A stretch of DNA of 64,000 nt from an uncultured Alphaproteobacteria bacterium (lineage in GTDB: Bacteria > Pseudomonadota > Alphaproteobacteria > HIMB59 > GCA-002718135): positions 4,852 through 68,851 of the forward strand of contig CACNKX010000006.1 of NCBI GenBank assembly GCA_902621165.1, given 5' to 3'. A program made the translations under genes and the position numbers. Numbering within the stretch: position 1 is the first letter of the stretch; every line of letters starts with the position of its first letter. Of the stretch, positions 1 through 64,000 are shown one piece after another. Under the pieces are notes generated by a model. It had not been told where the DNA came from. It worked only from the letters and a program-made list of their open reading frames with translations, and did not search any database.

Positions 1-934
1 TAGAAGAATTCATTAATTGAATTTGATCAAATGATAATGTTGATACTAATTTTTGTGCACTGATTAAATTTACACTACTCTCACTACCTAGCCATACATC
101 TACTTCTTTAATAAATTGATCTTTTTCAACTAAAGTTTGTTGCGAAGTTTGATTAAAAGCCCAATTTATTAAATTAGAAGATTCATTTAATCTTGATCTA
201 GAGCTATTGGTACCATTTATAACAACTGTAATTCTTCTGTCATTCCTTAATGCTGTAGCAGCTATTCCCCAACCAGACTCTTTAGTAAACCCTGTTTTTA
301 ATCCATCAGCTCCTTGAACTTGATATAAAAGTTTATTTCTATTGGGTTGAGTAATATCATTATAAGTAAACTCTTCCATTTTGAAATATGTATAAAGATC
401 TGGAAAATCTCTAATTAATGCATTTGAAAGGACTCCAAGATCGTAAACAGTGGAATAGTGATTATCATCAGGCCAGCCAGATGAATTAATAAAGTTTGTA
501 TTTGTCATTCCTAAACGTTCTGCATAAACGTTCATAAGTTTAGCAAAATCTTCTTCAGTACCACCTAAACATTCTGCTAAAGCTATAGATGCATCATTAC
601 CAGATTGAACAATTATACCTTTTAATAAATCATCAACTGTTACATTATCATCTATCTCTAAAAATGTTCTGGAACCTCCTTTTTTATAAGCTTTAGGGGA
701 CACTCTACATTCATTAGAAATTGCAAAATTGGTATTTTTTATTCTATCAAATGCAACATAAACAGTCATAATCTTAGTCATTGATGCTGGTATAACTTTT
801 GCATTAGAATTTTTTTCAAAAAGGACTTCATTTGTATCAAAATCAATGACAACTGCTTGCTCTGCTTTTGTATCAATGGCGTAAAGTTTTAAAGAAATAA
901 TAAAAAATAAAAAAAAGCTAAAAATTTTTACCAT
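1..934 (-). CDS. D-alanyl-D-alanine carboxypeptidase (PBP5/6-type, peptidase S11), C-terminus cut by window edge
   Basis: Absent from the ORF track because it runs off the window. My translation from the ATG at 934 gives MVKIFSFFLFFIISLKLYA (signal peptide), then SxxK (ASMTK), SGN (QSGND) and KTG (LKTGFT) penicillin-binding motifs. Confidence 0.85.
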   Translation of the reverse strand, partial: MVKIFSFFLFFIISLKLYAIDTKAEQAVVIDFDTNEVLFEKNSNAKVIPASMTKIMTVYVAFDRIKNTNFAISNECRVSPKAYKKGGSRTFLEIDDNVTVDDLLKGIIVQSGNDASIALAECLGGTEEDFAKLMNVYAERLGMTNTNFINSSGWPDDNHYSTVYDLGVLSNALIRDFPDLYTYFKMEEFTYNDITQPNRNKLLYQVQGADGLKTGFTKESGWGIAATALRNDRRITVVINGTNSSRSRLNESSNLINWAFNQTSQQTLVEKDQFIKEVDVWLGSESSVNLISAQKLVSTLSFDQIQLMNSS

Positions 935-969
935 AAATATTAATAATTCTTAATTATGACCTTTATTTG

Positions 970-1905
970 TTATTCAATAAGAATTTCAGTCTCCTTATAA
1001 CCTTTTGAGATAAAGTATGAAACCAAATTATTTGCTTCTGTATTTTCTAATGGACCAATAATTACGTCATATTTGGAATTATTTTTTTCAGAAGTATATT
1101 TTAGATTATTATCATAATTATCTAATACTGATCGAATACTCTCATAGTTTTCAAACCCAGTAACTCTTAAATATAATTTAAAATCTGTTATTTTTTCTGA
1201 TTTAAGTTCAATTGGTTCTTCTGTAATTGTAGTAGCTTCATCATTAGAATCCATATTTTCATCAATTTCTTCAATAGATACAATATCTGTTGGTGCAGAC
1301 GAGATAGTTTCATCAAAATTTTCTTCATTCAATGAATTTGCAACACTCTTCCATTGTTTACTAGCATCAGAAAGTATTTCTACTTTTACAGTAGCTATTT
1401 TAGATTTATAAAATCCAAGAAGTTGTGCAACTTTTCTTGAAACCTGAATAATAACTGCATTATCATCATGTCTATCTATTATTTTTACATTTATAGAAAG
1501 TCCATTATCTAAGTTAGTTACTTTGACCATACTTGGTATAGGTAATGTTTTATGTCTACCAAGTAACTCTGTAACTTTATTTATATCATTATTTACAGTT
1601 TTAATATTGTGTAATTCCTTACCATAAAAAGAAGATAGTCCAATTTCTGAATAATTATAATTTTCCTCTGGAATGTAACTAACCCCTTCAATAAAATAAG
1701 GCTCACCAACATAATAAAAAATATTATCTTTAGTTTTTTTATTGGTTAATTGATTTTTTTCTTTTTTATCTTCTTTTGTATTATCAATTATTTCTTCTAT
1801 TTTGTTTGTGCTATTTTCTACAACATCAGAAACATTATTTAGATTTAATTCATTGCAAGAAAATATAAATAAAAGAAAAAATAAACTAATTAGATATTTT
1901 ATCAC
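970..1905 (-). CDS. rlpA: Septal ring lytic transglycosylase RlpA-like lipoprotein with C-terminal SPOR-like domain
   Basis: Lipoprotein signal (FIFSC). DPBB-like core (GLSSFYGKELHN..TV.., HKTLPIPSMVKVTNLDNGLSINVKIIDR, QVSRKVAQLLGF). C-terminal alpha/beta repeat resembles SPOR. Sits between a DD-carboxypeptidase and an mltB-like gene. Confidence 0.7.
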   Translation of the reverse strand: MIKYLISLFFLLFIFSCNELNLNNVSDVVENSTNKIEEIIDNTKEDKKEKNQLTNKKTKDNIFYYVGEPYFIEGVSYIPEENYNYSEIGLSSFYGKELHNIKTVNNDINKVTELLGRHKTLPIPSMVKVTNLDNGLSINVKIIDRHDDNAVIIQVSRKVAQLLGFYKSKIATVKVEILSDASKQWKSVANSLNEENFDETISSAPTDIVSIEEIDENMDSNDEATTITEEPIELKSEKITDFKLYLRVTGFENYESIRSVLDNYDNNLKYTSEKNNSKYDVIIGPLENTEANNLVSYFISKGYKETEILIE

Positions 1906-2923
1906 TTAGGAGACCCACTGATACAGCATAATATGATGAACAATTATAATAAAGAATATTTTTGTAATTAGGATAAACTATGAACATTCTTCCGTCTATC
2001 CCATCAGGCATTATTAATCTAGCCTCTAAATCATCTCTTATTGGTAAAGGATCTCCATTGATCTTTGTAAATCCTAATTTTGACCATTCGGAAAGAGTTT
2101 TAGGAATTGATCTACGTTTAACTGCCCCACAACCTTTGGGGTTAACTTGCTTAATAGAATCAAAGAAAGATGAAGAAGTATTTTTTGGAGGGAGTACTTC
2201 TCTTCCCCATGTGCTATCATTAGACCATGGATTTTTATCTAATGAAGTTAAATAATTTGCAGTACTAGCAAAAGCATCTGCATAACTATTCCATATATCT
2301 ATTCCATCACCATCCCAGTCGTATGCTGTTTCTAAAAAAGTTGTCGGTATCATTTGAGTCATACCAACTGCCCCACCCCAACTTCCTTTTAATTCTCCAC
2401 TAGGAACAAGATTTTTGTCTAAAATTTCAAGAGCTGCAAATAATTGTTTTTTATAAAAATCACTTCTTCTTCTATCAAATGCAAGAGTTGTTATTGCAAT
2501 TATGGAATTAATTTTTCCTTGATTTCTTCCATAATAACTTTCCATACCTAATACAGCTACTATAAACCTAGGTTGTATTTCAAAATGTTCTCCAATTTCT
2601 TTTAATAAATCCTCGTGTTTTTTTAAAAAATTTTTTCCCACAAATATTTTATCTTTTGTAATTGTATAAAATAAATACTCATCTAGAGTCATTGTTGATG
2701 ATGGTTGGCATCGATCACGCATAATAATTTTACTTTGTGGTTTAACATTATTTAATTGTTTTGAGATAGTATTTTGGCTTATGCCAATTTCTAAGGCCTC
2801 TTTTTTGATATTTGAAAGCCAACTATTCCATTCTTCATCAGTTGGCATTTTTGGTTTTTCACAATCTGCTGAGTAAAGATTAAATGATATAAATAAAAAT
2901 AATATTACAAGTCTAAAAATCAT
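1886..2923 (-). CDS. Lytic murein transglycosylase (MltB family)
   Basis: Signal peptide, and GSWGGAVGMTQMIPTTFLETAYDWDGDGIDIW, which is typical of the MltB/lytic murein transglycosylase family. Confidence 0.85.
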   Translation of the reverse strand: MIFRLVILFLFISFNLYSADCEKPKMPTDEEWNSWLSNIKKEALEIGISQNTISKQLNNVKPQSKIIMRDRCQPSSTMTLDEYLFYTITKDKIFVGKNFLKKHEDLLKEIGEHFEIQPRFIVAVLGMESYYGRNQGKINSIIAITTLAFDRRRSDFYKKQLFAALEILDKNLVPSGELKGSWGGAVGMTQMIPTTFLETAYDWDGDGIDIWNSYADAFASTANYLTSLDKNPWSNDSTWGREVLPPKNTSSSFFDSIKQVNPKGCGAVKRRSIPKTLSEWSKLGFTKINGDPLPIRDDLEARLIMPDGIDGRMFIVYPNYKNILYYNCSSYYAVSVGLLSDKISN

Positions 2924-2977
2924 TATATAAAAATACCAAAACTATCGTTAATTAGGAAATGATATATGCTTAATATT

Positions 2978-3006
2978 TTGACATTTTTATGTTGAAACTA
3001 TAGTAA
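2978..3006 (+). promoter_or_regulatory. Putative sigma70-type promoter of tRNA-Ser
   Basis: Perfect -35 TTGACA at 2978-2983. -10 candidates are TATAGT (2999-3004, 15-nt spacer) or TAGTAA (3001-3006, 17-nt spacer), 10-13 nt upstream of the tRNA 5' end. AT-rich background makes -10 calls weak. Confidence 0.35.
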
Positions 3007-3016
3007 GCACTTAAAC

Positions 3017-3106
3017 GGAGAGATGGCTGAGCGGTTGAAAGCACTGGTCTTGAAAACCAGCAAGGTGGCAACACCTTCCAGAGTTCGAATCTCTGTCTCT
3101 CCGCCA
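3017..3106 (+). tRNA. tRNA-Ser (anticodon UGA), class II with long variable arm, CCA encoded
   Basis: Acceptor stem GGAGAGA/TCTCTCC, anticodon loop CT-TGA-AA, long extra arm, T-arm GAGTTCGAATCTC, 3' GCCA. Confidence 0.95.
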
Positions 3107-3115
3107 TATAATAAT

Positions 3116-3511
3116 ATGATTAAATTTATTTTAATTTTTGCATTGTTTTTTATCTATCCTCTAAAATTAATAGCAAAAGAAAAAATTACATATTCATGTA
3201 ATGTATTAAATTTTCAAGATATAACAATTTTAGAGAATCAAAAGAGAAATAGCTCAAAAACAGACTTAGAAATAATAAATGAGAAAATTATAATGGATGG
3301 TAGTTTTGAATTAGATATAATATTTCAAAATGATTTAATAATATATGCAGAAAGAGATATGTATGTAGAGGTTGAACCTTATCAGCTTCCTTGGATGACA
3401 CTAACTTTACACGATAATAGAAACCTAATGATTTCATCTCATGATTTCGATGGAGATATCACTAAATCAAGAATTACAGTTATGTTTGGAGATTGTGCAA
3501 AAGGGAATTAA
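3116..3511 (+). CDS. Hypothetical secreted protein (131 aa)
   Basis: The track ORF 3023..3511 starts inside the tRNA. The plausible start is the ATG at 3116 (MIKFILIFALFFIYPLKLIA signal peptide). Two Cys; no recognisable domain. Confidence 0.5.
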   Translation: MIKFILIFALFFIYPLKLIAKEKITYSCNVLNFQDITILENQKRNSSKTDLEIINEKIIMDGSFELDIIFQNDLIIYAERDMYVEVEPYQLPWMTLTLHDNRNLMISSHDFDGDITKSRITVMFGDCAKGN

Positions 3512-3514
3512 GAA

Positions 3515-3694
3515 TTATAACTTCTTCAAAGCATAATAAATTGGTCCAATAGACAAAAATAAACCAATCATTATTCTTATCACTGAAACATTTCTAAATC
3601 CAAATGCTGGTATAACTACAAAAAGTTCAACTAAAATATAAAGTCCCCAAAATATTCCAAAAAGCAATAAAATTATTTTAATAAATGTTTTCAT
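3515..3694 (-). CDS. Hypothetical small membrane protein (59 aa, two predicted TM helices)
   Basis: Below the ORF-track length cutoff. My translation is MKTFIKIILLLFGIFWGLYILVELFVVIPAFGFRNVSVIRIMIGLFLSIGPIYYALKKL*. It fills an otherwise empty 225-nt gap. Confidence 0.35.
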   Translation of the reverse strand: MKTFIKIILLLFGIFWGLYILVELFVVIPAFGFRNVSVIRIMIGLFLSIGPIYYALKKL

Positions 3695-3736
3695 TCTAAT
3701 TCTTTTACAATAATTTTTTTTAAATTAGATTAATTT

Positions 3737-4063
3737 TCAAAATTTCCATAAATTATCACAATCTAGTATCCAACTACTAGCATCTGTTCCATCACCTTCT
3801 GGAAACATTTGACTCATTAAATTGCTATTAATTGTTTTATCCATTTCTTGCATACACTCATCTCTTGATTTAAAATTAGCATTTTTGTTCTCAAAATATA
3901 TTTTATAAAAGCTATTTGAGCCTGTGCATTTATCTTTTGCAAGATTATAAGAAACAAAGTAGTTACAAGCATATAGTTTATATCCTTTAGCAAAGACTGT
4001 TTTTGAAAAATTTAAGCCAAAAATTATTATAATAACTGTAATAAAGAACATGTTTAGTTTCAT
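3737..4063 (-). CDS. Hypothetical secreted Cys-containing protein (108 aa)
   Basis: Signal peptide ending VFAKG and four Cys. 4-nt overlap with the upstream 547-aa ORF suggests co-translation. Confidence 0.5.
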   Translation of the reverse strand: MKLNMFFITVIIIIFGLNFSKTVFAKGYKLYACNYFVSYNLAKDKCTGSNSFYKIYFENKNANFKSRDECMQEMDKTINSNLMSQMFPEGDGTDASSWILDCDNLWKF

Positions 4064-5703
4064 AGACTAGACATTTCCTCACTATATTCAAATGCTAGAA
4101 TTCTTTGATCTTCTTGAACCAATGAAATTTTATTTAATAATTCGTTTATGTTATTTCCAAGTATTAAAAAGTCTTCAAAAAAATTAGAATAATCAGAATA
4201 ATCACTGATAAATGGGTACTTAGAATGTAAATTCTCAGTTTGATTCAATAGCAGATTTAAAAGCTCAAGTTGTTTTGATAGATTATTATTCATTTTAGAA
4301 TAAATTTCTAATATTTTTTTATTATTTCTCAATTTATTTAAAATATTTAACATATATTCTTCATATTCAATTAAATTATTGTTTGCTGATTCAAATTCAA
4401 AATCTAAATTTTTAAATACAGAATTATTTTTTCTTGAAACAGGCAAATAAAATAACCCAATGTAATCAATTTCATAATCATAACTATCAATAATAAATTC
4501 TAAGTAGTTTATATAAATTTGATAAATTTCTGAGGTTATATTTGAAATATTAATAACCACACTATTAGAAGAAACAATATTATTTTTTTGTGACTCAACT
4601 AAATATTTAGTATTTTCTACTTCATTTAAAGTTGAGGAAAAGTATAACTTTCCAATTATATTAGTTAAATCTACTTGAGGATTTTCATTTAGATAATTTA
4701 AAATTTCATAAATAGATTCTTTTTGATTAATATTTTCATCAAGTAAAAAATTAATATGGTTTTCAACTTTTATGAGAAAATACTCATATCTTCCATCAGC
4801 GAAATTACTAAAATTTTTTCTATTAATTAAATTATAATCTTCTTTAGCTTTATTTATTTTTAATTCAAATTGATATATAGAATTTTCAATTGTTTCATTT
4901 AATTGTTTTGCATTCAAATCTTTATTTTGAAAATTTAAAATAGTACTAAGAGTCTCTTCTATTAACGAGGTATTAATTGCAGAGATATTATTTATAATAT
5001 TATAATAATTATTATTAACTAAAAGATAATCATTGATATTTTTATCAAAATTATCATCAAAAATTGTTTTTGCTCTTTCTTCACCATAAATATCTAATAA
5101 ATCTTGTATACTTATTCTTGGGGACATTTTAATATAATTTTCAAGCTCAGTAATTGAAATTTTTCTTTCAAGAAATAAATCAATTGTTGAAAATCTATTT
5201 TCTGGTAATAAAATTATTATTTGATGTTTATAAAAATTTTCTTCAGTATTTACAAAGTAATTATCTTTATTAAAATTCATTTCTTTAATTGAAACGTACA
5301 TTAAATGACCATCTATCCATATTTTTTTTAAATTTTGGTTTTCAAGTTTTTCATCTATAAATTTTATAAATCTATCTCTTGTAAAAATATTTTTGTTGTT
5401 AGTTCTAATTAATATTAAATTTGGAAATATTTTTTTATCTATTTTGTTAAAATAATCATTTTCAATCCAAATTTTATGCTGACCTTTATTTGAGCTCATG
5501 TCAGGATTAAAATAATTATTATTTGTTTTTTTAAAAATCAAAGATTGGCTAAATTCATCTAAATTTTCAAATTCTAAAGGAATATTTATTATAGTTTCTC
5601 TATCTTCAGTTTTTAAACTAAAATCGTAAGCAAAAACTATATTTGGTATTAAAAAAATAACCCAAATTAAAAATAATTTTTTCATATATAAATTTAAATT
5701 CAT
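4060..5703 (-). CDS. Hypothetical secreted protein (about 541-547 aa), N/I/K/E-rich, no recognisable domain
   Basis: Long uninterrupted ORF. The likely start is M7 at 5685 (MKKLFLIWVIFLIPNIVFA signal peptide). No motif I can assign. Confidence 0.6.
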   Translation of the reverse strand: MNLNLYMKKLFLIWVIFLIPNIVFAYDFSLKTEDRETIINIPLEFENLDEFSQSLIFKKTNNNYFNPDMSSNKGQHKIWIENDYFNKIDKKIFPNLILIRTNNKNIFTRDRFIKFIDEKLENQNLKKIWIDGHLMYVSIKEMNFNKDNYFVNTEENFYKHQIIILLPENRFSTIDLFLERKISITELENYIKMSPRISIQDLLDIYGEERAKTIFDDNFDKNINDYLLVNNNYYNIINNISAINTSLIEETLSTILNFQNKDLNAKQLNETIENSIYQFELKINKAKEDYNLINRKNFSNFADGRYEYFLIKVENHINFLLDENINQKESIYEILNYLNENPQVDLTNIIGKLYFSSTLNEVENTKYLVESQKNNIVSSNSVVINISNITSEIYQIYINYLEFIIDSYDYEIDYIGLFYLPVSRKNNSVFKNLDFEFESANNNLIEYEEYMLNILNKLRNNKKILEIYSKMNNNLSKQLELLNLLLNQTENLHSKYPFISDYSDYSNFFEDFLILGNNINELLNKISLVQEDQRILAFEYSEEMSSL

Positions 5704-5723
5704 AATGTTATATACAATTTTTA

Positions 5724-5978
5724 ATGAGCAATATACTGAAATTTCCTAATAGAAACTCTCCTGCTACCAAGGAAAAATTTGAAGAACTTTTAAAAGCAAA
5801 TGAAAAACTTTCCAAAAAAGAAGATGAATATGACGAAGCTCTATTTGATTTATTAAATAAATATAAAAAAATAAGCAAATATTTAAAAACAACTAAAAAA
5901 GATAAAAATGAGTTTTTAAAGGATATAAAAAATAATTTTAAATCTAAATTAGAAGATATTAAAAAAATATTAAATTAA
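5724..5978 (+). CDS. Hypothetical charged coiled-coil-like protein (84 aa)
   Basis: ORF only. K/E-rich with no motif. Confidence 0.35.
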   Translation: MSNILKFPNRNSPATKEKFEELLKANEKLSKKEDEYDEALFDLLNKYKKISKYLKTTKKDKNEFLKDIKNNFKSKLEDIKKILN

Positions 5979-6091
5979 TTTTTATCTTCAAGTTTATCTA
6001 CTCTTTTTTTTAAATCTTGAACTAAAAAATAAATATATACAATTGGCCCCATAATCATGACTCCAACTAAAAAGGCTAAAAATTCAAACAT
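5975..6091 (-). CDS. Hypothetical small membrane peptide (38 aa)
   Basis: My translation is MFEFLAFLVGVMIMGPIVYIYFLVQDLKKRVDKLEDKN*: one TM helix plus a charged tail. Not in the track. Speculative. Confidence 0.25.
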   Translation of the reverse strand: MFEFLAFLVGVMIMGPIVYIYFLVQDLKKRVDKLEDKN

Positions 6092-6138
6092 ATTAATATT
6101 ATAAATCAAAAAGAATTTTTCTCAATAGACACAAAAAA

Positions 6139-7233
6139 TTATTTTTTTTCAAATAACCATAATTTATCTTGAGCTAAAAAAAATATTTTACCATTATCTG
6201 GATGAATTTTAATATCTCTTATTCTTCCTATTTCTTTTTTAAAAATAATATCTTCTTTTACATTATCTAAATTTGAAAAATCTAATGAGCGTAAAGATTG
6301 ATCCTTTAAAGATGTTATAAGTGCTAATCCTTTAAATTCTGGAAATTCTTCTCCATCATATATTGTAATTGCACTAACAGCAATTGAAGGCACCCAGTAA
6401 TGAATTGCTTTAGTATAACCTGGTAACCATTTGGGGCCAATGTTGGAATTATCATAATTAGTTCCACCCCAACCTAAAATTTTCCAACCATAATTTTCAC
6501 CTTTTTTTACTTCACCAAACCAATCACCGCCTTTTGCTCCATGATTACTAATATAAATTTTATTATCCAAAGGTGAGATGGACATTCCTTGAGGATTTCT
6601 TACACCGATTTGATATATTTCTGGTAACCACGTTTCTTGTGAAATGTAATGAGGGTTATCTTTAGGTGAAGTTCCGTCTAATTTAATTCGAATGATACTT
6701 CCAGGATGTTGTTTTGCATCCTGAGCTATCATTCCTTTCCCTCTTTCGCCTACAGATGCATATAAATAATCATCATGAATAGCTATTCTTGAACCAAAGT
6801 GATAAGGAGATCTTATAGGTGGATTAGCCCTAAAAATGTTTTCAAAATCTAAGAAATTTAAATCTAAATCAGCTTTTGCAATAGATGTGGTTGAAGGGCT
6901 AAATAATTTATCACCAATCTTTTCGGAGTAGGATATAAAAATCTGATCATTATAAAAGTAAACATCTAAAAGGCCTCCTTGCGAATTTTTATCTCTAATA
7001 AAATTTAAGTTGTGATCTATTGCAATGATCTTATTATTTTGAATATCAAATAGCTTAATTTTTCCTGTTTTTTCACTTATTAAAATCTGATTATTATTTA
7101 TAAATGTGAAACTCCAAGGAGAACTTAAGTTTGATTTTAAAATTTCAAGCTTATATTTGCTGTCTAAAGACAAAGCATTTTTACCAAATAATAAACAAAT
7201 TAAAAAATTAAATATGATTATAAATTTAATCAT
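6139..7233 (-). CDS. PQQ-dependent soluble sugar (glucose/sorbosone) dehydrogenase, YliI-like beta-propeller
   Basis: Signal peptide, plus GGLLDV, HFGSRIAI..D..LY, GERG....AQD....GSIIRI..DG..P.DNP and ENYGW motifs. 1-nt stop/start overlap with mfd. Confidence 0.8.
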   Translation of the reverse strand: MIKFIIIFNFLICLLFGKNALSLDSKYKLEILKSNLSSPWSFTFINNNQILISEKTGKIKLFDIQNNKIIAIDHNLNFIRDKNSQGGLLDVYFYNDQIFISYSEKIGDKLFSPSTTSIAKADLDLNFLDFENIFRANPPIRSPYHFGSRIAIHDDYLYASVGERGKGMIAQDAKQHPGSIIRIKLDGTSPKDNPHYISQETWLPEIYQIGVRNPQGMSISPLDNKIYISNHGAKGGDWFGEVKKGENYGWKILGWGGTNYDNSNIGPKWLPGYTKAIHYWVPSIAVSAITIYDGEEFPEFKGLALITSLKDQSLRSLDFSNLDNVKEDIIFKKEIGRIRDIKIHPDNGKIFFLAQDKLWLFEKK

Positions 7234-10200
7234 TATTTAATTAAATTAATGACATTTTTAGATAATTCAAATCTGTCATCAAATAAATTACCACCAAAAT
7301 CGTAAAAAATTTTTTGATCAGGTCTTATTATTAAAGAATTATTATTTGATAATGAGAGTTCTAATAATTTTTCTGGATTTTTTGGTTGATTTTGAAAAAA
7401 ACTAATTAATATACCCTTTCTACTAAATTCAAACTTTTCAATATTATTTTTTAAACAAATGATTTTAATTTCAACTAATTTTAATAAATTAATTAATTGT
7501 TTAGGTAATTTACCAAACCTATCAATTAATTCTATTTTAATCTCTTCAATTTCTTTTTTATTATTTATATTTGAGATTCTTTTATAAATGGAAAGTCTTA
7601 GATCAACGTCGTTAATAAAATCTTCAGGTATATAAATTTCAACAGGGATTTTAATAATTGGTTGAAAACTATCTTTTTTTATAAAATCTGAATTAATTTT
7701 ACTTTTTTGTAAATTTATCTCTTCTTCAAGCATTTGATGATAAAGTTCAGTTCCAATTTCCTTTATAAAACCACTCTGTTCTTCTCCAATTATAGAACCA
7801 CCACCTCGAAGATCAAGATCTTGAGATGCTATATTAAAACCTGCGCCAAGATGATCAGAAGAGTTTATTATTGATAATCTTTTTCTACCATTATCTTTTA
7901 GCTCACTCTCTTTGTATGTAATGTATGCGTATCCACGTTTCGAAGATCGGCCTACCCTTCCTTTCAATTGATACAAAGCTGCTAAAGAAAATATATTTGA
8001 TCGGTAAACAATAATTGTATTTACATGAGGCAAATCTAAACCATTTTCAATAATATTTGTACTTAACATTAAAGGTACTTCTTGGTTATAAAATTTTGAT
8101 ATTCTACTTTCTAATAATTTAGGACTAAGCTGACCGTGAGTGATTACATATTTTATTTCTGGTAAATTATCATTTAAAAATTGTTCTATAAAAGGTAAGT
8201 CTTTTTTTCTTGGCACTACAAAGTAAACCCCATTCTTTCTCCCATATATCTCTCTCTTAATAGCTTCTGTGATAGTTAAAGAGTCAAAAGGTGAAACATA
8301 AGTTCTAACTGCCATCCTTTCAAATGGAGCTGTGAGAATTAGACTTAGATCTCTTATCCCTGACAGAGACATACTTAAAGTTCTTGGAATAGGTGTTGCA
8401 CTAAGTGAGATACAATGTGCTTTTGGAGCTATTTCTTTAAATTTTTCTTTTTGAATTGTACCTAGTTTTTGCTCTTCATCGTAAACTATTAGACCAAGCC
8501 TGTTAAATTTTAATTTATCGTTTAATAAAGCATGAGTTCCAACTAAAACATCTATTTTACCATTATTACATTTTTCAAAAATTTCTTTCTTATCTTTTAA
8601 TGATACTAATCTAGAAATTTCTGCAATATTAATTCCAAAAATAGATAACCTTTTTTTAAAATTAATAAAATGCTGCCTAGATAAAATTGTAGTTGGCACT
8701 AAAACTACAGATTGTAAATTTGATTTTGCAGCTAGAAAAATAGCTCTTAAAATTACTTCTGTTTTTCCAAATGCAACATCGCCTACAATTAGTCTATCAG
8801 ATGGTATCATCTTAGAAAAATCATTAATTACATCTTGAATTGCATTTAATTGATCATCGGTTTCAACATATGGGAAAGTGCTAACAAATTTATCGTATTC
8901 AGGAATATTTGTATTGATTTCATAAGATTGAGATTGAAGTCTCTTAGAAGCTATTGAAATAAGTTTTTTTGCAGCATCTCTAATTTTCTTTTTTGCATCT
9001 GCTTTTCTTTTTTGCCAATGAGAAGCTCCAAGTTTATCTAAAATAATATTTCCATCAGTATCATCACTGTATTTTGATACATAACTTAAATTTTCAACTG
9101 GTAAAAAAAGTTTTTGATTTTCAAAAAATTCTAATTCTAAACACTCATGAATTGAGTCATTTAATTCAATTTTTCTAATATTATTAAACTTACAAAGACC
9201 GTACTCAGAATGAACCAGAATAGAATCAATAGATAATTTATTTAATTCTTCAAAAAAAATAGTTTGTTTACGTGATTTAGATATTTGCGTATTAAAAAAA
9301 TAACCAAACAAGGATTTTTCATTAATAAAAATATATTTATTAAATTTAAATGACTCTTCAATATCCAGAATAGTTAAAAGAATTTTATCTGAAAGTGAAT
9401 GATTAAAGTTTGTTACATTATTTAAATTTAAACTTAAATTATTCTGCAATATTTTAGATACTCTTTCTAAACTTCCTTTACTACGACAACATATATATAT
9501 GAAATTTTCTTTAGAATTAGTTGTAAAAAATTGATTAATAAAACTAAAATCAATTTCTTTTTTAATTGATGATAAATTATGAATAATATTTACATCAATA
9601 TTGATATGATTATTTTTATCAAATGTATTAAAGTAAAAATGCTCATTGTTATCTAAATATTTTTGGAAAATTTCTTTATTTAAGTAAAAAAATTCAGGTG
9701 ATAAAAAAAAATTTTCTTTATTATTTTTTCTGGCTAAATAAAAATCATTTATATTTTCTAATCTATTTTCAAATATATTTTTAAATTCGTCATTTAATAG
9801 TATTTTATAGTCTTTAATATAATCAAATAAAGTTTCGAGATTATCATAGAATAAAGGCAAAAACTGTTCACCACCAGATGGAATAATATTTTCAGAAAAA
9901 AGATTATAAACTTGACTATTTCTATACTCTGGAAATATTTCCCTAAAATTTTTTCTAAATAAGTTTAGATTATTTTCATTAAGAATTAATTCATTAATAA
10001 TATTAAACTCTAAATCACTATTTATTTCTTTTAATCTTTTTTGAGTAATTGGATCAAATTCAAAAATCGTCTCTATTTCTTCATCAAAAAAATCTATTCT
10101 TATTGGCTTAGATCTATCATTTGGAAAAATATCCAGAATTGATCCTCTTACAGAAAATTCTGATTTATCACGCACTAAAGAAGTTCTTTGGAAGCCTAAG

Positions 10201-10610
10201 AGGACAAGATTATTAATAAGATCCTCAAATTTAAATTTTTGATTTTTTGAAATTTTAAAAAGTTGTGAATTAATAATTGATTTAGGAATTATTTTTTGAG
10301 TTATTGAATTAATTGTAGTAAGTATTATTCTTTTTGCATTAGAATTTGATAAAATTTTAAGTGTTTTTAATCTTTCTATTTGAACTTCTTTTGAAGGAGA
10401 AACATTATCGTATGGAATTTGATCCCAAGATTTAAATAATAAAATTTCAACATCAGGTAATAACCATTTAATTTTTTGTTCCATAGATGATATTTCTCTC
10501 TCATCTTTTCCAATATATAAAATTGATTTATTAGAATTTTGATAGAACTGAGAAACGAAAAAGGGCTCAACATTGTGAATTGATGGACCGATTGTATTTT
10601 TATTCTTCAT
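7233..10610 (-). CDS. mfd: Transcription-repair coupling factor Mfd
   Basis: 1125 aa. Has a UvrB-homology N-terminus, a CarD-like region, and SF2 helicase motifs (GDVAFGKTEV, DEEQKLG, SATPIPRTL, QLKGRVGRS). Confidence 0.97.
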   Translation of the reverse strand: MKNKNTIGPSIHNVEPFFVSQFYQNSNKSILYIGKDEREISSMEQKIKWLLPDVEILLFKSWDQIPYDNVSPSKEVQIERLKTLKILSNSNAKRIILTTINSITQKIIPKSIINSQLFKISKNQKFKFEDLINNLVLLGFQRTSLVRDKSEFSVRGSILDIFPNDRSKPIRIDFFDEEIETIFEFDPITQKRLKEINSDLEFNIINELILNENNLNLFRKNFREIFPEYRNSQVYNLFSENIIPSGGEQFLPLFYDNLETLFDYIKDYKILLNDEFKNIFENRLENINDFYLARKNNKENFFLSPEFFYLNKEIFQKYLDNNEHFYFNTFDKNNHINIDVNIIHNLSSIKKEIDFSFINQFFTTNSKENFIYICCRSKGSLERVSKILQNNLSLNLNNVTNFNHSLSDKILLTILDIEESFKFNKYIFINEKSLFGYFFNTQISKSRKQTIFFEELNKLSIDSILVHSEYGLCKFNNIRKIELNDSIHECLELEFFENQKLFLPVENLSYVSKYSDDTDGNIILDKLGASHWQKRKADAKKKIRDAAKKLISIASKRLQSQSYEINTNIPEYDKFVSTFPYVETDDQLNAIQDVINDFSKMIPSDRLIVGDVAFGKTEVILRAIFLAAKSNLQSVVLVPTTILSRQHFINFKKRLSIFGINIAEISRLVSLKDKKEIFEKCNNGKIDVLVGTHALLNDKLKFNRLGLIVYDEEQKLGTIQKEKFKEIAPKAHCISLSATPIPRTLSMSLSGIRDLSLILTAPFERMAVRTYVSPFDSLTITEAIKREIYGRKNGVYFVVPRKKDLPFIEQFLNDNLPEIKYVITHGQLSPKLLESRISKFYNQEVPLMLSTNIIENGLDLPHVNTIIVYRSNIFSLAALYQLKGRVGRSSKRGYAYITYKESELKDNGRKRLSIINSSDHLGAGFNIASQDLDLRGGGSIIGEEQSGFIKEIGTELYHQMLEEEINLQKSKINSDFIKKDSFQPIIKIPVEIYIPEDFINDVDLRLSIYKRISNINNKKEIEEIKIELIDRFGKLPKQLINLLKLVEIKIICLKNNIEKFEFSRKGILISFFQNQPKNPEKLLELSLSNNNSLIIRPDQKIFYDFGGNLFDDRFELSKNVINLIK

Positions 10611-10848
10611 TAAGTATTTTATTAAATATTTCCTTAAATTCTAATGGGATAGCTACCTTAGAAGTAATAAAATCATAAATCTCATTATCCGAGAATTGAT
10701 TAAATATGGATTTAATATCCTCAAGATCTTTTTCAGTAAATTTATCTAACTGATTTATAAAATATCTTTTGTATAAAATATCTGTCTCTTTTGTTCCAGA
10801 GTAAGAAACCCTATATTTTATCGTTTTTTTAAGTGAATTGAATGACAT
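10600..10848 (-). CDS. sdhE: Succinate dehydrogenase flavinylation factor SdhE-like (DUF339)
   Basis: 82 aa, immediately upstream of and overlapping mfd, as in many alphaproteobacteria. SGTKETD aligns with the SdhE RGxxE(x)D motif. Confidence 0.55.
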   Translation of the reverse strand: MSFNSLKKTIKYRVSYSGTKETDILYKRYFINQLDKFTEKDLEDIKSIFNQFSDNEIYDFITSKVAIPLEFKEIFNKILNEE

Positions 10849-10891
10849 AAAAATTGAATATAGAATATAGTTTATAATTTTATAAAAATCT

Positions 10892-12973
10892 ATGCGGCCA
10901 GAAAAATTAAACTACATATTATCATCAATATCTTCTCTCAAAGGAGTTGGTCCAAAGTTAGAACAAATTATTAATAAATTAGGTATATATAAGAATATTC
11001 ATTTTGTTTGGAACATACCAAATAACATTCTGGAAAGAAAATTCTATGAAAATATTCATGATGCAGAAATTAATTCTTTAGTAACATTAAATTTAAAAAT
11101 TATTAAACATGAACCCTCAAGGTTTAAAAGACAACCCTACAAAATTAAATGTATCTGTGGAGACACAAATATTGATTTAGTATATTTTAATGCAAGACAT
11201 CCTATGTTGAGACAAATGCTTCCAACAAATGAAAATAGATTAATATCTGGAAAATTAGAATATTTTAGAAACACATTTCAAATAACGCACCCTAGTCATG
11301 TAAGTGCTTTAAACAATAATAAAATAATCAAAAGTAAAGAGGCAATTTACAGTTTAACTAGTGGCCTCAATCAAAAAATAATGAATAAACTAACCGATCA
11401 AATATTAAATAATTTACCAAATTTAAATGAATGGATAGAAACTTCAATATTAAATAAATATAAATTTAAAGGATGGAATGAAGTAGTTAAGAATCTTCAT
11501 AGTCCAAGTGATGATAATATAAAAAATAAAAATTTACTCAGAAGAAGGCTAGCATTTGATGAATTATTATCTCATCAATTAGCTATAGGCATTATGAGAA
11601 ATTTTAATCAAAAGAAAAAAGGTTTAAAAATTACTAGTGAAAATAAAACATTAAATAAATTTTATAGTAATTTAGATTTTCAACTTACAAATTCACAAAA
11701 TAATGTAATCAAAGAAATACTTCAGGACCTAGGAAGTTCTAATCAAATGATCAGATTGTTGCAAGGAGATGTTGGGTCTGGAAAAACTATTGTTGCTTTA
11801 ATATCAATGATAAAAGTATTTGAAAGTAATTTTCAATCTGCTTTAATGGTACCTACTACAATTCTTGCATTTCAGCATTATGAAAATATTCTAAATTTAT
11901 TAAAAGATTCAAAAATTAATGTGCTTGTTCTTACAGGAAAAGATAAAGGTAAGGAAAGGAAAGAAAAATTAGATGAAATTGCAAAGGGAAAAGCAGATAT
12001 TATAATTGGGACACATGCTTTAATACAAGATACTGTAAAATTTAATAATTTAGGTTTAGCAGTAATTGATGAACAGCATAGATTTGGAGTTTATCAAAGA
12101 ATGGTATTTAACCATAAAAATCATAAACCAAATATTTTAGTAATGAGTGCGACTCCCATTCCAAGAACACTAACTTTAGCAGCATATGGAGATATGAAAG
12201 AAAGTAAATTAATTGAAAAACCTTTAGGTCGTAAACCAATTATAACTAGCTCTTTGTCATTAAAAAAAGAAAATCAACTTATTGATAGAATAAAAGAAAA
12301 AATTAAAAATTCATCATCAAAATTTTACTGGGTATGTCCTTTAATAGAAGAATCTGAAGAGTTAGATCTAAAGGCTGCAGAAGAAAGATATAAAATTTTA
12401 AAAAAACATTTCAAAAACAAAGTTCTTTTAATGCATGGGCGTTTAAGTGAAATAGAAAAAGAAGAAATAATGACAAAGTTTAAAAATGAGGATTATAAAA
12501 TTTTAGTTTCAACAACTGTTATTGAAGTTGGTGTAGATATTCCCTCTGCAACAACAATTGTAATTGAGCATGCAGAAAGATTTGGTTTAGCCCAACTTCA
12601 TCAATTGAGAGGTCGTGTTGGTAGAAATGATATTCAGTCATATTGTATACTTTTACATAAAGAAAATATTGGAGAAATTTCTAAAAAAAGAATTGAAATA
12701 ATGAAGCAAACAAATGATGGTTTTAAGATTGCTGAAGAGGATCTAAAAATAAGAGGTCCTGGAGAAATTTTAGGAAAAAAACAATCTGGTAGTCCATCTT
12801 TTTATGTAGCCGATCTTAGTTTTGATTATGATCTATTAGAAGATGCGAAAATAATGGTAGAAGATATATTATCTAAAAATCCAAAATTGGAAAACATTGA
12901 AGGAGAAAACCTTCGAAACTTATTGTATCTTCAAGAAAGAGATGCAGCAATTTTAACACTTACTGCTGGATAA
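10892..12973 (+). CDS. recG: ATP-dependent DNA helicase RecG
   Basis: 693 aa. Motifs: wedge-domain N-terminus, LLQGDVGSGKT, DEQHRFGV, SATPIPRTL, QLRGRVGR. Confidence 0.95.
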   Translation: MRPEKLNYILSSISSLKGVGPKLEQIINKLGIYKNIHFVWNIPNNILERKFYENIHDAEINSLVTLNLKIIKHEPSRFKRQPYKIKCICGDTNIDLVYFNARHPMLRQMLPTNENRLISGKLEYFRNTFQITHPSHVSALNNNKIIKSKEAIYSLTSGLNQKIMNKLTDQILNNLPNLNEWIETSILNKYKFKGWNEVVKNLHSPSDDNIKNKNLLRRRLAFDELLSHQLAIGIMRNFNQKKKGLKITSENKTLNKFYSNLDFQLTNSQNNVIKEILQDLGSSNQMIRLLQGDVGSGKTIVALISMIKVFESNFQSALMVPTTILAFQHYENILNLLKDSKINVLVLTGKDKGKERKEKLDEIAKGKADIIIGTHALIQDTVKFNNLGLAVIDEQHRFGVYQRMVFNHKNHKPNILVMSATPIPRTLTLAAYGDMKESKLIEKPLGRKPIITSSLSLKKENQLIDRIKEKIKNSSSKFYWVCPLIEESEELDLKAAEERYKILKKHFKNKVLLMHGRLSEIEKEEIMTKFKNEDYKILVSTTVIEVGVDIPSATTIVIEHAERFGLAQLHQLRGRVGRNDIQSYCILLHKENIGEISKKRIEIMKQTNDGFKIAEEDLKIRGPGEILGKKQSGSPSFYVADLSFDYDLLEDAKIMVEDILSKNPKLENIEGENLRNLLYLQERDAAILTLTAG

Positions 12974-12978
12974 TAGTT

Positions 12979-13416
12979 ATGGATATAGAAAAAGGTATTA
13001 GGTTTGAATGCCAGGGTTCTGGAAATTGTTGTGTTTCAAGAGGTACCTATGGTTTTGTTTATTTAAGTAAGAAAGATATTAAAAAATTGTCAGGCGGATT
13101 TAAAATAACAGAACAAAACTTTATAAAAAACTATTGTCAAAAAACTGATGGTTTCATTCACTTAAAGGAACTAAAAAAAAATAATGGAAATTGCATATTT
13201 TTGAAAGATAACAAATGCACTGTTTATAAATCAAGACCTATACAATGTAGAACCTGGCCTTTTTGGCCTGAAAATATGAATACAAAAACTTGGAATAACG
13301 ATATTGCTAAAAATTGCCCTGGTGTAGGTAAAGGTAAAGTAAAAACAAAGAATGAAATTTTAAAGCAAGTACAAATTGATTATGAAAACGAATTAAATAT
13401 TAAGAATAAAAATTAA
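12979..13416 (+). CDS. YkgJ-family cysteine-cluster (Zn/Fe-chelating, UPF0153) protein
   Basis: CQGSGNCC near the N-terminus, then C..L....C.VY..RP..CR.WPFW, typical of the YkgJ/CxxCxxCC family. Confidence 0.75.
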   Translation: MDIEKGIRFECQGSGNCCVSRGTYGFVYLSKKDIKKLSGGFKITEQNFIKNYCQKTDGFIHLKELKKNNGNCIFLKDNKCTVYKSRPIQCRTWPFWPENMNTKTWNNDIAKNCPGVGKGKVKTKNEILKQVQIDYENELNIKNKN

Positions 13417-13595
13417 CCATCAGACTCAAATTCCATTTCTTTAAAATATCCGATATATTTATTAGTCTTTTTTTTTAGCAATATCTTTATTGTTGTTCCT
13501 TCAAGAACTACTTCAAGAATGTTATCATTTTTTCTTAAAATATCACAATTTTTCTCAATACCTGATGCAATATTTTTAATTTTTGCTTTTTTCAT
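13413..13595 (-). CDS. Hypothetical protein (60 aa)
   Basis: ORF only. Lies between ykgJ (4-nt convergent overlap) and tRNA-Lys. Confidence 0.3.
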   Translation of the reverse strand: MKKAKIKNIASGIEKNCDILRKNDNILEVVLEGTTIKILLKKKTNKYIGYFKEMEFESDG

Positions 13596-13601
13596 TATGG
13601 A

Positions 13602-13677
<76 letters not shown>

Positions 13678-13692
13678 ATCAAGTTTGTATTC

Positions 13693-13719
13693 TATATAGT
13701 TCAAATATTGTAAGCGCAA
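13693..13719 (-). promoter_or_regulatory. Putative promoter of tRNA-Lys
   Basis: On the minus strand: TTGCGC, a 15-nt spacer, then TATATA, which ends 15 nt upstream of the tRNA 5' end. Same -35/15-nt/TATA layout as the tRNA-Ser promoter. Weak evidence. Confidence 0.25.
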
Positions 13720-13727
13720 GTGATTAA

Positions 13728-14222
13728 CTAAGAGTTTTTTTTATTAAGTTGTTCTAAAGTATTTTTAGAAACAAAATTTGAAACATCTCCACCTAGTTTA
13801 TGAACTTCTTTAACAAAATTAGATGAAATGAATGAGTTTTTTTCAGAAGTCATAAGAAATATTGTCTCGATATCGGGGTTAAGTTGGTAGTTCATACCTG
13901 TCATTTGAAATTCATACTCAAAATCAGATACTGCTCTTAAGCCACGTATTATACATGTGGCATTTTGATCTTTAGCAAAATTTGTAAGTAATCCTGATAA
14001 TTCAGTAACATTAATTTTTGAATTTAATTCATTTGTAGAGGTAATATCACTTTTAATGATATTAATTCTTTCTTGAACACTAAACAATGAATCTTTGTTA
14101 GTATTATTAGCGACAGCTATTACTAAATTATCTACTATTCTTAATGATCTTTTAATTATGTCCATATGACCTGCAGTCATAGGATCAAAAGTACCCGGGT
14201 ATATTCCAATTTTATTCATCAT
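13728..14222 (-). CDS. coaD: Phosphopantetheine adenylyltransferase
   Basis: [18 protein letters not shown] (T/HxGH nucleotidyltransferase motif) and [13 protein letters not shown] chose the start at MMNKIG (14222) over the track start at 14264. It overlaps the gyrA stop. Confidence 0.9.
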
Positions 14223-16890
14223 TTTCGAATTCTTGTATTCTAGAAACAGAAACAATTCTATCACTTTCTGGAATCTTAAAAATACTTACACCTTTTGTTG
14301 ATCTTCCAGCTATTCTAATTTGGTTTACATTAACTCTAATTATTTGACCCTTGTCACTAACAAGAATAATTTCATCATTGTCCTTAACAACAAAACAATC
14401 AACAACTTCACCATTTTTTTCTGATGTAATTATACCAGTTATACCTTTCCCTCCTCTATTTGAAATTCTATATTCATAAGCAGATGATCTTTTTCCAAAA
14501 CCCTTTGATGTTATAGCTAAAAGAAATTCTTCATTATTATTTAATTCTTCAAATCCATTTTTGAGTGATGTAGTTTCTTTTCTACTTTCGGATGCTGCCC
14601 TTAAGTATTCTTGACGAATGCTCATATCAATCACTGAATGTTTTAAAATTGCTAAAGAAATGATTGTATTGCCCTTATCTAATTTTATACCCCTTACACC
14701 TGAAGAATTTAAACCAGAAAATAATCTTAATTTTTCAACTGGAAAACGTAAACATTTTCCATTTGATGAAGAAAGTAAAATATCATCATCTACAGTACAA
14801 AGCTTAACACCAATTAATTCATCTTTTTCATCAAGCCTAATAGATACTTTGCCTGAGTCCCTCAATTCTCTTTTTCCACTCTTAGCAACATCAATTAATT
14901 TATTTTTTCTAACCATTCCATTTTTAGTTGTAAAAATAACATAAAATTTTTCCCACTGATTTTCATCTAGGGGTAATGGTAGAAAAGTTGATATTTTTTC
15001 AGAATTTTTAAAAGGCAATAAATTTACTATAGGCTTTCCCCTTGCCTTTAAACTTGCTTCAGGAACATCATGAGATTTTAGAGAATAAACCTTTCCTAAT
15101 GAAGAAAAAACTAAAAGTTTAGTATGAGTATCTGCAAAGTGAATTTCTTTAACAAAATCTTCTTCCCTTGTTGACATACCAGTTTTACCTTTACCTCCTC
15201 TATTTTGAGAACGATAATTAGATAATAGTGATCTTTTAATGTATCCATTATTAGAAATAGTTAAAACTATATCTTCTTGTTGAATATATCTTAAATCATC
15301 TACTTGCTCATATTCTTGATCAATAATCTCACTACGTCTTTCAGTTGCAAATTCTTTTTTAATTTCAGCTAATTCATTTTCTATTTCCTTTAGAAGAATA
15401 TCCCTAGAATTAAGTATAGATAGGTAATTTTTAATTTCTAAAATTAAACTTTCTAAATCTTTTTGTATATCTTCTCTTTCTAAAGCAGTTAATTTTTGTA
15501 ATCTTAATTCTAAAATAGCTTTGGCTTGTGCGTCAGAAAAATTGAAAGTGTTGTTTTTTAATTCTACAGTATCATCCTCAACTGATTTAATAAAATTAAG
15601 ATTTAGTTTAGATACTTTCCATTTCTTTTTAATTAATTTTTCTTTTGCTTCTTTTGTATCTTTTGAACTTTTAATTAATTCTATAATTTCATCAATATGT
15701 TCATTAGTAACAACCAATCCAACTAAAATATGAGCTTTTTCTCTAGCTTTATTAAGGTCAAATAATGTTCTTTTTATTATTACTTCTTCTCTAAAATCTA
15801 AAAATGAAGATAAAATTTCTTTTAAATTCATTTGTTCTGGCTTACCTTTATTTAAAGCAAGCATATTAGAATTAAATGTTGTTTGAATTAACGTATGTTT
15901 ATATAATTGATTGAGAATAATATTTGAGTCTACATCTTTTTTTAATTCTATAACAACCCTAACACCGTTTCTATCTGACTCATCTCTTAAATCTGAAATT
16001 CCTTCAACAATTCCATTTTTTACAATTTCCGCAATCCTTTCTAATAATTTTGATTTATTAACCTGATAAGGAATTTCATGAAGAATGATTGCGTCACGAT
16101 CCTTTTTAAAATTTTCAATACTAGTCTTTGACCTAACTACACACCCTCCTCTTCCAGTTTCAAATGCTTCTGTTATGCCTTTTTTACCAATTATTTGACC
16201 TCCTGTTGGAAAATCAGGACCAAAAATATATTTTTGAAGGTCTGAGATATTACATTCTGGATTTTTAATAAGATATAAAGATGCGTCTATGACTTCTCCT
16301 AAGTTATGTGGGGCAATATTAGTCGCCATTCCAACAGCTATTCCTGATGCCCCATTAACTAAAAGATTTGGAAATTGGGATGGCAAAACTGAGGGTTCTT
16401 TTGTTGTATCATCATAATTAGACTGAAACGCAACAGTGTTTTTATCAATATCTTCAACAAGCTTTTCGGATACTTTAGCAAGTCGTGCTTCAGTATATCT
16501 CATTGCTGCAGGAGGATCGCCATCTAAAGATCCAAAATTCCCTTGACCATCAACTAACTCTAATCGCATAGAAAAATCTTGTGCCATTCTAACCATAGAA
16601 TTGTAAATAGCTGAGTCTCCGTGTGGATGATATTTACCCATTACATCACCCACTATTCTTGCAGATTTTTTGTATGGTTTATTAAAATTGTACCCTGATT
16701 CACTCATAGAGTACAATATTCTTCTATGAACTGGCTTTAAACCATCTCTACAGTCTGGAAGTGCCCTGCTTACTATTACAGACATTGCATAATCCAGGTA
16801 GGATTTTTGCATTTCTTGCTCTAAACTTACTGAAGGTATATTAGTAGGTTCTTGATTGTCGTTATTTGATGTATCTATATCGTCAGGCAC
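14212..16890 (-). CDS. gyrA: DNA gyrase subunit A
   Basis: 892 aa. [19 protein letters not shown] (catalytic Tyr) and C-terminal beta-pinwheel repeats. Confidence 0.97.
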
Positions 16891-17032
16891 TAAAAAAATC
16901 CAAGTTTTCTAAGAAAAATTAAGAATTTTTTATATCAAAAAGCACAGTTTAAACCAATATAAATAAATTATTAAGTTATATTAAAAAAACTATATTTTTC
17001 AGTAATTAAATAATAATATCTAATAAAAATAT

Positions 17033-17506
17033 TTAAAAAGGGATATCCTCATCTAAATCTTCAGAATCACCTGATTGATTTCCAAAAGAATTGTCCTCAA
17101 TTTGTTTAGATTGATCCATTTCTTGTGAATTATCAGATACCTGAGAATTAGTATTTCTGCTGTCTAAGAGGGTTAAATTACAATTATATCCCTGTAATAT
17201 GACCTCTGTGGTGTATCTATCATTTCCATCTTTATCTTGCCATTTCCTTGTTTGAAGCTCTCCTTCAACGTAAATTTTAGATCCTTTTTTTACGTATTTT
17301 TCTACTATATCAACTAAGCCGTCTCCAAAAACAACAATGTTATGCCAAGATGTTTTTTCTTTTTGTTCTTGAGTATTTCTATCTTTCCATCTTTTTGAAG
17401 TTGCAATTGAAAATGAAGCCATTTTAGCTCCAGACTGCATAGACCTAATTTCAGGATCTCTTCCTAAGTTTCCTAATAAAATTGTTTTATTAACACTACC
17501 AACCAT
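17033..17506 (-). CDS. ssb: Single-stranded DNA-binding protein
   Basis: MVGSVNKTILLGNLGRDPE OB-fold N-terminus and acidic tail DEDIPF. Start moved to M8 of the track ORF. Divergent from uvrA. Confidence 0.93.
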   Translation of the reverse strand: MVGSVNKTILLGNLGRDPEIRSMQSGAKMASFSIATSKRWKDRNTQEQKEKTSWHNIVVFGDGLVDIVEKYVKKGSKIYVEGELQTRKWQDKDGNDRYTTEVILQGYNCNLTLLDSRNTNSQVSDNSQEMDQSKQIEDNSFGNQSGDSEDLDEDIPF

Positions 17507-17563
17507 AAGAATTCTATATATATCCATATAACATATTAACGTTATTAGATAACACTAATATTC

Positions 17564-20368
17564 ATGAATTTAGATAAAATTGTTATAAAAGGTGCAAGAG
17601 AGCACAATCTTAAAAATATCAACTTAGAAATACCAAAAAATAAACTTGTTGTAATTACAGGTGTAAGTGGCTCAGGAAAATCAACTTTAGCATTTGATAC
17701 AATTTATTCTGAAGGACAAAGAAAATATGTTGAGAGTCTATCAGCATATGCAAGACAATTTCTTCAAATGATGAATAAGCCTGATGTAGATAGTATTGAT
17801 GGTCTATCACCAGCTATTTCTATAGAACAAAAAACTACACAAAAAAATCCAAGAAGTACCGTAGGTACAGTCACAGAAATCTACGATTACCTAAGAGTGC
17901 TATATGCTAGAGTTGGTGTTCCCTACTCTCCAGCAACAGGTAAACCAATTAAATCGCAATCAGTTAGTGAAATGACTGATCTTATAATTAAAAATAATAT
18001 TGATAAAAGAATTTATATTTTATCTCCAATAGTTAGAGATCGAAAAGGTGAATATCGAAAAGAAATCGAAGATTTAAAAAAAAGAGGTTATCAACGACTT
18101 AAAGTAGATAATGTTGTCTATGATATTGATGAAGTGCCTTCACTTAAAAAGAATTTTAAACATAATATTGATGTTGTAATTGATCGACTTGTTGTAAAAA
18201 AAAATATTCAACAAAGACTTAGTGAAAGTATAGAAGTTGCGTTAACTTTATCAGATGGTTTGTTATATTTAGAAAATCTAGATACAAATAAAATATCGAT
18301 ATTTTCATCAAAATTTGCATGTCCAGTGTCTGGATTTAGTATTGAAGAGATTGAACCTAGATTATTTAGTTTTAATGCACCGCAGGGTGCATGTTCTGAG
18401 TGTGATGGGTTAGGAGTTGAAAAATATTTTGACGAAAACAAGATTGTGCCAGATGAGACTAGATCAATTTCTGATGGAGCTATTAAACCATGGGAAACAA
18501 AAGTATTTGGTTATCAAAAAAAATATTTTGTTGAAACAATAGATAAAATTTTAAAACAATTCAAAGTTAAGAAAAATGTTCCATGGAGTGAAATTCCAAA
18601 AAAAGTAAAAAATATAATTCTTTATGGAGATGAGAATAGTGAACTAAATTTTTTATATGATTTTGAGGGAATAATTAACTTTATTGATCGAAAATATGAG
18701 GAAACTGAGAGATGGTGGCTTCAGTATGAATTAGAAAAATATTTATCTGAAAGAGACTGTGAAGTTTGCAATGGTTTCCGTCTTAACGATAAAGCTTTAG
18801 CCGTAAGAATTGATGAAAATCATATTGGAAATATTACTAAAAAATCAATTAGCGAATGTTTAAACTGGTTTTCATCACTTGAAAGTAAACTTGATAAAAA
18901 TAATAAAAAAATTGCTGAAGGAGTTATTAAAGAAATAAAAGATAGATTAGTTTTTTTAAATAGAGTTGGTTTAGATTATTTATCATTAGCAAGAGCTAGT
19001 AAAACTTTGTCTGGAGGTGAAAGTCAAAGAATTAGATTGGCAAGTCAAATTGGCTCAGGTTTAACAGGAGTTTTATATGTTTTGGATGAACCATCTATTG
19101 GATTACATCAAAAAGATAATCAACAACTAATTGAAACTTTATTTAGATTAAGAGATTTAGGAAATACTGTAATTGTTGTTGAACATGATGAGGATGCAAT
19201 TAGACAATCTGATCATATAATTGATATTGGTGTTAAAGCAGGAGTTAATGGAGGGCACATAATTGCAGAGGGAGGACTTAAAAAAATACTTAAAAATAAT
19301 AAAAGTTTGACAGCAAAATATTTGAATAAATCCTTAGAAATAGAAGTTCCAAAAAATAGAAGAAAATTTAATAAAAATAAAGTTTTTAAGCTTAATAAAA
19401 TAAAAACAAACAACTTAGATAATCTTAATATAACTTTACCTTTAGGAAATTTTATTACTGTTACAGGTGTATCTGGAAGTGGTAAATCTTCATTAATTAT
19501 TGATACATTGTATCAAAGGTTAGATGAGTATTTCAATAAATCTTTAAATAAAGATGAAAGTCGTTTTAACTTTAAAGGTATTAATCATATCGATAAAGTA
19601 ATTGATATTGATCAATCACCTATTGGAAGAACACCAAGATCAAACCCAGCAACATATACAGGATGTTTTACTCCGATAAGAGATTGGTTTGCAAATTTAA
19701 ATGAATCAAGTGCTAGAGGTTATAAACCAGGTCGTTTTTCATTTAATGTTAAAGGTGGTAGATGTGAATCATGTGAAGGTGATGGGGTGAAAAAAATAGA
19801 AATGCATTTTTTAGCTGACGTTTATGTCGAGTGCGATATCTGTAAAGGCAAAAGGTATAATAGGGAGACTTTAGAAGTAAAATATAAGGATAAATCTATT
19901 TCTGATGTTTTAGAAATGACTGTTGAAGAAGGTTATAAATTTTTCGATAAAATTCCTGCAATAAAACAAAAATTACAAACGTTAATGGACGTCGGATTAG
20001 ATTATATAAAAATAGGTCAATCAGCTACTACTTTATCAGGTGGCGAAGCGCAAAGAATAAAATTATCAAAAGAATTATCAAAAAGATCAACAGGAAAAAC
20101 ACTATATATTCTTGATGAACCAACTACCGGTCTTCATTTTGATGATGTGAAAAAATTACTTAAAATTCTTCATACTCTTGTTGATGAAGGTAATACTGTA
20201 ATCGTTATTGAGCATAATCTTGATGTTATTAAAACAGCTGATCATATAATTGATTTGGGTCCTCTAGGAGGTGTAAATGGTGGTCAAATTGTTGGAACCG
20301 GTACCCCCGAAGATATTGCAAATAATAAAAAAAGCTTTACAGGTGAATTTTTAAAGAAAATTTTATAA
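17564..20368 (+). CDS. uvrA: Excinuclease ABC subunit A
   Basis: 934 aa. Two ABC modules ([10 protein letters not shown] twice, LSGGESQR and LSGGEAQR) and zinc-finger Cys clusters. Confidence 0.97.
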
Positions 20369-20383
20369 ATCAAAGGAAATAAA

Positions 20384-20980
20384 ATGATAAATCTAGAGTT
20401 ACCAGATCTACCCTACAGTAAAGATGCTCTAATGCCGTATATGTCGGCAGAAACTTTAGAGTTGCATCATGATAAGCATCATATGGCTTACATTACTAAT
20501 GGAAATAAGTTTATTAAAGAACAAAATATAGCAGACGATAACGTTAATGATATAGTTATAAACTCTTATCAAAAAAATGCTCCAGTATTCAACAATGTAG
20601 CACAACATATAAATCATGTTCATTTTTGGGAAGTGATGAAAAATAATCCAGATGGAAAAATTCCATCTGAACTCGAAAATAAGATAGTTTCAGATATTGG
20701 CTCAATTGAAAAAATGAAAGAAGATTTTATTAATGCAGGCATTGGTCAATTTGGATCAGGTTGGTGTTGGTTAGTTCTTAATAATGGAAAATTAGAAATT
20801 ACTAAAACACCAAATGGAGAAAACCCAATCGTACATGGTCACACTCCTCTACTTGGATGTGATGTTTGGGAACACTCATATTATGTTGATTATAGAAATA
20901 GAAGACCTGATTATTTAAAAGCTTTTATTGATAATTTAGTTAATTGGGAAAAAGTTACAGAAAACTTAAATAACGTTTAA
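20384..20980 (+). CDS. sodB: Superoxide dismutase (Fe type)
   Basis: LPDLPY, HHDKHH, AQHINHVHFW and DVWEHSYY metal-ligand motifs. Confidence 0.9.
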   Translation: MINLELPDLPYSKDALMPYMSAETLELHHDKHHMAYITNGNKFIKEQNIADDNVNDIVINSYQKNAPVFNNVAQHINHVHFWEVMKNNPDGKIPSELENKIVSDIGSIEKMKEDFINAGIGQFGSGWCWLVLNNGKLEITKTPNGENPIVHGHTPLLGCDVWEHSYYVDYRNRRPDYLKAFIDNLVNWEKVTENLNNV

Positions 20981-21876
20981 TCATCTTCATCTTGCGGTCT
21001 AAACTTAAAGATTAATAAAGTTGGGACCGCAATAAAAACAGATGAATATGTTCCAATTATTACACCTATGATCATTGTTAAAGCGAAAGGTCTAATAACC
21101 TCCCCTCCAAAAATAAATAAAGATACTAAAGCAAGCAGTGTAGTTAAACTTGTCATTATAGTTCTGGATAAAGTATTATTAACTGATAAATTAAATAGAT
21201 CTACTAACTCTAACTTTTTATATTTTCTCAAATTTTCACGAACTCTATCAAATATTACAACTGTATCATTGATTGAATAACCAGCAATTGTTAGAATTGC
21301 TGCTATTGTTGCTAGAGAAAATTCTACATTTAAAACAGAGAGCAATCCAAGAGTGAATAATACATCATGAGTTAATGCTACAACTGCCCCAAAACCAAAT
21401 TGCCATTCAAAACGCAACCAAATGTAAATTAAAATAGCAATTAATGCAAAAGAGACTGCTTGAAAACCTCGAAACAATAGCTCAGAACTAATTGTAGGCC
21501 CTACGAATTCAGATCTCCTAAATTCAACAACTTTATCTTGAATTAAATTTTTAACAGAATTAACAGTCTCTATACTTTCTTGATTACTTTTATTTTGAAG
21601 TCTAATCAAAATAATATTTTCATTACCAAATTCTTGTAAAGATACATCACTATAAGAAGAAGATAAAATTTCTCTTAATTCTCCAATTGAAGTATTTTTT
21701 GTACTAACTTCGATTAAAGTACCTCCTTTAAAATCAATACCTAGATTTAAACCTTTTATACTTAATAAAACAATTGAAATTAACATTGCTAAAATAGAAA
21801 AAATTAAAAAATTTCTTCTTAAACCTAAAAAATTAATTTTAGGCTCAACAGGAATAATTTTATTTAAACCAAACAT
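20977..21876 (-). CDS. secF: Protein translocase subunit SecF
   Basis: 299 aa, six-TM SecD/F-family architecture. GIDFKGGT and YSINDTVVIFDRVRE motifs. 1-nt overlap with secD. Confidence 0.93.
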   Translation of the reverse strand: MFGLNKIIPVEPKINFLGLRRNFLIFSILAMLISIVLLSIKGLNLGIDFKGGTLIEVSTKNTSIGELREILSSSYSDVSLQEFGNENIILIRLQNKSNQESIETVNSVKNLIQDKVVEFRRSEFVGPTISSELLFRGFQAVSFALIAILIYIWLRFEWQFGFGAVVALTHDVLFTLGLLSVLNVEFSLATIAAILTIAGYSINDTVVIFDRVRENLRKYKKLELVDLFNLSVNNTLSRTIMTSLTTLLALVSLFIFGGEVIRPFALTMIIGVIIGTYSSVFIAVPTLLIFKFRPQDEDD

Positions 21877-23426
21877 TATAATTTTAATTCCTTTTTATTT
21901 GCAAATGATAAGTACATATATACTAAAAAATTTGTAAGCATTAAAGCTGTGAACATTGATGCTATCACACCTAAAGATAGTGTAATTGAAAAACCTCTAA
22001 TTGGACCAGAGCCAAATGCAAATAGTAACACGGCAGCAATAAGAGTTGTAATATTGGCATCAAGTATAGTTGACATAGCTCTGTCGAATCCATTTTTTAC
22101 AATCTGAAAAACTTTTGTTTGTTTTAAACTTTCTTCTTTAATTCTTTCAAAAATTAGAACATTTGCGTCTACTGCCATTCCAATTGTTAATACTATTCCA
22201 GCTATACCAGGTAATGTTAATGTTGCACCTATAGTACCTAATAATGAAATTATTATAAATAAATTTACTATTAAAGAAACATTAGCAAGAGCGCCAAAAG
22301 TTCCATAAATTAGTATCATAAATACACATACTAAAACCATTCCAATAATAGCAGCTATTTGACCAGCAGCTATAGAGTCTGCTCCCAAACCAGCACCCAC
22401 TGATCTTTCTTCAACTATTTCTAAAGGCGCTGGCAAGGCACCAGCTCTTAATAAGACAGCTAAATCAGATGCTTCTTGGGCATTAAAATTTCCAGTTATG
22501 ATACCTGATCCTCCTGTAATAGCACTACTTATTCTAGGGGCTGTGATCACTACACCATCTAATACAACAGCAAGATTTTTCCCAATATTGTTTGTTGTGA
22601 CTTTACCAAATTTTTGTGCACCTTCTGTATCAAAACGGAATGATACTGCATGACCTTCTGTTTGATCAAAAGAACCTTTTGCATCTACTAAATTTTCTCC
22701 ACCAACAACCGCTCTTTTGTCTAATAAGTATTTTGTATTTTCATCATACATGTCTGGAACAATAATTTTTCCAAAAGGAGCTAAGTTATTTTGAAGAGCA
22801 GAAGTATTATCATTATCAACAATGTGAAAAGTAAGTTTGGCTGTTTTACCTAATAAATCTTTAATTCTTTCTGGGTCTTTTACTCCTGGTAATTGTAAAA
22901 GTATTCTCTTTTTACCAGATCTTTGAATTAGAGGTTCTTTAGTTCCAGATTCATCAATCCTTTTTCTAACAATTTCAAGTGATTGCTTAATTGCTGAGTC
23001 TTGAATAATTTTTCTATATTCATCATTTAACTTTATACTAAGTCTATTATTACTAATTTGTAAGGAAACTCCTCTGTACATTTGGAAAAAGCTATCTCTA
23101 ATATCTTTTATCTTCTCTTTGTTAGCAAAAAAAACAACAACTTCATTTTCTTGAATATCAATTTTTTCAATTTTTACAGCTTGATCTCTTGAAATCAAAC
23201 GAACACTATCAACAAAATTATCTAATTCTTCTTTATATAAAACATCTAGTTGAACTTCTAATAGTAAATATGATCCACCTTGTAAGTCTAAACCTAGATT
23301 AATCTTATTTTTTAAAAACCAATTTTCTGAATTTTCATCATAAATAATTGAAGGAATTGCAAAAATTATTCCTAATAGAACCAACGATATTACGGTAAAT
23401 GATTTCCAGATAGGATAATTTTTCAT
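21876..23426 (-). CDS. secD: Protein translocase subunit SecD
   Basis: 516 aa. LGLDLQGG, periplasmic P1 domain and GMAVDANVLIFERIKEE. Confidence 0.93.
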   Translation of the reverse strand: MKNYPIWKSFTVISLVLLGIIFAIPSIIYDENSENWFLKNKINLGLDLQGGSYLLLEVQLDVLYKEELDNFVDSVRLISRDQAVKIEKIDIQENEVVVFFANKEKIKDIRDSFFQMYRGVSLQISNNRLSIKLNDEYRKIIQDSAIKQSLEIVRKRIDESGTKEPLIQRSGKKRILLQLPGVKDPERIKDLLGKTAKLTFHIVDNDNTSALQNNLAPFGKIIVPDMYDENTKYLLDKRAVVGGENLVDAKGSFDQTEGHAVSFRFDTEGAQKFGKVTTNNIGKNLAVVLDGVVITAPRISSAITGGSGIITGNFNAQEASDLAVLLRAGALPAPLEIVEERSVGAGLGADSIAAGQIAAIIGMVLVCVFMILIYGTFGALANVSLIVNLFIIISLLGTIGATLTLPGIAGIVLTIGMAVDANVLIFERIKEESLKQTKVFQIVKNGFDRAMSTILDANITTLIAAVLLFAFGSGPIRGFSITLSLGVIASMFTALMLTNFLVYMYLSFANKKELKL

Positions 23427-23438
23427 TAATAAAAAAAA

Positions 23439-23780
23439 TTATTTTTTTCTAGAAAATAAAGAGAAGCTAGATTTACTCTTATTCTCTTCTTTTGGTGGTT
23501 CTTTTTTTTGAACTTCTGGCATTGCATATAAATCCGCAACCATTCCTGATGCAATTTTGATTTCAACATTATCTGCAACTTCTAAAGTTAATTCCCTATT
23601 ATCAGCAACCTTGTTTATAGTACCTATAATTCCACCAGAAGTGACAATTTTATCACCTCTTTTAAGATTAGATAGCATTTCTTTATGCTGTTTAACTTTT
23701 CTTTGTTGTGGTCTGATTAATAAAAAATAAAAAACTACAAATATTAAAATAAGTGGTAAAAATGTTCCAAATGCTTCCAT
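23439..23780 (-). CDS. yajC: Preprotein translocase subunit YajC
   Basis: Single TM helix, LIRPQQRK, GDKIVTSGGIIG. Upstream of secDF. Confidence 0.9.
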   Translation of the reverse strand: MEAFGTFLPLILIFVVFYFLLIRPQQRKVKQHKEMLSNLKRGDKIVTSGGIIGTINKVADNRELTLEVADNVEIKIASGMVADLYAMPEVQKKEPPKEENKSKSSFSLFSRKK

Positions 23781-23855
23781 AATAGTACCTATGATGATTT
23801 AATTTGAGTGATTTATTATACTGTGTAATAAGAAAAATCAAATAAAGTATTTATT

Positions 23856-24659
23856 ATGTTTTTAAGCAATTTTTTATCTAATATTACACTCTCAAGAGCA
23901 AATGCATTTATTTGGGATAGTAAAATAAAAAACCTGAAAATAATCTCACATTTTAGATGGTTAGATTTAGATCTATTAATTGGAATAGAAAGACAAAAAA
24001 AAACTATTTATAATAATACTATTAATTTTGCTGAAGGAAATTTTACCAATAATGCTTTGTTATGGGGATCTAGGGGAAATGGTAAAAGTTCTCTGATTAA
24101 ATCAGTTTTTTATGAAATAAATAAAAAGAATAAAAATTTAAAATTAATTCAATTAAATAAAAATAATATTTTTGATATCGAAGTTATTTACGAAAAATAT
24201 GCTAATTTAAAAAATTATAATTTTATAATTTTTATTGATGATTTATCATTCGAAAAAATTGATAGTGATTACAAAATAATTAAATCAACATTAGATGGGA
24301 GTATACAAAATCAACCTAAAAATATTGTTCTTTATGTAACCTCTAATAGAAGGCATTTAATGCCAAGAGATATGATAGAAAATGAAAGATCTTCTGCTAT
24401 TCATACAGATGAAAGTGTTGAAGAAAAAATAAGTTTAAGTGATCGTTTTGGTTTATGGATTGGTTTTCATAATATTTCTCAAAATGATTTTGTTGATATA
24501 ATTTTTAAGTATTGTGAAAAGTTTAAATTACCTTTTAATGAAAAGACTGAAAAAGAAGCAATTAAATGGAGTTTACAAAGAGGTAATAGAACTGGGAGAT
24601 CAGCATGGCAATTTATTATTAATTATGCAGCTGAAAATAATAAAAAAATAGATTTTTAA
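23856..24659 (+). CDS. AAA-type ATP-binding protein, DUF815 family
   Basis: P-loop GSRGNGKSSL and Walker B IIFIDDL. Length and position (divergent from yajC) are typical of alphaproteobacterial DUF815 proteins. Confidence 0.65.
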   Translation: MFLSNFLSNITLSRANAFIWDSKIKNLKIISHFRWLDLDLLIGIERQKKTIYNNTINFAEGNFTNNALLWGSRGNGKSSLIKSVFYEINKKNKNLKLIQLNKNNIFDIEVIYEKYANLKNYNFIIFIDDLSFEKIDSDYKIIKSTLDGSIQNQPKNIVLYVTSNRRHLMPRDMIENERSSAIHTDESVEEKISLSDRFGLWIGFHNISQNDFVDIIFKYCEKFKLPFNEKTEKEAIKWSLQRGNRTGRSAWQFIINYAAENNKKIDF

Positions 24660-24661
24660 TT

Positions 24662-25384
24662 TTATTCAAAATCAAAATTTATTTTTTCTAAACCTGATAC
24701 TCCGTCCTTTAAATGATAAATATTTACTTGATCAAGCTGCTCAACAAATCCATTAGCTAAAATTGAAGATATGTCTCCATTTTGGCTTATAAAAATAACT
24801 TTCTCTCCTATTTGAACATTTTCTTTATACTTTTCAAAAAAATCTGGAAAGAAATTACCATTTTTATCAAATGCTGTTATCTGTATTGCTCCTGGGATTT
24901 TATTTTTATTAGTTATTTGATCTGCATTTCTAATATCTATAATTTTAAAATCATCGGTCATCGCTAATTTTAATTGGTAACCATCTATTTCCTTATATCC
25001 AGGTGAAATTACTTTTATTACTTCAATATCAAAAATAAGATTTGATTTTGGTGGAATTAAATTTCCTGCCCCACTTTCTCCATAAGCTAATTGATAAGGA
25101 ATAAATATTGTTCTTTTTCCACCCTCTCTCATACCAAGTAACCCAGTTTCCCAACCTAGGATTACTTTCCTTACTCCTATTTGAAAATCAAAAAATTGCC
25201 CCCTATCGTATGAACTATCAAAAACGGTATTGTCCTCGAGTCTACCGATGTAATGAACAGATAATTTTGAATGATTTTTTACCTCTAAACCATTACCAAT
25301 GGTTTCATTTAAGATCTTAACTTCGATAGAAAAAGATTTATAGCTAAAAAAGAAAAGAAATAAAAATAATAAGATGTTATACAT
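24662..25384 (-). CDS. Periplasmic FKBP-type peptidyl-prolyl isomerase fused to a Cys-less rhodanese-homology domain
   Basis: Signal peptide. FKBP core (VHYIGRL.DNTVFDSSYDRG.FFDFQIG...VILGWETGLLGMREGGKRTIFIP..LAYG). C-terminal part (IIDIRN....IPGAI..., VIFISQNGDISS) is rhodanese-like with Ser in place of the catalytic Cys. Confidence 0.75.
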   Translation of the reverse strand: MYNILLFLFLFFFSYKSFSIEVKILNETIGNGLEVKNHSKLSVHYIGRLEDNTVFDSSYDRGQFFDFQIGVRKVILGWETGLLGMREGGKRTIFIPYQLAYGESGAGNLIPPKSNLIFDIEVIKVISPGYKEIDGYQLKLAMTDDFKIIDIRNADQITNKNKIPGAIQITAFDKNGNFFPDFFEKYKENVQIGEKVIFISQNGDISSILANGFVEQLDQVNIYHLKDGVSGLEKINFDFE

Positions 25385-26262
25385 TAATTTGCTTCCTTTA
25401 ATTGTTTTATTTGCGAAGGTAATGAAACAATTCCACTTAAAACTATAAATATTGCTCCAATATAAGCATATAAATTCATATATTCATTAAATATAAATAT
25501 TCCAACTAAAGATGACCATAAAACCTGGAGGTAAACTAAACTAAATACTGATGCATAATGTTTTTGTGCAATCTTAAAAGCAGTAGTTGCAAAAAACATT
25601 GCTGAATTAATAAATAATGCAGCAGTTGAAATTAAAATAAATTCAAAAATAGTTACTTTTAATGGATTCATAAAAAATAAAGGTATTGAAATAAAGTGAA
25701 CAAAGAAACCGCCATAAAGAAAATACCCAATATTTGTAGTTACATGATTATATTTATTTACAATAAATGTTGTAATTGTAATTAATAATACACCGATAAG
25801 AACAATTAGATAATAAATATTAAAGCTTTCAAATCCCGGCTGTATAACAAATAGCACACCTAAAAAACCAATGAACAAAGATATGTAAGTTAAAAAATTT
25901 AATTTTTCATTTAGTAAAAAAATGGCAAATATTGTTCCCATCAATGGAGCAGTCATATTTAATGTTGTGAATTCTGGAAGTTTAATTTGTTCAAGTGTTA
26001 TAAAGGCAATAAAAGGCAAAGGGATATTTAAAAAACCTCTGAAAATAGGTGGAAAATAATTAGTACATTTTATATTTTTTTTTAAAGTTCCATTAAAAAA
26101 TAAATATAAGGGGAAACATAAAAAAATGGGTATTCCATAAAAGATGAAATGATAAAATTTTACATCTGTTTGAGTGAGGTAGTTTATTATTGCATCATTT
26201 GTTACAAAAAAAATTCCAGCAAAAAATAAAAGAATTGAAGAATAAACTATACTTTTTTTCAT
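25384..26262 (-). CDS. DMT-superfamily (EamA-like) transporter
   Basis: About 10 TM helices with a duplicated EamA-like pattern. Start set at MKKSIVYSS (26262), so it no longer overlaps divergent acyP. Confidence 0.75.
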   Translation of the reverse strand: MKKSIVYSSILLFFAGIFFVTNDAIINYLTQTDVKFYHFIFYGIPIFLCFPLYLFFNGTLKKNIKCTNYFPPIFRGFLNIPLPFIAFITLEQIKLPEFTTLNMTAPLMGTIFAIFLLNEKLNFLTYISLFIGFLGVLFVIQPGFESFNIYYLIVLIGVLLITITTFIVNKYNHVTTNIGYFLYGGFFVHFISIPLFFMNPLKVTIFEFILISTAALFINSAMFFATTAFKIAQKHYASVFSLVYLQVLWSSLVGIFIFNEYMNLYAYIGAIFIVLSGIVSLPSQIKQLKEAN

Positions 26263-26315
26263 ATAATGAATTGAAGGATTGTATGATAAAAAAAAGTACT
26301 TATATTGATACTTAA

Positions 26316-26612
26316 ATGAATACAAATGAAATAAAAACTTATCGACTTATTATAAAAGGAAAAGTTCAGGGAGTGGGCTTTAGACATTGGTTTAGCGATT
26401 TAGCAATATCTTTGGGATTAAATGGTTATATTCAAAATAAAGAAAGTAAAGATGAGGTAGAAGCCATAATTCAAGGAGATATGCAAAGTATACTATCTAT
26501 TACTGAAAAAGCTAAAGATGGTCCCTCACTAGCTCTAGTTGAAGGAGTTATTCCAAATAGTATCATTAGTAACGTTAAGTATTCAGGTTTTATAGTTAAA
26601 TACGAAACTTAA
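26316..26612 (+). CDS. acyP: Acylphosphatase
   Basis: 98 aa. The IKGKVQGVGFR motif is diagnostic. Confidence 0.85.
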   Translation: MNTNEIKTYRLIIKGKVQGVGFRHWFSDLAISLGLNGYIQNKESKDEVEAIIQGDMQSILSITEKAKDGPSLALVEGVIPNSIISNVKYSGFIVKYET

Positions 26613-27943
26613 TTAAAAACTTGCTTTATAGTTTTATGAAGAGAGTCAAATATTTCATCAATTTGATTTTTAGTAATTATGAATTGAGGACACAAAACAA
26701 TTGCAGGACCTAAAGGTCTGCAAATTAATCCATTATCAATTGATAAATTAGCAACTTTATCTCCCATATTAAGATGACCTTCAAATGGTTCTTTTGTATC
26801 TTTATTTTTTACCATCTCTAATGCAGCCATAAGACCTATACCTCTAGTTTCTCCAATGTGTTCATAATCATTAAATTCATTTAATCTTTCAAAAAAATAG
26901 GGTTCCATCAACTTTACATTATCTAATAAACCCTCATTCATAATTACATTTATTGCTTTCAAAGCAATTGCACATCCAACAGGATGACCACCAGCTGTAA
27001 AACCATGTGGAAATTCTTCTGCTTCTTCTGATACTTCAACAAATTTATCTGAAAATTCTTTATTAACTATAACTGCACCCATAGGAAAGTACCCAGCTGT
27101 TAAACATTTAGATGAGATAATTATATCCGGTTTGATATTGTAGGTTTCACATCCCCATAAATTTCCCGTTCTACCAAATCCACAAATTACTTCATCTGCG
27201 ATAAAAGGAATATTAAATTTTTTTAATATAGGCTGAACTAAATCAAAATACGATTTTGAAGGAGGTATACAACCTCCTGCACCTTGAACAGGTTCTGCAA
27301 CAAAACCTGCAATAGTTTCTGGATCCTCTTTGATGATTTTTTCTTCTAAATTTTTGGCCATTCTAAGTGAAAATTCTTCTTCCGTTTCATTCTCTAATCC
27401 ATATTTCCAATAATGAGGACATTCAATGTGAATAAATTCTTCAGATGGTAAACCAAACTCTTTATTGTATGGTTTGGCAGTCATTGAAGAAGCTCCTAAA
27501 GTAACACCATGATATCCATTAATTCTTGTTATAATTTTTCGTCTATTTGGCTTTCCAATTCTTGCATTTAACATCCATAACATTTTGACCATAGTGTCAT
27601 TAGCTTCAGATCCTGAATTACAAAAGAATACACGACCTTGATCAAAAGGTGATACTTCAATAATTTTTTCAGATAGCTGTAAAGTTTCTTCAGACAATCT
27701 TCCAAATAAAGAATGATAACCAGCAAATTTTTCATACTGTTTTTTTGCAACTTCAACTAATCCAGGATGGTCAAAACCAGCACACTGATTCCATAGACCA
27801 GAATTCCCATCTAGATATTTATTACCTTTAGTATCGTAAACATATATTCCTTTTCCATAAGAAATAACTAAAGGGCCTCTTTCATTTAATGACTTCAAGT
27901 CAGTAAATCCATATAAATGGGTGGAAGTATTTCTTTGTGGCAT
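26609..27943 (-). CDS. Class III (omega-) aminotransferase, PLP-dependent
   Basis: 444 aa. GSEANDT, ADEVICGFGRTG, SSKCLTAGYFP (PLP Lys region). Substrate not assignable from sequence. Confidence 0.85.
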   Translation of the reverse strand: MPQRNTSTHLYGFTDLKSLNERGPLVISYGKGIYVYDTKGNKYLDGNSGLWNQCAGFDHPGLVEVAKKQYEKFAGYHSLFGRLSEETLQLSEKIIEVSPFDQGRVFFCNSGSEANDTMVKMLWMLNARIGKPNRRKIITRINGYHGVTLGASSMTAKPYNKEFGLPSEEFIHIECPHYWKYGLENETEEEFSLRMAKNLEEKIIKEDPETIAGFVAEPVQGAGGCIPPSKSYFDLVQPILKKFNIPFIADEVICGFGRTGNLWGCETYNIKPDIIISSKCLTAGYFPMGAVIVNKEFSDKFVEVSEEAEEFPHGFTAGGHPVGCAIALKAINVIMNEGLLDNVKLMEPYFFERLNEFNDYEHIGETRGIGLMAALEMVKNKDTKEPFEGHLNMGDKVANLSIDNGLICRPLGPAIVLCPQFIITKNQIDEIFDSLHKTIKQVFN

Positions 27944-27967
27944 ATCAGTTAAATATTTTTTTTTATT

Positions 27968-28861
27968 ATGAAAAGCAAGATTTTATTTTCAGTTGGGACG
28001 ATAGGTGTACTTTTTATGATGGCTGGCCAATTATCATTCTCTATAAATGATAGTTATGTCAAACTTGTTGTAAAAAATATAGGTGATGACAATTCATTAT
28101 ATTCTGTAATTTTTTTAAGAGGTTTAGTTACATCAAGTTTATTAGGTTTATATTTAGTTTTTTTCGAAAAAAAGAATTTAATTAAAATACTATCAATCAA
28201 AAGTTTTCATATAAGAGGTTTGTATGAAGTTTTAACGGCATTATTTTTTTTGGTTGGATTAATATTACTTCCAATATCTGAGGTTTATACACTTTTAATG
28301 ACTAATCCTTTCTTTGTTACAATATTTGCTTTTCTTTTTTTGGGAGAGAAAGTTGGAATTAGAAGATGGTGTGCAGTTATTATTGGGTTTTTAGGTGTGT
28401 TAGTAGTTGTAAATCCACAAAATTTTCAATTTAATTATCTTTTAATGTTACCAATTTTAGCTGCTATTTTTTTAACTATTAGAGATATTGCTACAAAAAG
28501 TTTAGCAACTAAATCAAATAGTGTTGAAATTACATTTGTGACAGCATTGTTAATTACTGGGTTTGCAGGGTTGGGTTCAATTATTTTTGGTTATCAAGTA
28601 AGCGGTGAAGATGTAAATTATATTCTTGCTTCTAGTATATTTGTTTTATTCGGATATTTATTTTCAGTATTAACAGTTTTTTATGCACCACTCTCATTAA
28701 CCGCCTCTGCAAGATACAGTGTAATTATATTTAGTATGATTTTTGGATATTTAATACTAGGTGAAACTCCAACTTTTAATATGATTATTGGTGCAATAAT
28801 TATAACGTTAAGTGGTTTATTTGTAATCAAAAGAGAAAAAGAAATAGGTAAGATTAAGTAA
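27968..28861 (+). CDS. DMT-superfamily (EamA-like) transporter
   Basis: 297 aa, 10 TM helices, two EamA-like halves. Confidence 0.8.
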   Translation: MKSKILFSVGTIGVLFMMAGQLSFSINDSYVKLVVKNIGDDNSLYSVIFLRGLVTSSLLGLYLVFFEKKNLIKILSIKSFHIRGLYEVLTALFFLVGLILLPISEVYTLLMTNPFFVTIFAFLFLGEKVGIRRWCAVIIGFLGVLVVVNPQNFQFNYLLMLPILAAIFLTIRDIATKSLATKSNSVEITFVTALLITGFAGLGSIIFGYQVSGEDVNYILASSIFVLFGYLFSVLTVFYAPLSLTASARYSVIIFSMIFGYLILGETPTFNMIIGAIIITLSGLFVIKREKEIGKIK

Positions 28862-28865
28862 AAGT

Positions 28866-29309
28866 TCACTGATCCTTACAAAAATTATAAACTTCTTCAA
28901 CATGACCTTTAACTTTAACTTTATTCCAAGAATTTAGAATTTTTCCATTTTTATCGATTACAAATGTAGATCTATCAATCCCAAAATATTTCCTACCATA
29001 CATAGATTTTTCTATCCAAATACCAAGTTTATCACAATTTTTTCCTTCATCCGAACCAAGTGGGTATTTCAATTTATACTTATCTGAAAATTTTTTATTC
29101 CGATCAACAGGATCTTTAGAAGCTCCAATTACATCAAAGCCAATTTTATTAAATTTTGTTAAATATTTCTGAAAATCTGCAACTTCTACTGAGCATCCAC
29201 CAGTTAACGCCTTAGGGTAAAAGAATAAAACTGTTTTATTCTTTAAATTAGATGAATCAAACTCATTTTCGTTTGTTAATTGAAGTTTTATCTTGGGAAT
29301 TTTTTTCAT
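28866..29309 (-). CDS. bcp: Peroxiredoxin, Bcp-type (thiol peroxidase)
   Basis: PxxxTxxC motif (PKALTGGC), then IGASKD and DRSTFVID. 2 nt downstream of the GCH II homologue. Confidence 0.8.
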   Translation of the reverse strand: MKKIPKIKLQLTNENEFDSSNLKNKTVLFFYPKALTGGCSVEVADFQKYLTKFNKIGFDVIGASKDPVDRNKKFSDKYKLKYPLGSDEGKNCDKLGIWIEKSMYGRKYFGIDRSTFVIDKNGKILNSWNKVKVKGHVEEVYNFCKDQ

Positions 29310-29311
29310 AA

Positions 29312-30433
29312 TTATACTACTAGTTTAAGACCGTATCCAGCTTTTTTAACTCTTGTTTTAAAATAATTTTTATTAAATTTATTTAATGTTGGCTTTGTAT
29401 TTATTTGATTTTCGACTTTAATTCCAGCTTTCTTAATAGAATTAATTTTATTTTTGTTGTTTGTAATAAGATTAACTTTATTTATTTTTAATAATTTCAG
29501 TATTCTAGCTGCAATATTAAAATCTCTTTCATCATCTAAAAAACCAATATTATGATCGGCGTCTATTGTATCCATACCCCTTGCTTGAAGAGAATAAGCT
29601 CTCATTTTATTAGCTAATCCTATTCCCCTACCTTCTTGTTCTAAATATAATATAATTCCACCATTATTTCTAACCATGTAATTGATTGATTGATTTAATT
29701 GTTCACCACAATCACATTTTAAAGAATGAAAAATATCACCTGTAAAACAAGCTGAATGTATTCTTAAATTAACAGATTTTTTATTTATTTTTGTTGGATT
29801 AACAATTATCGCTACATGTTTATCAGATCCAATATATGATTTGAATATTTTAAAATTAGAATTTTCGTTTTTTGGTAGTGGAACTTTTGCACTAGAAACT
29901 AATTTAATACTTTCACAAATTAATTCATTTTGCTTCAATAAATCTTTGTAATCAAATATTAAAATTCCATTCTTAAATCCAAATTCATTTATATTTTTGT
30001 AATATTTTTTATTAATTTTTTTAAAAACTAGCGATGGTATCATTTTAGCATTTTTGGATAGATCGATACAAACATTATGAAAATTTTTAGATTTGAATTT
30101 TTTAATATTGGTAAATTTAATTACTTTATTATTGCTAAGAGGATTGACAAATAAATTTATTATTTGATTTACATCTGTTTTGGGATTTATCTCAAAATAA
30201 ATATTACTTTTTATATTCTTATTAAAAATTGATTGAGCTTTTTGTTTAGTAATAAGTAGATATTTTTCATCAATTAAGTGCTTATTGAATTGATTAAAAA
30301 TTTTACTTTGGGAATGCTCTATATTAAAGAACATCCAATATTCCTTGTTATTTTGAATTATTAAGGGTCTTCCGGTCCTGAGTTCGTTAATTGCCCTATC
30401 TATTATAGTTCCTGTATTAGATTTGAAACTCAT
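29312..30433 (-). CDS. GTP cyclohydrolase II homologue with about 175-aa degenerate N-terminal (DHBP-synthase-like?) domain
   Basis: The C-terminal half matches RibA: RIHSACFTGDIFHSLKCDCG (Zn Cys triad), ILYLEQEGRGIGLANKMRAY, DERDF. Start set at MSFKSNTG (30433). The N-terminal domain lacks the RENEGD active-site motif. Confidence 0.85.
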   Translation of the reverse strand: MSFKSNTGTIIDRAINELRTGRPLIIQNNKEYWMFFNIEHSQSKIFNQFNKHLIDEKYLLITKQKAQSIFNKNIKSNIYFEINPKTDVNQIINLFVNPLSNNKVIKFTNIKKFKSKNFHNVCIDLSKNAKMIPSLVFKKINKKYYKNINEFGFKNGILIFDYKDLLKQNELICESIKLVSSAKVPLPKNENSNFKIFKSYIGSDKHVAIIVNPTKINKKSVNLRIHSACFTGDIFHSLKCDCGEQLNQSINYMVRNNGGIILYLEQEGRGIGLANKMRAYSLQARGMDTIDADHNIGFLDDERDFNIAARILKLLKINKVNLITNNKNKINSIKKAGIKVENQINTKPTLNKFNKNYFKTRVKKAGYGLKLVV

Positions 30434-30469
30434 GAAAACTTTATATAGATATAATTGAAATAAAAACAA

Positions 30470-31303
30470 ATGATTACATCTAAAAATATAGGAATTTTAC
30501 TAGATTTTATAAAAAAATCTAAAAAGAATAGTGATTTATATTTATTGGTTAAAAAAAATAGTATTTCTTTGTCATCAAAAAGAAAAAGTAATTTTTACAT
30601 AAAAAATAATAATCTGGAATCTAAAGTTAATATAAATAAATTTTATCAATCAATCTTAAATATCCTTCTCCCAATATTAAGAAAAAACAAAAAATTAGTT
30701 ATAGCTCAGATAGGACAAAGTATTGATGGTAGAATTGCATTAAATAATGGTAATTCACATTACATAAATAATCCCAAGAGTATTATTTATCTACATTGTT
30801 TACGAAGTATCAGTGATGCAATTATTGTAGGCTCAAATACCATTAAAAAAGACGATCCTCTATTAACAACAAGAAAAATAAAGGGCACAAATCCAAAAAG
30901 AATTATTATCGATGGCAGTCTTTCGCTAAATAACAAATATAAAATATTTAATGACGGTAATGAAAATATAATTTTTACAAAAAGTAATAAAAATATTAGA
31001 TTGAATAATTCAACAATAATAAGATTAAAAGAAAAAAATTTTACTAAAAACTTTATTACGCAAATAAAAAAACTTAAATATAAAAATATTTTAGTAGAGG
31101 GAGGATCAAAAACTATTTCAGAATTAATAAATAATAAATATATTGATATTCTTCAATTTATGATTGCCCCAATATTAATAGGCTCCGGAATTAATTCATT
31201 AAATTTAAAAGAAATTTCAAATCTCAATAAAGCTATCAGACCCAAACATAATTTTAATGAATTAGAAAATGAAATTATTGTTAATTTATTTCTTAATAGC
31301 TAA
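30470..31303 (+). CDS. RibD C-terminal-domain (DHFR-like) reductase; no deaminase domain
   Basis: GQSIDGRIA...., AIIVGSNTIKKDDPLLTTR and LVEGGSKT motifs of the RibD_C family. The about 70-aa N-terminus has no HAE / PCxxC cytidine-deaminase zinc motif. Confidence 0.7.
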   Translation: MITSKNIGILLDFIKKSKKNSDLYLLVKKNSISLSSKRKSNFYIKNNNLESKVNINKFYQSILNILLPILRKNKKLVIAQIGQSIDGRIALNNGNSHYINNPKSIIYLHCLRSISDAIIVGSNTIKKDDPLLTTRKIKGTNPKRIIIDGSLSLNNKYKIFNDGNENIIFTKSNKNIRLNNSTIIRLKEKNFTKNFITQIKKLKYKNILVEGGSKTISELINNKYIDILQFMIAPILIGSGINSLNLKEISNLNKAIRPKHNFNELENEIIVNLFLNS

Positions 31304-32074
31304 AAAATCTGTATTATTTAAAATAAATCTAGAATTTTTTTCTTTAATACTTTTTAAACGAAATTTTAACCAATCATCAAAATTAAGTTTATTTTTTTGA
31401 ATAATTTGTCTACAAAAATTTAAAAAATAAATTTGAAATTCATAATTTTTACTAACATCCCATGTAGAGTCTAAAACATATGTTTTGTGAGTCCTTTTAA
31501 ATACTTTATTTATTAATTCAGTACAATCTGGTCCAACAGCCAATTCCCCTATTCCTTTGTCAGATTTTTGATCTTTATTAAAAATATTAAGAATTTTTTT
31601 ATCATCATTGTGTTTTGGAAAAAATTTAAAATTACCGTTATAATTTAAGGCAAAATAGACAATTTCCGTATCAAGATTTAATTTATGAAAATTTTTAAAC
31701 CATGTTTTTGGAAGAATATCTAAAAAAGCAGATCCTGTAACTAAATTATAATCATTAAAATTTATTTTTTCTAAATTATTAATTACATCAACAATTTTAA
31801 AATTAGTTTTTTTTATTTTAGAAGATAATTTTATATTTTCTTTAAAATAATTTGTTGATTGATGTGATATGTCTACAAAAGACCAATATTGATTATTTAA
31901 AAATCGTGACTTAAGAAATCTATAATTGGATCCAGTGCCTGAACCCAAATCAATTATTTTAATATTTTTTTTATTTTTAAAAAATTTATTAATTAAATAT
32001 AGTATCCTTTTGTTTCTTGAATTTCTATCAACAGTTTCTCTAAGATTTAACCATTTATTTTGAAATTCATGCAT
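31286..32074 (-). CDS. Class I SAM-dependent methyltransferase
   Basis: Motif I IIDLGSGTGSN and post-I acidic residue (FVDIS). 18-nt convergent overlap with the RibD_C gene. Confidence 0.7.
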   Translation of the reverse strand: MHEFQNKWLNLRETVDRNSRNKRILYLINKFFKNKKNIKIIDLGSGTGSNYRFLKSRFLNNQYWSFVDISHQSTNYFKENIKLSSKIKKTNFKIVDVINNLEKINFNDYNLVTGSAFLDILPKTWFKNFHKLNLDTEIVYFALNYNGNFKFFPKHNDDKKILNIFNKDQKSDKGIGELAVGPDCTELINKVFKRTHKTYVLDSTWDVSKNYEFQIYFLNFCRQIIQKNKLNFDDWLKFRLKSIKEKNSRFILNNTDFLAIKK

Positions 32075-32075
32075 A

Positions 32076-33140
32076 TTAAATTAAATTAACAAATTTCTTA
32101 GCTGACTCTAGAGGAGTAAGAAGATATCTTTTATTTTTTTGAATATCAATATTTAGTTTATTAAAATTTTTTTTATTTAATATATTTTTAATAATTATAT
32201 TTCTAAGATCATTTACTTCAAATTTTTTGAAATAAATAATACCCTTTTTTCCTAGTGTATTTAAGATAGTATTTGTAAAAAAGGTTATAATTGGCTTTTT
32301 TATTATTAATGCATTTGCTAAAGACATTCCAAAACCTTCATATTTACTTACTGAAATGTAACAATCTGTTTTAGAATATAATTTTGCTAATTTTGTATCT
32401 GAAATAGTACCGTGGAATATTATTTTTCTTTTCATTGAATTTTTAGAAATAAATTTTTTGAGTTTTTTGTAATAACCTATATCTCTTGTAGTATCACCAA
32501 CAATTTCTAAAATAAAATTATCTAAAGGCTTTAAAACTTTTAATAAAAAAAGATAATTTTTTCTATTTATTATACTTCCACATGTTAAAAGATGAATTTT
32601 ACTATTGTTTTTAAAATTATAATTTGCTAGTCTTTCTATACCAGGTTCAACTACAGATATTTTATTATTTAGAACCTTAAATTCATTTATTAATAAATTT
32701 TTTGTATTTTTAGATGTAACAATAAATTTATTTATTTTTTTGAAATTTTCTTTTTCTAATCTTAAAAATTTTTTTGACCTTTGACCTTTAAATTCAAGAT
32801 ATAAAGGATGATGTATTAGCGCGATAACATTATAAGTAAGTATTTTTTTAAAAATAGTATACATTCCTTCTAAAGCTAATCCATCGATTATAATTTTAGA
32901 GTCAGGATCAATTTTATCTAAAATTTTTAGAAAATATTTTATATCGTTATTTGTAGGAAAAGGATAATTTTCACTTAGCGCAATTGGTCTAATATTTATA
33001 TCCATTATCTTTGCATATTCTAGGATATTTTTTTCATAAATATATCCTCCAGTTTTTGCATTAATATTTCCTGGATAAACAAAATAAATATAAGATTTAT
33101 TTTTAGATAACCTCTTTTTCATATGATGCCCATGCAACAT
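32076..33140 (-). CDS. Glycosyltransferase, GT4 (group 1) family
   Basis: GT-B C-terminal motif EGFGMSLANALIIKKPII (E-x7-E region). An alternative start at MKKRLSK (33122) is possible. Overlaps the 3' end of the PTPS homologue. Confidence 0.75.
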   Translation of the reverse strand: MLHGHHMKKRLSKNKSYIYFVYPGNINAKTGGYIYEKNILEYAKIMDINIRPIALSENYPFPTNNDIKYFLKILDKIDPDSKIIIDGLALEGMYTIFKKILTYNVIALIHHPLYLEFKGQRSKKFLRLEKENFKKINKFIVTSKNTKNLLINEFKVLNNKISVVEPGIERLANYNFKNNSKIHLLTCGSIINRKNYLFLLKVLKPLDNFILEIVGDTTRDIGYYKKLKKFISKNSMKRKIIFHGTISDTKLAKLYSKTDCYISVSKYEGFGMSLANALIIKKPIITFFTNTILNTLGKKGIIYFKKFEVNDLRNIIIKNILNKKNFNKLNIDIQKNKRYLLTPLESAKKFVNLI

Positions 33141-33501
33141 TTGATTCTTGCAAGGTTATTTTAATTTTTTTTAAAGATTTGTAATCTTCAGAGAATTCAT
33201 TTCTTAGTCTATTCAAGATCTTATTGCAAATATCCTCTGCTAAAAACTCTGTTGAGGTAATTTTTCCCTTAAATTCATCAATCTCATCTAAATTTTGATA
33301 ATTATATATTTTAAGAATATCTTTTAAAGTCGTGGACACTATTCCTAAATCCATAATTATATTGTATTTATTAAGTTTATCAGTGAAAAATTCTGCATCT
33401 ACTAAATATGTAGCTCCATGCATATTTTGGGCTGGTCCAAATACTTCTCCAGGTAAAGAATGAGCTATTAGAATATTTTCTCTTACTTTTATCGAATACA
33501 T
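33103..33501 (-). CDS. 6-pyruvoyl-tetrahydropterin synthase (PTPS)/QueD-fold (T-fold) homologue lacking catalytic Cys and part of the Zn site
   Basis: IAHSLPGEVFGPAQNMHGATYLVDAEF aligns with PTPS/QueD AAHRL.....C...HGH.Y.V. The Cys position is Ala and HGH is HGA. Confidence 0.8.
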   Translation of the reverse strand: MYSIKVRENILIAHSLPGEVFGPAQNMHGATYLVDAEFFTDKLNKYNIIMDLGIVSTTLKDILKIYNYQNLDEIDEFKGKITSTEFLAEDICNKILNRLRNEFSEDYKSLKKIKITLQESNVAWASYEKEVI

Positions 33502-33503
33502 AA

Positions 33504-34463
33504 TTAATATTTAACTAGATGCATTACTGTATCCTTATTTTTAAGGATTTTATAGTAATCTTTTTCTAAATCAAAAAAATTACTTTCACTAGTAATTAAT
33601 TTTTCTAATTTTGAATTTTTTAAAGATTTAATTGCTAATTTTAATCTCCCCTCAAAATCATATTTATTTTTCATGTATTTTGGTATTTTAGATACCTGTG
33701 AGCTAATAATTTTTAATCTTTTAGAATGAAAATACCCACCTAAGGCAACTTCTCCTTTATTTTTACCAAACCAACTAGCTTCTACTATTTTTCCTTCGAT
33801 AGATAATTTTTCCATTAAAGAATTTAGAACTTTATAATTAGCTGTAGTGTTTATTGCTACATCTATTTTCTCAATCTTTCTTATATCAATAAAATTTAAT
33901 CCTAAATAGTTGGCAATTTTTCTTTTATTTTTATTATTATCAAAAACATAGACATTTTTATATCCATTAATTTTAAAAAAAAATGCAGTTAATAATCCTA
34001 CAGAGCCAAGTCCTACAATTAGAATTTTGTTATTACTTTTAGATTGTGCGTCCCAAAAGATATTAATTGCTGTTTCCATATTTGCAGTTAGAACATATTT
34101 TCTCAAATTTCCTTTTGGTAAAAAAATTAAATTTTGAATAGAAATTTCATATAAATCTTGATGAGGATAAAGACTAAATATTTTTTTATTTATATATTTC
34201 CTTGGACCATCGATAATATTCCCAACATTTATATAACCGTATTTTATAGGTAAATTAAAAGAACCCTCTTGAAAAGGGGCTTTCATTAATTCAAATTGAT
34301 CCTTACTTACGCTTTTAGATGAAACTAATTTTTCAGTTCCCTTGCTAATACCTGAGTAAATAGTTTTAACTAAAACTGTTTTGTTATTTTTATTGTAAAC
34401 AAGTTTTTTTTGATAAATTTTAGCTTGTTTTTTTTTATCAATCCATAAAGAATAAGATTTCAT
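33504..34463 (-). CDS. Medium-chain dehydrogenase/reductase (MDR)-family dehydrogenase, probably zinc-independent
   Basis: GroES-like N-terminus (VLVKTIYSGISKGTE, where the usual Zn-ligand Cys is Ser) and Rossmann motif ILIVGLGSVGLL. Confidence 0.7.
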   Translation of the reverse strand: MKSYSLWIDKKKQAKIYQKKLVYNKNNKTVLVKTIYSGISKGTEKLVSSKSVSKDQFELMKAPFQEGSFNLPIKYGYINVGNIIDGPRKYINKKIFSLYPHQDLYEISIQNLIFLPKGNLRKYVLTANMETAINIFWDAQSKSNNKILIVGLGSVGLLTAFFFKINGYKNVYVFDNNKNKRKIANYLGLNFIDIRKIEKIDVAINTTANYKVLNSLMEKLSIEGKIVEASWFGKNKGEVALGGYFHSKRLKIISSQVSKIPKYMKNKYDFEGRLKLAIKSLKNSKLEKLITSESNFFDLEKDYYKILKNKDTVMHLVKY

Positions 34464-34476
34464 AATTTACTTATAA

Positions 34477-35244
34477 ATGTATAATAAAAAAATGCTAACA
34501 AACTTTTGGGAAGAATTAACAACAAATGAAATTAAAAAAATAAATAGAAAAACAGTTTTAATTTTCCCATTTTCATCAATAGAACAACACGGTCCGCATC
34601 TTCCATTAAATACTGATAAAAAAATTCTTGAAGGAATATTATTAGAATTCAATAAAAAATATAATTCAAATAAATATTTAATTATGCCTGAAATATATTT
34701 TGGTTCAGCTGCTGAACATACAGATTTTGATGGAACAATAAGTATTGATTCATTGGAATTTATATCGCACTCTTTGTCAATTTTAGAAAATGTATGTAAA
34801 TTAAAATTTAAAAATATATTACTTTTAAATAGTCATGGTGGACAAATTAGCCATATAGATATTATTGCTAAAGAATTGAAATCAGAATTTAAGATAAACA
34901 TAGTAAAAGGCACATATTTTTTATTTGATCAATTTAAAGGAATTATATCAAGTAAAGAAAAAGACTTTGGTTATCACGGTGGAGAATTTGAAACATCTAT
35001 TATGTTATATTTATTTCCAAACCTAGTTAGGCAATCTAAAATTTCTAAACATAGATTATCTCCCGATTATTTATCATCTAAAACCATTTCTTATGAAAAA
35101 AATATTAAGAAAACTTGGGTAACTAAAGAATTAAGTAAAAGTGGAATTATTGGAGATCCTAGAAAATCCAATGCACAGATAGGAAAAAAAATAATTGATA
35201 GAGTAACACAAAAATTAGATAAGATAATAAATGAAATGTTTTAG
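34477..35244 (+). CDS. Creatininase-fold metal-dependent amidohydrolase
   Basis: Family motifs SSIEQHGPHLPLNTD, NSHGGQ and YHGGEFETS. Divergent from the MDR gene with only a 13-nt spacer. Confidence 0.85.
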   Translation: MYNKKMLTNFWEELTTNEIKKINRKTVLIFPFSSIEQHGPHLPLNTDKKILEGILLEFNKKYNSNKYLIMPEIYFGSAAEHTDFDGTISIDSLEFISHSLSILENVCKLKFKNILLLNSHGGQISHIDIIAKELKSEFKINIVKGTYFLFDQFKGIISSKEKDFGYHGGEFETSIMLYLFPNLVRQSKISKHRLSPDYLSSKTISYEKNIKKTWVTKELSKSGIIGDPRKSNAQIGKKIIDRVTQKLDKIINEMF

Positions 35245-35267
35245 ATTTTTATTTATTAAGAATTAAA

Positions 35268-35831
35268 TTAAAAAAATTTTTCGTATACCTCATTGTACTC
35301 ACAATAGTATACCTCACAGTTATCCAGCATATATTCAGTTATTTGACTTAAGAATGTACCATGACTAACTAATACAATTTTTTGTAAATTAAGGTTTTTG
35401 ATAGATAGGAGAAAAGACCTTAATCTCATTTTAATATCATTGTGAGACTCTTGTATAATTTTTTTTTCATTAATAGGTTTATTATTATTCCACCAAAAAT
35501 CATTTAAATTATTAAAATCAAAATCATTAAATTCTTTTTTTAATTTTTTTGGTTGTCTTCCTACATCACATGAATGGTACAAATGTTCTCTTATTAAAGG
35601 TTCAATTACAGGTTTATTAGATGGAAAAACAATAGAGAATGTTTCCAATGTTCTTGTTAAGGGGGAACAAAAATAATTATCAAATTTGATATTTTTAATT
35701 CTATTATTTAATTTTTTTGCTTGCTCAACTCCTCTTTGAGTAATTCTTGCATCATAATAATAAGTTGGATTATCTAAATCTGATGCTGCATTAGCTTCTG
35801 ACTCTGCATGTCTTATAAGATATAATTTCAT
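35268..35831 (-). CDS. Histidine phosphatase (phosphoglycerate mutase-like) family protein
   Basis: N-terminal LIRHAESEAN (RHG-type catalytic motif) and a C-terminal SHG motif (LVSHGTF). Confidence 0.8.
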   Translation of the reverse strand: MKLYLIRHAESEANAASDLDNPTYYYDARITQRGVEQAKKLNNRIKNIKFDNYFCSPLTRTLETFSIVFPSNKPVIEPLIREHLYHSCDVGRQPKKLKKEFNDFDFNNLNDFWWNNNKPINEKKIIQESHNDIKMRLRSFLLSIKNLNLQKIVLVSHGTFLSQITEYMLDNCEVYYCEYNEVYEKFF

Positions 35832-35886
35832 TTTTTAACTATAAATACAATAAACGTTAATGCATCAGTAAGTATAAAACTTAGCT

Positions 35887-36024
35887 TTATTTACGGGAAG
35901 AAACGGCCAATAACAATGGCACAATCATAACTAAGGTTGTTAAGACTGATGGATTAAATAACCAATAAAGAACACCTAGAGAAAATATTAACATCCAGAA
36001 TTCATTTTTATACAAAAATTTCAT
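35887..36024 (-). CDS. Hypothetical small membrane peptide (45 aa)
   Basis: My translation is MKFLYKNEFWMLIFSLGVLYWLFNPSVLTTLVMIVPLLLAVSSRK*. It starts 15 nt downstream of the ligase alpha-subunit stop. Not in the track. Speculative. Confidence 0.25.
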   Translation of the reverse strand: MKFLYKNEFWMLIFSLGVLYWLFNPSVLTTLVMIVPLLLAVSSRK

Positions 36025-36039
36025 TATTTTTTAATTATA

Positions 36040-36936
36040 TTAATTCAAATTATTTTCTACTAATACTTTTTTAACAGTTTCACCCATTACAGAAGGGTTT
36101 TTGGAAATTGTAACTCCACACTCTTTAAGAAGTTCTACTTTTTCTATTGCACTTTCACCATAAGCAGAAACAATTGCGCCAGCGTGCCCCATCACACGAC
36201 CTTTAGGTGCAGTTAGTCCTGCTATATACGCAATTACCGGTTTACTCATATTTTCTTTAGCAAATTGTCCAGCTTCAACTTCTTGTGGGCCACCTATTTC
36301 ACCTATCATTAAAACTGCAATAGTTTCATCATCATTTTCAAACTTTTCAATTATATCTCTAAAAGAACTTCCATTTATTGGATCGCCTCCTATACCCACA
36401 CTTGTTGAAACACCAATTTCTAAATCTTTAAGTTGTTGTGCAGCTTCATATCCCAAAGTGCCAGATCTACTAACTATTCCTATTTTACCTTCTTTGTAAA
36501 TATGACCAGGCATAATACCTAACATAGATTTACCAGGGCTAATTATTCCTGCACAATTCGGACCTACTAATCCCATTTTTTTATCTTTTGGATATCTTCT
36601 CATGTATCTTTTTATTTTAACCATATCATGAGAAGGAATACCGTCAGTAATAGCCACACACGTTTTAATACCTGCATCAGCAGCTTCCATTGCTGAGTCT
36701 GCTGCAAAGGCTGGTGGGACAAATAAAATTGATGTTGATGCTCCAGTTTGATCTACAGCTTCTTTAACAGTATTAAAAACAGGAAGATTTAAATGAGTCA
36801 TACCACCCTTTCCAGGTGTTACCCCGCCAACAACATTAGAACCATACTTAATCATTTCTTCAGCATGAAAACTTCCAATTTTACCAGTGAATCCTTGGAC
36901 TAAAATTTTTGTATTTTTGTGAATGATTATAGACAT
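36040..36936 (-). CDS. mtkB: Malate--CoA ligase (malate thiokinase) alpha subunit; succinyl-CoA ligase alpha is the alternative
   Basis: CoA-ligase alpha fold and phosphohistidine loop MGHAGAI. An RYMRRYPKDKK insertion and GIGGDPINGSSF resemble MtkB as I recall it. Operon with mcl. Confidence 0.65.
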   Translation of the reverse strand: MSIIIHKNTKILVQGFTGKIGSFHAEEMIKYGSNVVGGVTPGKGGMTHLNLPVFNTVKEAVDQTGASTSILFVPPAFAADSAMEAADAGIKTCVAITDGIPSHDMVKIKRYMRRYPKDKKMGLVGPNCAGIISPGKSMLGIMPGHIYKEGKIGIVSRSGTLGYEAAQQLKDLEIGVSTSVGIGGDPINGSSFRDIIEKFENDDETIAVLMIGEIGGPQEVEAGQFAKENMSKPVIAYIAGLTAPKGRVMGHAGAIVSAYGESAIEKVELLKECGVTISKNPSVMGETVKKVLVENNLN

Positions 36937-36938
36937 GA

Positions 36939-38099
36939 TTATCCAAGAGCCTTCACTGCTTTATTTGCTGCATCTTCTAAAGTTGATGCCTCAATGTAAT
37001 TAATATTGCTTTTTTTAAGTATTTCATTTCCCTTTTCGACGTTAGTTCCAGCTAAACGTATAACTAAAGGATGTTTAATTTCAATTTTTGATAAAGCTTG
37101 AACAATTCCTTCTGCAACCCAATCACATCTATTAATTCCTGCAAAGATATTAACTAATATTACCTTAACTTTTGTGTCCATAGAGATTAATTTAAACGCT
37201 TTAACTATTTTTTCAGGCGTTGCACCTCCGCCAACATCTAAAAAATTTGCAGGTTGACCACCAGCAAGTTTTATCATATCCATAGAAGCCATTGCTAAGC
37301 CTGCACCATTAATAATATTACCAATATTCCCATCTAAGCTTACATAATTCATTCCTCTGTCAGAAGCATAAACTTCATTTGAATTTTCTTGTGTTTTATC
37401 TCTAAGTTCTGCAATTTCGTCTCTTCTAAACATTGCATTATTATCAAAACTCATTTTACAATCTAATGCTAATATTTCATCTTGGTGTGATACAACTAAT
37501 GGGTTAACTTCAACCATTGTTGCATCAAGCTCACTAAAAGCTTTATAACAACCAATAATTGTATTTGCAGCTCTTGAGATCAATTTGGATTCAATTCCTA
37601 AACCAAAAGCTATTTCTCTTGCTTGAAATTGTTGAATACCAACTGCTACTTCTATTTTAGATCGTATAATTGTTTCAGGTTTTTCTTTTGAAATTTCTTC
37701 TACACTCATTCCACCTTCTGTTGAGGCTACAACCATTATACTTTCTGAAGATCTATCAAACACTAAACCTAAATATAATTCGTGTTTGATATCAGTTGCT
37801 TCTTCAATATAAATTCTATTTATTATCTTACCCCCTGGACCAGTTTGGTTTGTAATTAATTTTTTACCTAACAATTTATCAGTTGCATCAGCAACTTCTA
37901 ACGGAGAATTACATATTATAATTCCTCCCGCTTTACCTCTAGCACCTGAGTGAACTTGCGCTTTTACAACCCATTTTGAACCACCAATTTCTCTTGCTTT
38001 GTTTTCTGCATTTTCTGGACTATAAACAATACCACCAGTAGGAATTTTAACACCAAAATCAGACAATATTTTTTTTGCTTGATATTCGTGTATATCCAT
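36939..38099 (-). CDS. mtkA: Malate--CoA ligase beta subunit (ATP-grasp); succinyl-CoA ligase beta is the alternative
   Basis: MDIHEYQAK start. NIFAGINRCDWVAEG differs from NIFGGIVRCD in SucC, and VGIQQFQAREIAF is also present. Its ATG overlaps the mcl stop (TAATG). Confidence 0.65.
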   Translation of the reverse strand: MDIHEYQAKKILSDFGVKIPTGGIVYSPENAENKAREIGGSKWVVKAQVHSGARGKAGGIIICNSPLEVADATDKLLGKKLITNQTGPGGKIINRIYIEEATDIKHELYLGLVFDRSSESIMVVASTEGGMSVEEISKEKPETIIRSKIEVAVGIQQFQAREIAFGLGIESKLISRAANTIIGCYKAFSELDATMVEVNPLVVSHQDEILALDCKMSFDNNAMFRRDEIAELRDKTQENSNEVYASDRGMNYVSLDGNIGNIINGAGLAMASMDMIKLAGGQPANFLDVGGGATPEKIVKAFKLISMDTKVKVILVNIFAGINRCDWVAEGIVQALSKIEIKHPLVIRLAGTNVEKGNEILKKSNINYIEASTLEDAANKAVKALG

Positions 38100-39037
38100 T
38101 ACTTGCTCTCAATTAATTTATTTATATTTACAATATTTTCAGCCATTCTTGCAGATGCAGCGTCGATCATTCTTCCATCAAGCTGAGCAGCACCCTTTCC
38201 TTCAGTAGCTGCTTTTTCTAATTCTAATAATATTTTTTTTGCTTTATCTATTTCTTCTTTAGGTGGAGAAAAAACTTCATTAGCAAGATCTATTTGTGAT
38301 GGATGTATAGCCCATTTACCCTCAAAACCAATTGCTGCAGCTCTTTTTGCTGCATCAAGATATCCTTCTTTGTCATTAAAATCACCAAAAGGTCCGTCTA
38401 TTGCTCTTAAGCCATATGATCTACAAGTCATTACTAATGTTGATAAGCCATGATGCCATTGATCTCCAGGGTAATCAGGATTTAACCCACCTATAACAAC
38501 GGTTCTTGCGCGCATACTTGCTGCATAATCTGCAACTCCAAAATGTAATGCTTCTAGTCTTGAACTTGATGTTGCAATTGGTTGAATATTAGACATTCCT
38601 AGTGCTGTTTCAATTAAACATTCTAAACCTATTTTATTTTCAAATTTTTTATTTTGCTCAATTTGATTAAGCAAACAATCAACCATATATACATCAGATG
38701 ATGAGCCTACTTTTGGAATTAATAATGTATCAACCCTATCACCTACCTCTTCAATAATTTCAATTACATCACGGTACATATAGTGTGTATCCAAACCGTT
38801 AATTCTTATAGAGATTGTTTTACCTTCTTCTTTCCAATTATATTCTTTTATTGCATTAATAACATTTCTTCTTGCATCAATTTTATCATTTGGAGATACT
38901 GCATCTTCTAGGTCTAAGAAAATATAATCGGCATTTGATTTTAATGCTTTCTCAAACATCTTTGGATTAGAGCCAGGGACTGCCAACTCACTTCTGTGTA
39001 ATCTAGATTTAGCAGGTTTATAAAATAAATGGCTCAT
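38099..39037 (-). CDS. mcl: L-malyl-CoA / beta-methylmalyl-CoA lyase (HpcH/CitE-like)
   Basis: RLHRSELAVPGSNPKMFEKA, IFLDLEDAV, INGLDTHYMYRDV and GFEGKWAIHPSQIDLANEVF closely match Mcl of serine-cycle and ethylmalonyl-CoA organisms as I recall them. Confidence 0.85.
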   Translation of the reverse strand: MSHLFYKPAKSRLHRSELAVPGSNPKMFEKALKSNADYIFLDLEDAVSPNDKIDARRNVINAIKEYNWKEEGKTISIRINGLDTHYMYRDVIEIIEEVGDRVDTLLIPKVGSSSDVYMVDCLLNQIEQNKKFENKIGLECLIETALGMSNIQPIATSSSRLEALHFGVADYAASMRARTVVIGGLNPDYPGDQWHHGLSTLVMTCRSYGLRAIDGPFGDFNDKEGYLDAAKRAAAIGFEGKWAIHPSQIDLANEVFSPPKEEIDKAKKILLELEKAATEGKGAAQLDGRMIDAASARMAENIVNINKLIESK

Positions 39038-39094
39038 TTAAAAAAAAATTATATATTTGATTAATATTATAAAAGCGATAAAAAAATTTAAATA

Positions 39095-39751
39095 TTATAA
39101 AGATATTTCCTTAAGGCAATTTTCATCATTATTTTTTGGATTATTTACAATTTTTGATACTGGATAAAAGTCTAAATCATCCTCGATAATACTTTTGTTT
39201 TTATGTAGGAATTCATTTTCATTATCATTAAGAAAATCAAGACCCTCATTATGAGACATAATAAGAGGCATTCTATTATGTATATGGGAAAGGTTTTCAT
39301 TTGCTTCCTTAGTAATGATACAGACAACATTCATTTTTTTATTATCTCTTATTTCTTCCCTCCAAATTCCACCAAAAAACAATAATTCATTTCTAGGAAT
39401 TGATATTAAATATGGTTGTTTTTGATTATTTATATTTTTCCATTCATAGTATCCATTTGCAATAATCAGACATTTTCTTTTAGTAAATGATTCTTTGAAT
39501 AAATATTTATCATTAATCGTTTCAATTCTTGCATTAATAACAAATTGAGTAACATTATTTTGTTTACTAAAAAAACTATAACTCCAAATAAAAGTATCTA
39601 TTAAAAGTTTATGATTGTTTTTATAGATAATATTAACAATATTAGACGGTGATATATTGTAAGACTTATGTGAGTAATTTAAAACTTCAGAGTTAGGAAA
39701 AAGTTTTATAATTTTTACTTTATCTTCAGTACTTGTAAATCTTCCGCACAC
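39095..39751 (-). CDS. SOS response-associated peptidase (SRAP/YedK) family, abasic-site processing protein
   Basis: Starts MCGRF (catalytic Cys2). Also NARIET, ANGYYEW and HNRMPLI. Confidence 0.85.
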   Translation of the reverse strand: MCGRFTSTEDKVKIIKLFPNSEVLNYSHKSYNISPSNIVNIIYKNNHKLLIDTFIWSYSFFSKQNNVTQFVINARIETINDKYLFKESFTKRKCLIIANGYYEWKNINNQKQPYLISIPRNELLFFGGIWREEIRDNKKMNVVCIITKEANENLSHIHNRMPLIMSHNEGLDFLNDNENEFLHKNKSIIEDDLDFYPVSKIVNNPKNNDENCLKEISL

Positions 39752-40209
39752 TATGAAGCTTGCGATAAAGGCATTGGTCTAGAAACACCTACGGTCATCC
39801 AGCAATCTTTAAACTCACCGTTTTGCTCTACTTTTTCTACTGTCCATTCGAAACCAAATTTTTTTCCATTACTATCTGTAAGCTCTACAAAATAATATGA
39901 ACTTTTTTCTTGTTCCTGAACTGGAATTATATTGTGTTCTAAGTGATCAATCATCATTGAGTAGGATGGATTTTTAATCATCCTAATAAAATTATCTAGA
40001 GGACCTGTGTACATTCTATTATTTGGATGTGCAAATTCCCAAGTTTGTTCAATACCGGCATCGTCAAAAGGTGAATTATTTTTTTGTAGTGCTTTTAATT
40101 GAATTAAAATAACTTCTTTAGGACCAATTGAAGGGTCTGGTTTTATCATTTCTCCATAAACACTTTTTGATAATAAAATAAACAAACTAAACAATATAAT
40201 TTTGTGCAT
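39751..40209 (-). CDS. Secreted DUF4864-like protein
   Basis: Signal peptide. The pattern IQLKALQ..., WEFAHP.N....GP.DNF..MI....Y and W.TVGV resembles DUF4864. Confidence 0.5.
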   Translation of the reverse strand: MHKIILFSLFILLSKSVYGEMIKPDPSIGPKEVILIQLKALQKNNSPFDDAGIEQTWEFAHPNNRMYTGPLDNFIRMIKNPSYSMMIDHLEHNIIPVQEQEKSSYYFVELTDSNGKKFGFEWTVEKVEQNGEFKDCWMTVGVSRPMPLSQAS

Positions 40210-40244
40210 AATTTTAAAATAGTGTAATTATAATTTAAGGCAAT

Positions 40245-40844
40245 ATGTATATTTATGATTTTATCCAAGGATTAATAATTGGAGGAACATTAATTATAGC
40301 TATAGGACCGCAAAATTTATTTGTAATTCAACAAGGGCTTAAAAAATCTTATGTTTTTACGGTTACTTTATTTTGCAGTCTATCTGACAGTTTACTAATT
40401 GTAATTGGAATATATCTATCTAATTATATTGTTCAAATTAATCCAAGTATCATAGGAATAATAAAAGTATTAGGTGGAATTTGGCTTATATTTTATGGAT
40501 TAAATAAAGTTATAAAATTAAATCAAATAAAAGATATAAATAAAAAATTAAATATAATTAACGAATACGGAAAAGTATTAATTACCTTATTTCTTATTAC
40601 ATACGCAAATCCTCATGTTTATCTAGATACAATTATTTTGCTGGGATCATTATCAACAAATTTTAATGATCAATTTTCATTTGGCGTTGGAGCAATTTCA
40701 GCTAGTTTTTTGTTTTTCTTTTCTTTGGGATATATGTCGAAGTTTTTGTCAAAATATATTTATTCAAATAAAACTTGGTTTTGGATTGATCTAACCATTG
40801 GTCTGCTAATGATTAGTTATGGAATATATTTTATAATTTTTTAA
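40245..40844 (+). CDS. LysE/ArgO-family amino-acid exporter
   Basis: 199 aa, 6 TM helices. N-terminal GPQNLFVIQQG motif. Confidence 0.8.
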   Translation: MYIYDFIQGLIIGGTLIIAIGPQNLFVIQQGLKKSYVFTVTLFCSLSDSLLIVIGIYLSNYIVQINPSIIGIIKVLGGIWLIFYGLNKVIKLNQIKDINKKLNIINEYGKVLITLFLITYANPHVYLDTIILLGSLSTNFNDQFSFGVGAISASFLFFFSLGYMSKFLSKYIYSNKTWFWIDLTIGLLMISYGIYFIIF

Positions 40845-43800
40845 AGAAAGTTTCTAAGTTTTTACATACCTGATCAACATTTAATTTTGTAAATACAAGA
40901 GGTGGTTTTATTTTAATAACATTGTCATAAGGTCCATCAGTGCTCAATAAAATACCTTGATTTCTCATATAATTAATAAGCAGTTTAGCTAATTTTTTAT
41001 TTGGTTTAGATACATTACTATTCTGAATAATATCTATTCCTAAAAAAAGCCCCCTACCTCTAACTTCACTAATATATTTTTTATATTTAAGTTGGATTTT
41101 TTTTAATTCTTTTAAAAAATAATTACCAACTAACAAAGAATTTTTTTGTAATTTATTATTATCAATAGTCTCTAATACTGCTTTACCGATAGCACAGGAA
41201 ACAGGATTACCACCGAATGAGTTAAAATATTCCATCCCGTTATTAAAAGTTGAAGCAATTTTTTCTGTAGTTATAACAGCAGCTATAGGGTGACCATTGC
41301 CCATAGGTTTGCCCAATGTTACTATATCAGGAACAACATCATGCTCTTCAAATGACCAAAAATGTCTTCCAACGCGTCCAAAACCAGTTTGTACCTCGTC
41401 AACAATACATAATGCATTGTTTCTTCTAATTTCTGAAAATATTTCTTTTAAATAATTTTTTGGAAGAATTATTTGACCCCCGCAACCAAGTATACTTTCA
41501 GTAAAAAAACATGCAATATTAGTTTCTTTAATTTTATTTCTAATTACCGTTTTAGCTTCATCTATATATTTTTGAATCCAATTTGAATTTTGGTATCTCC
41601 ACTTACCTCTTATGGGATCAGGCATGTCTAATACATGAACATAATCTTTTTTACCCGAACCACCCTTACTATTAAATTTATATGGACTTAGATCAATTAA
41701 AGCATTGGTATGACCATGATAAGCATTGTCCATCACAAAGACATCTTTTGCATTAGTATAAGTTTGAGCTATTCTATAAGCTAAATCATTAGCTTCAGAT
41801 CCTGTACATACGAAAAATATCTTATTTAATTTTTTTGGAAACTTACTTAAAAGTAATTCACTATAATCGTTAATTGTATCGTATAGATATCTCGTATTAG
41901 TATTAAGTTTTAAATTTTGCTGAGTCATAGCTTCATGGACATAGGAATTTGAATGTCCAACATGGGAAATGTTATTTACACAATCTAAGTATCTCCTGCC
42001 ATATCTATCAAAAAAATACTGATCTTTAGCTTCAAGCATGTGAAGTGGTTTCTTGTAAGAAATTGATAAATTATCAGAAATATTTTTTCTTCTTTTTTTT
42101 AAAGTATCTTTAAAATTATTATTATTAGAATAAAAAGATTTTGGAATTCGTAGAATTAAATTTGGATCAGGTGAAATTTTATTCCAAATATTGAATAAAA
42201 ATTCTTCACCTACTCCTGGAAAATTCTTATCATGTCCTAATAAATCTAAAATAATTTGAAAATGTAAATGTGGTAACCATTTCCCATTTTCATTAGAATT
42301 ACCAATTTTACCAATCCATTCACCTTTCTTAATTTTTTTTCCAATTTTTAGTTTTTGAAAGATTATTTTAGATAAATGACCGTATAGAGTATAAAATTTA
42401 TATTTTTTAAAACTATGTTCTAAAACTAGAGTGGGGCCATAGTCATATTTAAAATTATTATTTTTTAAAATTATAATTTTACCATCTATTGGAGCAAATA
42501 AATCTGTTCCCTGATCAATAAAAATATCAATTCCTAAGTGAATATTACGTCTTTCATTCGTATTTAATTCAGAAATAAAGTTAGGTCCCTTATAAACTTT
42601 TCTTTTTTCATTGTATAAACCTATAGCTATACGAGAATTATCTTCTTTAAATATTTTATTAACTCTTTTCTTAAGTGTAATATTATCTGGGTTACCTTTT
42701 AATAAAGGTGAATCAGAACTTAATTTTAAGATAGATTTATTTTTATCAAGTAAATTAAATTTAAAAATATCACCAAAGTTGAATTTATTTATATAATTTA
42801 TAATTTCATTATGATGGTGAATAATATCAAAGCCGCATATTTCGCGAACAATATATATTAAAAAATTGATAGGAATTTTGTCTAATTTTTCTAATAAAGA
42901 CCATGCATCTTTCTCACTAATACTTAAATATTGATTTGATGGATATTTAATTCTTTGTTTTTTTGCCATTACAACAGTAATCATAAGTCTTGACTTACAT
43001 AATGATATTAATGAATTAATTTCATCCTCATTAATAGAAAACTGTTTATTGTACTCTGTTATTATATTTTTAAGTGTAAGATAAATATTATCATTATTCA
43101 TTAATGCATATGAAAGGCATATAGCTAAATCATTTATTGTTGGAGAATAAATAGAATCTCCATAATCTAGTAAACCACAAACATTGTTTTTTTTAATAAC
43201 AATATTATAATTATTTGGATCTGAATGAGTTATTGAATATCTTAGTTTATTTAAATTATTTTTTACAAATTTTTCATATTCTGAAAAACATTTTAATAAA
43301 ATTAATTTTTTTGAACCAGTAAAAATATTAATATCTTTTTTAATCCATTTTAAATTTGATGGATCCCAAATAAAATTTCTATGGGCATCTATATCGTTAA
43401 ATGTTTTCAACTTAGTTGATACTTTTCCAAGCAACTTACCTAAAGAATTTTCAATTTTATCGTTACTTTTTGTATCTCCATACATTCGCCCTTCAATAAA
43501 AGATAAGATCCTAACAAAGCATTCTCTATTTTTTTTATCTAAATATTTTACAATCTTTGTATGGTGTATTTTTGGTATAAAAGATTTAAGACTAAGATCA
43601 CTTCGTAAATAATTAATTAATCTATCTTGGTATTTTAATATATTTATTTTTTCTGATGGGTTTGAAATTTTTAATACATATTTTTTTTTATTATTTATTA
43701 ATATAATAAAATTTATATCCCTTTCACTATCAAGTTGTTTAATTTTGAGTAATTTATTTCTTAAGAAAGAAAAATTAATCTTTAACCATTTAATTAAATG

Positions 43801-43860
43801 TTTATTATCAATAATAGGTGGATCAACATCAAAAACTGACATAAAAGGTGTATAATTCAT
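40831..43860 (-). CDS. Tri-domain protein: APH/hydroxylysine-kinase-like phosphotransferase + M23 metallopeptidase-like domain + class III aminotransferase-fold phospho-lyase (AGXT2L/ETNPPL-like)
   Basis: Kinase: HSDPNNYN and LLDYGDS. M23: HLGIDI (HxxxD), YGHLS, HLHFQI (HxH). C-terminus: DEVQTGFGRVGRHFWSFE and TLGKPMGNGHPIA, very close to ethanolamine-phosphate / 5-phosphohydroxylysine phospho-lyases. Start uncertain (43881, 43860 or 43842). Confidence 0.8.
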   Translation of the reverse strand: MNYTPFMSVFDVDPPIIDNKHLIKWLKINFSFLRNKLLKIKQLDSERDINFIILINNKKKYVLKISNPSEKINILKYQDRLINYLRSDLSLKSFIPKIHHTKIVKYLDKKNRECFVRILSFIEGRMYGDTKSNDKIENSLGKLLGKVSTKLKTFNDIDAHRNFIWDPSNLKWIKKDINIFTGSKKLILLKCFSEYEKFVKNNLNKLRYSITHSDPNNYNIVIKKNNVCGLLDYGDSIYSPTINDLAICLSYALMNNDNIYLTLKNIITEYNKQFSINEDEINSLISLCKSRLMITVVMAKKQRIKYPSNQYLSISEKDAWSLLEKLDKIPINFLIYIVREICGFDIIHHHNEIINYINKFNFGDIFKFNLLDKNKSILKLSSDSPLLKGNPDNITLKKRVNKIFKEDNSRIAIGLYNEKRKVYKGPNFISELNTNERRNIHLGIDIFIDQGTDLFAPIDGKIIILKNNNFKYDYGPTLVLEHSFKKYKFYTLYGHLSKIIFQKLKIGKKIKKGEWIGKIGNSNENGKWLPHLHFQIILDLLGHDKNFPGVGEEFLFNIWNKISPDPNLILRIPKSFYSNNNNFKDTLKKRRKNISDNLSISYKKPLHMLEAKDQYFFDRYGRRYLDCVNNISHVGHSNSYVHEAMTQQNLKLNTNTRYLYDTINDYSELLLSKFPKKLNKIFFVCTGSEANDLAYRIAQTYTNAKDVFVMDNAYHGHTNALIDLSPYKFNSKGGSGKKDYVHVLDMPDPIRGKWRYQNSNWIQKYIDEAKTVIRNKIKETNIACFFTESILGCGGQIILPKNYLKEIFSEIRRNNALCIVDEVQTGFGRVGRHFWSFEEHDVVPDIVTLGKPMGNGHPIAAVITTEKIASTFNNGMEYFNSFGGNPVSCAIGKAVLETIDNNKLQKNSLLVGNYFLKELKKIQLKYKKYISEVRGRGLFLGIDIIQNSNVSKPNKKLAKLLINYMRNQGILLSTDGPYDNVIKIKPPLVFTKLNVDQVCKNLETFFKKL

Positions 43861-43861
43861 A

Positions 43862-44749
43862 ATGCTAAAATCTAAAAACATTTTTGTTTGTATTGGGGCA
43901 ATTCATCACGATTATTTATTAAATCTTAAAAAAAATATTATTAATTTTAGATCTAATCAAATTACACAAAAAAGCAGAATTGGTGGAGTGGCGTACAATA
44001 TTGCAGAATTGCTCTCGAATTTTGTTGATGTAAACTTTTATAGTTTAGCTATCAATGAAGAGATTAGAAAAAAAATCTCAAAAAAAATATATGTTCATCA
44101 AGTGAATAAAGATTATGCAGATAGGTACTATTTAGCTTTATTAGATAAAAATAATAAATTTTTATTAGGATTAGCTAACACAGATGAATATGAAAATAAC
44201 AAATCTTTAAAAATACCAAACATCAAGAATAAAAATATAATATTTGATCTAAATTTTTCTAAAACCTATTTGGAAAAATCAATAAATAAACTATCAAAAA
44301 AAAATAAAATTATAGTGTGCGCAACATCAGTGCATAAAGTTATTAAAATTAAAAGGATTATAAATAAAGTTGATTTTATATTCTTAAATAAAGCAGAGTT
44401 ACTTAAACTTACAAATTCTTCAAATATAATATTAGGTGTAAAAAAAATATTAAAACAAAATAAAAAAATAAAAATAATTACTACTAATTCCAAAAATAAT
44501 GTAATCTTTGGAAGTAATGAATTTATAAAAAAAATAAAACCCCCATCAATCAAAGTAGTAAACGAAAATGGAGCTGGAGACGCACTAGCAGCTATGATGC
44601 TGTATTTGTTCAGTATAAATGAAAAAATAAATTATATATTGAAAATTTCTGTAGCATGCGGGTCTTATTATGCTAGTGGTAAAAGTATAAAAACTAAGAG
44701 TGATTTTTTAAAAATTAAAAATCTTTCTAAGAGAGTGAGTGTACAATAG
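43862..44749 (+). CDS. psuK: PfkB-family carbohydrate/nucleoside kinase (pseudouridine kinase-like)
   Basis: Ribokinase-like fold and C-terminal NENGAGDAL motif. Directly upstream of psuG. Confidence 0.7.
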   Translation: MLKSKNIFVCIGAIHHDYLLNLKKNIINFRSNQITQKSRIGGVAYNIAELLSNFVDVNFYSLAINEEIRKKISKKIYVHQVNKDYADRYYLALLDKNNKFLLGLANTDEYENNKSLKIPNIKNKNIIFDLNFSKTYLEKSINKLSKKNKIIVCATSVHKVIKIKRIINKVDFIFLNKAELLKLTNSSNIILGVKKILKQNKKIKIITTNSKNNVIFGSNEFIKKIKPPSIKVVNENGAGDALAAMMLYLFSINEKINYILKISVACGSYYASGKSIKTKSDFLKIKNLSKRVSVQ

Positions 44750-44750
44750 T

Positions 44751-45659
44751 ATGCATGAAATATTTGATTTAAGTAAAAAAGTTCAAGAAGCAATAAATAG
44801 AAAAAAACCAATAGTAGCTTTAGAAAGTACATTGATTAGTCATGGATTGCCCTACCCAGAAAATATTAAAGTCGCAAATGAGTCTATAAAGGCTGTTGAA
44901 GATAACGGTGCGATTGCTGCAACAATAGGAATAATTAGAGGTAAGGTTAAAATCGGATTATCGGAAAAAGATATTCAAATATTAGCAAAAGAGAAAAATG
45001 TACAAAAAGTTTCAAACCACAATATAAATTTATCAATATTTAATAAAGAAAATGCTGCTACAACAGTAGCAAGTACAATTTCTATAGCTTCTAAATTTAA
45101 AATAAGATTTTTTGCAACAGGAGGAATTGGTGGTGTGCATCTAAATGCTGAAAATACAAATGATGTATCTGCAGATCTATATGCACTATCTGAGAATTCA
45201 AATTTTGTAATCTGTAGTGGTGCTAAATCTATTTTAGATCTAAGTAAAACAAATGAACTTCTTGAAACTTTAGGAATTACAAGAATTGGCTATCAAACAA
45301 ATTATATGCCTGGTTTTTGGTATGAAGAAACAGAAAATAAAGTCGATAATAAATTTGATGAAATTCATGAAATTTCTTCTTTTTTAAAACTCAATGAAAA
45401 TATGGGAAATAAAAAATCAATTCTCATATTTAATAAAGTTCCATTAGAAAAAGCACTTAATAAAAATGACGTAAAAAAATGGATAAATAATGCAACAATA
45501 AAAGCCAATAGAAATAATATTAGTGGAAAAGAATTAACACCGTTTCTCATAAAAGAAATTAATGAACAATCAAAAAATGAAACTCTAAATGCTAATGTAT
45601 CTTTAATAATTAATAATGCGAATTTAGCAGGAAAGATTGCAAAGAGTTTTTATAGTTAA
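44751..45659 (+). CDS. psuG: Pseudouridine-5'-phosphate glycosidase
   Basis: VALESTLISHGLPYPEN and GGIGGVH, typical of PsuG/YeiN/IndA. I prefer the ATG at 44751, 1 nt after the psuK stop, over the track GTG at 44739. Confidence 0.88.
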   Translation: MHEIFDLSKKVQEAINRKKPIVALESTLISHGLPYPENIKVANESIKAVEDNGAIAATIGIIRGKVKIGLSEKDIQILAKEKNVQKVSNHNINLSIFNKENAATTVASTISIASKFKIRFFATGGIGGVHLNAENTNDVSADLYALSENSNFVICSGAKSILDLSKTNELLETLGITRIGYQTNYMPGFWYEETENKVDNKFDEIHEISSFLKLNENMGNKKSILIFNKVPLEKALNKNDVKKWINNATIKANRNNISGKELTPFLIKEINEQSKNETLNANVSLIINNANLAGKIAKSFYS

Positions 45660-46600
45660 GGTAATAACGATAATTTAGCTTTAAGTAATTGAAAAAATTT
45701 TTCATCATTAGCTTCATTCATCACAAAACAATTTACTGGTCTTTTAGTAACACCTAGCCAATCAACAACAGTCTCCCCTCTTGTTAATTCAGAATTTTCT
45801 TCAACAGTGACATTAACTTCTTTTCCACTAAAAATAGATGCATCTAACAAATATGCAATAACACATGGGTCATGCAAAGGAGTTTCCTCAGTTTCGTATA
45901 ATTCTTTATGAAATATTGTATAAAATTCCATTAGTTCTCCAAAAAACTTAGAACTTTTATTTTTATTTTCATTCATTGATTTAATAATTTTTGAATTTAC
46001 ATTTACCTGATGAGTAACATCTAAACCCATCATTGTTAGAGGAATGCCTGATTCTAAAACAATATTAGCCGCATGTGGATCCACATAAATATTAAATTCA
46101 GCTGATGGTGTTGTATTTCCTAAGCACATAGCAGCCCCACCCATAAAAACTATTTCTTTTATATTTTCTTTAATAGAGGGATCTTTTTTTAAACTTAAGG
46201 CAATATTTGTAAGAGGTCCTGTTGGACATAAATAAATTTGCTCTGTTGAAGATTTACAAGTTTCTACTATGAAATCAACTGCATGTTTTTCTTGAGGTTT
46301 ATAATTTGTATCTATTATTATAGGATCACCTTTTTTATCTAATCCGGTTTTTCCGTGTACATATTCAGCTGTAAATAATTCATAATGAATAGGCTTATTT
46401 GCACCAGAGTAAACTTTAATGTCCGTTCTTTCAATTAACGTACAAACTTTAAGAGCGTTATTTACTGTATTATTTAAACCACTATTTCCACCAACACAGG
46501 TGATACCCAGTATGTCAATCTCCTTAGAAGAAGCAGCTAACATTATTGCTACAGCATCATCATGGCCTGGATCACAATCTAAAATTATTTTTTTAGTCAT
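45656..46600 (-). CDS. Nucleoside hydrolase (inosine/uridine-preferring family)
   Basis: The N-terminal DCDPGHDDAVAI aspartate cluster is diagnostic. Start moved to MTKKIILDCD (46600). Confidence 0.88.
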   Translation of the reverse strand: MTKKIILDCDPGHDDAVAIMLAASSKEIDILGITCVGGNSGLNNTVNNALKVCTLIERTDIKVYSGANKPIHYELFTAEYVHGKTGLDKKGDPIIIDTNYKPQEKHAVDFIVETCKSSTEQIYLCPTGPLTNIALSLKKDPSIKENIKEIVFMGGAAMCLGNTTPSAEFNIYVDPHAANIVLESGIPLTMMGLDVTHQVNVNSKIIKSMNENKNKSSKFFGELMEFYTIFHKELYETEETPLHDPCVIAYLLDASIFSGKEVNVTVEENSELTRGETVVDWLGVTKRPVNCFVMNEANDEKFFQLLKAKLSLLP

Positions 46601-47456
46601 TAATAAAACTTTTAAGAGGTATTGAAGATCTTTGTAACCAATTCCATTCAGGATATTCGTTGTTGTTATCAATTACATGAATTGTGTAAGCATGTCTTGA
46701 TTTTAAACTTGTGTTCTCACATGAGTAATGAGGGAGTCTACCATGTAATAAAACAAGTGAACCTTTTTTTACTTCTACAAAAGTATCAGTTTCAGGAAAT
46801 GGTTCATGATTTAGATCTATCATTTGCATTTTACCGTCTATTTTTTTAAAAAGTTTTCTTAATGGACCTTTATGACCTCCACTTGCAACCTGTAAACATC
46901 CGTTTGTTTTATTTGCATCTTCTAATGCAAACCAAAAACCGATAGTGCTTTCTGGCTCGGTATATAAAAAAGTAGAATCTTGATGACAAACTACTTCACC
47001 ACCTATTTTAGGTTGCTTAAAAATATACATAGACTGAAGTAATTTTGGTTTTGAGAAACCAAGTGATAAAGCTATATCTTGAAGTTTTTGTTTATGAGAA
47101 AAGTTATAAAAAACTTGATCCAAGTCATGCAACGCATGACCGATTTTGTTTACAATAAAATGTTTATTTTCTTCTATGTTATCATCATTTAAATTAGCTT
47201 TTTCTTCAAAGAAGAAACGAATTTTATCTCCTGATTCTAAAAAATAACTATCATCATTATGAGCTTGATTGACTGTATCAAAAATAGATTTTTGATCATT
47301 AAAATTATTATGTTCGATAAGATATGATGATCTTTCCATTAATTCATCACATTCTTTATCTGTGTTGAAATTTTCAATAACCAAATATCCATTATTATTC
47401 CAAAAGTTAATCATTTCGTCGTTTAATGGTAGATCATTGATTGAAAAATATTTCAT
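46593..47456 (-). CDS. Phytanoyl-CoA dioxygenase (PhyH)-family Fe(II)/2-oxoglutarate dioxygenase
   Basis: HxD facial-triad motif (CHQDS), distal His (SRHAYTIH) and N-terminal WN.NGYLVIENF, typical of PhyH. Confidence 0.75.
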   Translation of the reverse strand: MKYFSINDLPLNDEMINFWNNNGYLVIENFNTDKECDELMERSSYLIEHNNFNDQKSIFDTVNQAHNDDSYFLESGDKIRFFFEEKANLNDDNIEENKHFIVNKIGHALHDLDQVFYNFSHKQKLQDIALSLGFSKPKLLQSMYIFKQPKIGGEVVCHQDSTFLYTEPESTIGFWFALEDANKTNGCLQVASGGHKGPLRKLFKKIDGKMQMIDLNHEPFPETDTFVEVKKGSLVLLHGRLPHYSCENTSLKSRHAYTIHVIDNNNEYPEWNWLQRSSIPLKSFIND

Positions 47457-47689
47457 TATATTCCTATTAATTTTGTTAAGAATGGTAAACCAACTTTAAT
47501 AAGGTTTAATAATTGTGGTATTAAAAATTTTCCAGTTGTTGCAAGGAAGAAGATTATACCTCCAATTATGACAATCAGAATTAAATTTCTATAAAAATTA
47601 CCATAATTGTTATATTGTGATTTGGCTCTTGATCTCAAGATAAATAGTATAATTACTATAACAATTAAAACTATTAACAATCGGATCAT
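47456..47689 (-). CDS. Hypothetical membrane protein (77 aa, 2-3 TM helices)
   Basis: Hydrophobic ORF. 1-nt stop/start overlap with the PhyH gene. Confidence 0.45.
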   Translation of the reverse strand: MIRLLIVLIVIVIILFILRSRAKSQYNNYGNFYRNLILIVIIGGIIFFLATTGKFLIPQLLNLIKVGLPFLTKLIGI

Positions 47690-47757
47690 ATATTTTCTAT
47701 ATTTAGTAAAAATTAATTTGCAATACTAATTATATCTTAATAAATAGTTTTTAGTAG

Positions 47758-48141
47758 ATGATCAGATTAAGCATATTATTTTTATCAATTTTTTCTTTAA
47801 TTTACGGAATTTATTTTTTATTTTTTCCATATAGTTTTGTCAATTTAACTGTTGCTGAAAGTACTAATATTGCATGGCTAAGAAATCTTGGTGGAGCTAT
47901 AACAGGTCTTTTATTTATTGGTCTTTTATTGATCTACTTAAATACAAAAGGCTCAATTAGAATACTCAATGTTATAATTATTACATCAGTAATACAGACT
48001 TTAGCTTTAATATATTCAAGAATACAAAATGAATTTTCTGCAAATAATTTAATAATTATTGATATTACAATTTATGCGGCAATATTTGTTACAATTTATT
48101 TAATCTTTATTTCTTTAAAATTTAAAAAAATATTTATTTAA
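47758..48141 (+). CDS. Hypothetical membrane protein (127 aa, 4 TM helices)
   Basis: Hydrophobic ORF with no motif. Confidence 0.45.
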   Translation: MIRLSILFLSIFSLIYGIYFLFFPYSFVNLTVAESTNIAWLRNLGGAITGLLFIGLLLIYLNTKGSIRILNVIIITSVIQTLALIYSRIQNEFSANNLIIIDITIYAAIFVTIYLIFISLKFKKIFI

Positions 48142-48895
48142 TAACTTTAAAACCTTTAAAAAAAATAAAACAAGTTATACTTAAAGAAGTAAAAATAAAA
48201 ATTAATACAAATAAATTTTCATAAATATTAAAATTAAATTCTTCTTTAAAAGAACTTCTAAAAAAATTTACAACATAATAATATGGGTTATATAAAAGAA
48301 TTGATTTTAAATTTTCAGGCAAATAATTAATTGAAAAAAATGTTCCTGATAAAAAATTAATTGGAGCAACAAAAAAACTTGAAAATGAACTTTGCGAATC
48401 CCATGAATTAAAAATTAGCCCTACAAAACACCCTAAGCAGGAAAAAAATATTATAACTAAAAATAAATAATAAAAAAAATAAAAAAAATTATATATTTCA
48501 ATATCTATTAAAAAAGTAAAAATAAGAAAATTAAATAGAGCTAAAATGATCCCAATAATTAAAGATGTTAATATTAACGATATAAGTATTTCAACCCTGT
48601 ATACAGGTGCCATTAGCCAATCATCTAAAGATCCAATTTGCTTCATATGAATTAAAGTGGCAGACGAATTGTCATAACTTTCTTGTGCCACGATCATAAT
48701 AATTAATCCTGGAGCAATGAATTCAACAAAAGAACCAGAGTCCATTGAGAGTGAATAATAATTTTCTACCGTAAGAAATACTAATATAAATAAAAGATTT
48801 GTAGTTAGAGGTGCTAATAAAGAATAATGATATTCTTGAAGAAATTCTTTTATTCTAAATGCGATAATTGAATAAATCGCACTAAAATTCAACAT
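48134..48895 (-). CDS. ABC-2-type transporter permease
   Basis: 253 aa, 6 TM helices, ABC-2 (YadH-like) topology. No adjacent ATPase gene. Confidence 0.65.
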   Translation of the reverse strand: MLNFSAIYSIIAFRIKEFLQEYHYSLLAPLTTNLLFILVFLTVENYYSLSMDSGSFVEFIAPGLIIMIVAQESYDNSSATLIHMKQIGSLDDWLMAPVYRVEILISLILTSLIIGIILALFNFLIFTFLIDIEIYNFFYFFYYLFLVIIFFSCLGCFVGLIFNSWDSQSSFSSFFVAPINFLSGTFFSINYLPENLKSILLYNPYYYVVNFFRSSFKEEFNFNIYENLFVLIFIFTSLSITCFIFFKGFKVIK

Positions 48896-48904
48896 TAAAT
48901 AAAA

Positions 48905-50083
48905 TTATCTTGAAAAATATTTTTGAACTAAGTCTACCCAAAAATTTACACCAATAGGCAATAAATTGTCATTAAAATCATATCTAGTTGTGTGAAGATG
49001 AGCACTATGTTCTTCATCTCCTTGACCAAGATAAAGATAGGAACCAGGTTTTTTTTCTAACAAATATGAAAAATCTTCTCCTCCCATTGAAGGATCAATA
49101 TCAGTAATAACTTTATCATCACCAACTAAATCTTTAGCTACATTAGCTGCGAATTTTGTTTCTTCTTTAGAATTGATTGTAGGTGGATATTTATTTACTA
49201 AATCAAAATCAATTTTAATCTCTGCACCATGTGCATCCGCGATACCCTTACATAATTCTTTTAATCTTTTTTCTATATATGCTCTAGTTTCTCTTCGAAA
49301 AGTTCTAATGGTCCCTCCCATTTTAACTTGATCGTCGATTACATTATAAGCTGTACCAGCATTAATTTTTGTAATACTTATAAGAGCTTTATCAACAGGA
49401 TCTGTGGATCTACTTATAATTGTTTGAACAGCAGAAATAACTTGTGCAGAAATTACTACAGGATCAATTGCTAGATGAGGTGATGCAGCATGGCCACCTT
49501 TTCCTTTTACAGTAATATCAAATTCATCAACTGCTGCCATCATCGGTCCACTATTTACACCAAACGTACCTAAAGGTAACTCAGGCCAATTATGAAGTGC
49601 ATAAACTTCATCAATTTTAAAATCATCAAACATACCATCTTGAATCATTTTTTCTCCTCCAGCAAAACCCTCTTCTCCTGGTTGAAAAATGAAATATACT
49701 CTTCCATTAAAATTATTATTTTCACTTAGATATTTCGCTGCCCCAAGTAACATTGTGGTATGACCATCATGGCCACAACCATGCATCATACCTTTATTTT
49801 GAGATTTATGATTAAATTCATTTTGTTCTGGCATAGGAAGAGCGTCAAAATCTGCTCTTAAACCAATTGTCTTATCATTAGTAACCTCATTACCATCTAC
49901 CCAAGCAACAACACCTGTATTAGCGTAACCATCTTTAAATTTAATATTAAATTCACTTAACTTATTTTTGATATATTTTGATGTTTCAAATTCTTGAAGG
50001 CCTATCTCAGGAATTTTATGTAAATCCTGACGCCATTCTGTCATCTGATCTTGCATTTGATTTATGCTGTTTAAAATTGGCAT
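48905..50083 (-). CDS. M20D-family amidohydrolase (N-acyl-amino-acid / hippurate hydrolase-like)
   Basis: HKIPE, MHGCGHDGH, FQPGEEG and HNWP metal-binding motifs. Confidence 0.88.
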   Translation of the reverse strand: MPILNSINQMQDQMTEWRQDLHKIPEIGLQEFETSKYIKNKLSEFNIKFKDGYANTGVVAWVDGNEVTNDKTIGLRADFDALPMPEQNEFNHKSQNKGMMHGCGHDGHTTMLLGAAKYLSENNNFNGRVYFIFQPGEEGFAGGEKMIQDGMFDDFKIDEVYALHNWPELPLGTFGVNSGPMMAAVDEFDITVKGKGGHAASPHLAIDPVVISAQVISAVQTIISRSTDPVDKALISITKINAGTAYNVIDDQVKMGGTIRTFRRETRAYIEKRLKELCKGIADAHGAEIKIDFDLVNKYPPTINSKEETKFAANVAKDLVGDDKVITDIDPSMGGEDFSYLLEKKPGSYLYLGQGDEEHSAHLHTTRYDFNDNLLPIGVNFWVDLVQKYFSR

Positions 50084-50715
50084 TATAGTATTCCGAAGAA
50101 ACCTTTTTTATTTAGTTTTTCTTCACATTGTTTTAATTGTTTATTAAACATCTTAGTATTTCTTTCTACATTTTTAGCAACATCAATCAACCAATCTTTA
50201 CTTTTAAAAGTCTCTTTCGACCATCCGTTTTGGCCTTCATGATATGCTAAATATTGATTATAGTAATCATTTTTTGAAATTCCAATCATATTTTCGGACT
50301 GCGTTGTGTACCATCCAATAAAATCAGTTACATCTTTAAAATTTGCCCTTGATGCATTTTGATTTCCAGTTTTATTCTTATACCAATCCCATGTAGGATT
50401 TGTTATTTGTGCATAACCAAAAGCAGTTGATGGTCTAGACGTTGGTATTAAACCTAAAAATTTTTTTCTTTTCGGTTTTGCAAATTGAGTAAAAGATGAT
50501 TCTTGTTTTATAACTGCCAATTGGAATGCAATTGGGGTATTCCATTTATCATAAGAATTTTTAGTTGCTTTATACCAGCTCTTCTTTTCATCAAAAATTA
50601 TGCAACTATCAGCAGTATTTGTTAACTGATTTGAAGTACATGCATATAAAAATAACAATGTAATGCACAATAATTTTAAAAAATTATCAAATTTCATTAT
50701 AAGTCTAAATAGCAT
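50083..50715 (-). CDS. Lipoprotein with lysozyme-like / SLT-type transglycosylase motifs
   Basis: Lipobox LFLYAC (the likely start is M7 at 50697). IKQESSF and FGYAQITNPTWDWY resemble an SLT catalytic Glu-Ser region. Confidence 0.55.
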   Translation of the reverse strand: MLFRLIMKFDNFLKLLCITLLFLYACTSNQLTNTADSCIIFDEKKSWYKATKNSYDKWNTPIAFQLAVIKQESSFTQFAKPKRKKFLGLIPTSRPSTAFGYAQITNPTWDWYKNKTGNQNASRANFKDVTDFIGWYTTQSENMIGISKNDYYNQYLAYHEGQNGWSKETFKSKDWLIDVAKNVERNTKMFNKQLKQCEEKLNKKGFFGIL

Positions 50716-50798
50716 AACTTTTACTTATATAGACTTAAATGTGGCAAAAAATTATTGCTTACTATTGAATTATAGATATGAATGCTTAAATTTCAAAA

Positions 50799-52658
50799 AT
50801 GGCAGAAAAAACTAAAGAAAATTTAACATTTCAAGCTGAAGTCAGTAAGCTTTTAGATCTTGTTGCTAATTCTCTTTATAGCGAAAGAGAAATATTTTTA
50901 AGAGAATTAATATCTAATTCTGCAGATGCCTGCGAAAAATTAAGATATCAATCACTCTCCAAAAAAAATCTTCTTAAAGATGAAAAGGATTTAAAAATAA
51001 ATATCAGAGTTTCAAAAAAGAAAAAAATTATTGAAATTGAAGATAATGGAATTGGAATGTCTAAAAATGAACTTATTGATAATTTAGGAACTATAGCGAG
51101 ATCCGGTACTAGTAAATTTATTGAAGCAATGAAAAATAAAAAGAGTAATGATATTTCTGCAATTGGACAGTTTGGTGTTGGTTTTTATTCCTCATATATG
51201 GTTGCGGATAATGTTGAAGTGCTTTCTAAAGATGCTGAAAATGAAGAAACAAATCTTTGGTCTTCTAATGGAAAAGAAAATTATACTATTGAAGAAGCTA
51301 AAAAAGATAAACGTGGCACCTGTATAACTCTAAATATAAAGAAAGATGCTGATGAATTTTTAGATTCATTTCGTTTGAGATCAATTATAACAAAATACTC
51401 TAATTATATTCCTTTTCCAATTTATCTTAAAGATCTTGACGATAAAGAAAAAGAAGAAAAAATAAATGAAGGTAGTCCATTATGGCTAAAAGATAAAAAA
51501 GATATAAAAGAGGAAGACTATAAGCAATTTTATAATAATATTTCATTTAACTTTGATGATCCCTTAAAAACTATTCACTATAACGCTGAGGGTGTTATTA
51601 GCTATAAGGCTTTACTGTATTTTCCTACAAATCAACCTATGGATTTATTCAATGCTGATAGGAAAAATAAAATAAAACTATATGTTCAAAAAGTTTTTAT
51701 CACTGATGACTGCGAGGACATAATCCCTAATTGGTTAAGATTTATTCCTGGAGTAGTTGACTCACAAGATATTTCTCTCAATATAAGTAGAGAAATGCTT
51801 CAAAATAATCCTATTATTACAAAAATAAAAAAAGGTATTACAAATAAAATTTTAAGTGAAATTGATAGCTTAGCTAAGAAAGAAAAGGATAAATTTGAGA
51901 CATTTTGGAATAATTTTGGTCCTGTTCTAAAAGAAGGGTTATATGAGCATAATGATCATCATGAAAAAATCCTACCGTTACTAAGGTTTGAAAATTCTTT
52001 AAATGATAAAAAAATATCTCTTGAAGAGTACACCAAATTAATGGCTAAAGATCAAAAAGAAGTTTATTATTTTGCTAATACTGATAAGGATCATATTAAA
52101 AACTCCCCTCAATTAGAAGTTTTTACTGATAAAAAGATACCAGTTTTGTTTATGGTTGATGCAGTAGATGAGTTTTGGATACAAAATGTAAATAAATTTA
52201 AAGATTTAGAATTTAAATCAATAACAAAAGGTAAGGTTGATGTTTCGAAAGTTGGTGAAAAATCAAGTAAGAAAGATGAAAACAAAAAAGAAATAGATAG
52301 TAAAATCAATGATTTAATTAACATACTTAAAACAGAGCTTAAAGAAACAATATCTGATGTTATTGTATCTAACAGATTAACCAAAAGCCCAATCCTGCTT
52401 GTTGCTGAAGAAGCTGGGATGGATATAAATATGGAAAAACTGATGAAAATGCATAATCAAAAAACCCCTGTTTCAAAAAAGATACTTGAAATTAATCCAA
52501 ACCATCCAATGATTATAAATTTATCTCAAAATTTAACAAAAATTGACCATAAAAAAGTTTCAAATTTAATTTTAGATCAAGCTAATATATTAGATGGTAA
52601 CATTCTCTCAAATCCATCTGCTTACTTAGAAAATTTAACTGAAATTTTTATTAAGTAA
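50799..52658 (+). CDS. htpG: Molecular chaperone HtpG (Hsp90)
   Basis: 619 aa. LRELISNSADA, DNGIGM and GQFGVGFYS (GHKL ATPase). Confidence 0.97.
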   Translation: MAEKTKENLTFQAEVSKLLDLVANSLYSEREIFLRELISNSADACEKLRYQSLSKKNLLKDEKDLKINIRVSKKKKIIEIEDNGIGMSKNELIDNLGTIARSGTSKFIEAMKNKKSNDISAIGQFGVGFYSSYMVADNVEVLSKDAENEETNLWSSNGKENYTIEEAKKDKRGTCITLNIKKDADEFLDSFRLRSIITKYSNYIPFPIYLKDLDDKEKEEKINEGSPLWLKDKKDIKEEDYKQFYNNISFNFDDPLKTIHYNAEGVISYKALLYFPTNQPMDLFNADRKNKIKLYVQKVFITDDCEDIIPNWLRFIPGVVDSQDISLNISREMLQNNPIITKIKKGITNKILSEIDSLAKKEKDKFETFWNNFGPVLKEGLYEHNDHHEKILPLLRFENSLNDKKISLEEYTKLMAKDQKEVYYFANTDKDHIKNSPQLEVFTDKKIPVLFMVDAVDEFWIQNVNKFKDLEFKSITKGKVDVSKVGEKSSKKDENKKEIDSKINDLINILKTELKETISDVIVSNRLTKSPILLVAEEAGMDINMEKLMKMHNQKTPVSKKILEINPNHPMIINLSQNLTKIDHKKVSNLILDQANILDGNILSNPSAYLENLTEIFIK

Positions 52659-53589
52659 CTGAATTTATAATTTTATTATTATTAAAAAATTCAACAAACT
52701 GATTGGCGACCATTTCTGCTACAACTATTTGTGCTTCATCAGTAGAAGCAGCAATATGTGGAGTTAAAATTATATTATCTAAATTATAAAACCCACTTTT
52801 TTCTAAAGGCTCATTTTTAAAAACATCTAATGCAGCGCCTTTAATATCTTTTTTTTCTAGAGCATTTTTAAGATCATCTTCATCAACTAAGTTGCCTCTA
52901 GCGGTATTGATAATGATACAATTTTTTTTCATTAGTGATAGATGATTTTTATTCATAATCGGATTACCATCTTTATTGGGTTTACAGTGAAAAGAAATTA
53001 TATCTGAATCTTTAATAATCTCATCGATAGAACAGGAATTATATTCAGGATAGCTATCCTTGACTGTTTTAAAGTATGAAGAATATATTGAAACGTTCAT
53101 TCCTAATACATTAGATATTTCTGCAACTCTTTTGCCTACATTACCAAAACCTATGATACCAATTTTCTTGCCTTTAATTTCGTTTCCTTTTAATTTCTTT
53201 TTTTCCCAAAGACCCTTATGAGTTGTCTCATTGGCAATAGTAATTTTTCTTTGTAATGCAAAAATTAAACCAATTGTGTGTTCTGCTGTAGCATTCGTAT
53301 TGCCTCCTGGAGTATTCATTACGATAATGTTTTTATTTTTAGCAGCTTCGACATCAACATTATCTACTCCTGCTCCTGCTCTACCTATAATTTTTAAATT
53401 AGAAAGAGAATCAATTAAATCTTTACGCACTTTAGTTGCAGAACGAATGATTAAACCATCATAGTTATCAATTATTTTTTTTAATTCTTCAGGAGATAAG
53501 TTTGTTTTTGTATCAACTAAAATGTTATTTTTTATTAAAATTTCAGATGCAATATTATCTAGTGAATCTGATATTAGTACTTTAGGCAT
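52651..53589 (-). CDS. serA: D-3-phosphoglycerate dehydrogenase, short form without ACT/ASB regulatory domains
   Basis: D-2-hydroxyacid dehydrogenase motifs GRAGAGVDNVD, GIIGFGNVGKRVA, ARG.LVDE, LDVF..EP, TPHIAAST. 312 aa from MPKVLISD. 8-nt overlap with serC. Confidence 0.8.
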   Translation of the reverse strand: MPKVLISDSLDNIASEILIKNNILVDTKTNLSPEELKKIIDNYDGLIIRSATKVRKDLIDSLSNLKIIGRAGAGVDNVDVEAAKNKNIIVMNTPGGNTNATAEHTIGLIFALQRKITIANETTHKGLWEKKKLKGNEIKGKKIGIIGFGNVGKRVAEISNVLGMNVSIYSSYFKTVKDSYPEYNSCSIDEIIKDSDIISFHCKPNKDGNPIMNKNHLSLMKKNCIIINTARGNLVDEDDLKNALEKKDIKGAALDVFKNEPLEKSGFYNLDNIILTPHIAASTDEAQIVVAEMVANQFVEFFNNNKIINSVT

Positions 53590-54745
53590 GTTTAGATTTA
53601 ATTTCTGAATAAGCCCAATCAATCCAAGGTAAAACTAATTCTACATCTGAAGTTTGAACCGTTCCTCCAGCCCATATTCTAAAAGAAGGTGGTGCTTTGG
53701 GATATCCATTACAATCAAATCCAACATTATTTTCAGAGAGTAATTTACATATATCAGCCATTACAGCTCTTTGACCGCTTTCATCTTTATTTGTAAACCA
53801 ATCTTCGATAATTTTAAAAGTTATTCCAGTGTTTGAGATATAATTATCATCTTTAATTTCAGATAAAAAAGAGACCCAATCTCTCTCATTAATCCATTCT
53901 CTGATTTTTTGTAAAGAATTCTGGGATTTTGAAATTAATGAATCTAACCCTCCTTGAGAAGAGACCCAATTTAATGAATCAATAATATCTTCAACACATA
54001 TCATTGACGGTGTATTTATTGTGTTTCCTTCGAATATACCTTTTATTAATTTTTGGTTTTCAGCTAATCTAAATAATTTTGGTACTGGCCAACTAGGTGT
54101 AAAACTTTCTAATCTTTCAACAACGCGAGGAGAAATTGCTATCATTCCATGAGCAGCCTCTCCTCCAAGTATTTTTTGCCAAGACCAAGTTATAACATCG
54201 CATTTATTATAATCTATAGGCATACCAAAGATTGCCGAAGTAGCATCACAAATGGTTAGGCCTTTTCTGTCATCAGGTATCCAATCTCCATTTGGAACTT
54301 TGACACCAGATGTTGTTCCATTCCAAGTAAAAATAACATCATTATCAAAATTGACTTTACTTAGGTCAGGTAGTTTCCCATAATCTTCTTCATGAATATT
54401 TAAATTATCTAATTTTAATTCGCTGATTGCATCGATTACCCAATCTTTACCAAAATTTTCCCATGCAAGAATATCAACTCCCGTTTTACCTAATAGGCAC
54501 CACATAGCTGCTTCTAAAGCCCCAGTATTTGAACCAGGCATTATACCCAATAAATAATCATCAGGTAATTTTAGAATATCCTTTGATTTATCTATCGCTT
54601 CTTTTAATCTTGCTTTACATTCAATAGATCTATGTGATCTACCAGTTAAAGCATTACTCAAAACAGATATGTCCCAGCCTGGTCTTTTTGAGGTTGGACC
54701 ACTTGAAAAATTTGGATTGTTAGGTTTTGTATTAGGTTTATTCAT
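53582..54745 (-). CDS. serC: Phosphoserine aminotransferase
   Basis: N-terminal NFSSGPTSKRPGW and WSWQKILGGE (PLP Lys). Long-form SerC, as in alphaproteobacteria and archaea. Confidence 0.88.
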   Translation of the reverse strand: MNKPNTKPNNPNFSSGPTSKRPGWDISVLSNALTGRSHRSIECKARLKEAIDKSKDILKLPDDYLLGIMPGSNTGALEAAMWCLLGKTGVDILAWENFGKDWVIDAISELKLDNLNIHEEDYGKLPDLSKVNFDNDVIFTWNGTTSGVKVPNGDWIPDDRKGLTICDATSAIFGMPIDYNKCDVITWSWQKILGGEAAHGMIAISPRVVERLESFTPSWPVPKLFRLAENQKLIKGIFEGNTINTPSMICVEDIIDSLNWVSSQGGLDSLISKSQNSLQKIREWINERDWVSFLSEIKDDNYISNTGITFKIIEDWFTNKDESGQRAVMADICKLLSENNVGFDCNGYPKAPPSFRIWAGGTVQTSDVELVLPWIDWAYSEIKSKHA

Positions 54746-55956
54746 ATACTTTTATCAAACTCATAAACTACTAAGCCATCTAAAGGTTTTGGATCAAACC
54801 ATGTTGATTTAGGAGGCATAGTCAAATTTTTATTCGCGACTGTAATAACATCACTTATTGAAGATGGGAAGATAGAAAATGCCACACTGTCATTATTTTC
54901 ATCAACTTTTTTTTCTAAAGCTTCCAAACCATGACATCCGGCAATAAATCTTATTCTTTCATCATTATTAACATCAGATATATTTAAATGTTTTTTGAAA
55001 ATAAAATTATTTAAAATATTAATATCTAGCGTATCAACAAAATTATCAGTTTTTAATTCAGTTTTAAAATACAATGAATACCATTTTTTTTCATGATACA
55101 TTCCAAATTGTTTATTAGATTGAGGTTTGAATGGATTTTTTTCTTTTTTTATTTCGAAGTTTTCAGAAAGAATGTCTAAAAAATTTTCTTCACTCAAACC
55201 ATTTAAATCTTTAACAACTCTATTATAATCAAATATTTTAGCCTCATCACTTGGAAACGCCGCTATCATAAAATCTTCTTGTAAAATATTTTTATTATAA
55301 TTTAATTCACCAATAATTTTCATTGCACCCATTCTATGATGTCCATCAGCAATATAAAAATTATCTACCTGATTTATAAACAAAGAAGATAGCTTTTTGA
55401 TGAAAGATTCATCAGAGACACACCAAAGTTTATGAATAGATTTATCAAAACTTTCAAAATCATAATCTGGAGTATTTGATATTATAGAGGATAATAAATC
55501 TTTTATCTTATTGTTTTTTTTATATACCACATAAATAGGACCAATTTGTGTTTTTATATTTAACATTTGCTCTGCTCTTTCTCTCATCCTTGTTTCATAA
55601 ATTTTTTCATGCGCTTTAATTTTTTCATCTACGAAATCTGATATTTTAGAAAGAGATAAAAAACCTAGTTGAGTATGGCCTTTAAATTCAATTTGATAAA
55701 TGTAATAAAATAATTCTTTATCTTTTTTAATTACGTCATTTTCTTTCATTTCATTAAAATGTGATTTAGCTTCTAAGAGAGTATCTGCTTCTTTTAATTG
55801 CCCAACAGGATTCAAAATTTTTAAATAATTCCAATAATTATTTTTTTTAAATATTTCTATATTTTCAATACTTAAATGATCAGTAGAGGGAGCAATTAAA
55901 TTTTTTGCATCTTCGTTGTAAGGACGTGTTCCTTTAAAAGGTTTAATTTCAACCAT
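54742..55956 (-). CDS. DUF1015-family protein (function unknown)
   Basis: 404 aa with the conserved YIADGHHR motif. 4-nt overlap with serC. Confidence 0.8.
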   Translation of the reverse strand: MVEIKPFKGTRPYNEDAKNLIAPSTDHLSIENIEIFKKNNYWNYLKILNPVGQLKEADTLLEAKSHFNEMKENDVIKKDKELFYYIYQIEFKGHTQLGFLSLSKISDFVDEKIKAHEKIYETRMRERAEQMLNIKTQIGPIYVVYKKNNKIKDLLSSIISNTPDYDFESFDKSIHKLWCVSDESFIKKLSSLFINQVDNFYIADGHHRMGAMKIIGELNYNKNILQEDFMIAAFPSDEAKIFDYNRVVKDLNGLSEENFLDILSENFEIKKEKNPFKPQSNKQFGMYHEKKWYSLYFKTELKTDNFVDTLDINILNNFIFKKHLNISDVNNDERIRFIAGCHGLEALEKKVDENNDSVAFSIFPSSISDVITVANKNLTMPPKSTWFDPKPLDGLVVYEFDKSI

Positions 55957-56002
55957 AATAAAGAAACACCTTTAATTAAATAAAAAAAAATTTAAACTTA
56001 AA

Positions 56003-57367
56003 TTACGCTACTTCTGGTATTTGAGAAATAGATTTACCTATTCCATCATCATCAATAACATCATCAGCCATTGATCCATTTAGATAATCATCATAAGCTG
56101 ACATATCAAAATATCCATGGCCACATAAATTAAAGAGAATAGTTTTTGACTCGCCTTTTTCTTTACATTCTAAAGCTGCATCAATAGCACCTTTGATTGC
56201 ATGGTTTCCTTCTGGAGCAGGAATAATTCCTTCTTGTTTTGCAAAAGTTAAACCAGCTTCAAAACAATCTTTTTGACCGTAAGCCTTTGCTCTCATCAGA
56301 CCTAACTGATATAAGTGGCTTAAATGATAAGACATGCCATGGTATCTTAATCCACCAGAGTGATTAGCCGGCGGTAAGAAATCAGATCCAAGAGTATGCA
56401 TTTTAATTAATGGAGTCATTTTTGCCATATCACCATGATCATAAGCATACTTACCCTTAGTAAATGAAGGACATGATGCAGGCTCGCAACCAATTATATC
56501 AATTTTTTGACCACCTCTTAACTGTTGTCCTAAAAATGGAAACATTAATCCAGAAAGATTACTACCACCACCTGTACAGCCAACAATGATATCAGGATAA
56601 TCTCCAGCCATCTCCATTTGCATAATAGCTTCATTACCATTTATAGTTTGATGCATTAGAACGTGGCCTAAAACACTTCCAAGTGAGTATTTTGCTTTAC
56701 CTCCACTTTTAACAGTTGCTTCTATTGCTTCTGATATAGCTATTCCCAAACTACCAGGGTTATCAGGATTTTCTGATAATAACTTGTTACCGAAGTCGGT
56801 TAAATTAGATGGACTAGCGTGACAGTTAGCACCGAACGATTGCATCATTAATTTTCTGTAAGGTTTATGATCAAAACTAACCTTAACCATGAAAACTTCT
56901 ATATCTATACCAAAGATCTGACCTGCAAAAGCTAATGAACTTCCCCACTGACCTGCGCCCGTTTCAGTAAAAATTTTACTAATTCCTTCTTCTTTATTAA
57001 AAAATGCTTGCGGAACTGCAGTATTTGGTTTGTGACTTCCTGTAGGACTAACACCTTCATATTTGTAATAAATTTTAGCTGGTGTATCTAAAAACTTTTC
57101 TAACCTTCTTGCCCTAAATAAAGGAGAAGGTCTCCATTGTTTGTATACTTCTCTTACTGGTTCAGGAATTTCTATTTCTCTTTCGGTAGAAACTTCTTGC
57201 ATAATTAAACTCATTGGAAATAAAGGAGCAAAGTCATCAGGACCAGCTGGTTGTTTAGTTCCAGGGTGTAATGGTGGTGGTGGTGGACTTGGTAAGTCTG
57301 CATTAATATTATACCAAAACTTTGGTGCTTTATTTTCTTCAAGTAAGTATTTAATTGAGTCACTCAT
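56003..57367 (-). CDS. TrpB2-type (TrpB-like) PLP-dependent tryptophan synthase beta homologue
   Basis: 454 aa, longer than TrpB1. PTGSHKPNTA (PLP Lys), GCTGGGSN and an N-terminal extension typical of TrpB2. Confidence 0.85.
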   Translation of the reverse strand: MSDSIKYLLEENKAPKFWYNINADLPSPPPPPLHPGTKQPAGPDDFAPLFPMSLIMQEVSTEREIEIPEPVREVYKQWRPSPLFRARRLEKFLDTPAKIYYKYEGVSPTGSHKPNTAVPQAFFNKEEGISKIFTETGAGQWGSSLAFAGQIFGIDIEVFMVKVSFDHKPYRKLMMQSFGANCHASPSNLTDFGNKLLSENPDNPGSLGIAISEAIEATVKSGGKAKYSLGSVLGHVLMHQTINGNEAIMQMEMAGDYPDIIVGCTGGGSNLSGLMFPFLGQQLRGGQKIDIIGCEPASCPSFTKGKYAYDHGDMAKMTPLIKMHTLGSDFLPPANHSGGLRYHGMSYHLSHLYQLGLMRAKAYGQKDCFEAGLTFAKQEGIIPAPEGNHAIKGAIDAALECKEKGESKTILFNLCGHGYFDMSAYDDYLNGSMADDVIDDDGIGKSISQIPEVA

Positions 57368-57465
57368 AATAAAAGTATATTGGACTATAAAAAATTAAAA
57401 TTCAACCATAAATGAAATACTTTAACTTCAAAAATGTGTCTATTTTTATTGCTGCTTTATTAGTA

Positions 57466-58383
57466 TTATACGTTTTTTACGGATATTTTACTCATTGATT
57501 TTTTTTGACCCACAAATAGACCAATAAAAACTAAAATAATTCCAACTACAGAACTAAATACTATTTGCTCAGAAAGGAATATGAATCCCCAAATTAAAGC
57601 AAAAACAGGTATTAAATAGGCAACATAAGATAAAAAAACCGGACCAGATTGTTTAACTATATGATAACGCATATGAAATGCGATAGCTGTTGGAAAAACA
57701 CCTAAATAAATAATTGAAAATAAAGAAATATTATTAATATTATTTTCATAATTGATAAAATCATAAAATAAAAAAGGTAATGATATTATCGCTCCAAACA
57801 ATGTAGCAAAAGTTGTAATTGAAATAGGGCTTAATTTTTTTAATTTATTATAGGCTGCAATATTTGAAATCATGTAACCAAATGCAGCTATAATCACAAA
57901 TATTTTTGCTAAAGTACTAATGTAATTTTCATCTTGAAAATTAAATCTACTTATATCTAAAATAAAAATAATACCTACAAAACCTATTATAATTGATAAA
58001 AATTTTATCCAAGTAAATTTATCGTCTGAAGTTAAAACATGGGACATTAGTAATGTTATTAAGGGACCAACAGACATTAATAAACCTGCAGTGGAAGAAG
58101 GTATGTATTGTTCAGCCCAACTAATCAGATAGAATGGTAAAAAATTTCCTGTAATTCCAATAAAAGAGAGAATTATAACTAAATCAAGATTTAATTTAGG
58201 ATGTTTGTTGTAAGAATAATATAAAATAATTAAAAAAATAGAAGCAATAATTAATCTTAAAGAAGCGATGCTTGTGGGAGTAAAACTAGATAAACAGATT
58301 TTAATAACAAAAAAAGATGATCCCCAAATAGCAGCTAAAATTATAAGGAGTATTAAATTATTTGATACTAATTTGTTTAACAA
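57466..58383 (-). CDS. DMT-superfamily (EamA-like) transporter
   Basis: 305 aa, 10 TM helices. Confidence 0.8.
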   Translation of the reverse strand: MLNKLVSNNLILLIILAAIWGSSFFVIKICLSSFTPTSIASLRLIIASIFLIILYYSYNKHPKLNLDLVIILSFIGITGNFLPFYLISWAEQYIPSSTAGLLMSVGPLITLLMSHVLTSDDKFTWIKFLSIIIGFVGIIFILDISRFNFQDENYISTLAKIFVIIAAFGYMISNIAAYNKLKKLSPISITTFATLFGAIISLPFLFYDFINYENNINNISLFSIIYLGVFPTAIAFHMRYHIVKQSGPVFLSYVAYLIPVFALIWGFIFLSEQIVFSSVVGIILVFIGLFVGQKKSMSKISVKNV

Positions 58384-58386
58384 AAA

Positions 58387-58686
58387 TTAGATTTTATTTT
58401 TTGGTTGTGGAATTTCAATATTTTCAGAAGTTTTCATAAATTCATCTCTTCTTCCATCCCAAAGATAATCTGCGTAATCAAATTCTGTAATCATTCTATC
58501 AGATCGTTCAAATGTTAAGCCGTATTTTCTACAGTAACTAGCAAACTCTTCAGCATTATCTATTGGTAAATTTTCTACAGTCCATTTTCTAGAACTTCTA
58601 TCAAATTTAAAACCATTTTTTTTGAACCAATCTCTGTGATAATAAGAATCTCTACCAAAAGCTGAAAAAGTTATTTTCTTTGACAT
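58387..58686 (-). CDS. Hypothetical protein (99 aa)
   Basis: ORF with ordinary, non-biased composition, 3 nt upstream of the DMT gene. No motif recognised. Confidence 0.5.
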   Translation of the reverse strand: MSKKITFSAFGRDSYYHRDWFKKNGFKFDRSSRKWTVENLPIDNAEEFASYCRKYGLTFERSDRMITEFDYADYLWDGRRDEFMKTSENIEIPQPKNKI

Positions 58687-58795
58687 AACGATATGCTCTC
58701 ATACATGAAAAACTTCGAAATAACAAATTTAATTTTTAAAATTAATATTATTTAAAATAGTAGAAATCTAGTACTATTTATAATAAGATAATCTT

Positions 58796-59128
58796 ATGGA
58801 TCTTTACAGTAGTAGTGAAATAACAGTTCATCAGTTAAATGAACTTAAGCAAGATGACAAAAAAATTCAAATTATAGATGTAAGAGAGGATACTGAAAGA
58901 GATCATGCCCATATTAAAGGTACAATACACATGAAACTTTCAGAAATTGCTAAAAGATACACTGAATTAGACAAGAAAAAAAATATTTTTGTAATGTGTC
59001 ATACCGGTACAAGAAGCCAAGCTGTATGTAAATGGCTTAAAGCACAAGGTTATAATCATTGTGTAAATGTACTTGGCGGAATAGATGCATGGGCGGCATT
59101 AATTGATAGAAATATAAGAAGATATTAA
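58796..59128 (+). CDS. Single-domain rhodanese (sulfurtransferase)
   Basis: IIDVRE and the active-site loop CHTGTRS. Confidence 0.85.
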   Translation: MDLYSSSEITVHQLNELKQDDKKIQIIDVREDTERDHAHIKGTIHMKLSEIAKRYTELDKKKNIFVMCHTGTRSQAVCKWLKAQGYNHCVNVLGGIDAWAALIDRNIRRY

Positions 59129-59313
59129 GAAATACTTTCTAAGTACAAACCAAGAAAAATAATTATTACACTAATTAAAAATAGTATTATCCTGAACAGT
59201 ATTTCAATAAAAAGATTAAATCTTATTCGCTTTTTTATAATTAGTTTATATAGAGGATTACTAATTGATAGAGAAATTAAAAGTATTCCAATAATAATAA
59301 CAAACCAATGCAT
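59125..59313 (-). CDS. Hypothetical small membrane protein (62 aa, 2 TM helices)
   Basis: Hydrophobic ORF wedged between the rhodanese and nitroreductase genes, overlapping both by a few nt. Confidence 0.35.
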   Translation of the reverse strand: MHWFVIIIGILLISLSISNPLYKLIIKKRIRFNLFIEILFRIILFLISVIIIFLGLYLESIS

Positions 59314-59985
59314 AAAGTTAAAAAATACATAGCTGAAGATTTAAAATTTTCAAATCAAACTATCAAAGAAATGAAGATTAATTCAAAAAATTTTTATAAT
59401 AATATTAAAGAGAGAAGAAGCATTCGTGAATTTTCAAAAGATAAAATCGATATAAATGTTATAAAAAATGCAATCTTATCTGCAGGATCAGCTCCAAGTG
59501 GGGCAAATCTTCAACCTTGGCATTTTGTGGTAATAAAAAATAAAACCGTAAAAAAGAAAATTAGAATAGAAGCAGAAAAAGAAGAAGAAAATTTTTATAA
59601 GTATAAAGCTCCTCAAGAGTGGCTGGATGCTTTATCTCCTTTAGGAACTGATGAAAATAAAAAATTTATTGAAAATGCACCATATTTAATAGCTATATTT
59701 GAAAAAAAATTTTCAATTTCAAAAAATAAAAAAATAAAAAATTATTATGTAAAAGAGTCTGTCGGTATAGCTACTGGCATACTAATTACTTGTTTACATT
59801 TTTCTGGCTTAGCAATGTTAACACACACACCAAGTCCAATGACATTTCTTAATAAAATTTTAAAGAGGCCTAGCAATGAAAAACCATTTGTTTTACTTAT
59901 TGTTGGAAGACCAGATAAAGATGTAAAAATTCCAAAGTTTGCAAAACAAAAGAAAAAGTTTGAGGAAATTACTTCAATTTTTTAA
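59308..59985 (+). CDS. Nitroreductase-family flavoprotein (iodotyrosine-deiodinase/BluB-like subgroup possible)
   Basis: RRSIREF, APSGANLQPW and a C-terminal pattern of the nitroreductase fold. Confidence 0.8.
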   Translation: MHKVKKYIAEDLKFSNQTIKEMKINSKNFYNNIKERRSIREFSKDKIDINVIKNAILSAGSAPSGANLQPWHFVVIKNKTVKKKIRIEAEKEEENFYKYKAPQEWLDALSPLGTDENKKFIENAPYLIAIFEKKFSISKNKKIKNYYVKESVGIATGILITCLHFSGLAMLTHTPSPMTFLNKILKRPSNEKPFVLLIVGRPDKDVKIPKFAKQKKKFEEITSIF

Positions 59986-60485
59986 CCAAGTTCTTCTGGT
60001 TTCATAGTTTCATAAACCTCATAAGGCATATGTATCCAAGGAGAATCTTCTAAATAATCAACATAATAATTTGGTTTAAACGAAGATACTGACTTATAAA
60101 ATAAAACTCCAGTTCTTATTGGTTCATCTATATAAAAACCATAAGTATGATTTAACCAATCAATACTTTTTTTAAGAGTAATTCCTGAATCTGCTAAATC
60201 ATCTACTATTAAAACTTTTGATCCAATGTTAGGGCTTGTTTTTGCTAAATCTCTTGAAAATGTGATTGCGCCTCTTTTATTTTTTACTCCCTCACCTTTA
60301 TATGATTCAACAGAAAGAATTGCTAAAGGAACATCAAATATTCTTGCCATTACATCCCCTACTCTCATACCTCCTTTTGCGATGCATACAACCTGATTAA
60401 ATTGCCATCCATCCTTATGAATTTGTTTTGCTAAATCTTCTGTTTTACTTCTATATTCGTCCCAACTAATGTGTAAATCAGACAT
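59982..60485 (-). CDS. Purine phosphoribosyltransferase (Gpt-like xanthine/guanine/hypoxanthine PRTase)
   Basis: PRPP-binding motif VLIVDDLADSGITL and Gpt-like N-terminus (ISWDEY.., IAKGGM). Confidence 0.8.
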   Translation of the reverse strand: MSDLHISWDEYRSKTEDLAKQIHKDGWQFNQVVCIAKGGMRVGDVMARIFDVPLAILSVESYKGEGVKNKRGAITFSRDLAKTSPNIGSKVLIVDDLADSGITLKKSIDWLNHTYGFYIDEPIRTGVLFYKSVSSFKPNYYVDYLEDSPWIHMPYEVYETMKPEELG

Positions 60486-60513
60486 AAATCTTCCTTTGAA
60501 ATTAAGAATTAAA

Positions 60514-60536
60514 CCTCTCCCTTTAAAAGAGAGAGG
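60514..60536 (-). terminator. Putative Rho-independent terminator after the BMP binding-protein gene
   Basis: On the minus-strand RNA: CCUCUC..(2 more bp after a 1x1 mismatch)..GAGAGG, followed by UUUAAUUCUUAAUUU. This is the only GC-containing hairpin I saw in an intergenic spacer. Confidence 0.35.
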
Positions 60537-60552
60537 GTTATAAGAATTTTAA

Positions 60553-61620
60553 TTATTGTGGTACTTCGCCGTCAATACCTTGAACATAAAAGTTCATTCC
60601 AAGTAACATTCCATCAGGCGCTACTTCACCTTCAGGAACCACAAGCTCACCAGCTTGATTGTAAATTGGACCCGTGAAAGGATGGATTGTTCCATCTTTA
60701 ATTCCAACTTCCATATTTACTGCTTCTTGAATTAAACTTGCTGGCATAAGTTTAGTATTATATGGTGACATTACAACCATACCTTTATCCATACCATCCC
60801 AAGTATCACCAGAAGACCAAGTGCCGTCTACAACAGCTTTTGCTCTTTCAGCATAGTAAGGGCCCCAAATATCTTCAATTGAAGTTAAATGTGCATCAGG
60901 ACAAAATTCTTCTTGGTTTGAAGCTTGACCAAATGCATAAACGCCCGCTTTTTGAGCAGCTTGGCAAGGAGCATATGTATCTGTATGCTGAACAATTATG
61001 TCAGCTCCTTGATTAATTAATGTATTAGCTGCATCAGCTTCTTTACCTGGATCGTACCAAGTAAATACCCAAATAATTTTCATTTTGATATCTGGATTTA
61101 CTTTTGAAGCCGCTAAATAAAATGCATTTATTCCTCTTACAACTTCAGGAATAGGGAATGAAGCTATATAACCAATAGTATTAGTTTCAGTCATATGGCC
61201 AGCAATATGCCCTTCAATCATTCTACCTTCGTAAAATCTAGCAGAATACGTAGCAACGTTATCTGCTTGTATGTACCCAGTAGCATGTTCAAATTTTATA
61301 TCAGGAAAATCCTTAGCTACTTCATGTGTTTGATCCATATAGTTGAAAGACGTTGTAAATATTAAATCATGTCCTGAGTCTGCTAGTTTTCGGATTGCTC
61401 TCACAGCATCTGCGTTTTCAGGAATATTTTCAAGATAAGTAGTAGTAATAGAATCACCAAGTTGGCTCTCCATATATTTTCTACCTACATCATGCATATA
61501 TGTCCAACCATGATCACCTGGAGGACCTATGTATATAAATCCAACTTTTTTAGGGTCTGCATATGCCGAACCAAATGCAAATACCAAAAAAGTAGATAAA
61601 AAAGTTATTATTCTAATCAT
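60553..61620 (-). CDS. BMP-family (PnrA/Med-like) ABC transporter substrate-binding protein, purine nucleoside type
   Basis: Signal peptide, VGFIYIGP..DHGW, and a BMP-like pattern throughout. Confidence 0.88.
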   Translation of the reverse strand: MIRIITFLSTFLVFAFGSAYADPKKVGFIYIGPPGDHGWTYMHDVGRKYMESQLGDSITTTYLENIPENADAVRAIRKLADSGHDLIFTTSFNYMDQTHEVAKDFPDIKFEHATGYIQADNVATYSARFYEGRMIEGHIAGHMTETNTIGYIASFPIPEVVRGINAFYLAASKVNPDIKMKIIWVFTWYDPGKEADAANTLINQGADIIVQHTDTYAPCQAAQKAGVYAFGQASNQEEFCPDAHLTSIEDIWGPYYAERAKAVVDGTWSSGDTWDGMDKGMVVMSPYNTKLMPASLIQEAVNMEVGIKDGTIHPFTGPIYNQAGELVVPEGEVAPDGMLLGMNFYVQGIDGEVPQ

Positions 61621-61726
61621 TTTAACCTCACCTGCTAATATAACGATTACTCAAATATATACTTAATATATACAAATAGGTTTGATCAATAAATCTATAT
61701 GATTATAGAAAAAAAGAAGTGGATAT

Positions 61727-62596
61727 TTATCTGCCTTTATAAAAAGGGATAGTTAATGAAGCTGGTGCGCTAAGTTTTATTCTTAATTTATTACTAGAAA
61801 TTAATACTAAAACTATAATAGTTGCAACATATGGCGCCATACTGAAAAATTGACCAGGAAATCTTAAACCTAAAGCCTGAAGATTCATTTGAAGAATAGT
61901 AACACCTCCAAATATATAAGCTCCAATAAGCACTCTTTCTGGTTTCCAAGTTGCAAATACAACTAAAGCTAACGCTATCCATCCACGTCCAGCTGTCATA
62001 CCTTCTTGCCACATTGGAGCATAACAAATTGAAATATATGATCCTGCAAGAGCACACATAGAACCTCCAAACAAAATTGATAAAAATCTAATTTTAATAA
62101 CGCTATATCCTAAAGCATGTGCAGAATTATGAGATTCCCCTACTGCTCTTAAAATCAAACCAGCTTTAGTTTTATAAAAAAAATAACTAACCAAAAAAAC
62201 AATTAAGAAAGAAAATATAACAAAAAACCATGGTGACAAACCATCAATTGGTGTTCCAATATATTGTTTGCCAAGCATCGAACTAAGACCTATTCCAAAA
62301 ATAGTTAATGCTAATCCCGTAGCAATTTGATTTGACATTAAAAATAGAACTAGAAAAGCAAATAAACCAGACATAATAATTCCAGATAATATAGATACGA
62401 AAAAAGCTAAAAAATAACTTCCAGTAATTACTAAGATAATAAAAGCGGATACTGCTCCTACCAACATCATTCCTTCTACACCTAAATTTAATACTCCAGA
62501 TTTTTCTGTAACTAACTCACCTATACCAGCAAAAACAAGAGGTGTTGTTGCAATTAAAACAATTTGTAATATTCCAAGTATTAAATCTAAATTCAT
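61727..62596 (-). CDS. ABC transporter permease (nucleoside/sugar, YufQ-like)
   Basis: 289 aa polytopic protein. GELVTEKSGVLNLGVEGMM is typical of the BPD_transp_2 family. Confidence 0.88.
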   Translation of the reverse strand: MNLDLILGILQIVLIATTPLVFAGIGELVTEKSGVLNLGVEGMMLVGAVSAFIILVITGSYFLAFFVSILSGIIMSGLFAFLVLFLMSNQIATGLALTIFGIGLSSMLGKQYIGTPIDGLSPWFFVIFSFLIVFLVSYFFYKTKAGLILRAVGESHNSAHALGYSVIKIRFLSILFGGSMCALAGSYISICYAPMWQEGMTAGRGWIALALVVFATWKPERVLIGAYIFGGVTILQMNLQALGLRFPGQFFSMAPYVATIIVLVLISSNKLRIKLSAPASLTIPFYKGR

Positions 62597-63666
62597 AATA
62601 ATTTTTTGTAAGTTAATTTATAGTTAATTAGTAATTCTGCACCTAATAAATAAAATAAAACCAAACCCTGAAATATAAAACCTACTGCTGAAGGTATTTG
62701 TAAAAACAATTGTGCGTCTTCAGCGCCAAGATAAGTAAGAGCGATAACTAAAGAAGCAAAAATAATACCTATTGGGTGAAGTCTACCTAAGAAAGCTACA
62801 ATAATTGCAGTAAATCCATAATTTGGAGAAATATCTCTGTATAATAATCCAATTGGACCAGATACTTCGGATAACCCTGCAATACCTGCAAAAGCACCAC
62901 AAATTGCAAAAGCAAAAAAAACTAAAGTTGTTTGATTAAAACCAGCATATCTTGCAGCTTTGGGGCTGTAACCAGATACTTTTAATTGGAATCCAAAAAT
63001 AGTTTTTGAAAATATAAACCAAGATACAAAAATTAAAAATAGCGTTATAATTAACCCAAAGTGCACCCTTAAACCATCAAATAATAGCGGCATTCTTCCG
63101 GATTCACTAAATGGTCTTGATTTAGGAAAACTATAACCAAATGGATCTTTCCAAGGTCCCACTACTAAATAATCTAAAATAAATAAAGCGACATAAACTA
63201 ACATTAAACTTGTTAAAATTTCATTTGTATTAAATTTTGTTTTTAAAATAGCTGGTACTAAACCCCACAATGCTCCTCCAATTGCTCCAGCAAAAATCAT
63301 TAATGGCAATAACCAAAAAGCATTTGTATCATGAAATAATATTCCGATACCTCCACCAAAAATTGCTCCCATTGTGAGTTGTCCTTCAGCTCCAATATTA
63401 TAAATATTATTCTTAAAACAATATGAAAGACCAATTGCAATTAAGGCTAATGGAGTCGCTTTTACAAACAATTCAGAAATACCGTAGGTTGAAGAAATAG
63501 GTGAAATAAAAAACGTATACAATGCATAAACTGGATCAAAACCAAGAAGAATAAAAATAATTGAACCTGTAATTAAGGTTAAAACAATAGAAATTATGGG
63601 AACAAAAAAATTCATTAGACCCGAACTCTGTGAGCGAGAAACTATAGAGGGAAATAAACTATTCAT
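62593..63666 (-). CDS. ABC transporter permease (nucleoside/sugar, YufP-like)
   Basis: 357 aa polytopic protein with NIGAEGQLTMGA. 4-nt overlap with the next permease. Confidence 0.88.
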   Translation of the reverse strand: MNSLFPSIVSRSQSSGLMNFFVPIISIVLTLITGSIIFILLGFDPVYALYTFFISPISSTYGISELFVKATPLALIAIGLSYCFKNNIYNIGAEGQLTMGAIFGGGIGILFHDTNAFWLLPLMIFAGAIGGALWGLVPAILKTKFNTNEILTSLMLVYVALFILDYLVVGPWKDPFGYSFPKSRPFSESGRMPLLFDGLRVHFGLIITLFLIFVSWFIFSKTIFGFQLKVSGYSPKAARYAGFNQTTLVFFAFAICGAFAGIAGLSEVSGPIGLLYRDISPNYGFTAIIVAFLGRLHPIGIIFASLVIALTYLGAEDAQLFLQIPSAVGFIFQGLVLFYLLGAELLINYKLTYKKLL

Positions 63667-64000
63667 TTTTTCCCCCCATCAATAATCCTAATTTTTCTAT
63701 TTCTACTTCACTAGTTCTAAAAGGTTTCGATAATTTTCCATCATAAATAACAGATATTTTATGAGTAATCTCAATCAATTCATCTAAATCTTGAGAAATA
63801 ACAATAATAGATGTTCCATTTTGAGATAATTCTATCAAAGACTCTCTTATAGAATGCTCTGCACCAGCATCTATCCCCCAAGTTGGATGTGAAATAATTA
63901 ATATTTTTGGCTTAGATGATATTTCTCTACCAATGACGTATTTTTGTAAATTTCCTCCAGATAAACTTGATGCTTTTGCGTCATTACCAGGAGTAATAAC
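63659..64000 (-). CDS. ABC transporter ATP-binding protein, C-terminal part only (N-terminus beyond window)
   Basis: Not in the track. My translation is ..LSGGNLQKYVIGREISSKPKILIISHPTWGIDAGAEHSIRESLIELSQNGTSIIVISQDLDEL..MGGKNE*: signature and Walker B of the second NBD. It overlaps the permease start by 8 nt. Confidence 0.9.
   Translation of the reverse strand, partial: VITPGNDAKASSLSGGNLQKYVIGREISSKPKILIISHPTWGIDAGAEHSIRESLIELSQNGTSIIVISQDLDELIEITHKISVIYDGKLSKPFRTSEVEIEKLGLLMGGKNE

Follow-up and report, generated by a model that had tools for sequence, protein, structure and literature searches.

In Chlamydia, the product of GTP cyclohydrolase II (GCH II) is diverted to pterins (PMC4161248), and members of the creatininase family such as ArfB and BrbF provide precedents for formamidases (PMC9478397). 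A subfamily of T-fold proteins carrying an FGPAQ motif, termed PTPS-IV, has been published together with its GCH II and RibD_C neighbourhood (PMC5445326, PMC5041015), and one of these papers, a review, assigns PTPS-IV proteins a part in F420 synthesis and refers to unpublished work for this (PMC5041015). The cluster family described here has therefore already been noticed in the literature and is not newly noticed.

A conserved unit of seven genes

The eight adjacent ORFs proposed by the initial annotation are all present in the window, i.e., the whole 64-kb stretch of DNA that was analysed (Table 1). Their domain assignments agree with Pfam, the methyltransferase and the ADH_zinc_N dehydrogenase giving weak matches under the cut-offs. 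The described spacers of 36 nt (30434-30469), 13 nt (34464-34476), and 23 nt (35245-35267) were also recovered, conditional on GCH II starting at Met13 (position 30433), its probable start; the other junctions are overlaps or gaps of 1-2 nt.

Table 1. Genes of the cluster and the adjoining phosphatase gene.
Feature	Position	Strand	Support
GCH II, GTP_cyclohydro2	29312-30469	-	Pfam 1e-48, residues 193-356 only
RibD_C-type NADPH pyrimidine reductase	30470-31303	+	Pfam 1.5e-30
Class I SAM methyltransferase	31286-32074	-	Weak, under Pfam cut-off
GT4 retaining glycosyltransferase, Glycos_transf_1	32076-33140	-	Pfam 6e-18
PTPS-IV T-fold protein	33103-33501	-	Pfam PTPS 9e-21
MDR dehydrogenase, ADH_zinc_N	33504-34463	-	Pfam weak
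Creatininase-family metal amidohydrolase	34477-35244	+	Pfam Creatininase 6e-55
Histidine phosphatase (branch 1), His_Phos_1	35268-35831	-	Pfam 8e-23

Conservation analysis showed that the first seven genes (29312-35244) form a real, conserved, and dedicated unit, as had been claimed. In 80 loci from many phyla, the PTPS homologue has within 9 kb an MDR dehydrogenase (74 loci), a GT4 glycosyltransferase (73), a creatininase (52), a GCH II (51), a methyltransferase (50), and a RibD_C protein (28). Because this neighbourhood recurs around the PTPS homologue in so many phyla, it exceeds what chance would give. The family comprises at least 591 confirmed loci in species genomes, and full-text searches of the literature returned no assigned product, in line with the earlier suggestion of a widespread but unassigned pathway. 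The locus counts are too high, since numerous Streptomyces genomes among them are related to each other. All seven families occur in identical order in Acidobacteriota (L079) and Gammaproteobacteria (L024 and L035), and a further gammaproteobacterial locus (L013) matches as far as its contig extends. They are likewise clustered in Gemmatimonadota (L039), the full set recurs in Alphaproteobacteria, and most of it is found in actinomycetes. A 68%-identical relative keeps the cluster within wholly different flanks.

Several lineages have reduced versions. RibD_C is absent from most Streptomyces clusters, and GCH II and the creatininase are absent from Rhodobacterales clusters and from those genome loci of Rhizobiales that were sampled, so that housekeeping enzymes must be invoked there; the cluster on the Agrobacterium pAt plasmid includes GCH II. 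Fusion proteins join PTPS-IV to GT4, MDR to PTPS-IV, or PTPS-IV to a HAD domain, the methyltransferase, and MDR, and in haptophytes (coccolithophore algae) three PTPS-IV repeats are fused to a methyltransferase.

The histidine phosphatase, which carries RHAE and SHG motifs, was counted as an eighth member by the initial annotation. It lies near the PTPS homologue in 5 of the 80 loci, all from the window's own lineage, and it is adjacent only in the lineage of 80-98% identity (L001-5 and L083), whereas the 68% lineage lacks it. Between it and the CoA-ligase genes lies a gap of 208 nt. The seven genes are thus robust, and the phosphatase is a lineage-specific neighbour. Depending on the lineage, phosphatases of three unrelated families accompany the cluster: His_Phos in the window, IMPase in Rhodobacterales, and, in the fusion, a HAD domain resembling pyrimidine 5'-nucleotidase. 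The latter two keep a phosphatase step plausible.

The cluster is not a riboflavin operon

GCH II has an intact active site, in which the Zn ligands Cys54/65/67 as well as Tyr105 and Arg128 (numbered as in E. coli) are all kept. The best full-length NCBIfam match of the protein is NF006456/PRK08815 (265 bits against a cut-off of 464), and the GCH IIs of Gram-negative clusters constitute their own family near this model; the Agrobacterium copy lies on a plasmid. The N-terminal half is a degenerate RibB-like domain that aligns with cluster-linked orthologues and is devoid of the acidic loop of DHBPS. Judged by its residues in a comparison with E. coli RibB, this domain is dead. The RibD_C protein has a 75-aa N-terminus lacking the deaminase domain and its HAE/PCxxC motif, and its catalytic Asp128 and Glu210-Gly-Gly are invariant in the alignment. 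At the specificity position, Lys152 in EcRibD (PMC3631187), the window's protein has Gln80; of 18 cluster orthologues, 17 have Gln or His there and none has Lys. The substrate of the reductase is thus probably the 2-amino form (DARoPP).

Neither a deaminase, a lumazine synthase, a riboflavin synthase, nor an FMN riboswitch was found in the 64-kb window. Together with the dead RibB-like domain, this bears out the earlier view that the seven-gene cluster is not a riboflavin operon. GCH II, a BrbF-like creatininase, RibD_C, and the phosphatase could nonetheless represent an early module of riboflavin (or FO/F420 precursor) synthesis in archaeal or Rhizobiales style, with the glycosyltransferase, methyltransferase, dehydrogenase, and T-fold genes as unrelated neighbours. 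The fully intact GCH II, the lack of a second ribA or ribD in the window, the requirement for BrbF-type formamidases in riboflavin synthesis of S. meliloti and Brucella (PMC9478397), and the reported role of PTPS-IV in F420 synthesis all fit such a module. However, the supposed bystanders are the best-conserved neighbours (MDR in 74 and GT4 in 73 of the 80 loci) and are joined to one another in fusion proteins of several organisms, the deaminase is missing, and the reductase has Gln where the bacterial Lys stands. Moreover, the creatininase scores 30.6 bits against the ArfB model (cut-off 180), a distant clade III homologue from Methylobacterium did not complement a brbF mutant (PMC9478397), and the radical-SAM CxxxCxxC motif expected of FO synthase occurs in no window ORF of at least 120 aa. 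We therefore regard a housekeeping role as very improbable.

The creatininase retains the ligand pattern ExH...D...HGG...HGGExE and is coupled to GCH II: among 54 full-length loci, 38 have both genes, one has GCH II only, none has the creatininase only, and 15 have neither. It may be a formamidase or another amide hydrolase. The ArfB-type deformylation proposed initially suits the actinobacterial clusters, in which Tyr105 of GCH II is replaced by Met or His. In contrast, the window's GCH II retains Tyr105 and would be expected to release formate itself, so that a separate deformylase appears unnecessary here; since the creatininase is kept, it might have another role, e.g., deacetylation of a GlcNAc conjugate.

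The T-fold protein and the Zn-less dehydrogenase

In the PDB, the T-fold protein matches SCO6650 alone (3d7j, 8e-34), and Streptomyces loci have a GCH II 4.5-5 kb away from this homologue, which confirms a link that the initial annotation had pointed out. The protein bears the FGPAQ motif of the PTPS-IV type (PMC5445326). In the alignment with QueD, His13 and His27 are kept, the catalytic Cys27 and the third Zn-binding His, His33, are replaced by Ala23 and Ala29, the dyad Asp70/His71 is lost, and the ligand-anchoring Glu110 of QueD is retained as Glu118. In the MDR protein, Ser40 takes the place of the Zn-binding Cys and YGY that of the His/Glu ligands, so that the alignments support the catalytic losses noted earlier for both proteins. 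The invariant motifs of the MDR are S-x-G-T-E, YGY, PHQ, ETAxNxxWD, and GxGxxG. One match is BchC-like (5e-13), and the best PDB profile matches are RspB, L-iditol 2-dehydrogenase, butanediol dehydrogenase, and galactitol-1-P 5-dehydrogenase (8e-11 to 2e-8), pointing to a Zn-less NAD(P) oxidoreductase akin to polyol and polyol-phosphate dehydrogenases. The MDR gene lies directly upstream of PTPS-IV in 74 of the 80 loci.

These two proteins could be taken to indicate a pterin route, in which the GCH II product would be converted to 7,8-dihydroneopterin 3'-phosphate or a relative. Either the T-fold protein would host an Amadori-type isomerisation, or the MDR would oxidise the ribityl C2' and the ring would then close. 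RibD_C would serve as a pteridine reductase similar to DHFR, a capacity that the M. tuberculosis RibD_C protein Rv2671 has, and the pathway would end in a methylated pterin glycoside resembling cyanobacterial or Chlorobium pteridine glycosides or solfapterin. T-fold proteins bind pterins and purines, the anchoring Glu is preserved in PTPS-IV, polyol 2-dehydrogenases are the nearest relatives of the MDR, dedicated glycosyltransferases making pterin glycosides exist, and Chlamydia obtains the pterin precursor through GCH II and an Amadori isomerase (PMC4161248). However, PTPS-IV is without any catalytic residue of PTPS or QueD, RibD_C retains all residues of a ribosylaminopyrimidine reductase, and the cluster has neither a GCH I nor a sepiapterin reductase nor any known pteridine glycosyltransferase, making this route rather unlikely.

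The glycosyltransferase, the methyltransferase, and membrane genes of relatives

Among PDB entries, the GT4 family profile best matches the T. elongatus sucrose-phosphate synthase (SPS; 6kih, 2e-40) and MshA (7qsg/3c4q/3c48, 1e-35 to 3e-32), both of which use small phosphorylated acceptors; an unnamed glycosyltransferase (7mi0, 5e-30), a partial-length GT (5i45, 4e-23), and PimB' (5e-23) follow, and PimA (2e-17) is a still weaker match. The methyltransferase belongs to a cluster-specific class I SAM family whose alignment shows the SAM motif GxGxG to be invariant and has a WLxLRExxD motif in the N-terminal part, and its PDB matches are generic methyltransferases only. Its gene is placed after GT4 in 50 of the 80 loci, and some organisms have it as a fusion with GT4 or with PTPS-IV/MDR.

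In most relatives, a CDP-alcohol transferase and an MprF-like flippase accompany the cluster, a hint that the product is destined for the envelope or a lipid and is more than a soluble metabolite. A GTP-derived polyol phosphate could serve as the alcohol acceptor of the CDP-alcohol phosphatidyltransferase, comparable to inositol-1-P in PI/PIM synthesis, with glycosylation by GT4, outward flipping by the MprF-like protein, and possibly transfer to periplasmic glucans. A CDP-OH_P_transf gene is divergent from MDR in 56 of the 80 loci, spanning Actinomycetota, Alpha-, Beta-, and Gammaproteobacteria, Acidobacteriota, Gemmatimonadota, and Bacteroidota, and a flippase-like TIGR00374/PF03706 protein is found in 48-56. 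In nine loci an MdoH-like GT2 replaces the transferase, and none of the 54 full-length loci tested has both. Among NCBIfam models, the transferase is nearest to PgsA and archaetidylinositol-phosphate synthase, two enzymes that use polyol phosphates, and the lower-tier PimB' and PimA matches of GT4 point the same way. However, homologues of the transferase, the flippase-like protein, the MdoH-like protein, and the 'sulfatase' are absent from the 64-kb window, L001-L008, and L083, the eukaryotic fusions consist of soluble domains only, and we know of no lipid with a GTP-derived polyol-phosphate head group. For the window organism, the seven genes would have to make only the head group, with the membrane steps encoded elsewhere; we consider this reading rather unlikely.

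Proposed pathway

Our tentative scheme, to which we give slightly less than even credence, is that the seven genes, probably assisted by the histidine phosphatase, convert GTP into a glycosylated and methylated compound that retains guanine's 2-amino-4-oxo-pyrimidine ring on a polyol chain. Vicine provides a precedent for pyrimidine glucosides derived from GCH II. According to its family chemistry and intact residues, GCH II would open GTP to 2,5-diamino-6-ribosylamino-4(3H)-pyrimidinone 5'-phosphate, from which the creatininase may strip residual N-formyl groups, a step that would be obligatory in the actinobacterial versions. RibD_C, with its Gln for Lys, would then reduce the ribosyl to a ribityl chain and leave the 2-amino group in place. 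In the least certain step, PTPS-IV would bind the 2-amino-4-oxo-pyrimidine via its conserved Glu and, together with the Zn-less MDR, rearrange or oxidise the side chain, possibly with closure of a pterin ring. With RibD_C making the ribityl chain, no defined function is left for MDR and the T-fold protein, and the scheme leaves the published link of PTPS-IV to F420 (PMC5041015) unexplained.

Following its nearest relatives, GT4 would glycosylate the polyol while it is phosphorylated, and a phosphatase, here the histidine phosphatase, would take off the phosphate like SPP and MshA2, before the methyltransferase methylates the product. In most other lineages, the CDP-alcohol phosphatidyltransferase and the MprF-like flippase would then join this product to a phospholipid for export. 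In the streamlined lineage of the window, these membrane genes are not nearby, so that the product may remain soluble.

Gene content of the cluster

All eight ORFs lie exactly where the initial annotation had placed them, and each of its eight domain assignments was recovered by Pfam (GTP_cyclohydro2, RibD_C, class I SAM methyltransferase, Glycos_transf_1/GT4, PTPS, ADH_zinc_N, Creatininase and His_Phos_1), although the matches for the methyltransferase and ADH_zinc_N are weak. The 36-, 13- and 23-nt spacers given there hold provided that the GTP cyclohydrolase II (GCH II) gene starts at Met13 (30433), and the remaining junctions are overlaps or gaps of 1–2 nt. The G/C content is ∼20–22% in the cluster and ∼27% in the window. 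None of the eight proteins passes the cut-off of an NCBIfam equivalog model, and no paralogs of cluster genes were found elsewhere in the 64 kb.

The cluster had been described as not being a riboflavin operon. We find that the Zn-motif domain of RibD is absent, so that the deaminase is missing: the protein matches RibD_C only, and its N-terminal 75 aa lack HAE/PCxxC. Neither the lumazine synthase nor the riboflavin synthase family is matched by any of the eight cluster proteins (Pfam, NCBIfam). The claim that there is no active DHBP synthase also stands, as there is no Pfam DHBP_synthase match and the N-terminal domain of GCH II is a degenerate RibB-like domain in which the acidic catalytic loop is missing. 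An Rfam scan of the whole window at gathering thresholds returned two tRNAs only and no FMN riboswitch, an element that is common but not universal in riboflavin operons. Scans for promoters and terminators in the cluster, which are uninformative in such AT-rich DNA, gave fewer promoter-like sites than in shuffled sequence and two terminator-like matches, both within the gene for the MDR dehydrogenase. Possibly, the cluster GCH II has a dual role that includes riboflavin supply.

Conservation of the cluster as a unit

One genome per GTDB species was scanned with a degenerate pattern and a 13-sequence alignment of PTPS-IV, the T-fold protein of the cluster. The scan yielded at least 600 stretches and at least 591 confirmed PTPS-IV loci, so that the unit occurs in at least 591 species genomes from about seven phyla. 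The best 80 of the at least 591 loci, which were used for neighborhood counts, include marine single-cell "uncultured Alphaproteobacteria" (98% and 68% identity), Streptomyces, other actinomycetes, Rhizobiales, Rhodobacterales, Gammaproteobacteria, Hydrogenophaga, Gemmatimonadota, Acidobacteriota and Bacteroidota. The proposed co-occurrence is clear in this set, in which related Streptomyces genomes dominate the counts: within 9 kb of PTPS-IV we find the MDR dehydrogenase in 74/80, the GT4 glycosyltransferase in 73/80, the creatininase homolog in 52/80, GCH II in 51/80, the methyltransferase in 50/80 and RibD_C in 28/80 of these best 80 loci. Across the same best 80 loci, the one-strand order MDR, PTPS-IV, GT4, methyltransferase is conserved. 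In the window, GCH II (PF00925) and RibD_C (PF01872) are both located within 3.5 kb of PTPS-IV; a neighborhood of PTPS-IV with these two families was reported in 2017, where PF00925 was mislabeled as FolE2 (PMC5445326).

All seven genes in the same order are found in one locus from Acidobacteriota (L079), two from Gammaproteobacteria (L024 and L035) and the marine lineage of 68% identity (L006–L008). A further gammaproteobacterial locus, L013, matches this order as far as its contig extends, and in L039, a Longimicrobiales MAG (Gemmatimonadota), all seven genes cluster with GCH II ∼4 kb beyond the rest. The flanks of L006–L008, which encode a GST, glutamine synthetase, a CMD-family protein and an MFS transporter, are entirely unlike those of the window, indicating that the seven genes move as a block. 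Thus, the initial eight-gene cluster holds for seven genes, which recur across phyla, but not for the histidine phosphatase, which flanks the block only in the lineage of 80–98% identity.

Gene fusions (PTPS-IV with GT4, and MDR with PTPS-IV) tie the core of the cluster together. A further fusion is P0259, a protein of 1032 aa with PTPS-IV, HAD, methyltransferase and MDR domains, whose HAD domain has "pyrimidine 5'-nucleotidase" as its best match (TIGR01993, 9e-14). Among metagenome and eukaryote sequences, eukaryote-type proteins (P0144, P0146, P0124 and P0123) carry three tandem PTPS-IV repeats together with a methyltransferase. Emiliania huxleyi XP_005759297 and a Gephyrocapsa oceanica transcript fall into the sequence cluster of the haptophyte protein P0144; a HAD domain was not confirmed in P0144 and is recognizable only in P0259.

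The genes on the left flank of the cluster are syntenic in L083, a locus of the 80–98% identity lineage, and absent from the 68% lineage. The neighbors of the histidine phosphatase encode the alpha and beta subunits of a CoA ligase (malate thiokinase-/succinyl-CoA synthetase-like) and an HpcH/malyl-CoA-lyase-like protein, an arrangement that is kept in L001–L005 and L083 (80–98% identity) and not in the 68% lineage, and that suggests glyoxylate/malyl-CoA metabolism in the streamlined bacterium of the window. Further along, a 1023-aa ORF has an ortholog in L083 with Pfam matches to APH (phosphotransferase), Peptidase_M23 and class III aminotransferase, an unusual fusion.

Features of the window and of related loci (G/C values as fractions; window mean ∼0.27)
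Feature	Sequence	Position	Strand	Remark
G/C minimum	window	4001–6000		0.19; 561-aa ORF with signal-peptide-like start
EamA/DMT-type permease	window	25384–26325	−	left flank
Acylphosphatase	window	26316–26612	+	left flank
Class III aminotransferase	window	26609–27943	−	left flank
EamA/DMT-type permease	window	27968–28861	+	left flank
Bcp peroxiredoxin	window	28866–29309	−	left flank, directly abuts GCH II
Seven-gene unit	window	29312–35244
G/C minimum	window	30001–34000		0.205–0.22, over the cluster
Histidine phosphatase	window	35268–35831	−	neighbor of the unit
CoA-ligase alpha and beta, HpcH/malyl-CoA-lyase-like	window	36040–39037	−	beside the histidine phosphatase
1023-aa ORF	window	40834–43902	−
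Membrane module (in most of the related loci L011–L080 and L082)	L082	3896–5705		example, outside the window
Membrane module	L079	8253–9161, 12237–13259		example, outside the window
Cluster GCH II	L082 (Agrobacterium pAt)	5726–6832
MDR, PTPS-IV, GT4, hypothetical (methyltransferase), RibD_C	L081 (Methylosinus trichosporium OB3b plasmid pOB3b1, 285 kb)	7968–12194		mdoH adjoins

GTP cyclohydrolase II and its coupling to the creatininase homolog

In the 385-aa ORF of the window GCH II, Pfam GTP_cyclohydro2 spans residues 193–356 only. Alignments with 2bz0 and by MAFFT show that the zinc-binding Cys54, Cys65 and Cys67 as well as Tyr105 and Arg128 (E. coli numbering) are all kept; since these are residues of E. 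coli RibA, the protein looks like a formate-releasing GCH II. Tyr105 is also kept in all Gram-negative cluster copies, whereas actinobacterial cluster copies have Met or His, and the replacement typical of SCO6655 (FAPy-forming variants; Met in SCO6655) is absent from the window. Over its first 185 aa, the protein aligns with the N-termini of other GCH IIs linked to the cluster, and this part resembles a RibB/DHBPS domain minus its acidic catalytic loop, as judged against E. coli RibB. The actinobacterial cluster copies are short, and the Gram-negative ones combine Tyr105 with a dead RibB domain. The best model for all of the latter is NF006456/PRK08815, and its cut-off is passed by the cluster GCH II of the Agrobacterium pAt plasmid (471 vs 464 bits). 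As this plasmid protein is a cluster-linked paralog with a dead RibB domain, the model name "GTP cyclohydrolase II RibA" may propagate a riboflavin annotation onto a non-riboflavin paralog. The third RibA copy of S. coelicolor reportedly gives rise to the formyl-pyrimidine AFRPP, a result ascribed to Spoonamore in 2006. A 2026 review assigns this copy a new function unrelated to flavin biosynthesis (PMC13151069).

The creatininase homolog matches Pfam Creatininase with 6e-55, and its metal-ligand motifs (E-x-H, D, HGG and HGGExE) align with those of 3a6g and 3lub. It scores 30.6 bits against the ArfB equivalog model NF033501, which has a cut-off of 180, and its best NCBIfam match is MftE with 105 bits, again below the cut-off. 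In 54 full-length, phylogenetically non-independent loci, the creatininase and the GTP cyclohydrolase are almost perfectly coupled: 38 loci have both genes, one has GCH II only, none has the creatininase only, and 15 have neither. We also considered that the creatininase might act as a GlcNAc deacetylase by analogy to MshB, but disfavor this reading because the coupling is to GCH II rather than to GT4.

Both archaea (ArfB) and the bacteria S. meliloti and Brucella (BrbF) have established creatininase-fold formamidases for AFRPP (PMC9478397), which explains the coupling in actinomycetes. The ArfB-type deformylation suggested initially thus fits the actinobacterial clusters with Met or His at Tyr105, whereas the Tyr-type GCH II of the window should release formate itself, and the hydrolase may have a different role there.

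The reductase, T-fold and dehydrogenase proteins

The RibD_C protein of the window keeps the catalytic Asp128 and Glu210-Gly-Gly, which are invariant in the family alignment. The position that sets the specificity of such reductases is Lys in bacteria, which use the deaminated substrate AROPP, and Thr in fungi or Asn in archaea, which use the GCH II product 2,5-diamino-6-ribosylamino-4(3H)-pyrimidinone 5'-phosphate (DARoPP) (PMC3631187). At the position of E. coli RibD Lys152, the window has Gln80; of 18 cluster orthologs, 12 have Gln, 5 His and 1 Val, and none has Lys. The lack of Lys predicts that the protein reduces a 2-amino substrate, with no earlier deamination.

The T-fold protein reads EVFGPAQNMHGAT, where an FGPAQ signature replaces the CxxxHGH Zn/Cys motif; this signature defines the PTPS-IV subfamily of COG0720 (PMC5445326). 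Its sole PDB match is SCO6650 from S. coelicolor (3d7j; E = 8e-34, residues 1–129; ∼50% identity by eye), which shares FGPAQ. An alignment with QueD shows that it keeps Glu118, the residue that anchors the ligand, and two of the three histidines that bind Zn. The same alignment bears out the view of a PTPS homolog devoid of catalytic residues: the Cys is replaced by Ala23, the third His by Ala29, and the Asp-His dyad is lost. Likewise, the MDR dehydrogenase has the predicted Ser (Ser40) at the Zn-Cys position and, in addition, YGY where His/Glu ligands are expected.

Single-sequence PDB searches with the MDR, methyltransferase and GT4 proteins gave nothing useful, and relatives were therefore sought with family profiles. 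The closest matches of the MDR profile are polyol and polyol-phosphate dehydrogenases (8e-11 to 2e-8), chiefly in the Rossmann half, and the methyltransferase profile gave generic matches only. For GT4, the best matches are sucrose-phosphate synthase (SPS; 6kih, 2e-40; PMC7264703), MshA (1e-35 to 3e-32), an unnamed glycosyltransferase (7mi0, 5e-30) and PimB' (5e-23).

Membrane genes and phosphatases in related clusters

The annotated Agrobacterium pAt plasmid carries a series of genes for a flippase-like protein, a CDP-alcohol phosphatidyltransferase, "RibA", MDR, PTPS-IV, GT4, methyltransferase, a RibD-family protein and cytochrome b. Searching all loci with the proteins of this plasmid, we found the CDP-alcohol phosphatidyltransferase in 56/80 of the best 80 of the at least 591 loci, usually divergent from MDR and Pfam-confirmed in four phyla, and the flippase-like (MprF-like) membrane protein (PF03706/TIGR00374) in 48–56/80. 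Nine transferase-less loci among these 80 have an MdoH/OpgH-like GT2 in its place. The transferase is closest to the models of PgsA and archaetidylinositol-phosphate synthase, two enzymes with polyol phosphates as substrates. Other neighbors in the best 80 loci are a protein annotated as "sulfatase" (20 loci), an FkbM methyltransferase (14 loci) and cytochrome b561 (5 loci). No homolog of the CDP-alcohol transferase, the flippase, the MdoH-like GT2 or the "sulfatase" is present in the whole window, in L001–L008 or in L083. The window is thus a stripped-down variant, with seven soluble enzymes and a histidine phosphatase but no membrane module.

Across lineages, the cluster is accompanied by phosphatases of three families, alongside a GT4 that is nearest to SPS and MshA: a histidine phosphatase in the window, an IMPase inside the Rhodobacterales loci L010 and L070, and the HAD domain of P0259. 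That unrelated phosphatases of three kinds occur in different lineages is what one would expect if a single real step had undergone non-orthologous displacement.

Relation to characterized systems

The closest clusters are those around SCO6650–SCO6655. As stated in the initial annotation, a GCH II paralog lies near the Zn-less PTPS homolog SCO6650 in Streptomyces, and SCO6650 is the PDB relative of the window protein. The MDR–PTPS-IV–GT4 core is common to both, GCH II and the creatininase are nearby, and a methyltransferase is present in many loci. The Streptomyces clusters differ from the window, which has Tyr105, the dead RibB domain, RibD_C and the histidine phosphatase but no membrane genes: their GCH II carries Met at the Tyr105 position and lacks the N-terminal domain, a flippase-like protein and a CDP-alcohol phosphatidyltransferase are present in addition, and RibD_C is usually missing.

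By analogy, the nearest characterized logic is threefold. First, the early riboflavin steps of archaea and fungi (ArfA/ArfB/ArfC, Rib1/Rib7), together with BrbF, offer GTP ring opening and a creatininase-fold formamidase; in ArfA/ArfB/ArfC and Rib1/Rib7, a 2-amino ribosylaminopyrimidine is also reduced before deamination, with a specificity residue other than Lys. However, the window has a type II (Tyr105) rather than a type III cyclohydrolase, lacks the deaminase and the DHBP, lumazine and riboflavin synthases, and places its genes with GT4, methyltransferase, MDR and T-fold genes.

Second, the GCH II VC1 of faba bean is a RibA-family paralog that diverts GTP-derived diaminopyrimidines into pyrimidine glycosides (bioRxiv 10.1101/2020.02.26.966523). 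The vicine/convicine route thus resembles the cluster in its dedicated paralog feeding pyrimidine glycosides, but it is a plant route in which the ribosyl is proposed to be hydrolyzed off and the base glucosylated directly. We know of no T-fold protein, MDR, RibD_C-only reductase or methyltransferase in it.

Third, in the SPS/SPP and MshA/MshA2 pairs, a GT4 glycosylates Fru-6-P or inositol-phosphate and a dedicated phosphatase follows; the identity of the window GT4 itself to SPS and MshA is low, and its acceptor would presumably be a GTP-derived polyol phosphate instead of a sugar or inositol phosphate. Most relatives also resemble the PI/PIM pathway (PIP synthase, PIP phosphatase, PimA/PimB'), since a CDP-alcohol phosphatidyltransferase related to the PgsA and inositol-phosphate synthase models adjoins GT4 and probably has a polyol phosphate as its acceptor. 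The differences are that the polyol would be GTP-derived, that a flippase-like protein is added, and that the module is absent from the window.

Cyanobacteria and Chlorobium likewise make a glycosylated GTP-derived heterocycle, a pteridine glycoside, by means of a PTPS-family protein, sepiapterin reductase and pteridine glycosyltransferase, but their route uses GCH I and a competent Zn/Cys PTPS, whereas the window has a type II enzyme and a PTPS without catalytic residues. A role in F420 synthesis was considered because a 2016 review assigns PTPS-IV such a role, citing unpublished work (PMC5041015). None of the window ORFs of at least 120 aa has the CxxxCxxC motif of FO synthase (radical-SAM CofG/CofH, FbiC), and no F420 genes were annotated among the recurrent neighbor families. 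Because of this lack of association with F420 or FO genes, we reject F420 as the main explanation.

A proposed pathway

Starting from the enzyme families, their intact or absent catalytic residues, synteny, fusions and nearest characterized relatives, we infer a chemistry that goes beyond family-level function. GCH II (EC 3.5.4.25) would convert GTP to DARoPP, formate and PPi, with the creatininase as formamidase or helper, and RibD_C would reduce DARoPP to a 2-amino ribityl compound. The T-fold/MDR pair may then process the side chain, which is the weakest step of the scheme. Alternatively, a ring closure to a dihydroneopterin-type pterin could occur at this point; the precedent from Chlamydia cited for such a branch is real, as RibA and an Amadori isomerase lead to a pterin precursor there (PMC4161248). 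Following the side-chain route, GT4 would glycosylate the phosphorylated polyol, after which the phosphate would be removed and a methyl group added. In most lineages the product would probably be passed to the CDP-alcohol phosphatidyltransferase and flipped outward, whereas the window lineage may keep it in soluble form or may encode the membrane steps at another place in its genome.

It is possible, if rather doubtful, that the cluster family makes a new class of GTP-derived pyrimidine- or pterin-polyol glycoconjugate, which in most bacteria would become the head group of a phospholipid or decorate the envelope, by way of the CDP-alcohol phosphatidyltransferase and the MprF-like flippase, and would be soluble in streamlined marine Alphaproteobacteria and coccolithophores.

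Implications

As an observation, the cluster family is not new: SCO6650 was reportedly crystallized as a protein of "unknown function", and the PTPS-IV subfamily is said to have been named in 2012. With at least 591 loci, and no product assigned to the PTPS-IV/SCO6648–6655 cluster in the full-text literature searched, the idea of a widely distributed but unassigned pathway is upheld. The current names "RibA", "6-carboxytetrahydropterin synthase" and "zinc-binding alcohol dehydrogenase" are probably misleading for its genes.

Small molecules made from GTP, such as folate, riboflavin, F420, queuosine, molybdopterin and biopterin, nearly always serve as central cofactors, and a further conserved branch to which no product is assigned thus marks a real gap in metabolism. 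The minimal seven-gene soluble version, the predicted intermediates and the specificity residue of the reductase make the question testable, and Streptomyces coelicolor, the Agrobacterium pAt plasmid and the Methylosinus OB3b plasmid provide tractable relatives for a lipid or envelope phenotype, the methanotroph OB3b being a culturable, genetically accessible host. A compact, very AT-rich (27% G/C) marine genome devotes seven or eight genes to this pathway, and the unit is also present as multi-domain fusions in Emiliania and Gephyrocapsa. If the reading as a new class of glycoconjugate is true, abundant ocean microbes, soil actinomycetes and rhizobia would have in common a new, widespread redox-active cofactor, antioxidant or lipid.

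Follow-up and report, generated by a model that had tools for sequence, protein, structure and literature searches.

A trpB2-DUF1015-serC-serA cluster conserved in Pelagibacterales and its probable place in phosphoserine and serine metabolism

Described serine clusters and the locus in the window

The closest described relatives of this locus are clusters in Clostridioides difficile, Clostridium botulinum and Bacteroides thetaiotaomicron, in which DUF1015 accompanies serA and serC without a canonical serB nearby, and in which the predicted DUF1015 fold resembles SbnI and SerK (Hofmann et al. 2018, as cited in Price et al., GapMind 2026, bioRxiv 10.1101/2024.10.14.618325). The preprint names DUF1015 SerBK, describes it as a functional SerB replacement that is typically encoded beside serA and serC, and likens its fold to the serine kinase SbnI; genomes with DUF1015 beside serA were mostly found to be without serB (bioRxiv 10.1101/2024.10.14.618325). 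The usual operon core in Alphaproteobacteria is serC-serA, with serC first and of type 2 (Corbino et al. 2005, PMC1273637). Among trpB2 genes, those that have been characterised belong to trp operons or are solitary, and a 2007 survey described no conserved trpB2 neighbourhood other than trp operons (PMC1854888).

The window, the whole 64-kb stretch of DNA that was analysed, contains four adjacent minus-strand genes in its list of open reading frames (52651-57367). These are trpB2 (56003..57367, 454 aa), encoding a long TrpB2-type TrpB-like PLP enzyme; a DUF1015 (SerBK-type) gene (54742..55956, 404 aa); serC, encoding a type-2 phosphoserine transaminase (53582..54745, 387 aa); and a serA-like gene (52651..53589, 312 aa from its ATG) for a short, type III-like D-3-phosphoglycerate dehydrogenase (PGDH). 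An A/T-rich spacer of 46 nt (55957..56002, minus strand) separates trpB2 from DUF1015, the DUF1015 stop and serC start share a 4-nt ATGA overlap, and the serC stop and serA start share an 8-nt overlap, ATGCCTAA; the order and these distances match exactly what had been read from the letters. An alternative TTG start for serA at 53622 would give 323 aa, and the called genes of relatives start at the ATG with the same 8-nt overlap, which is kept in L001, L086-L090 and L093.

The downstream boundary of the cluster is marked by htpG (Hsp90; 50799..52658, plus strand, from the open reading frame list), a convergent gene whose 3' end shares 8 nt with that of serA and whose syntenic counterparts in L090 and L093 match the HSP90 Pfam family. 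Upstream of trpB2, at 98 nt and on the same strand, is an EamA/DMT-family transporter gene (57466..58383, minus strand; TIGR00950 83 bits, below cut-off, with weak YddG and EamA exporter matches). This gene precedes trpB2 in L003, L004, L090-L093 and numerous metagenome loci as well, but not in the contexts of L001, L083-L086 and L087-L089, and it is a lineage-group-specific neighbour outside the conserved core.

Unlike the Clostridioides, Clostridium and Bacteroides clusters, the present one belongs to streamlined marine Alphaproteobacteria and has its genes in the order DUF1015-serC-serA; its SerC is of type 2, trpB2 is attached upstream, and a glycine riboswitch precedes DUF1015 in many SAR11 sister lineages. 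Compared with the alphaproteobacterial serC-serA operon, there is an additional gene, DUF1015, ahead of serC and overlapping with it, the SerA is short and without regulatory domains, and no serC leader RNA (Rfam RF00517) of the kind found in those operons was detected. With DUF1015 described as SerBK, the DUF1015-serC-serA trio counts as a complete serine module of a type already known, and what is new here is its linkage to trpB2.

Identities of the four gene products

All four open reading frames gave strong profile matches and are not chance reading frames. The trpB2 product scored above cut-off against both TrpB2 profiles (NF009057, 701 bits, cut-off 366; TIGR01415, 608 bits, cut-off 519), as against only 133 bits for the TrpB1 model TIGR00263. 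Its best solved relatives are the Sulfolobus TrpB2 structures 6hul_B (458 bits), 4qys_B (389 bits) and 6hte_B (388 bits), of which 4qys is an O-phospho-L-serine (OPS) complex, whereas TrpB1 structures gave about 117 bits. The protein resembles these characterised enzymes in its long type and in the PLP lysine, K113 in GSHKPN, and has E135 in TETGAGQWG at the indole-activating Glu position. The assignment as TrpB2 therefore stands, and the preference of such enzymes for OPS, to which the sequence-only reading had pointed, is published (Busch et al. 2014, Biochemistry 53:6078, as reported in PMC11917138). By analogy, the window protein would also use OPS; unlike the characterised genes, its gene is linked to those of the predicted OPS-making enzymes.

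SerC exceeded the cut-offs of NF002841 (585 bits, cut-off 477) and TIGR01365 (521 bits, cut-off 448). The SerA-like protein is a two-domain D-2-hydroxyacid dehydrogenase (PF00389 and PF02826) whose best NCBIfam family is the PGDH family TIGR01327, which it matches with 324 bits across positions 1-308 of the 525 in the model. It does not reach the cut-off of 454 bits for lack of the ASB and ACT domains, which form the C-terminal half of that model. The next non-PGDH family, glyoxylate reductase, gave 208 bits, and the proposed serC and serA identities were borne out.

The DUF1015 protein matched PF06245 with 228 bits (cut-off 25.8), together with a weak match to DndB (ParB/Srx-like), and has an invariant DGHHR at residues 204-208 and a conserved C-terminal MPPKSTWFDPKP. 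In a Foldseek search of its AlphaFold2 model (pLDDT 80.8, pTM 0.81) against the PDB, the best nine matches were all free serine kinases (E 1e-6 to 2e-5): SbnI of Staphylococcus (5uje, 6nr6, 5ujd), SerK of Thermococcus kodakarensis (5x0b/e/g/j/k; PMC5120207) and the Pyrococcus structure 1vk1. These were the only significant PDB matches, the next having E>0.1. The likeness lies in the ParB/Srx-like fold, with TM-scores of 0.33-0.38 on the query and 0.50-0.59 on the target; sequence similarity to free serine kinases was not detected, profile search included. In the model, DGHHR occupies the place of the nucleotide-binding motif of the SbnI/SerK fold, and the protein, itself a predicted kinase, is about 160 residues longer than those enzymes. 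Based on the fold, DUF1015 is predicted to be a free-serine-kinase-like enzyme that interconverts OPS and serine in place of SerB. The sequence-only reading had treated it as a protein of unknown function, a description overtaken by the SerBK preprint and by the serine-kinase-like fold of the window model.

Conservation of the gene order and the trpB2/DUF1015 spacer

The single-cell genome AG-453-C10 (L003) has an identical TrpB2 (100%) in an unchanged gene order, and homologues carry Pelagibacteraceae or Pelagibacterales labels, in agreement with the earlier guess of a SAR11-like genome. The trpB2-DUF1015-serC-serA order recurred in at least four flanking contexts (EamA/HtpG, aldolase-SDR, purL/MFS and sulfatase/asparaginase), across which identity was 70-100% for TrpB2 and 41-99% for DUF1015. 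In DUF1015-anchored metagenome loci, TrpB2 was directly upstream in 39 of the 54 that were assessable, and serC followed DUF1015 in 44 of 45 assessable related loci. The order is therefore conserved in Pelagibacterales, and its recurrence across contexts suggests that the trpB2 linkage may be under selection. The check in other phyla came out differently, as DUF1015 adjoined trpB2 in only one of about 76 non-SAR11 TrpB2 loci. Some 75 other species have a TrpB2 of 56-67% identity, and in none of them were serine-pathway neighbours of trpB2 found. Whatever its role in these species, TrpB2 usually needs no linkage to the serine pathway.

The 46-nt spacer of the window carries a Shine-Dalgarno-like AAAGGTG 11 nt before the DUF1015 ATG. 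An internal terminator there had been named as evidence against a single operon; no terminator-like hairpin was found in the gap (terminator scan; fold z-score -0.44), and neither a riboswitch nor any other Rfam match was found at E<=1. Given the 46 nt and the lack of a terminator, the four window genes are probably read through together. In sister SAR11 lineages, by contrast, the homologous spacer is 186-235 nt long and contains a glycine riboswitch as well as other conserved sequence. Since this riboswitch lies between trpB2 and DUF1015, the trio appears to be the regulated core and trpB2 an accretion. The proposal of a single four-gene regulatory unit is doubtful, as the riboswitch of the sister lineages splits trpB2 from the trio.

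The sister-lineage riboswitch is a single aptamer directly upstream of a DUF1015-type gene. COG4198 is presumably the same family as DUF1015. Glycine riboswitches upstream of COG4198 and serC have been described from marine metagenomes, with the fragments assigned to Firmicutes (Kazanov et al. 2007, PMC2211319), and known singlet glycine riboswitches have a vestigial second aptamer. The window lineage differs from those fragments in having no riboswitch.

A probable reversible module and its alternatives

Based on these data, the cluster, which is conserved in Pelagibacterales, is probably a module that interconverts phosphoserine and serine reversibly and also supplies its intermediate to an OPS-dependent TrpB2; it would be built in two layers. 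The first layer would be the DUF1015(SerBK)-serC-serA trio, tightly coupled by its overlaps, as a phosphorylated serine pathway: SerA would oxidise 3-phosphoglycerate, type-2 SerC would transaminate the product to OPS, and DUF1015, with its free-serine-kinase fold, would stand in for the missing SerB and connect OPS with serine. In the second layer, the predicted OPS-preferring tryptophan synthase beta-type enzyme encoded upstream would draw OPS from the common pool and condense it with indole, yielding tryptophan and phosphate. Such a module would be phosphoserine-centred yet would not end at OPS, as serine would also be made or consumed. The glycine riboswitch would govern the trio in sister lineages, and the window lineage would have lost it or never had one. 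For the OPS-to-serine step, the SerBK authors themselves caution that a kinase running backwards is thermodynamically unfavourable (bioRxiv 10.1101/2024.10.14.618325).

That caution bears on a reading which we regard as possible, though rather less than probable, in which the flux is assimilatory. SAR11 generate much glycine from methylated compounds. In this scheme GlyA would convert glycine to serine, the DUF1015 kinase would make OPS, and SerC and SerA would run in reverse towards 3-phosphoglycerate for gluconeogenesis; TrpB2 would use the kinase-made OPS, and the cluster would be a glycine-induced entry of carbon and nitrogen that confers no serine/glycine prototrophy. The kinase direction is thermodynamically favoured, the fold matches are to free serine kinases only, and B. 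thetaiotaomicron BT1151 is required for growth with L-serine as nitrogen source (bioRxiv 10.1101/2024.10.14.618325). The glycine riboswitch before the trio in many sister lineages points the same way if it is an ON switch, towards which a crude folding test leans weakly: with the aptamer helix P1 enforced, the mean unpaired probability of the ribosome-binding region was 0.61 versus 0.51, and it was higher in 13 of 18 sequences. However, neither a terminator nor a covarying anti-Shine-Dalgarno helix was found, which leaves the ON/OFF call weak, and the opposite logic would apply to a short, ACT-less SerA, which would depend on just this kind of riboswitch to be repressed by feedback. No riboswitch at all, moreover, is present in the window lineage, and the biosynthetic direction works in vivo, as the DUF1015 homologue CBO1128 complements E. 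coli serB::kan and rescues its serine auxotrophy (bioRxiv 10.1101/2024.10.14.618325).

It is unlikely that the adjacency of trpB2 is functionally meaningless, an independently transcribed indole-salvage trpB2 having landed by chance beside an ordinary serine operon in an ancestor of SAR11 and been carried along since. The unlinked trpB2 genes of the other species and the 2007 survey would fit such a history. So would two further observations: in sister lineages the riboswitch and a probable promoter region part trpB2 from the trio, and in one related lineage the trio lies between lipB and a radical-SAM gene without trpB2. Against it, the four genes stay together in their several contexts despite DUF1015 identities down to 41%, whereas Pelagibacter gene order is otherwise reported to be poorly conserved (preprint 10.64898/2026.04.03.716430). 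A non-SAR11 marine alphaproteobacterial contig (L018, GC 0.48) likewise has trpB2 followed by DUF1015, and OPS, the very substrate that TrpB2 enzymes prefer according to the literature, is what the neighbouring genes would make.

The sequence-only reading had the pathway end at OPS, channelled wholly into beta-replacement by TrpB2 to yield tryptophan or a different beta-substituted alanine, with DUF1015 as an accessory without an assigned role. The lack of a canonical SerB in the window, the published OPS preference and the tight packing of the genes are in its favour, but we consider it quite improbable. DUF1015 homologues replace SerB experimentally, so the cluster would be a complete serine module rather than a dedicated beta-replacement channel; DUF1015 also co-occurs with serA and serC in many bacteria without an adjacent TrpB2, the trio exists without trpB2, its riboswitch senses glycine rather than tryptophan or indole, and the demand for tryptophan is presumably far below what would need a dedicated three-enzyme supply of OPS.

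The TrpB reaction includes an aminoacrylate intermediate, which could in principle be hydrated. There is a very slim chance that this TrpB2 is no tryptophan synthase but an OPS-to-serine converter (by PLP-dependent phosphate elimination and water addition, analogous to threonine synthase), an OPS sulfhydrylase or another beta-replacement enzyme, with DUF1015 acting only as a kinase in the reverse direction. This would remove the thermodynamic problem and accord with the variable indole-activating Glu position of distant TrpB-like proteins. However, E135 is retained in the window protein, many bacteria in which TrpB2 lacks a serine linkage have a version 56-67% identical to it, DUF1015 by itself is enough for serB complementation, and the DUF1015-serA clusters of other phyla are mostly without TrpB2.

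A reversible module of this kind would also bear on the serine and glycine dependence of SAR11. Canonical serB, trpA and trpB1 were all absent from the 59 open reading frames of the 64-kb window; the earlier remark that SerB is missing is right for the canonical gene in the window, but not for its function if DUF1015 replaces SerB as predicted. Among cultured SAR11, serB is absent except in HIMB114 (PMC5069961), while subclade IIIa, together with some of the MAGs and SAGs from subclades I and II, is reported to have serABC and to be prototrophic (PMC10030771). The glycine/serine auxotrophy that the sequence-only reading raised is therefore relevant, but the departure from it was in part known already. 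The conserved cluster suggests that, contrary to what has been assumed, the SAR11 lineages carrying it are not serine/glycine-dependent.

Gene content and layout of the phosphoserine cluster

The cluster at 52651-57367 of the window consists of four minus-strand genes: trpB2 (56003-57367, 454 aa), DUF1015 (54742-55956, 404 aa), a type-2 serC (53582-54745, 387 aa) and a short serA-like gene (52651-53589, 312 aa from its ATG; an alternative TTG start at 53622 gives a longer product and is not used by relatives). An ORF check reproduced the coordinates of the four genes, and the junctions between them, that had been put forward in a sequence-only reading of the window. A spacer of 46 nt separates trpB2 from DUF1015, DUF1015 and serC overlap by 4 nt (ATGA), and serC and serA overlap by 8 nt (ATGCCTAA), the last of these overlaps being kept in all complete examples of the cluster. 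The same reading had named an internal terminator in the 46-nt gap as a sign of separate transcripts; one was searched for, and neither a terminator nor a structured RNA was found there by pattern scan, folding (z -0.44) or comparison with Rfam at E<=1. The genes thus lie on one strand with short or overlapping junctions and no internal terminator, as expected of an operon, and co-transcription of all four in the window is plausible because the gap is of 46 nt, has no terminator and carries a Shine-Dalgarno-like AAAGGTG. Downstream of serA lies the convergent htpG, whose 3' end shares 8 nt with that of serA.

Profile searches placed the first protein firmly in the TrpB2 family (NF009057, 701 bits, cut-off 366; TIGR01415, 608 bits, cut-off 519), whereas it scored 133 bits on the TrpB1 model TIGR00263, for which the cut-off is 392. 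The PLP lysine is present as K113 in GSHKPN, and E135 in TETGAGQWG preserves the ETGAGQ glutamate. Residues 10-429 align to 6hul_B. Against the Sulfolobus TrpB2 structures that have been solved, among them 4qys, a complex with phosphoserine, the protein scored 389-458 bits, compared with ~117 bits against TrpB1 structures. The statement in the sequence-only reading that TrpB2 enzymes use O-phospho-L-serine (OPS) is correct for the family, for which a preference for OPS has been published, going by the account of that work in a later paper (Busch 2014, cited in PMC11917138).

The serC product belongs to the type-2 phosphoserine transaminases (NF002841, 585 bits, cut-off 477; TIGR01365, 521 bits, cut-off 448). 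The fourth protein is a two-domain D-2-hydroxyacid dehydrogenase (PF00389, 126 bits; PF02826, 185 bits) whose best subfamily is PGDH (324 and 240 bits; glyoxylate reductase, 208 bits). Its 324 bits on the equivalog model TIGR01327 fall short of the cut-off of 454, as the protein has no ASB or ACT regulatory part and matches only the catalytic half, positions 1-308 of 525 in the model. From its best-family rank and synteny, we filed this protein as SerA-like, short form. A core of serC followed by serA is the usual alphaproteobacterial arrangement (PMC1273637). Canonical trpA, trpB1 and serB were not found among the 59 ORFs scanned in the 64-kb window, and cultured SAR11 other than HIMB114 are without serB (PMC5069961).

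The DUF1015 protein matched PF06245 at 228 bits (cut-off 25.8) over model positions 1-323 of 325, and gave in addition a weak match to DndB, of the ParB/Srx type. In the family alignment DGHHR (residues 204-208) is invariant, and a C-terminal motif, MPPKSTWFDPKP, is conserved. Neither the single sequence nor a 12-sequence profile had a sequence-level link to solved structures. An AlphaFold2 model built with 43 homologues (pLDDT 80.8, pTM 0.81) was compared by Foldseek with the PDB and had nine significant matches (E 1e-6 to 2e-5), all of them free serine kinases: SbnI (5uje, E 9.9e-7; 6nr6; 5ujd), Thermococcus SerK (5x0b/e/g/j/k) and a Pyrococcus homologue (1vk1). The next match had E >0.1.

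These properties are consistent with a family that has been described recently. DUF1015 proteins are often encoded beside serA and serC in genomes without serB, and their predicted structure was likened to that of the serine kinase SbnI; the Clostridium botulinum member CBO1128 enables growth of an E. coli serB::kan strain in minimal medium, and the Bacteroides thetaiotaomicron member is required for growth with serine as the nitrogen source. The authors named the family SerBK and left undecided whether it acts as a reverse-running kinase or by another mechanism (GapMind 2026, 10.1101/2024.10.14.618325). The window protein has the PF06245 domain, adjoins serC (with the 4-nt overlap) and then serA, and has a predicted SbnI-like fold, so that by analogy the DUF1015-serC-serA trio would be a complete serine module of a kind already known. 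The middle gene, which had been taken as one of unknown function, therefore belongs to a family already described as a SerB substitute. Likewise, the statement that no SerB is present is true of the canonical enzyme only, since the DUF1015 homologue fits the SerBK description and would replace it.

Several other features of the window were recorded. Three adjacent minus-strand genes at 36040-39037, ~14 kb from the serine cluster, encode a malate-CoA ligase beta subunit (NF010647, 620 bits, cut-off 604), a succinate/malate-CoA ligase alpha subunit and a citE/malyl-CoA-lyase-like protein, and from these assignments could convert malate to glyoxylate, a glycine precursor. A 1016-aa fusion protein (40831-43881, minus; PRK06148, 1020 bits, just under the cut-off) consists of an uncharacterised N-terminal half joined to a C-terminal class-III aminotransferase half, and its gene is adjoined by one for a LysE/ArgO-type exporter (40245-40844). 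GC is very low (0.19-0.22) at 4001-7233 and 30001-34000, and a comparison with NCBIfam at E<=1e-25 gave nothing for the ORFs at 4060-5703, 6139-7233, 31286-33140 and 33504-34463. The first of these stretches, beside which a tRNA gene (3017-3103) is located, may be a variable island.

Conservation of the trpB2 linkage

Among the loci numbered in our genome and metagenome scans, those in the single-cell genome AG-453-C10 (L003) and in AG-337-F02 (L004) have TrpB2 proteins 100% and 99% identical to that of the window and the same gene order. Homologues of the cluster proteins are labelled Pelagibacteraceae or Pelagibacterales, and by these matches the window is assigned to an uncultured Pelagibacterales lineage. 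The order trpB2-DUF1015-serC-serA was found within Pelagibacterales with at least four unrelated sets of flanking genes: EamA and HtpG on either side (the window, L003, L004 and L090-L093), aldolase-SDR genes upstream (L001), purL/GATase upstream and MFS downstream (L083-L086), and a sulfatase upstream and asparaginase/IF-2B downstream (L087-L089). Identity across the four contexts is 70-100% for TrpB2 and falls to 41% for DUF1015.

The EamA/DMT transporter gene of the first context (57466-58383 in the window, minus, separated from trpB2 by 98 nt) encodes a protein weakly similar to exporters of aromatic amino acids (YddG) and of O-acetylserine/cysteine. Its position upstream of trpB2 is kept in lineages with the HtpG-side synteny, and we rejected it as a core member because the other three flanking contexts lack it. 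In the lineages with 70% identical TrpB2, the gap between DUF1015 and serC is 110-150 nt long and A/T-rich, with a common AAAAAATATATATAAAAAAAA stretch (L001:12647-12796, L087:10597-10711, L088:10640-10750). These three gaps had no Rfam match, riboswitches and serC leaders included, and may hold an internal promoter or other regulatory element.

A metagenome scan anchored on DUF1015 gave 68 loci, with TrpB2 directly upstream of DUF1015 in 39 of the 54 that were assessable for trpB2 and SerC after DUF1015 in 44 of the 45 assessable for serC. A genome scan with a 10-sequence TrpB2 alignment gave at least 80 loci, which are a sample and not a census. Three of those listed (L003-L005) are the window's own lineage; in the other 77 listed species TrpB2 was 56-67% identical, and DUF1015 was adjacent in one among the matches listed, a marine alphaproteobacterial contig of GC 0.48 with DUF1015 beside trpB2 (L018). 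No second conserved TrpB2 neighbourhood was found in other phyla, the maximum being three occurrences per Pfam family in 131 immediate neighbours among the matches listed. The families seen in three loci each among these neighbours (L006-L082) include class-I Trp/Tyr tRNA synthetases and HAD-type hydrolases, the latter being the superfamily that contains SerB; the numbers are small. The scan agrees with an earlier survey, in which trpB2 was without a conserved neighbourhood except for trp operons (PMC1854888).

The trio also occurs without trpB2. A related lineage of GC 0.31-0.35 carries it between lipB-like and radical-SAM (lipA-like) genes, as at L126:2766-7898 (also L127, L130 and L134). 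Because the link to trpB2 vanishes outside Pelagibacterales and the trio occurs without it, the comparison indicates that the trio is the core, to which trpB2 would be a SAR11-specific addition kept through many rearrangements. Conservation of the gene order in relatives, on which the original proposal had been made to depend, therefore extends across Pelagibacterales and, among the matches listed, not to other phyla.

A glycine riboswitch in sister lineages

Sister lineages with TrpB2 82-90% identical to that of the window, and the same EamA/HtpG synteny, have a trpB2-DUF1015 spacer of 186-195 nt, compared with 46 nt in the window. This spacer holds a glycine riboswitch aptamer (Rfam RF00504), located at L090:9869-9953, L091:6368-6452 and L092:3871-3955 (70.4 bits, E 2e-12) and at L097:1217-1302, L102:961-1047 and L106:3371-3455 (60-66 bits). 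After the aptamer comes a conserved, covarying hairpin, CUGAAGAUU...AAUCAACAG, which can be aligned to the beginning of a second aptamer and looks like a remnant of it. At L135, L137, L140 and L149 Rfam recognised the first aptamer only (38-59 bits), and a tandem-like second aptamer is visible in the alignment; where measurable (L135 and L137), the spacer is 235 nt. The homologous position in the window, 55957-56002, had no riboswitch at the Rfam gathering score or at E<=1, and a few other lineages likewise have none; a serC leader was not found in the window either. The same intergenic position therefore has three states (tandem-like, single aptamer with hairpin, and none), which look like a natural series of riboswitch decay and make the locus one in which such decay could be studied among close lineages. 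One further locus (L160:1-1934, GC 0.36) has the riboswitch and the start of DUF1015 preceded by the last few trpB2 codons, upstream of which it diverges; it may be a chimeric assembly.

The family called COG4198 is probably DUF1015. Earlier work on marine metagenomes had found glycine riboswitches with a single aptamer in front of serC and of genes for "COG4198" proteins (Kazanov 2007, PMC2211319).

The presence of the riboswitch and conserved sequence between trpB2 and DUF1015 argues for two units in the sister lineages. The trio would there be a glycine-responsive unit with trpB2 outside it, regulated apart, and a single four-gene regulon would therefore not be the ancestral state. Taken as a whole, the sequence-only reading was right that the cluster is centred on phosphoserine and that the TrpB2 link is conserved in SAR11; its account changes in that the middle gene is known, the link is lineage-specific and trpB2 appears separately regulated in relatives.

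No terminator and no covarying anti-ribosome-binding-site helix were found in the sister riboswitch, and its minimum-free-energy fold was uninformative on whether glycine turns expression ON or OFF. A strand swap between P1 and the ribosome-binding site was considered and rejected, as the pairing is not kept where P1 varies. In constrained ensembles, enforcing P1 gave a mean unpaired probability of 0.61 for the ribosome-binding region and blocking P1 gave 0.51; the value was higher with P1 enforced in 13 of 18 sequences, so that the modelling leans weakly toward a glycine-ON switch.

Direction of the pathway and serine/glycine dependence in SAR11

In the mechanism that we propose, SerA and SerC would link 3-phosphoglycerate to OPS, a step supported by their strong family assignments, and the DUF1015 protein would link OPS to serine, as suggested by the complementation result with a homologue and by the fold. 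TrpB2 would draw on the same OPS pool, with indole, to form tryptophan, in keeping with the published enzymology of the family and the conserved linkage. It is fairly probable that the four proteins form one OPS module of this kind. We put forward more tentatively that, in the majority of surface SAR11 lineages, the conversion of indole to tryptophan is wired to OPS and not to serine, TrpB2 having been recruited beside a glycine-sensing, SerB-less module of SerA, SerC and a serine-kinase-type DUF1015 protein. If true, a coupling in natural genomes would for the first time explain the phosphoserine preference of TrpB2, and a large fraction of uncultured SAR11 could make serine, or phosphorylate and assimilate it, despite being scored in pathway surveys as serine/glycine auxotrophs.

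The main rival, which is not exclusive of this proposal, is that DUF1015 is a true kinase and flux runs from glycine or serine to 3-phosphoglycerate. Flux in this sense is thermodynamically downhill and agrees with the Bacteroides fitness data and with a glycine-ON switch; we regard it as possible, if somewhat unlikely. The sign of the switch bears on the direction, glycine-ON indicating assimilation and glycine-OFF biosynthesis, and the riboswitch of the sister lineages is thus a simple read-out for kinase versus phosphatase activity of DUF1015. Neutral hitch-hiking of trpB2 beside the trio we consider unlikely; the trio does exist without trpB2, and the pair has stayed together in at least four flanking contexts. 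The original idea of dead-end channelling of OPS into TrpB2 is improbable now that DUF1015 offers a candidate step to serine, and it is more improbable still that TrpB2 does something other than make tryptophan, for example a PLP-dependent phosphoserine-to-serine conversion.

Glycine or serine is required by cultured strains of SAR11 subclade I, a dependence given in textbooks as a trait of the most abundant marine bacterium. In a 2026 preprint based on KEGG orthologues, 129 of 135 complete Pelagibacter genomes were scored as having no serine pathway or an incomplete one, and a 2016 table lists most isolates with serA and without serC or serB (PMC5069961). DUF1015 was counted in none of these surveys, and KEGG-style surveys do not score it as the third step and do not always recognise type-2 SerC. 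No cultured SAR11 strain with the cluster was present among the sources of the homologues (contigs <=301 kb). The lineages carrying it are abundant, as its proteins belong to clusters of hundreds to ~two thousand ocean-metagenome sequences.

The physiological role of TrpB2 has been an open question since ~2002, and a conserved neighbourhood that yields its preferred in-vitro substrate gives that question a concrete, testable context. Three questions thus become accessible to experiment: what TrpB2 does, which way SerBK runs, and the dependence of SAR11 on serine/glycine. If the trio is functional, that dependence would need to be re-scored for many uncultured lineages.
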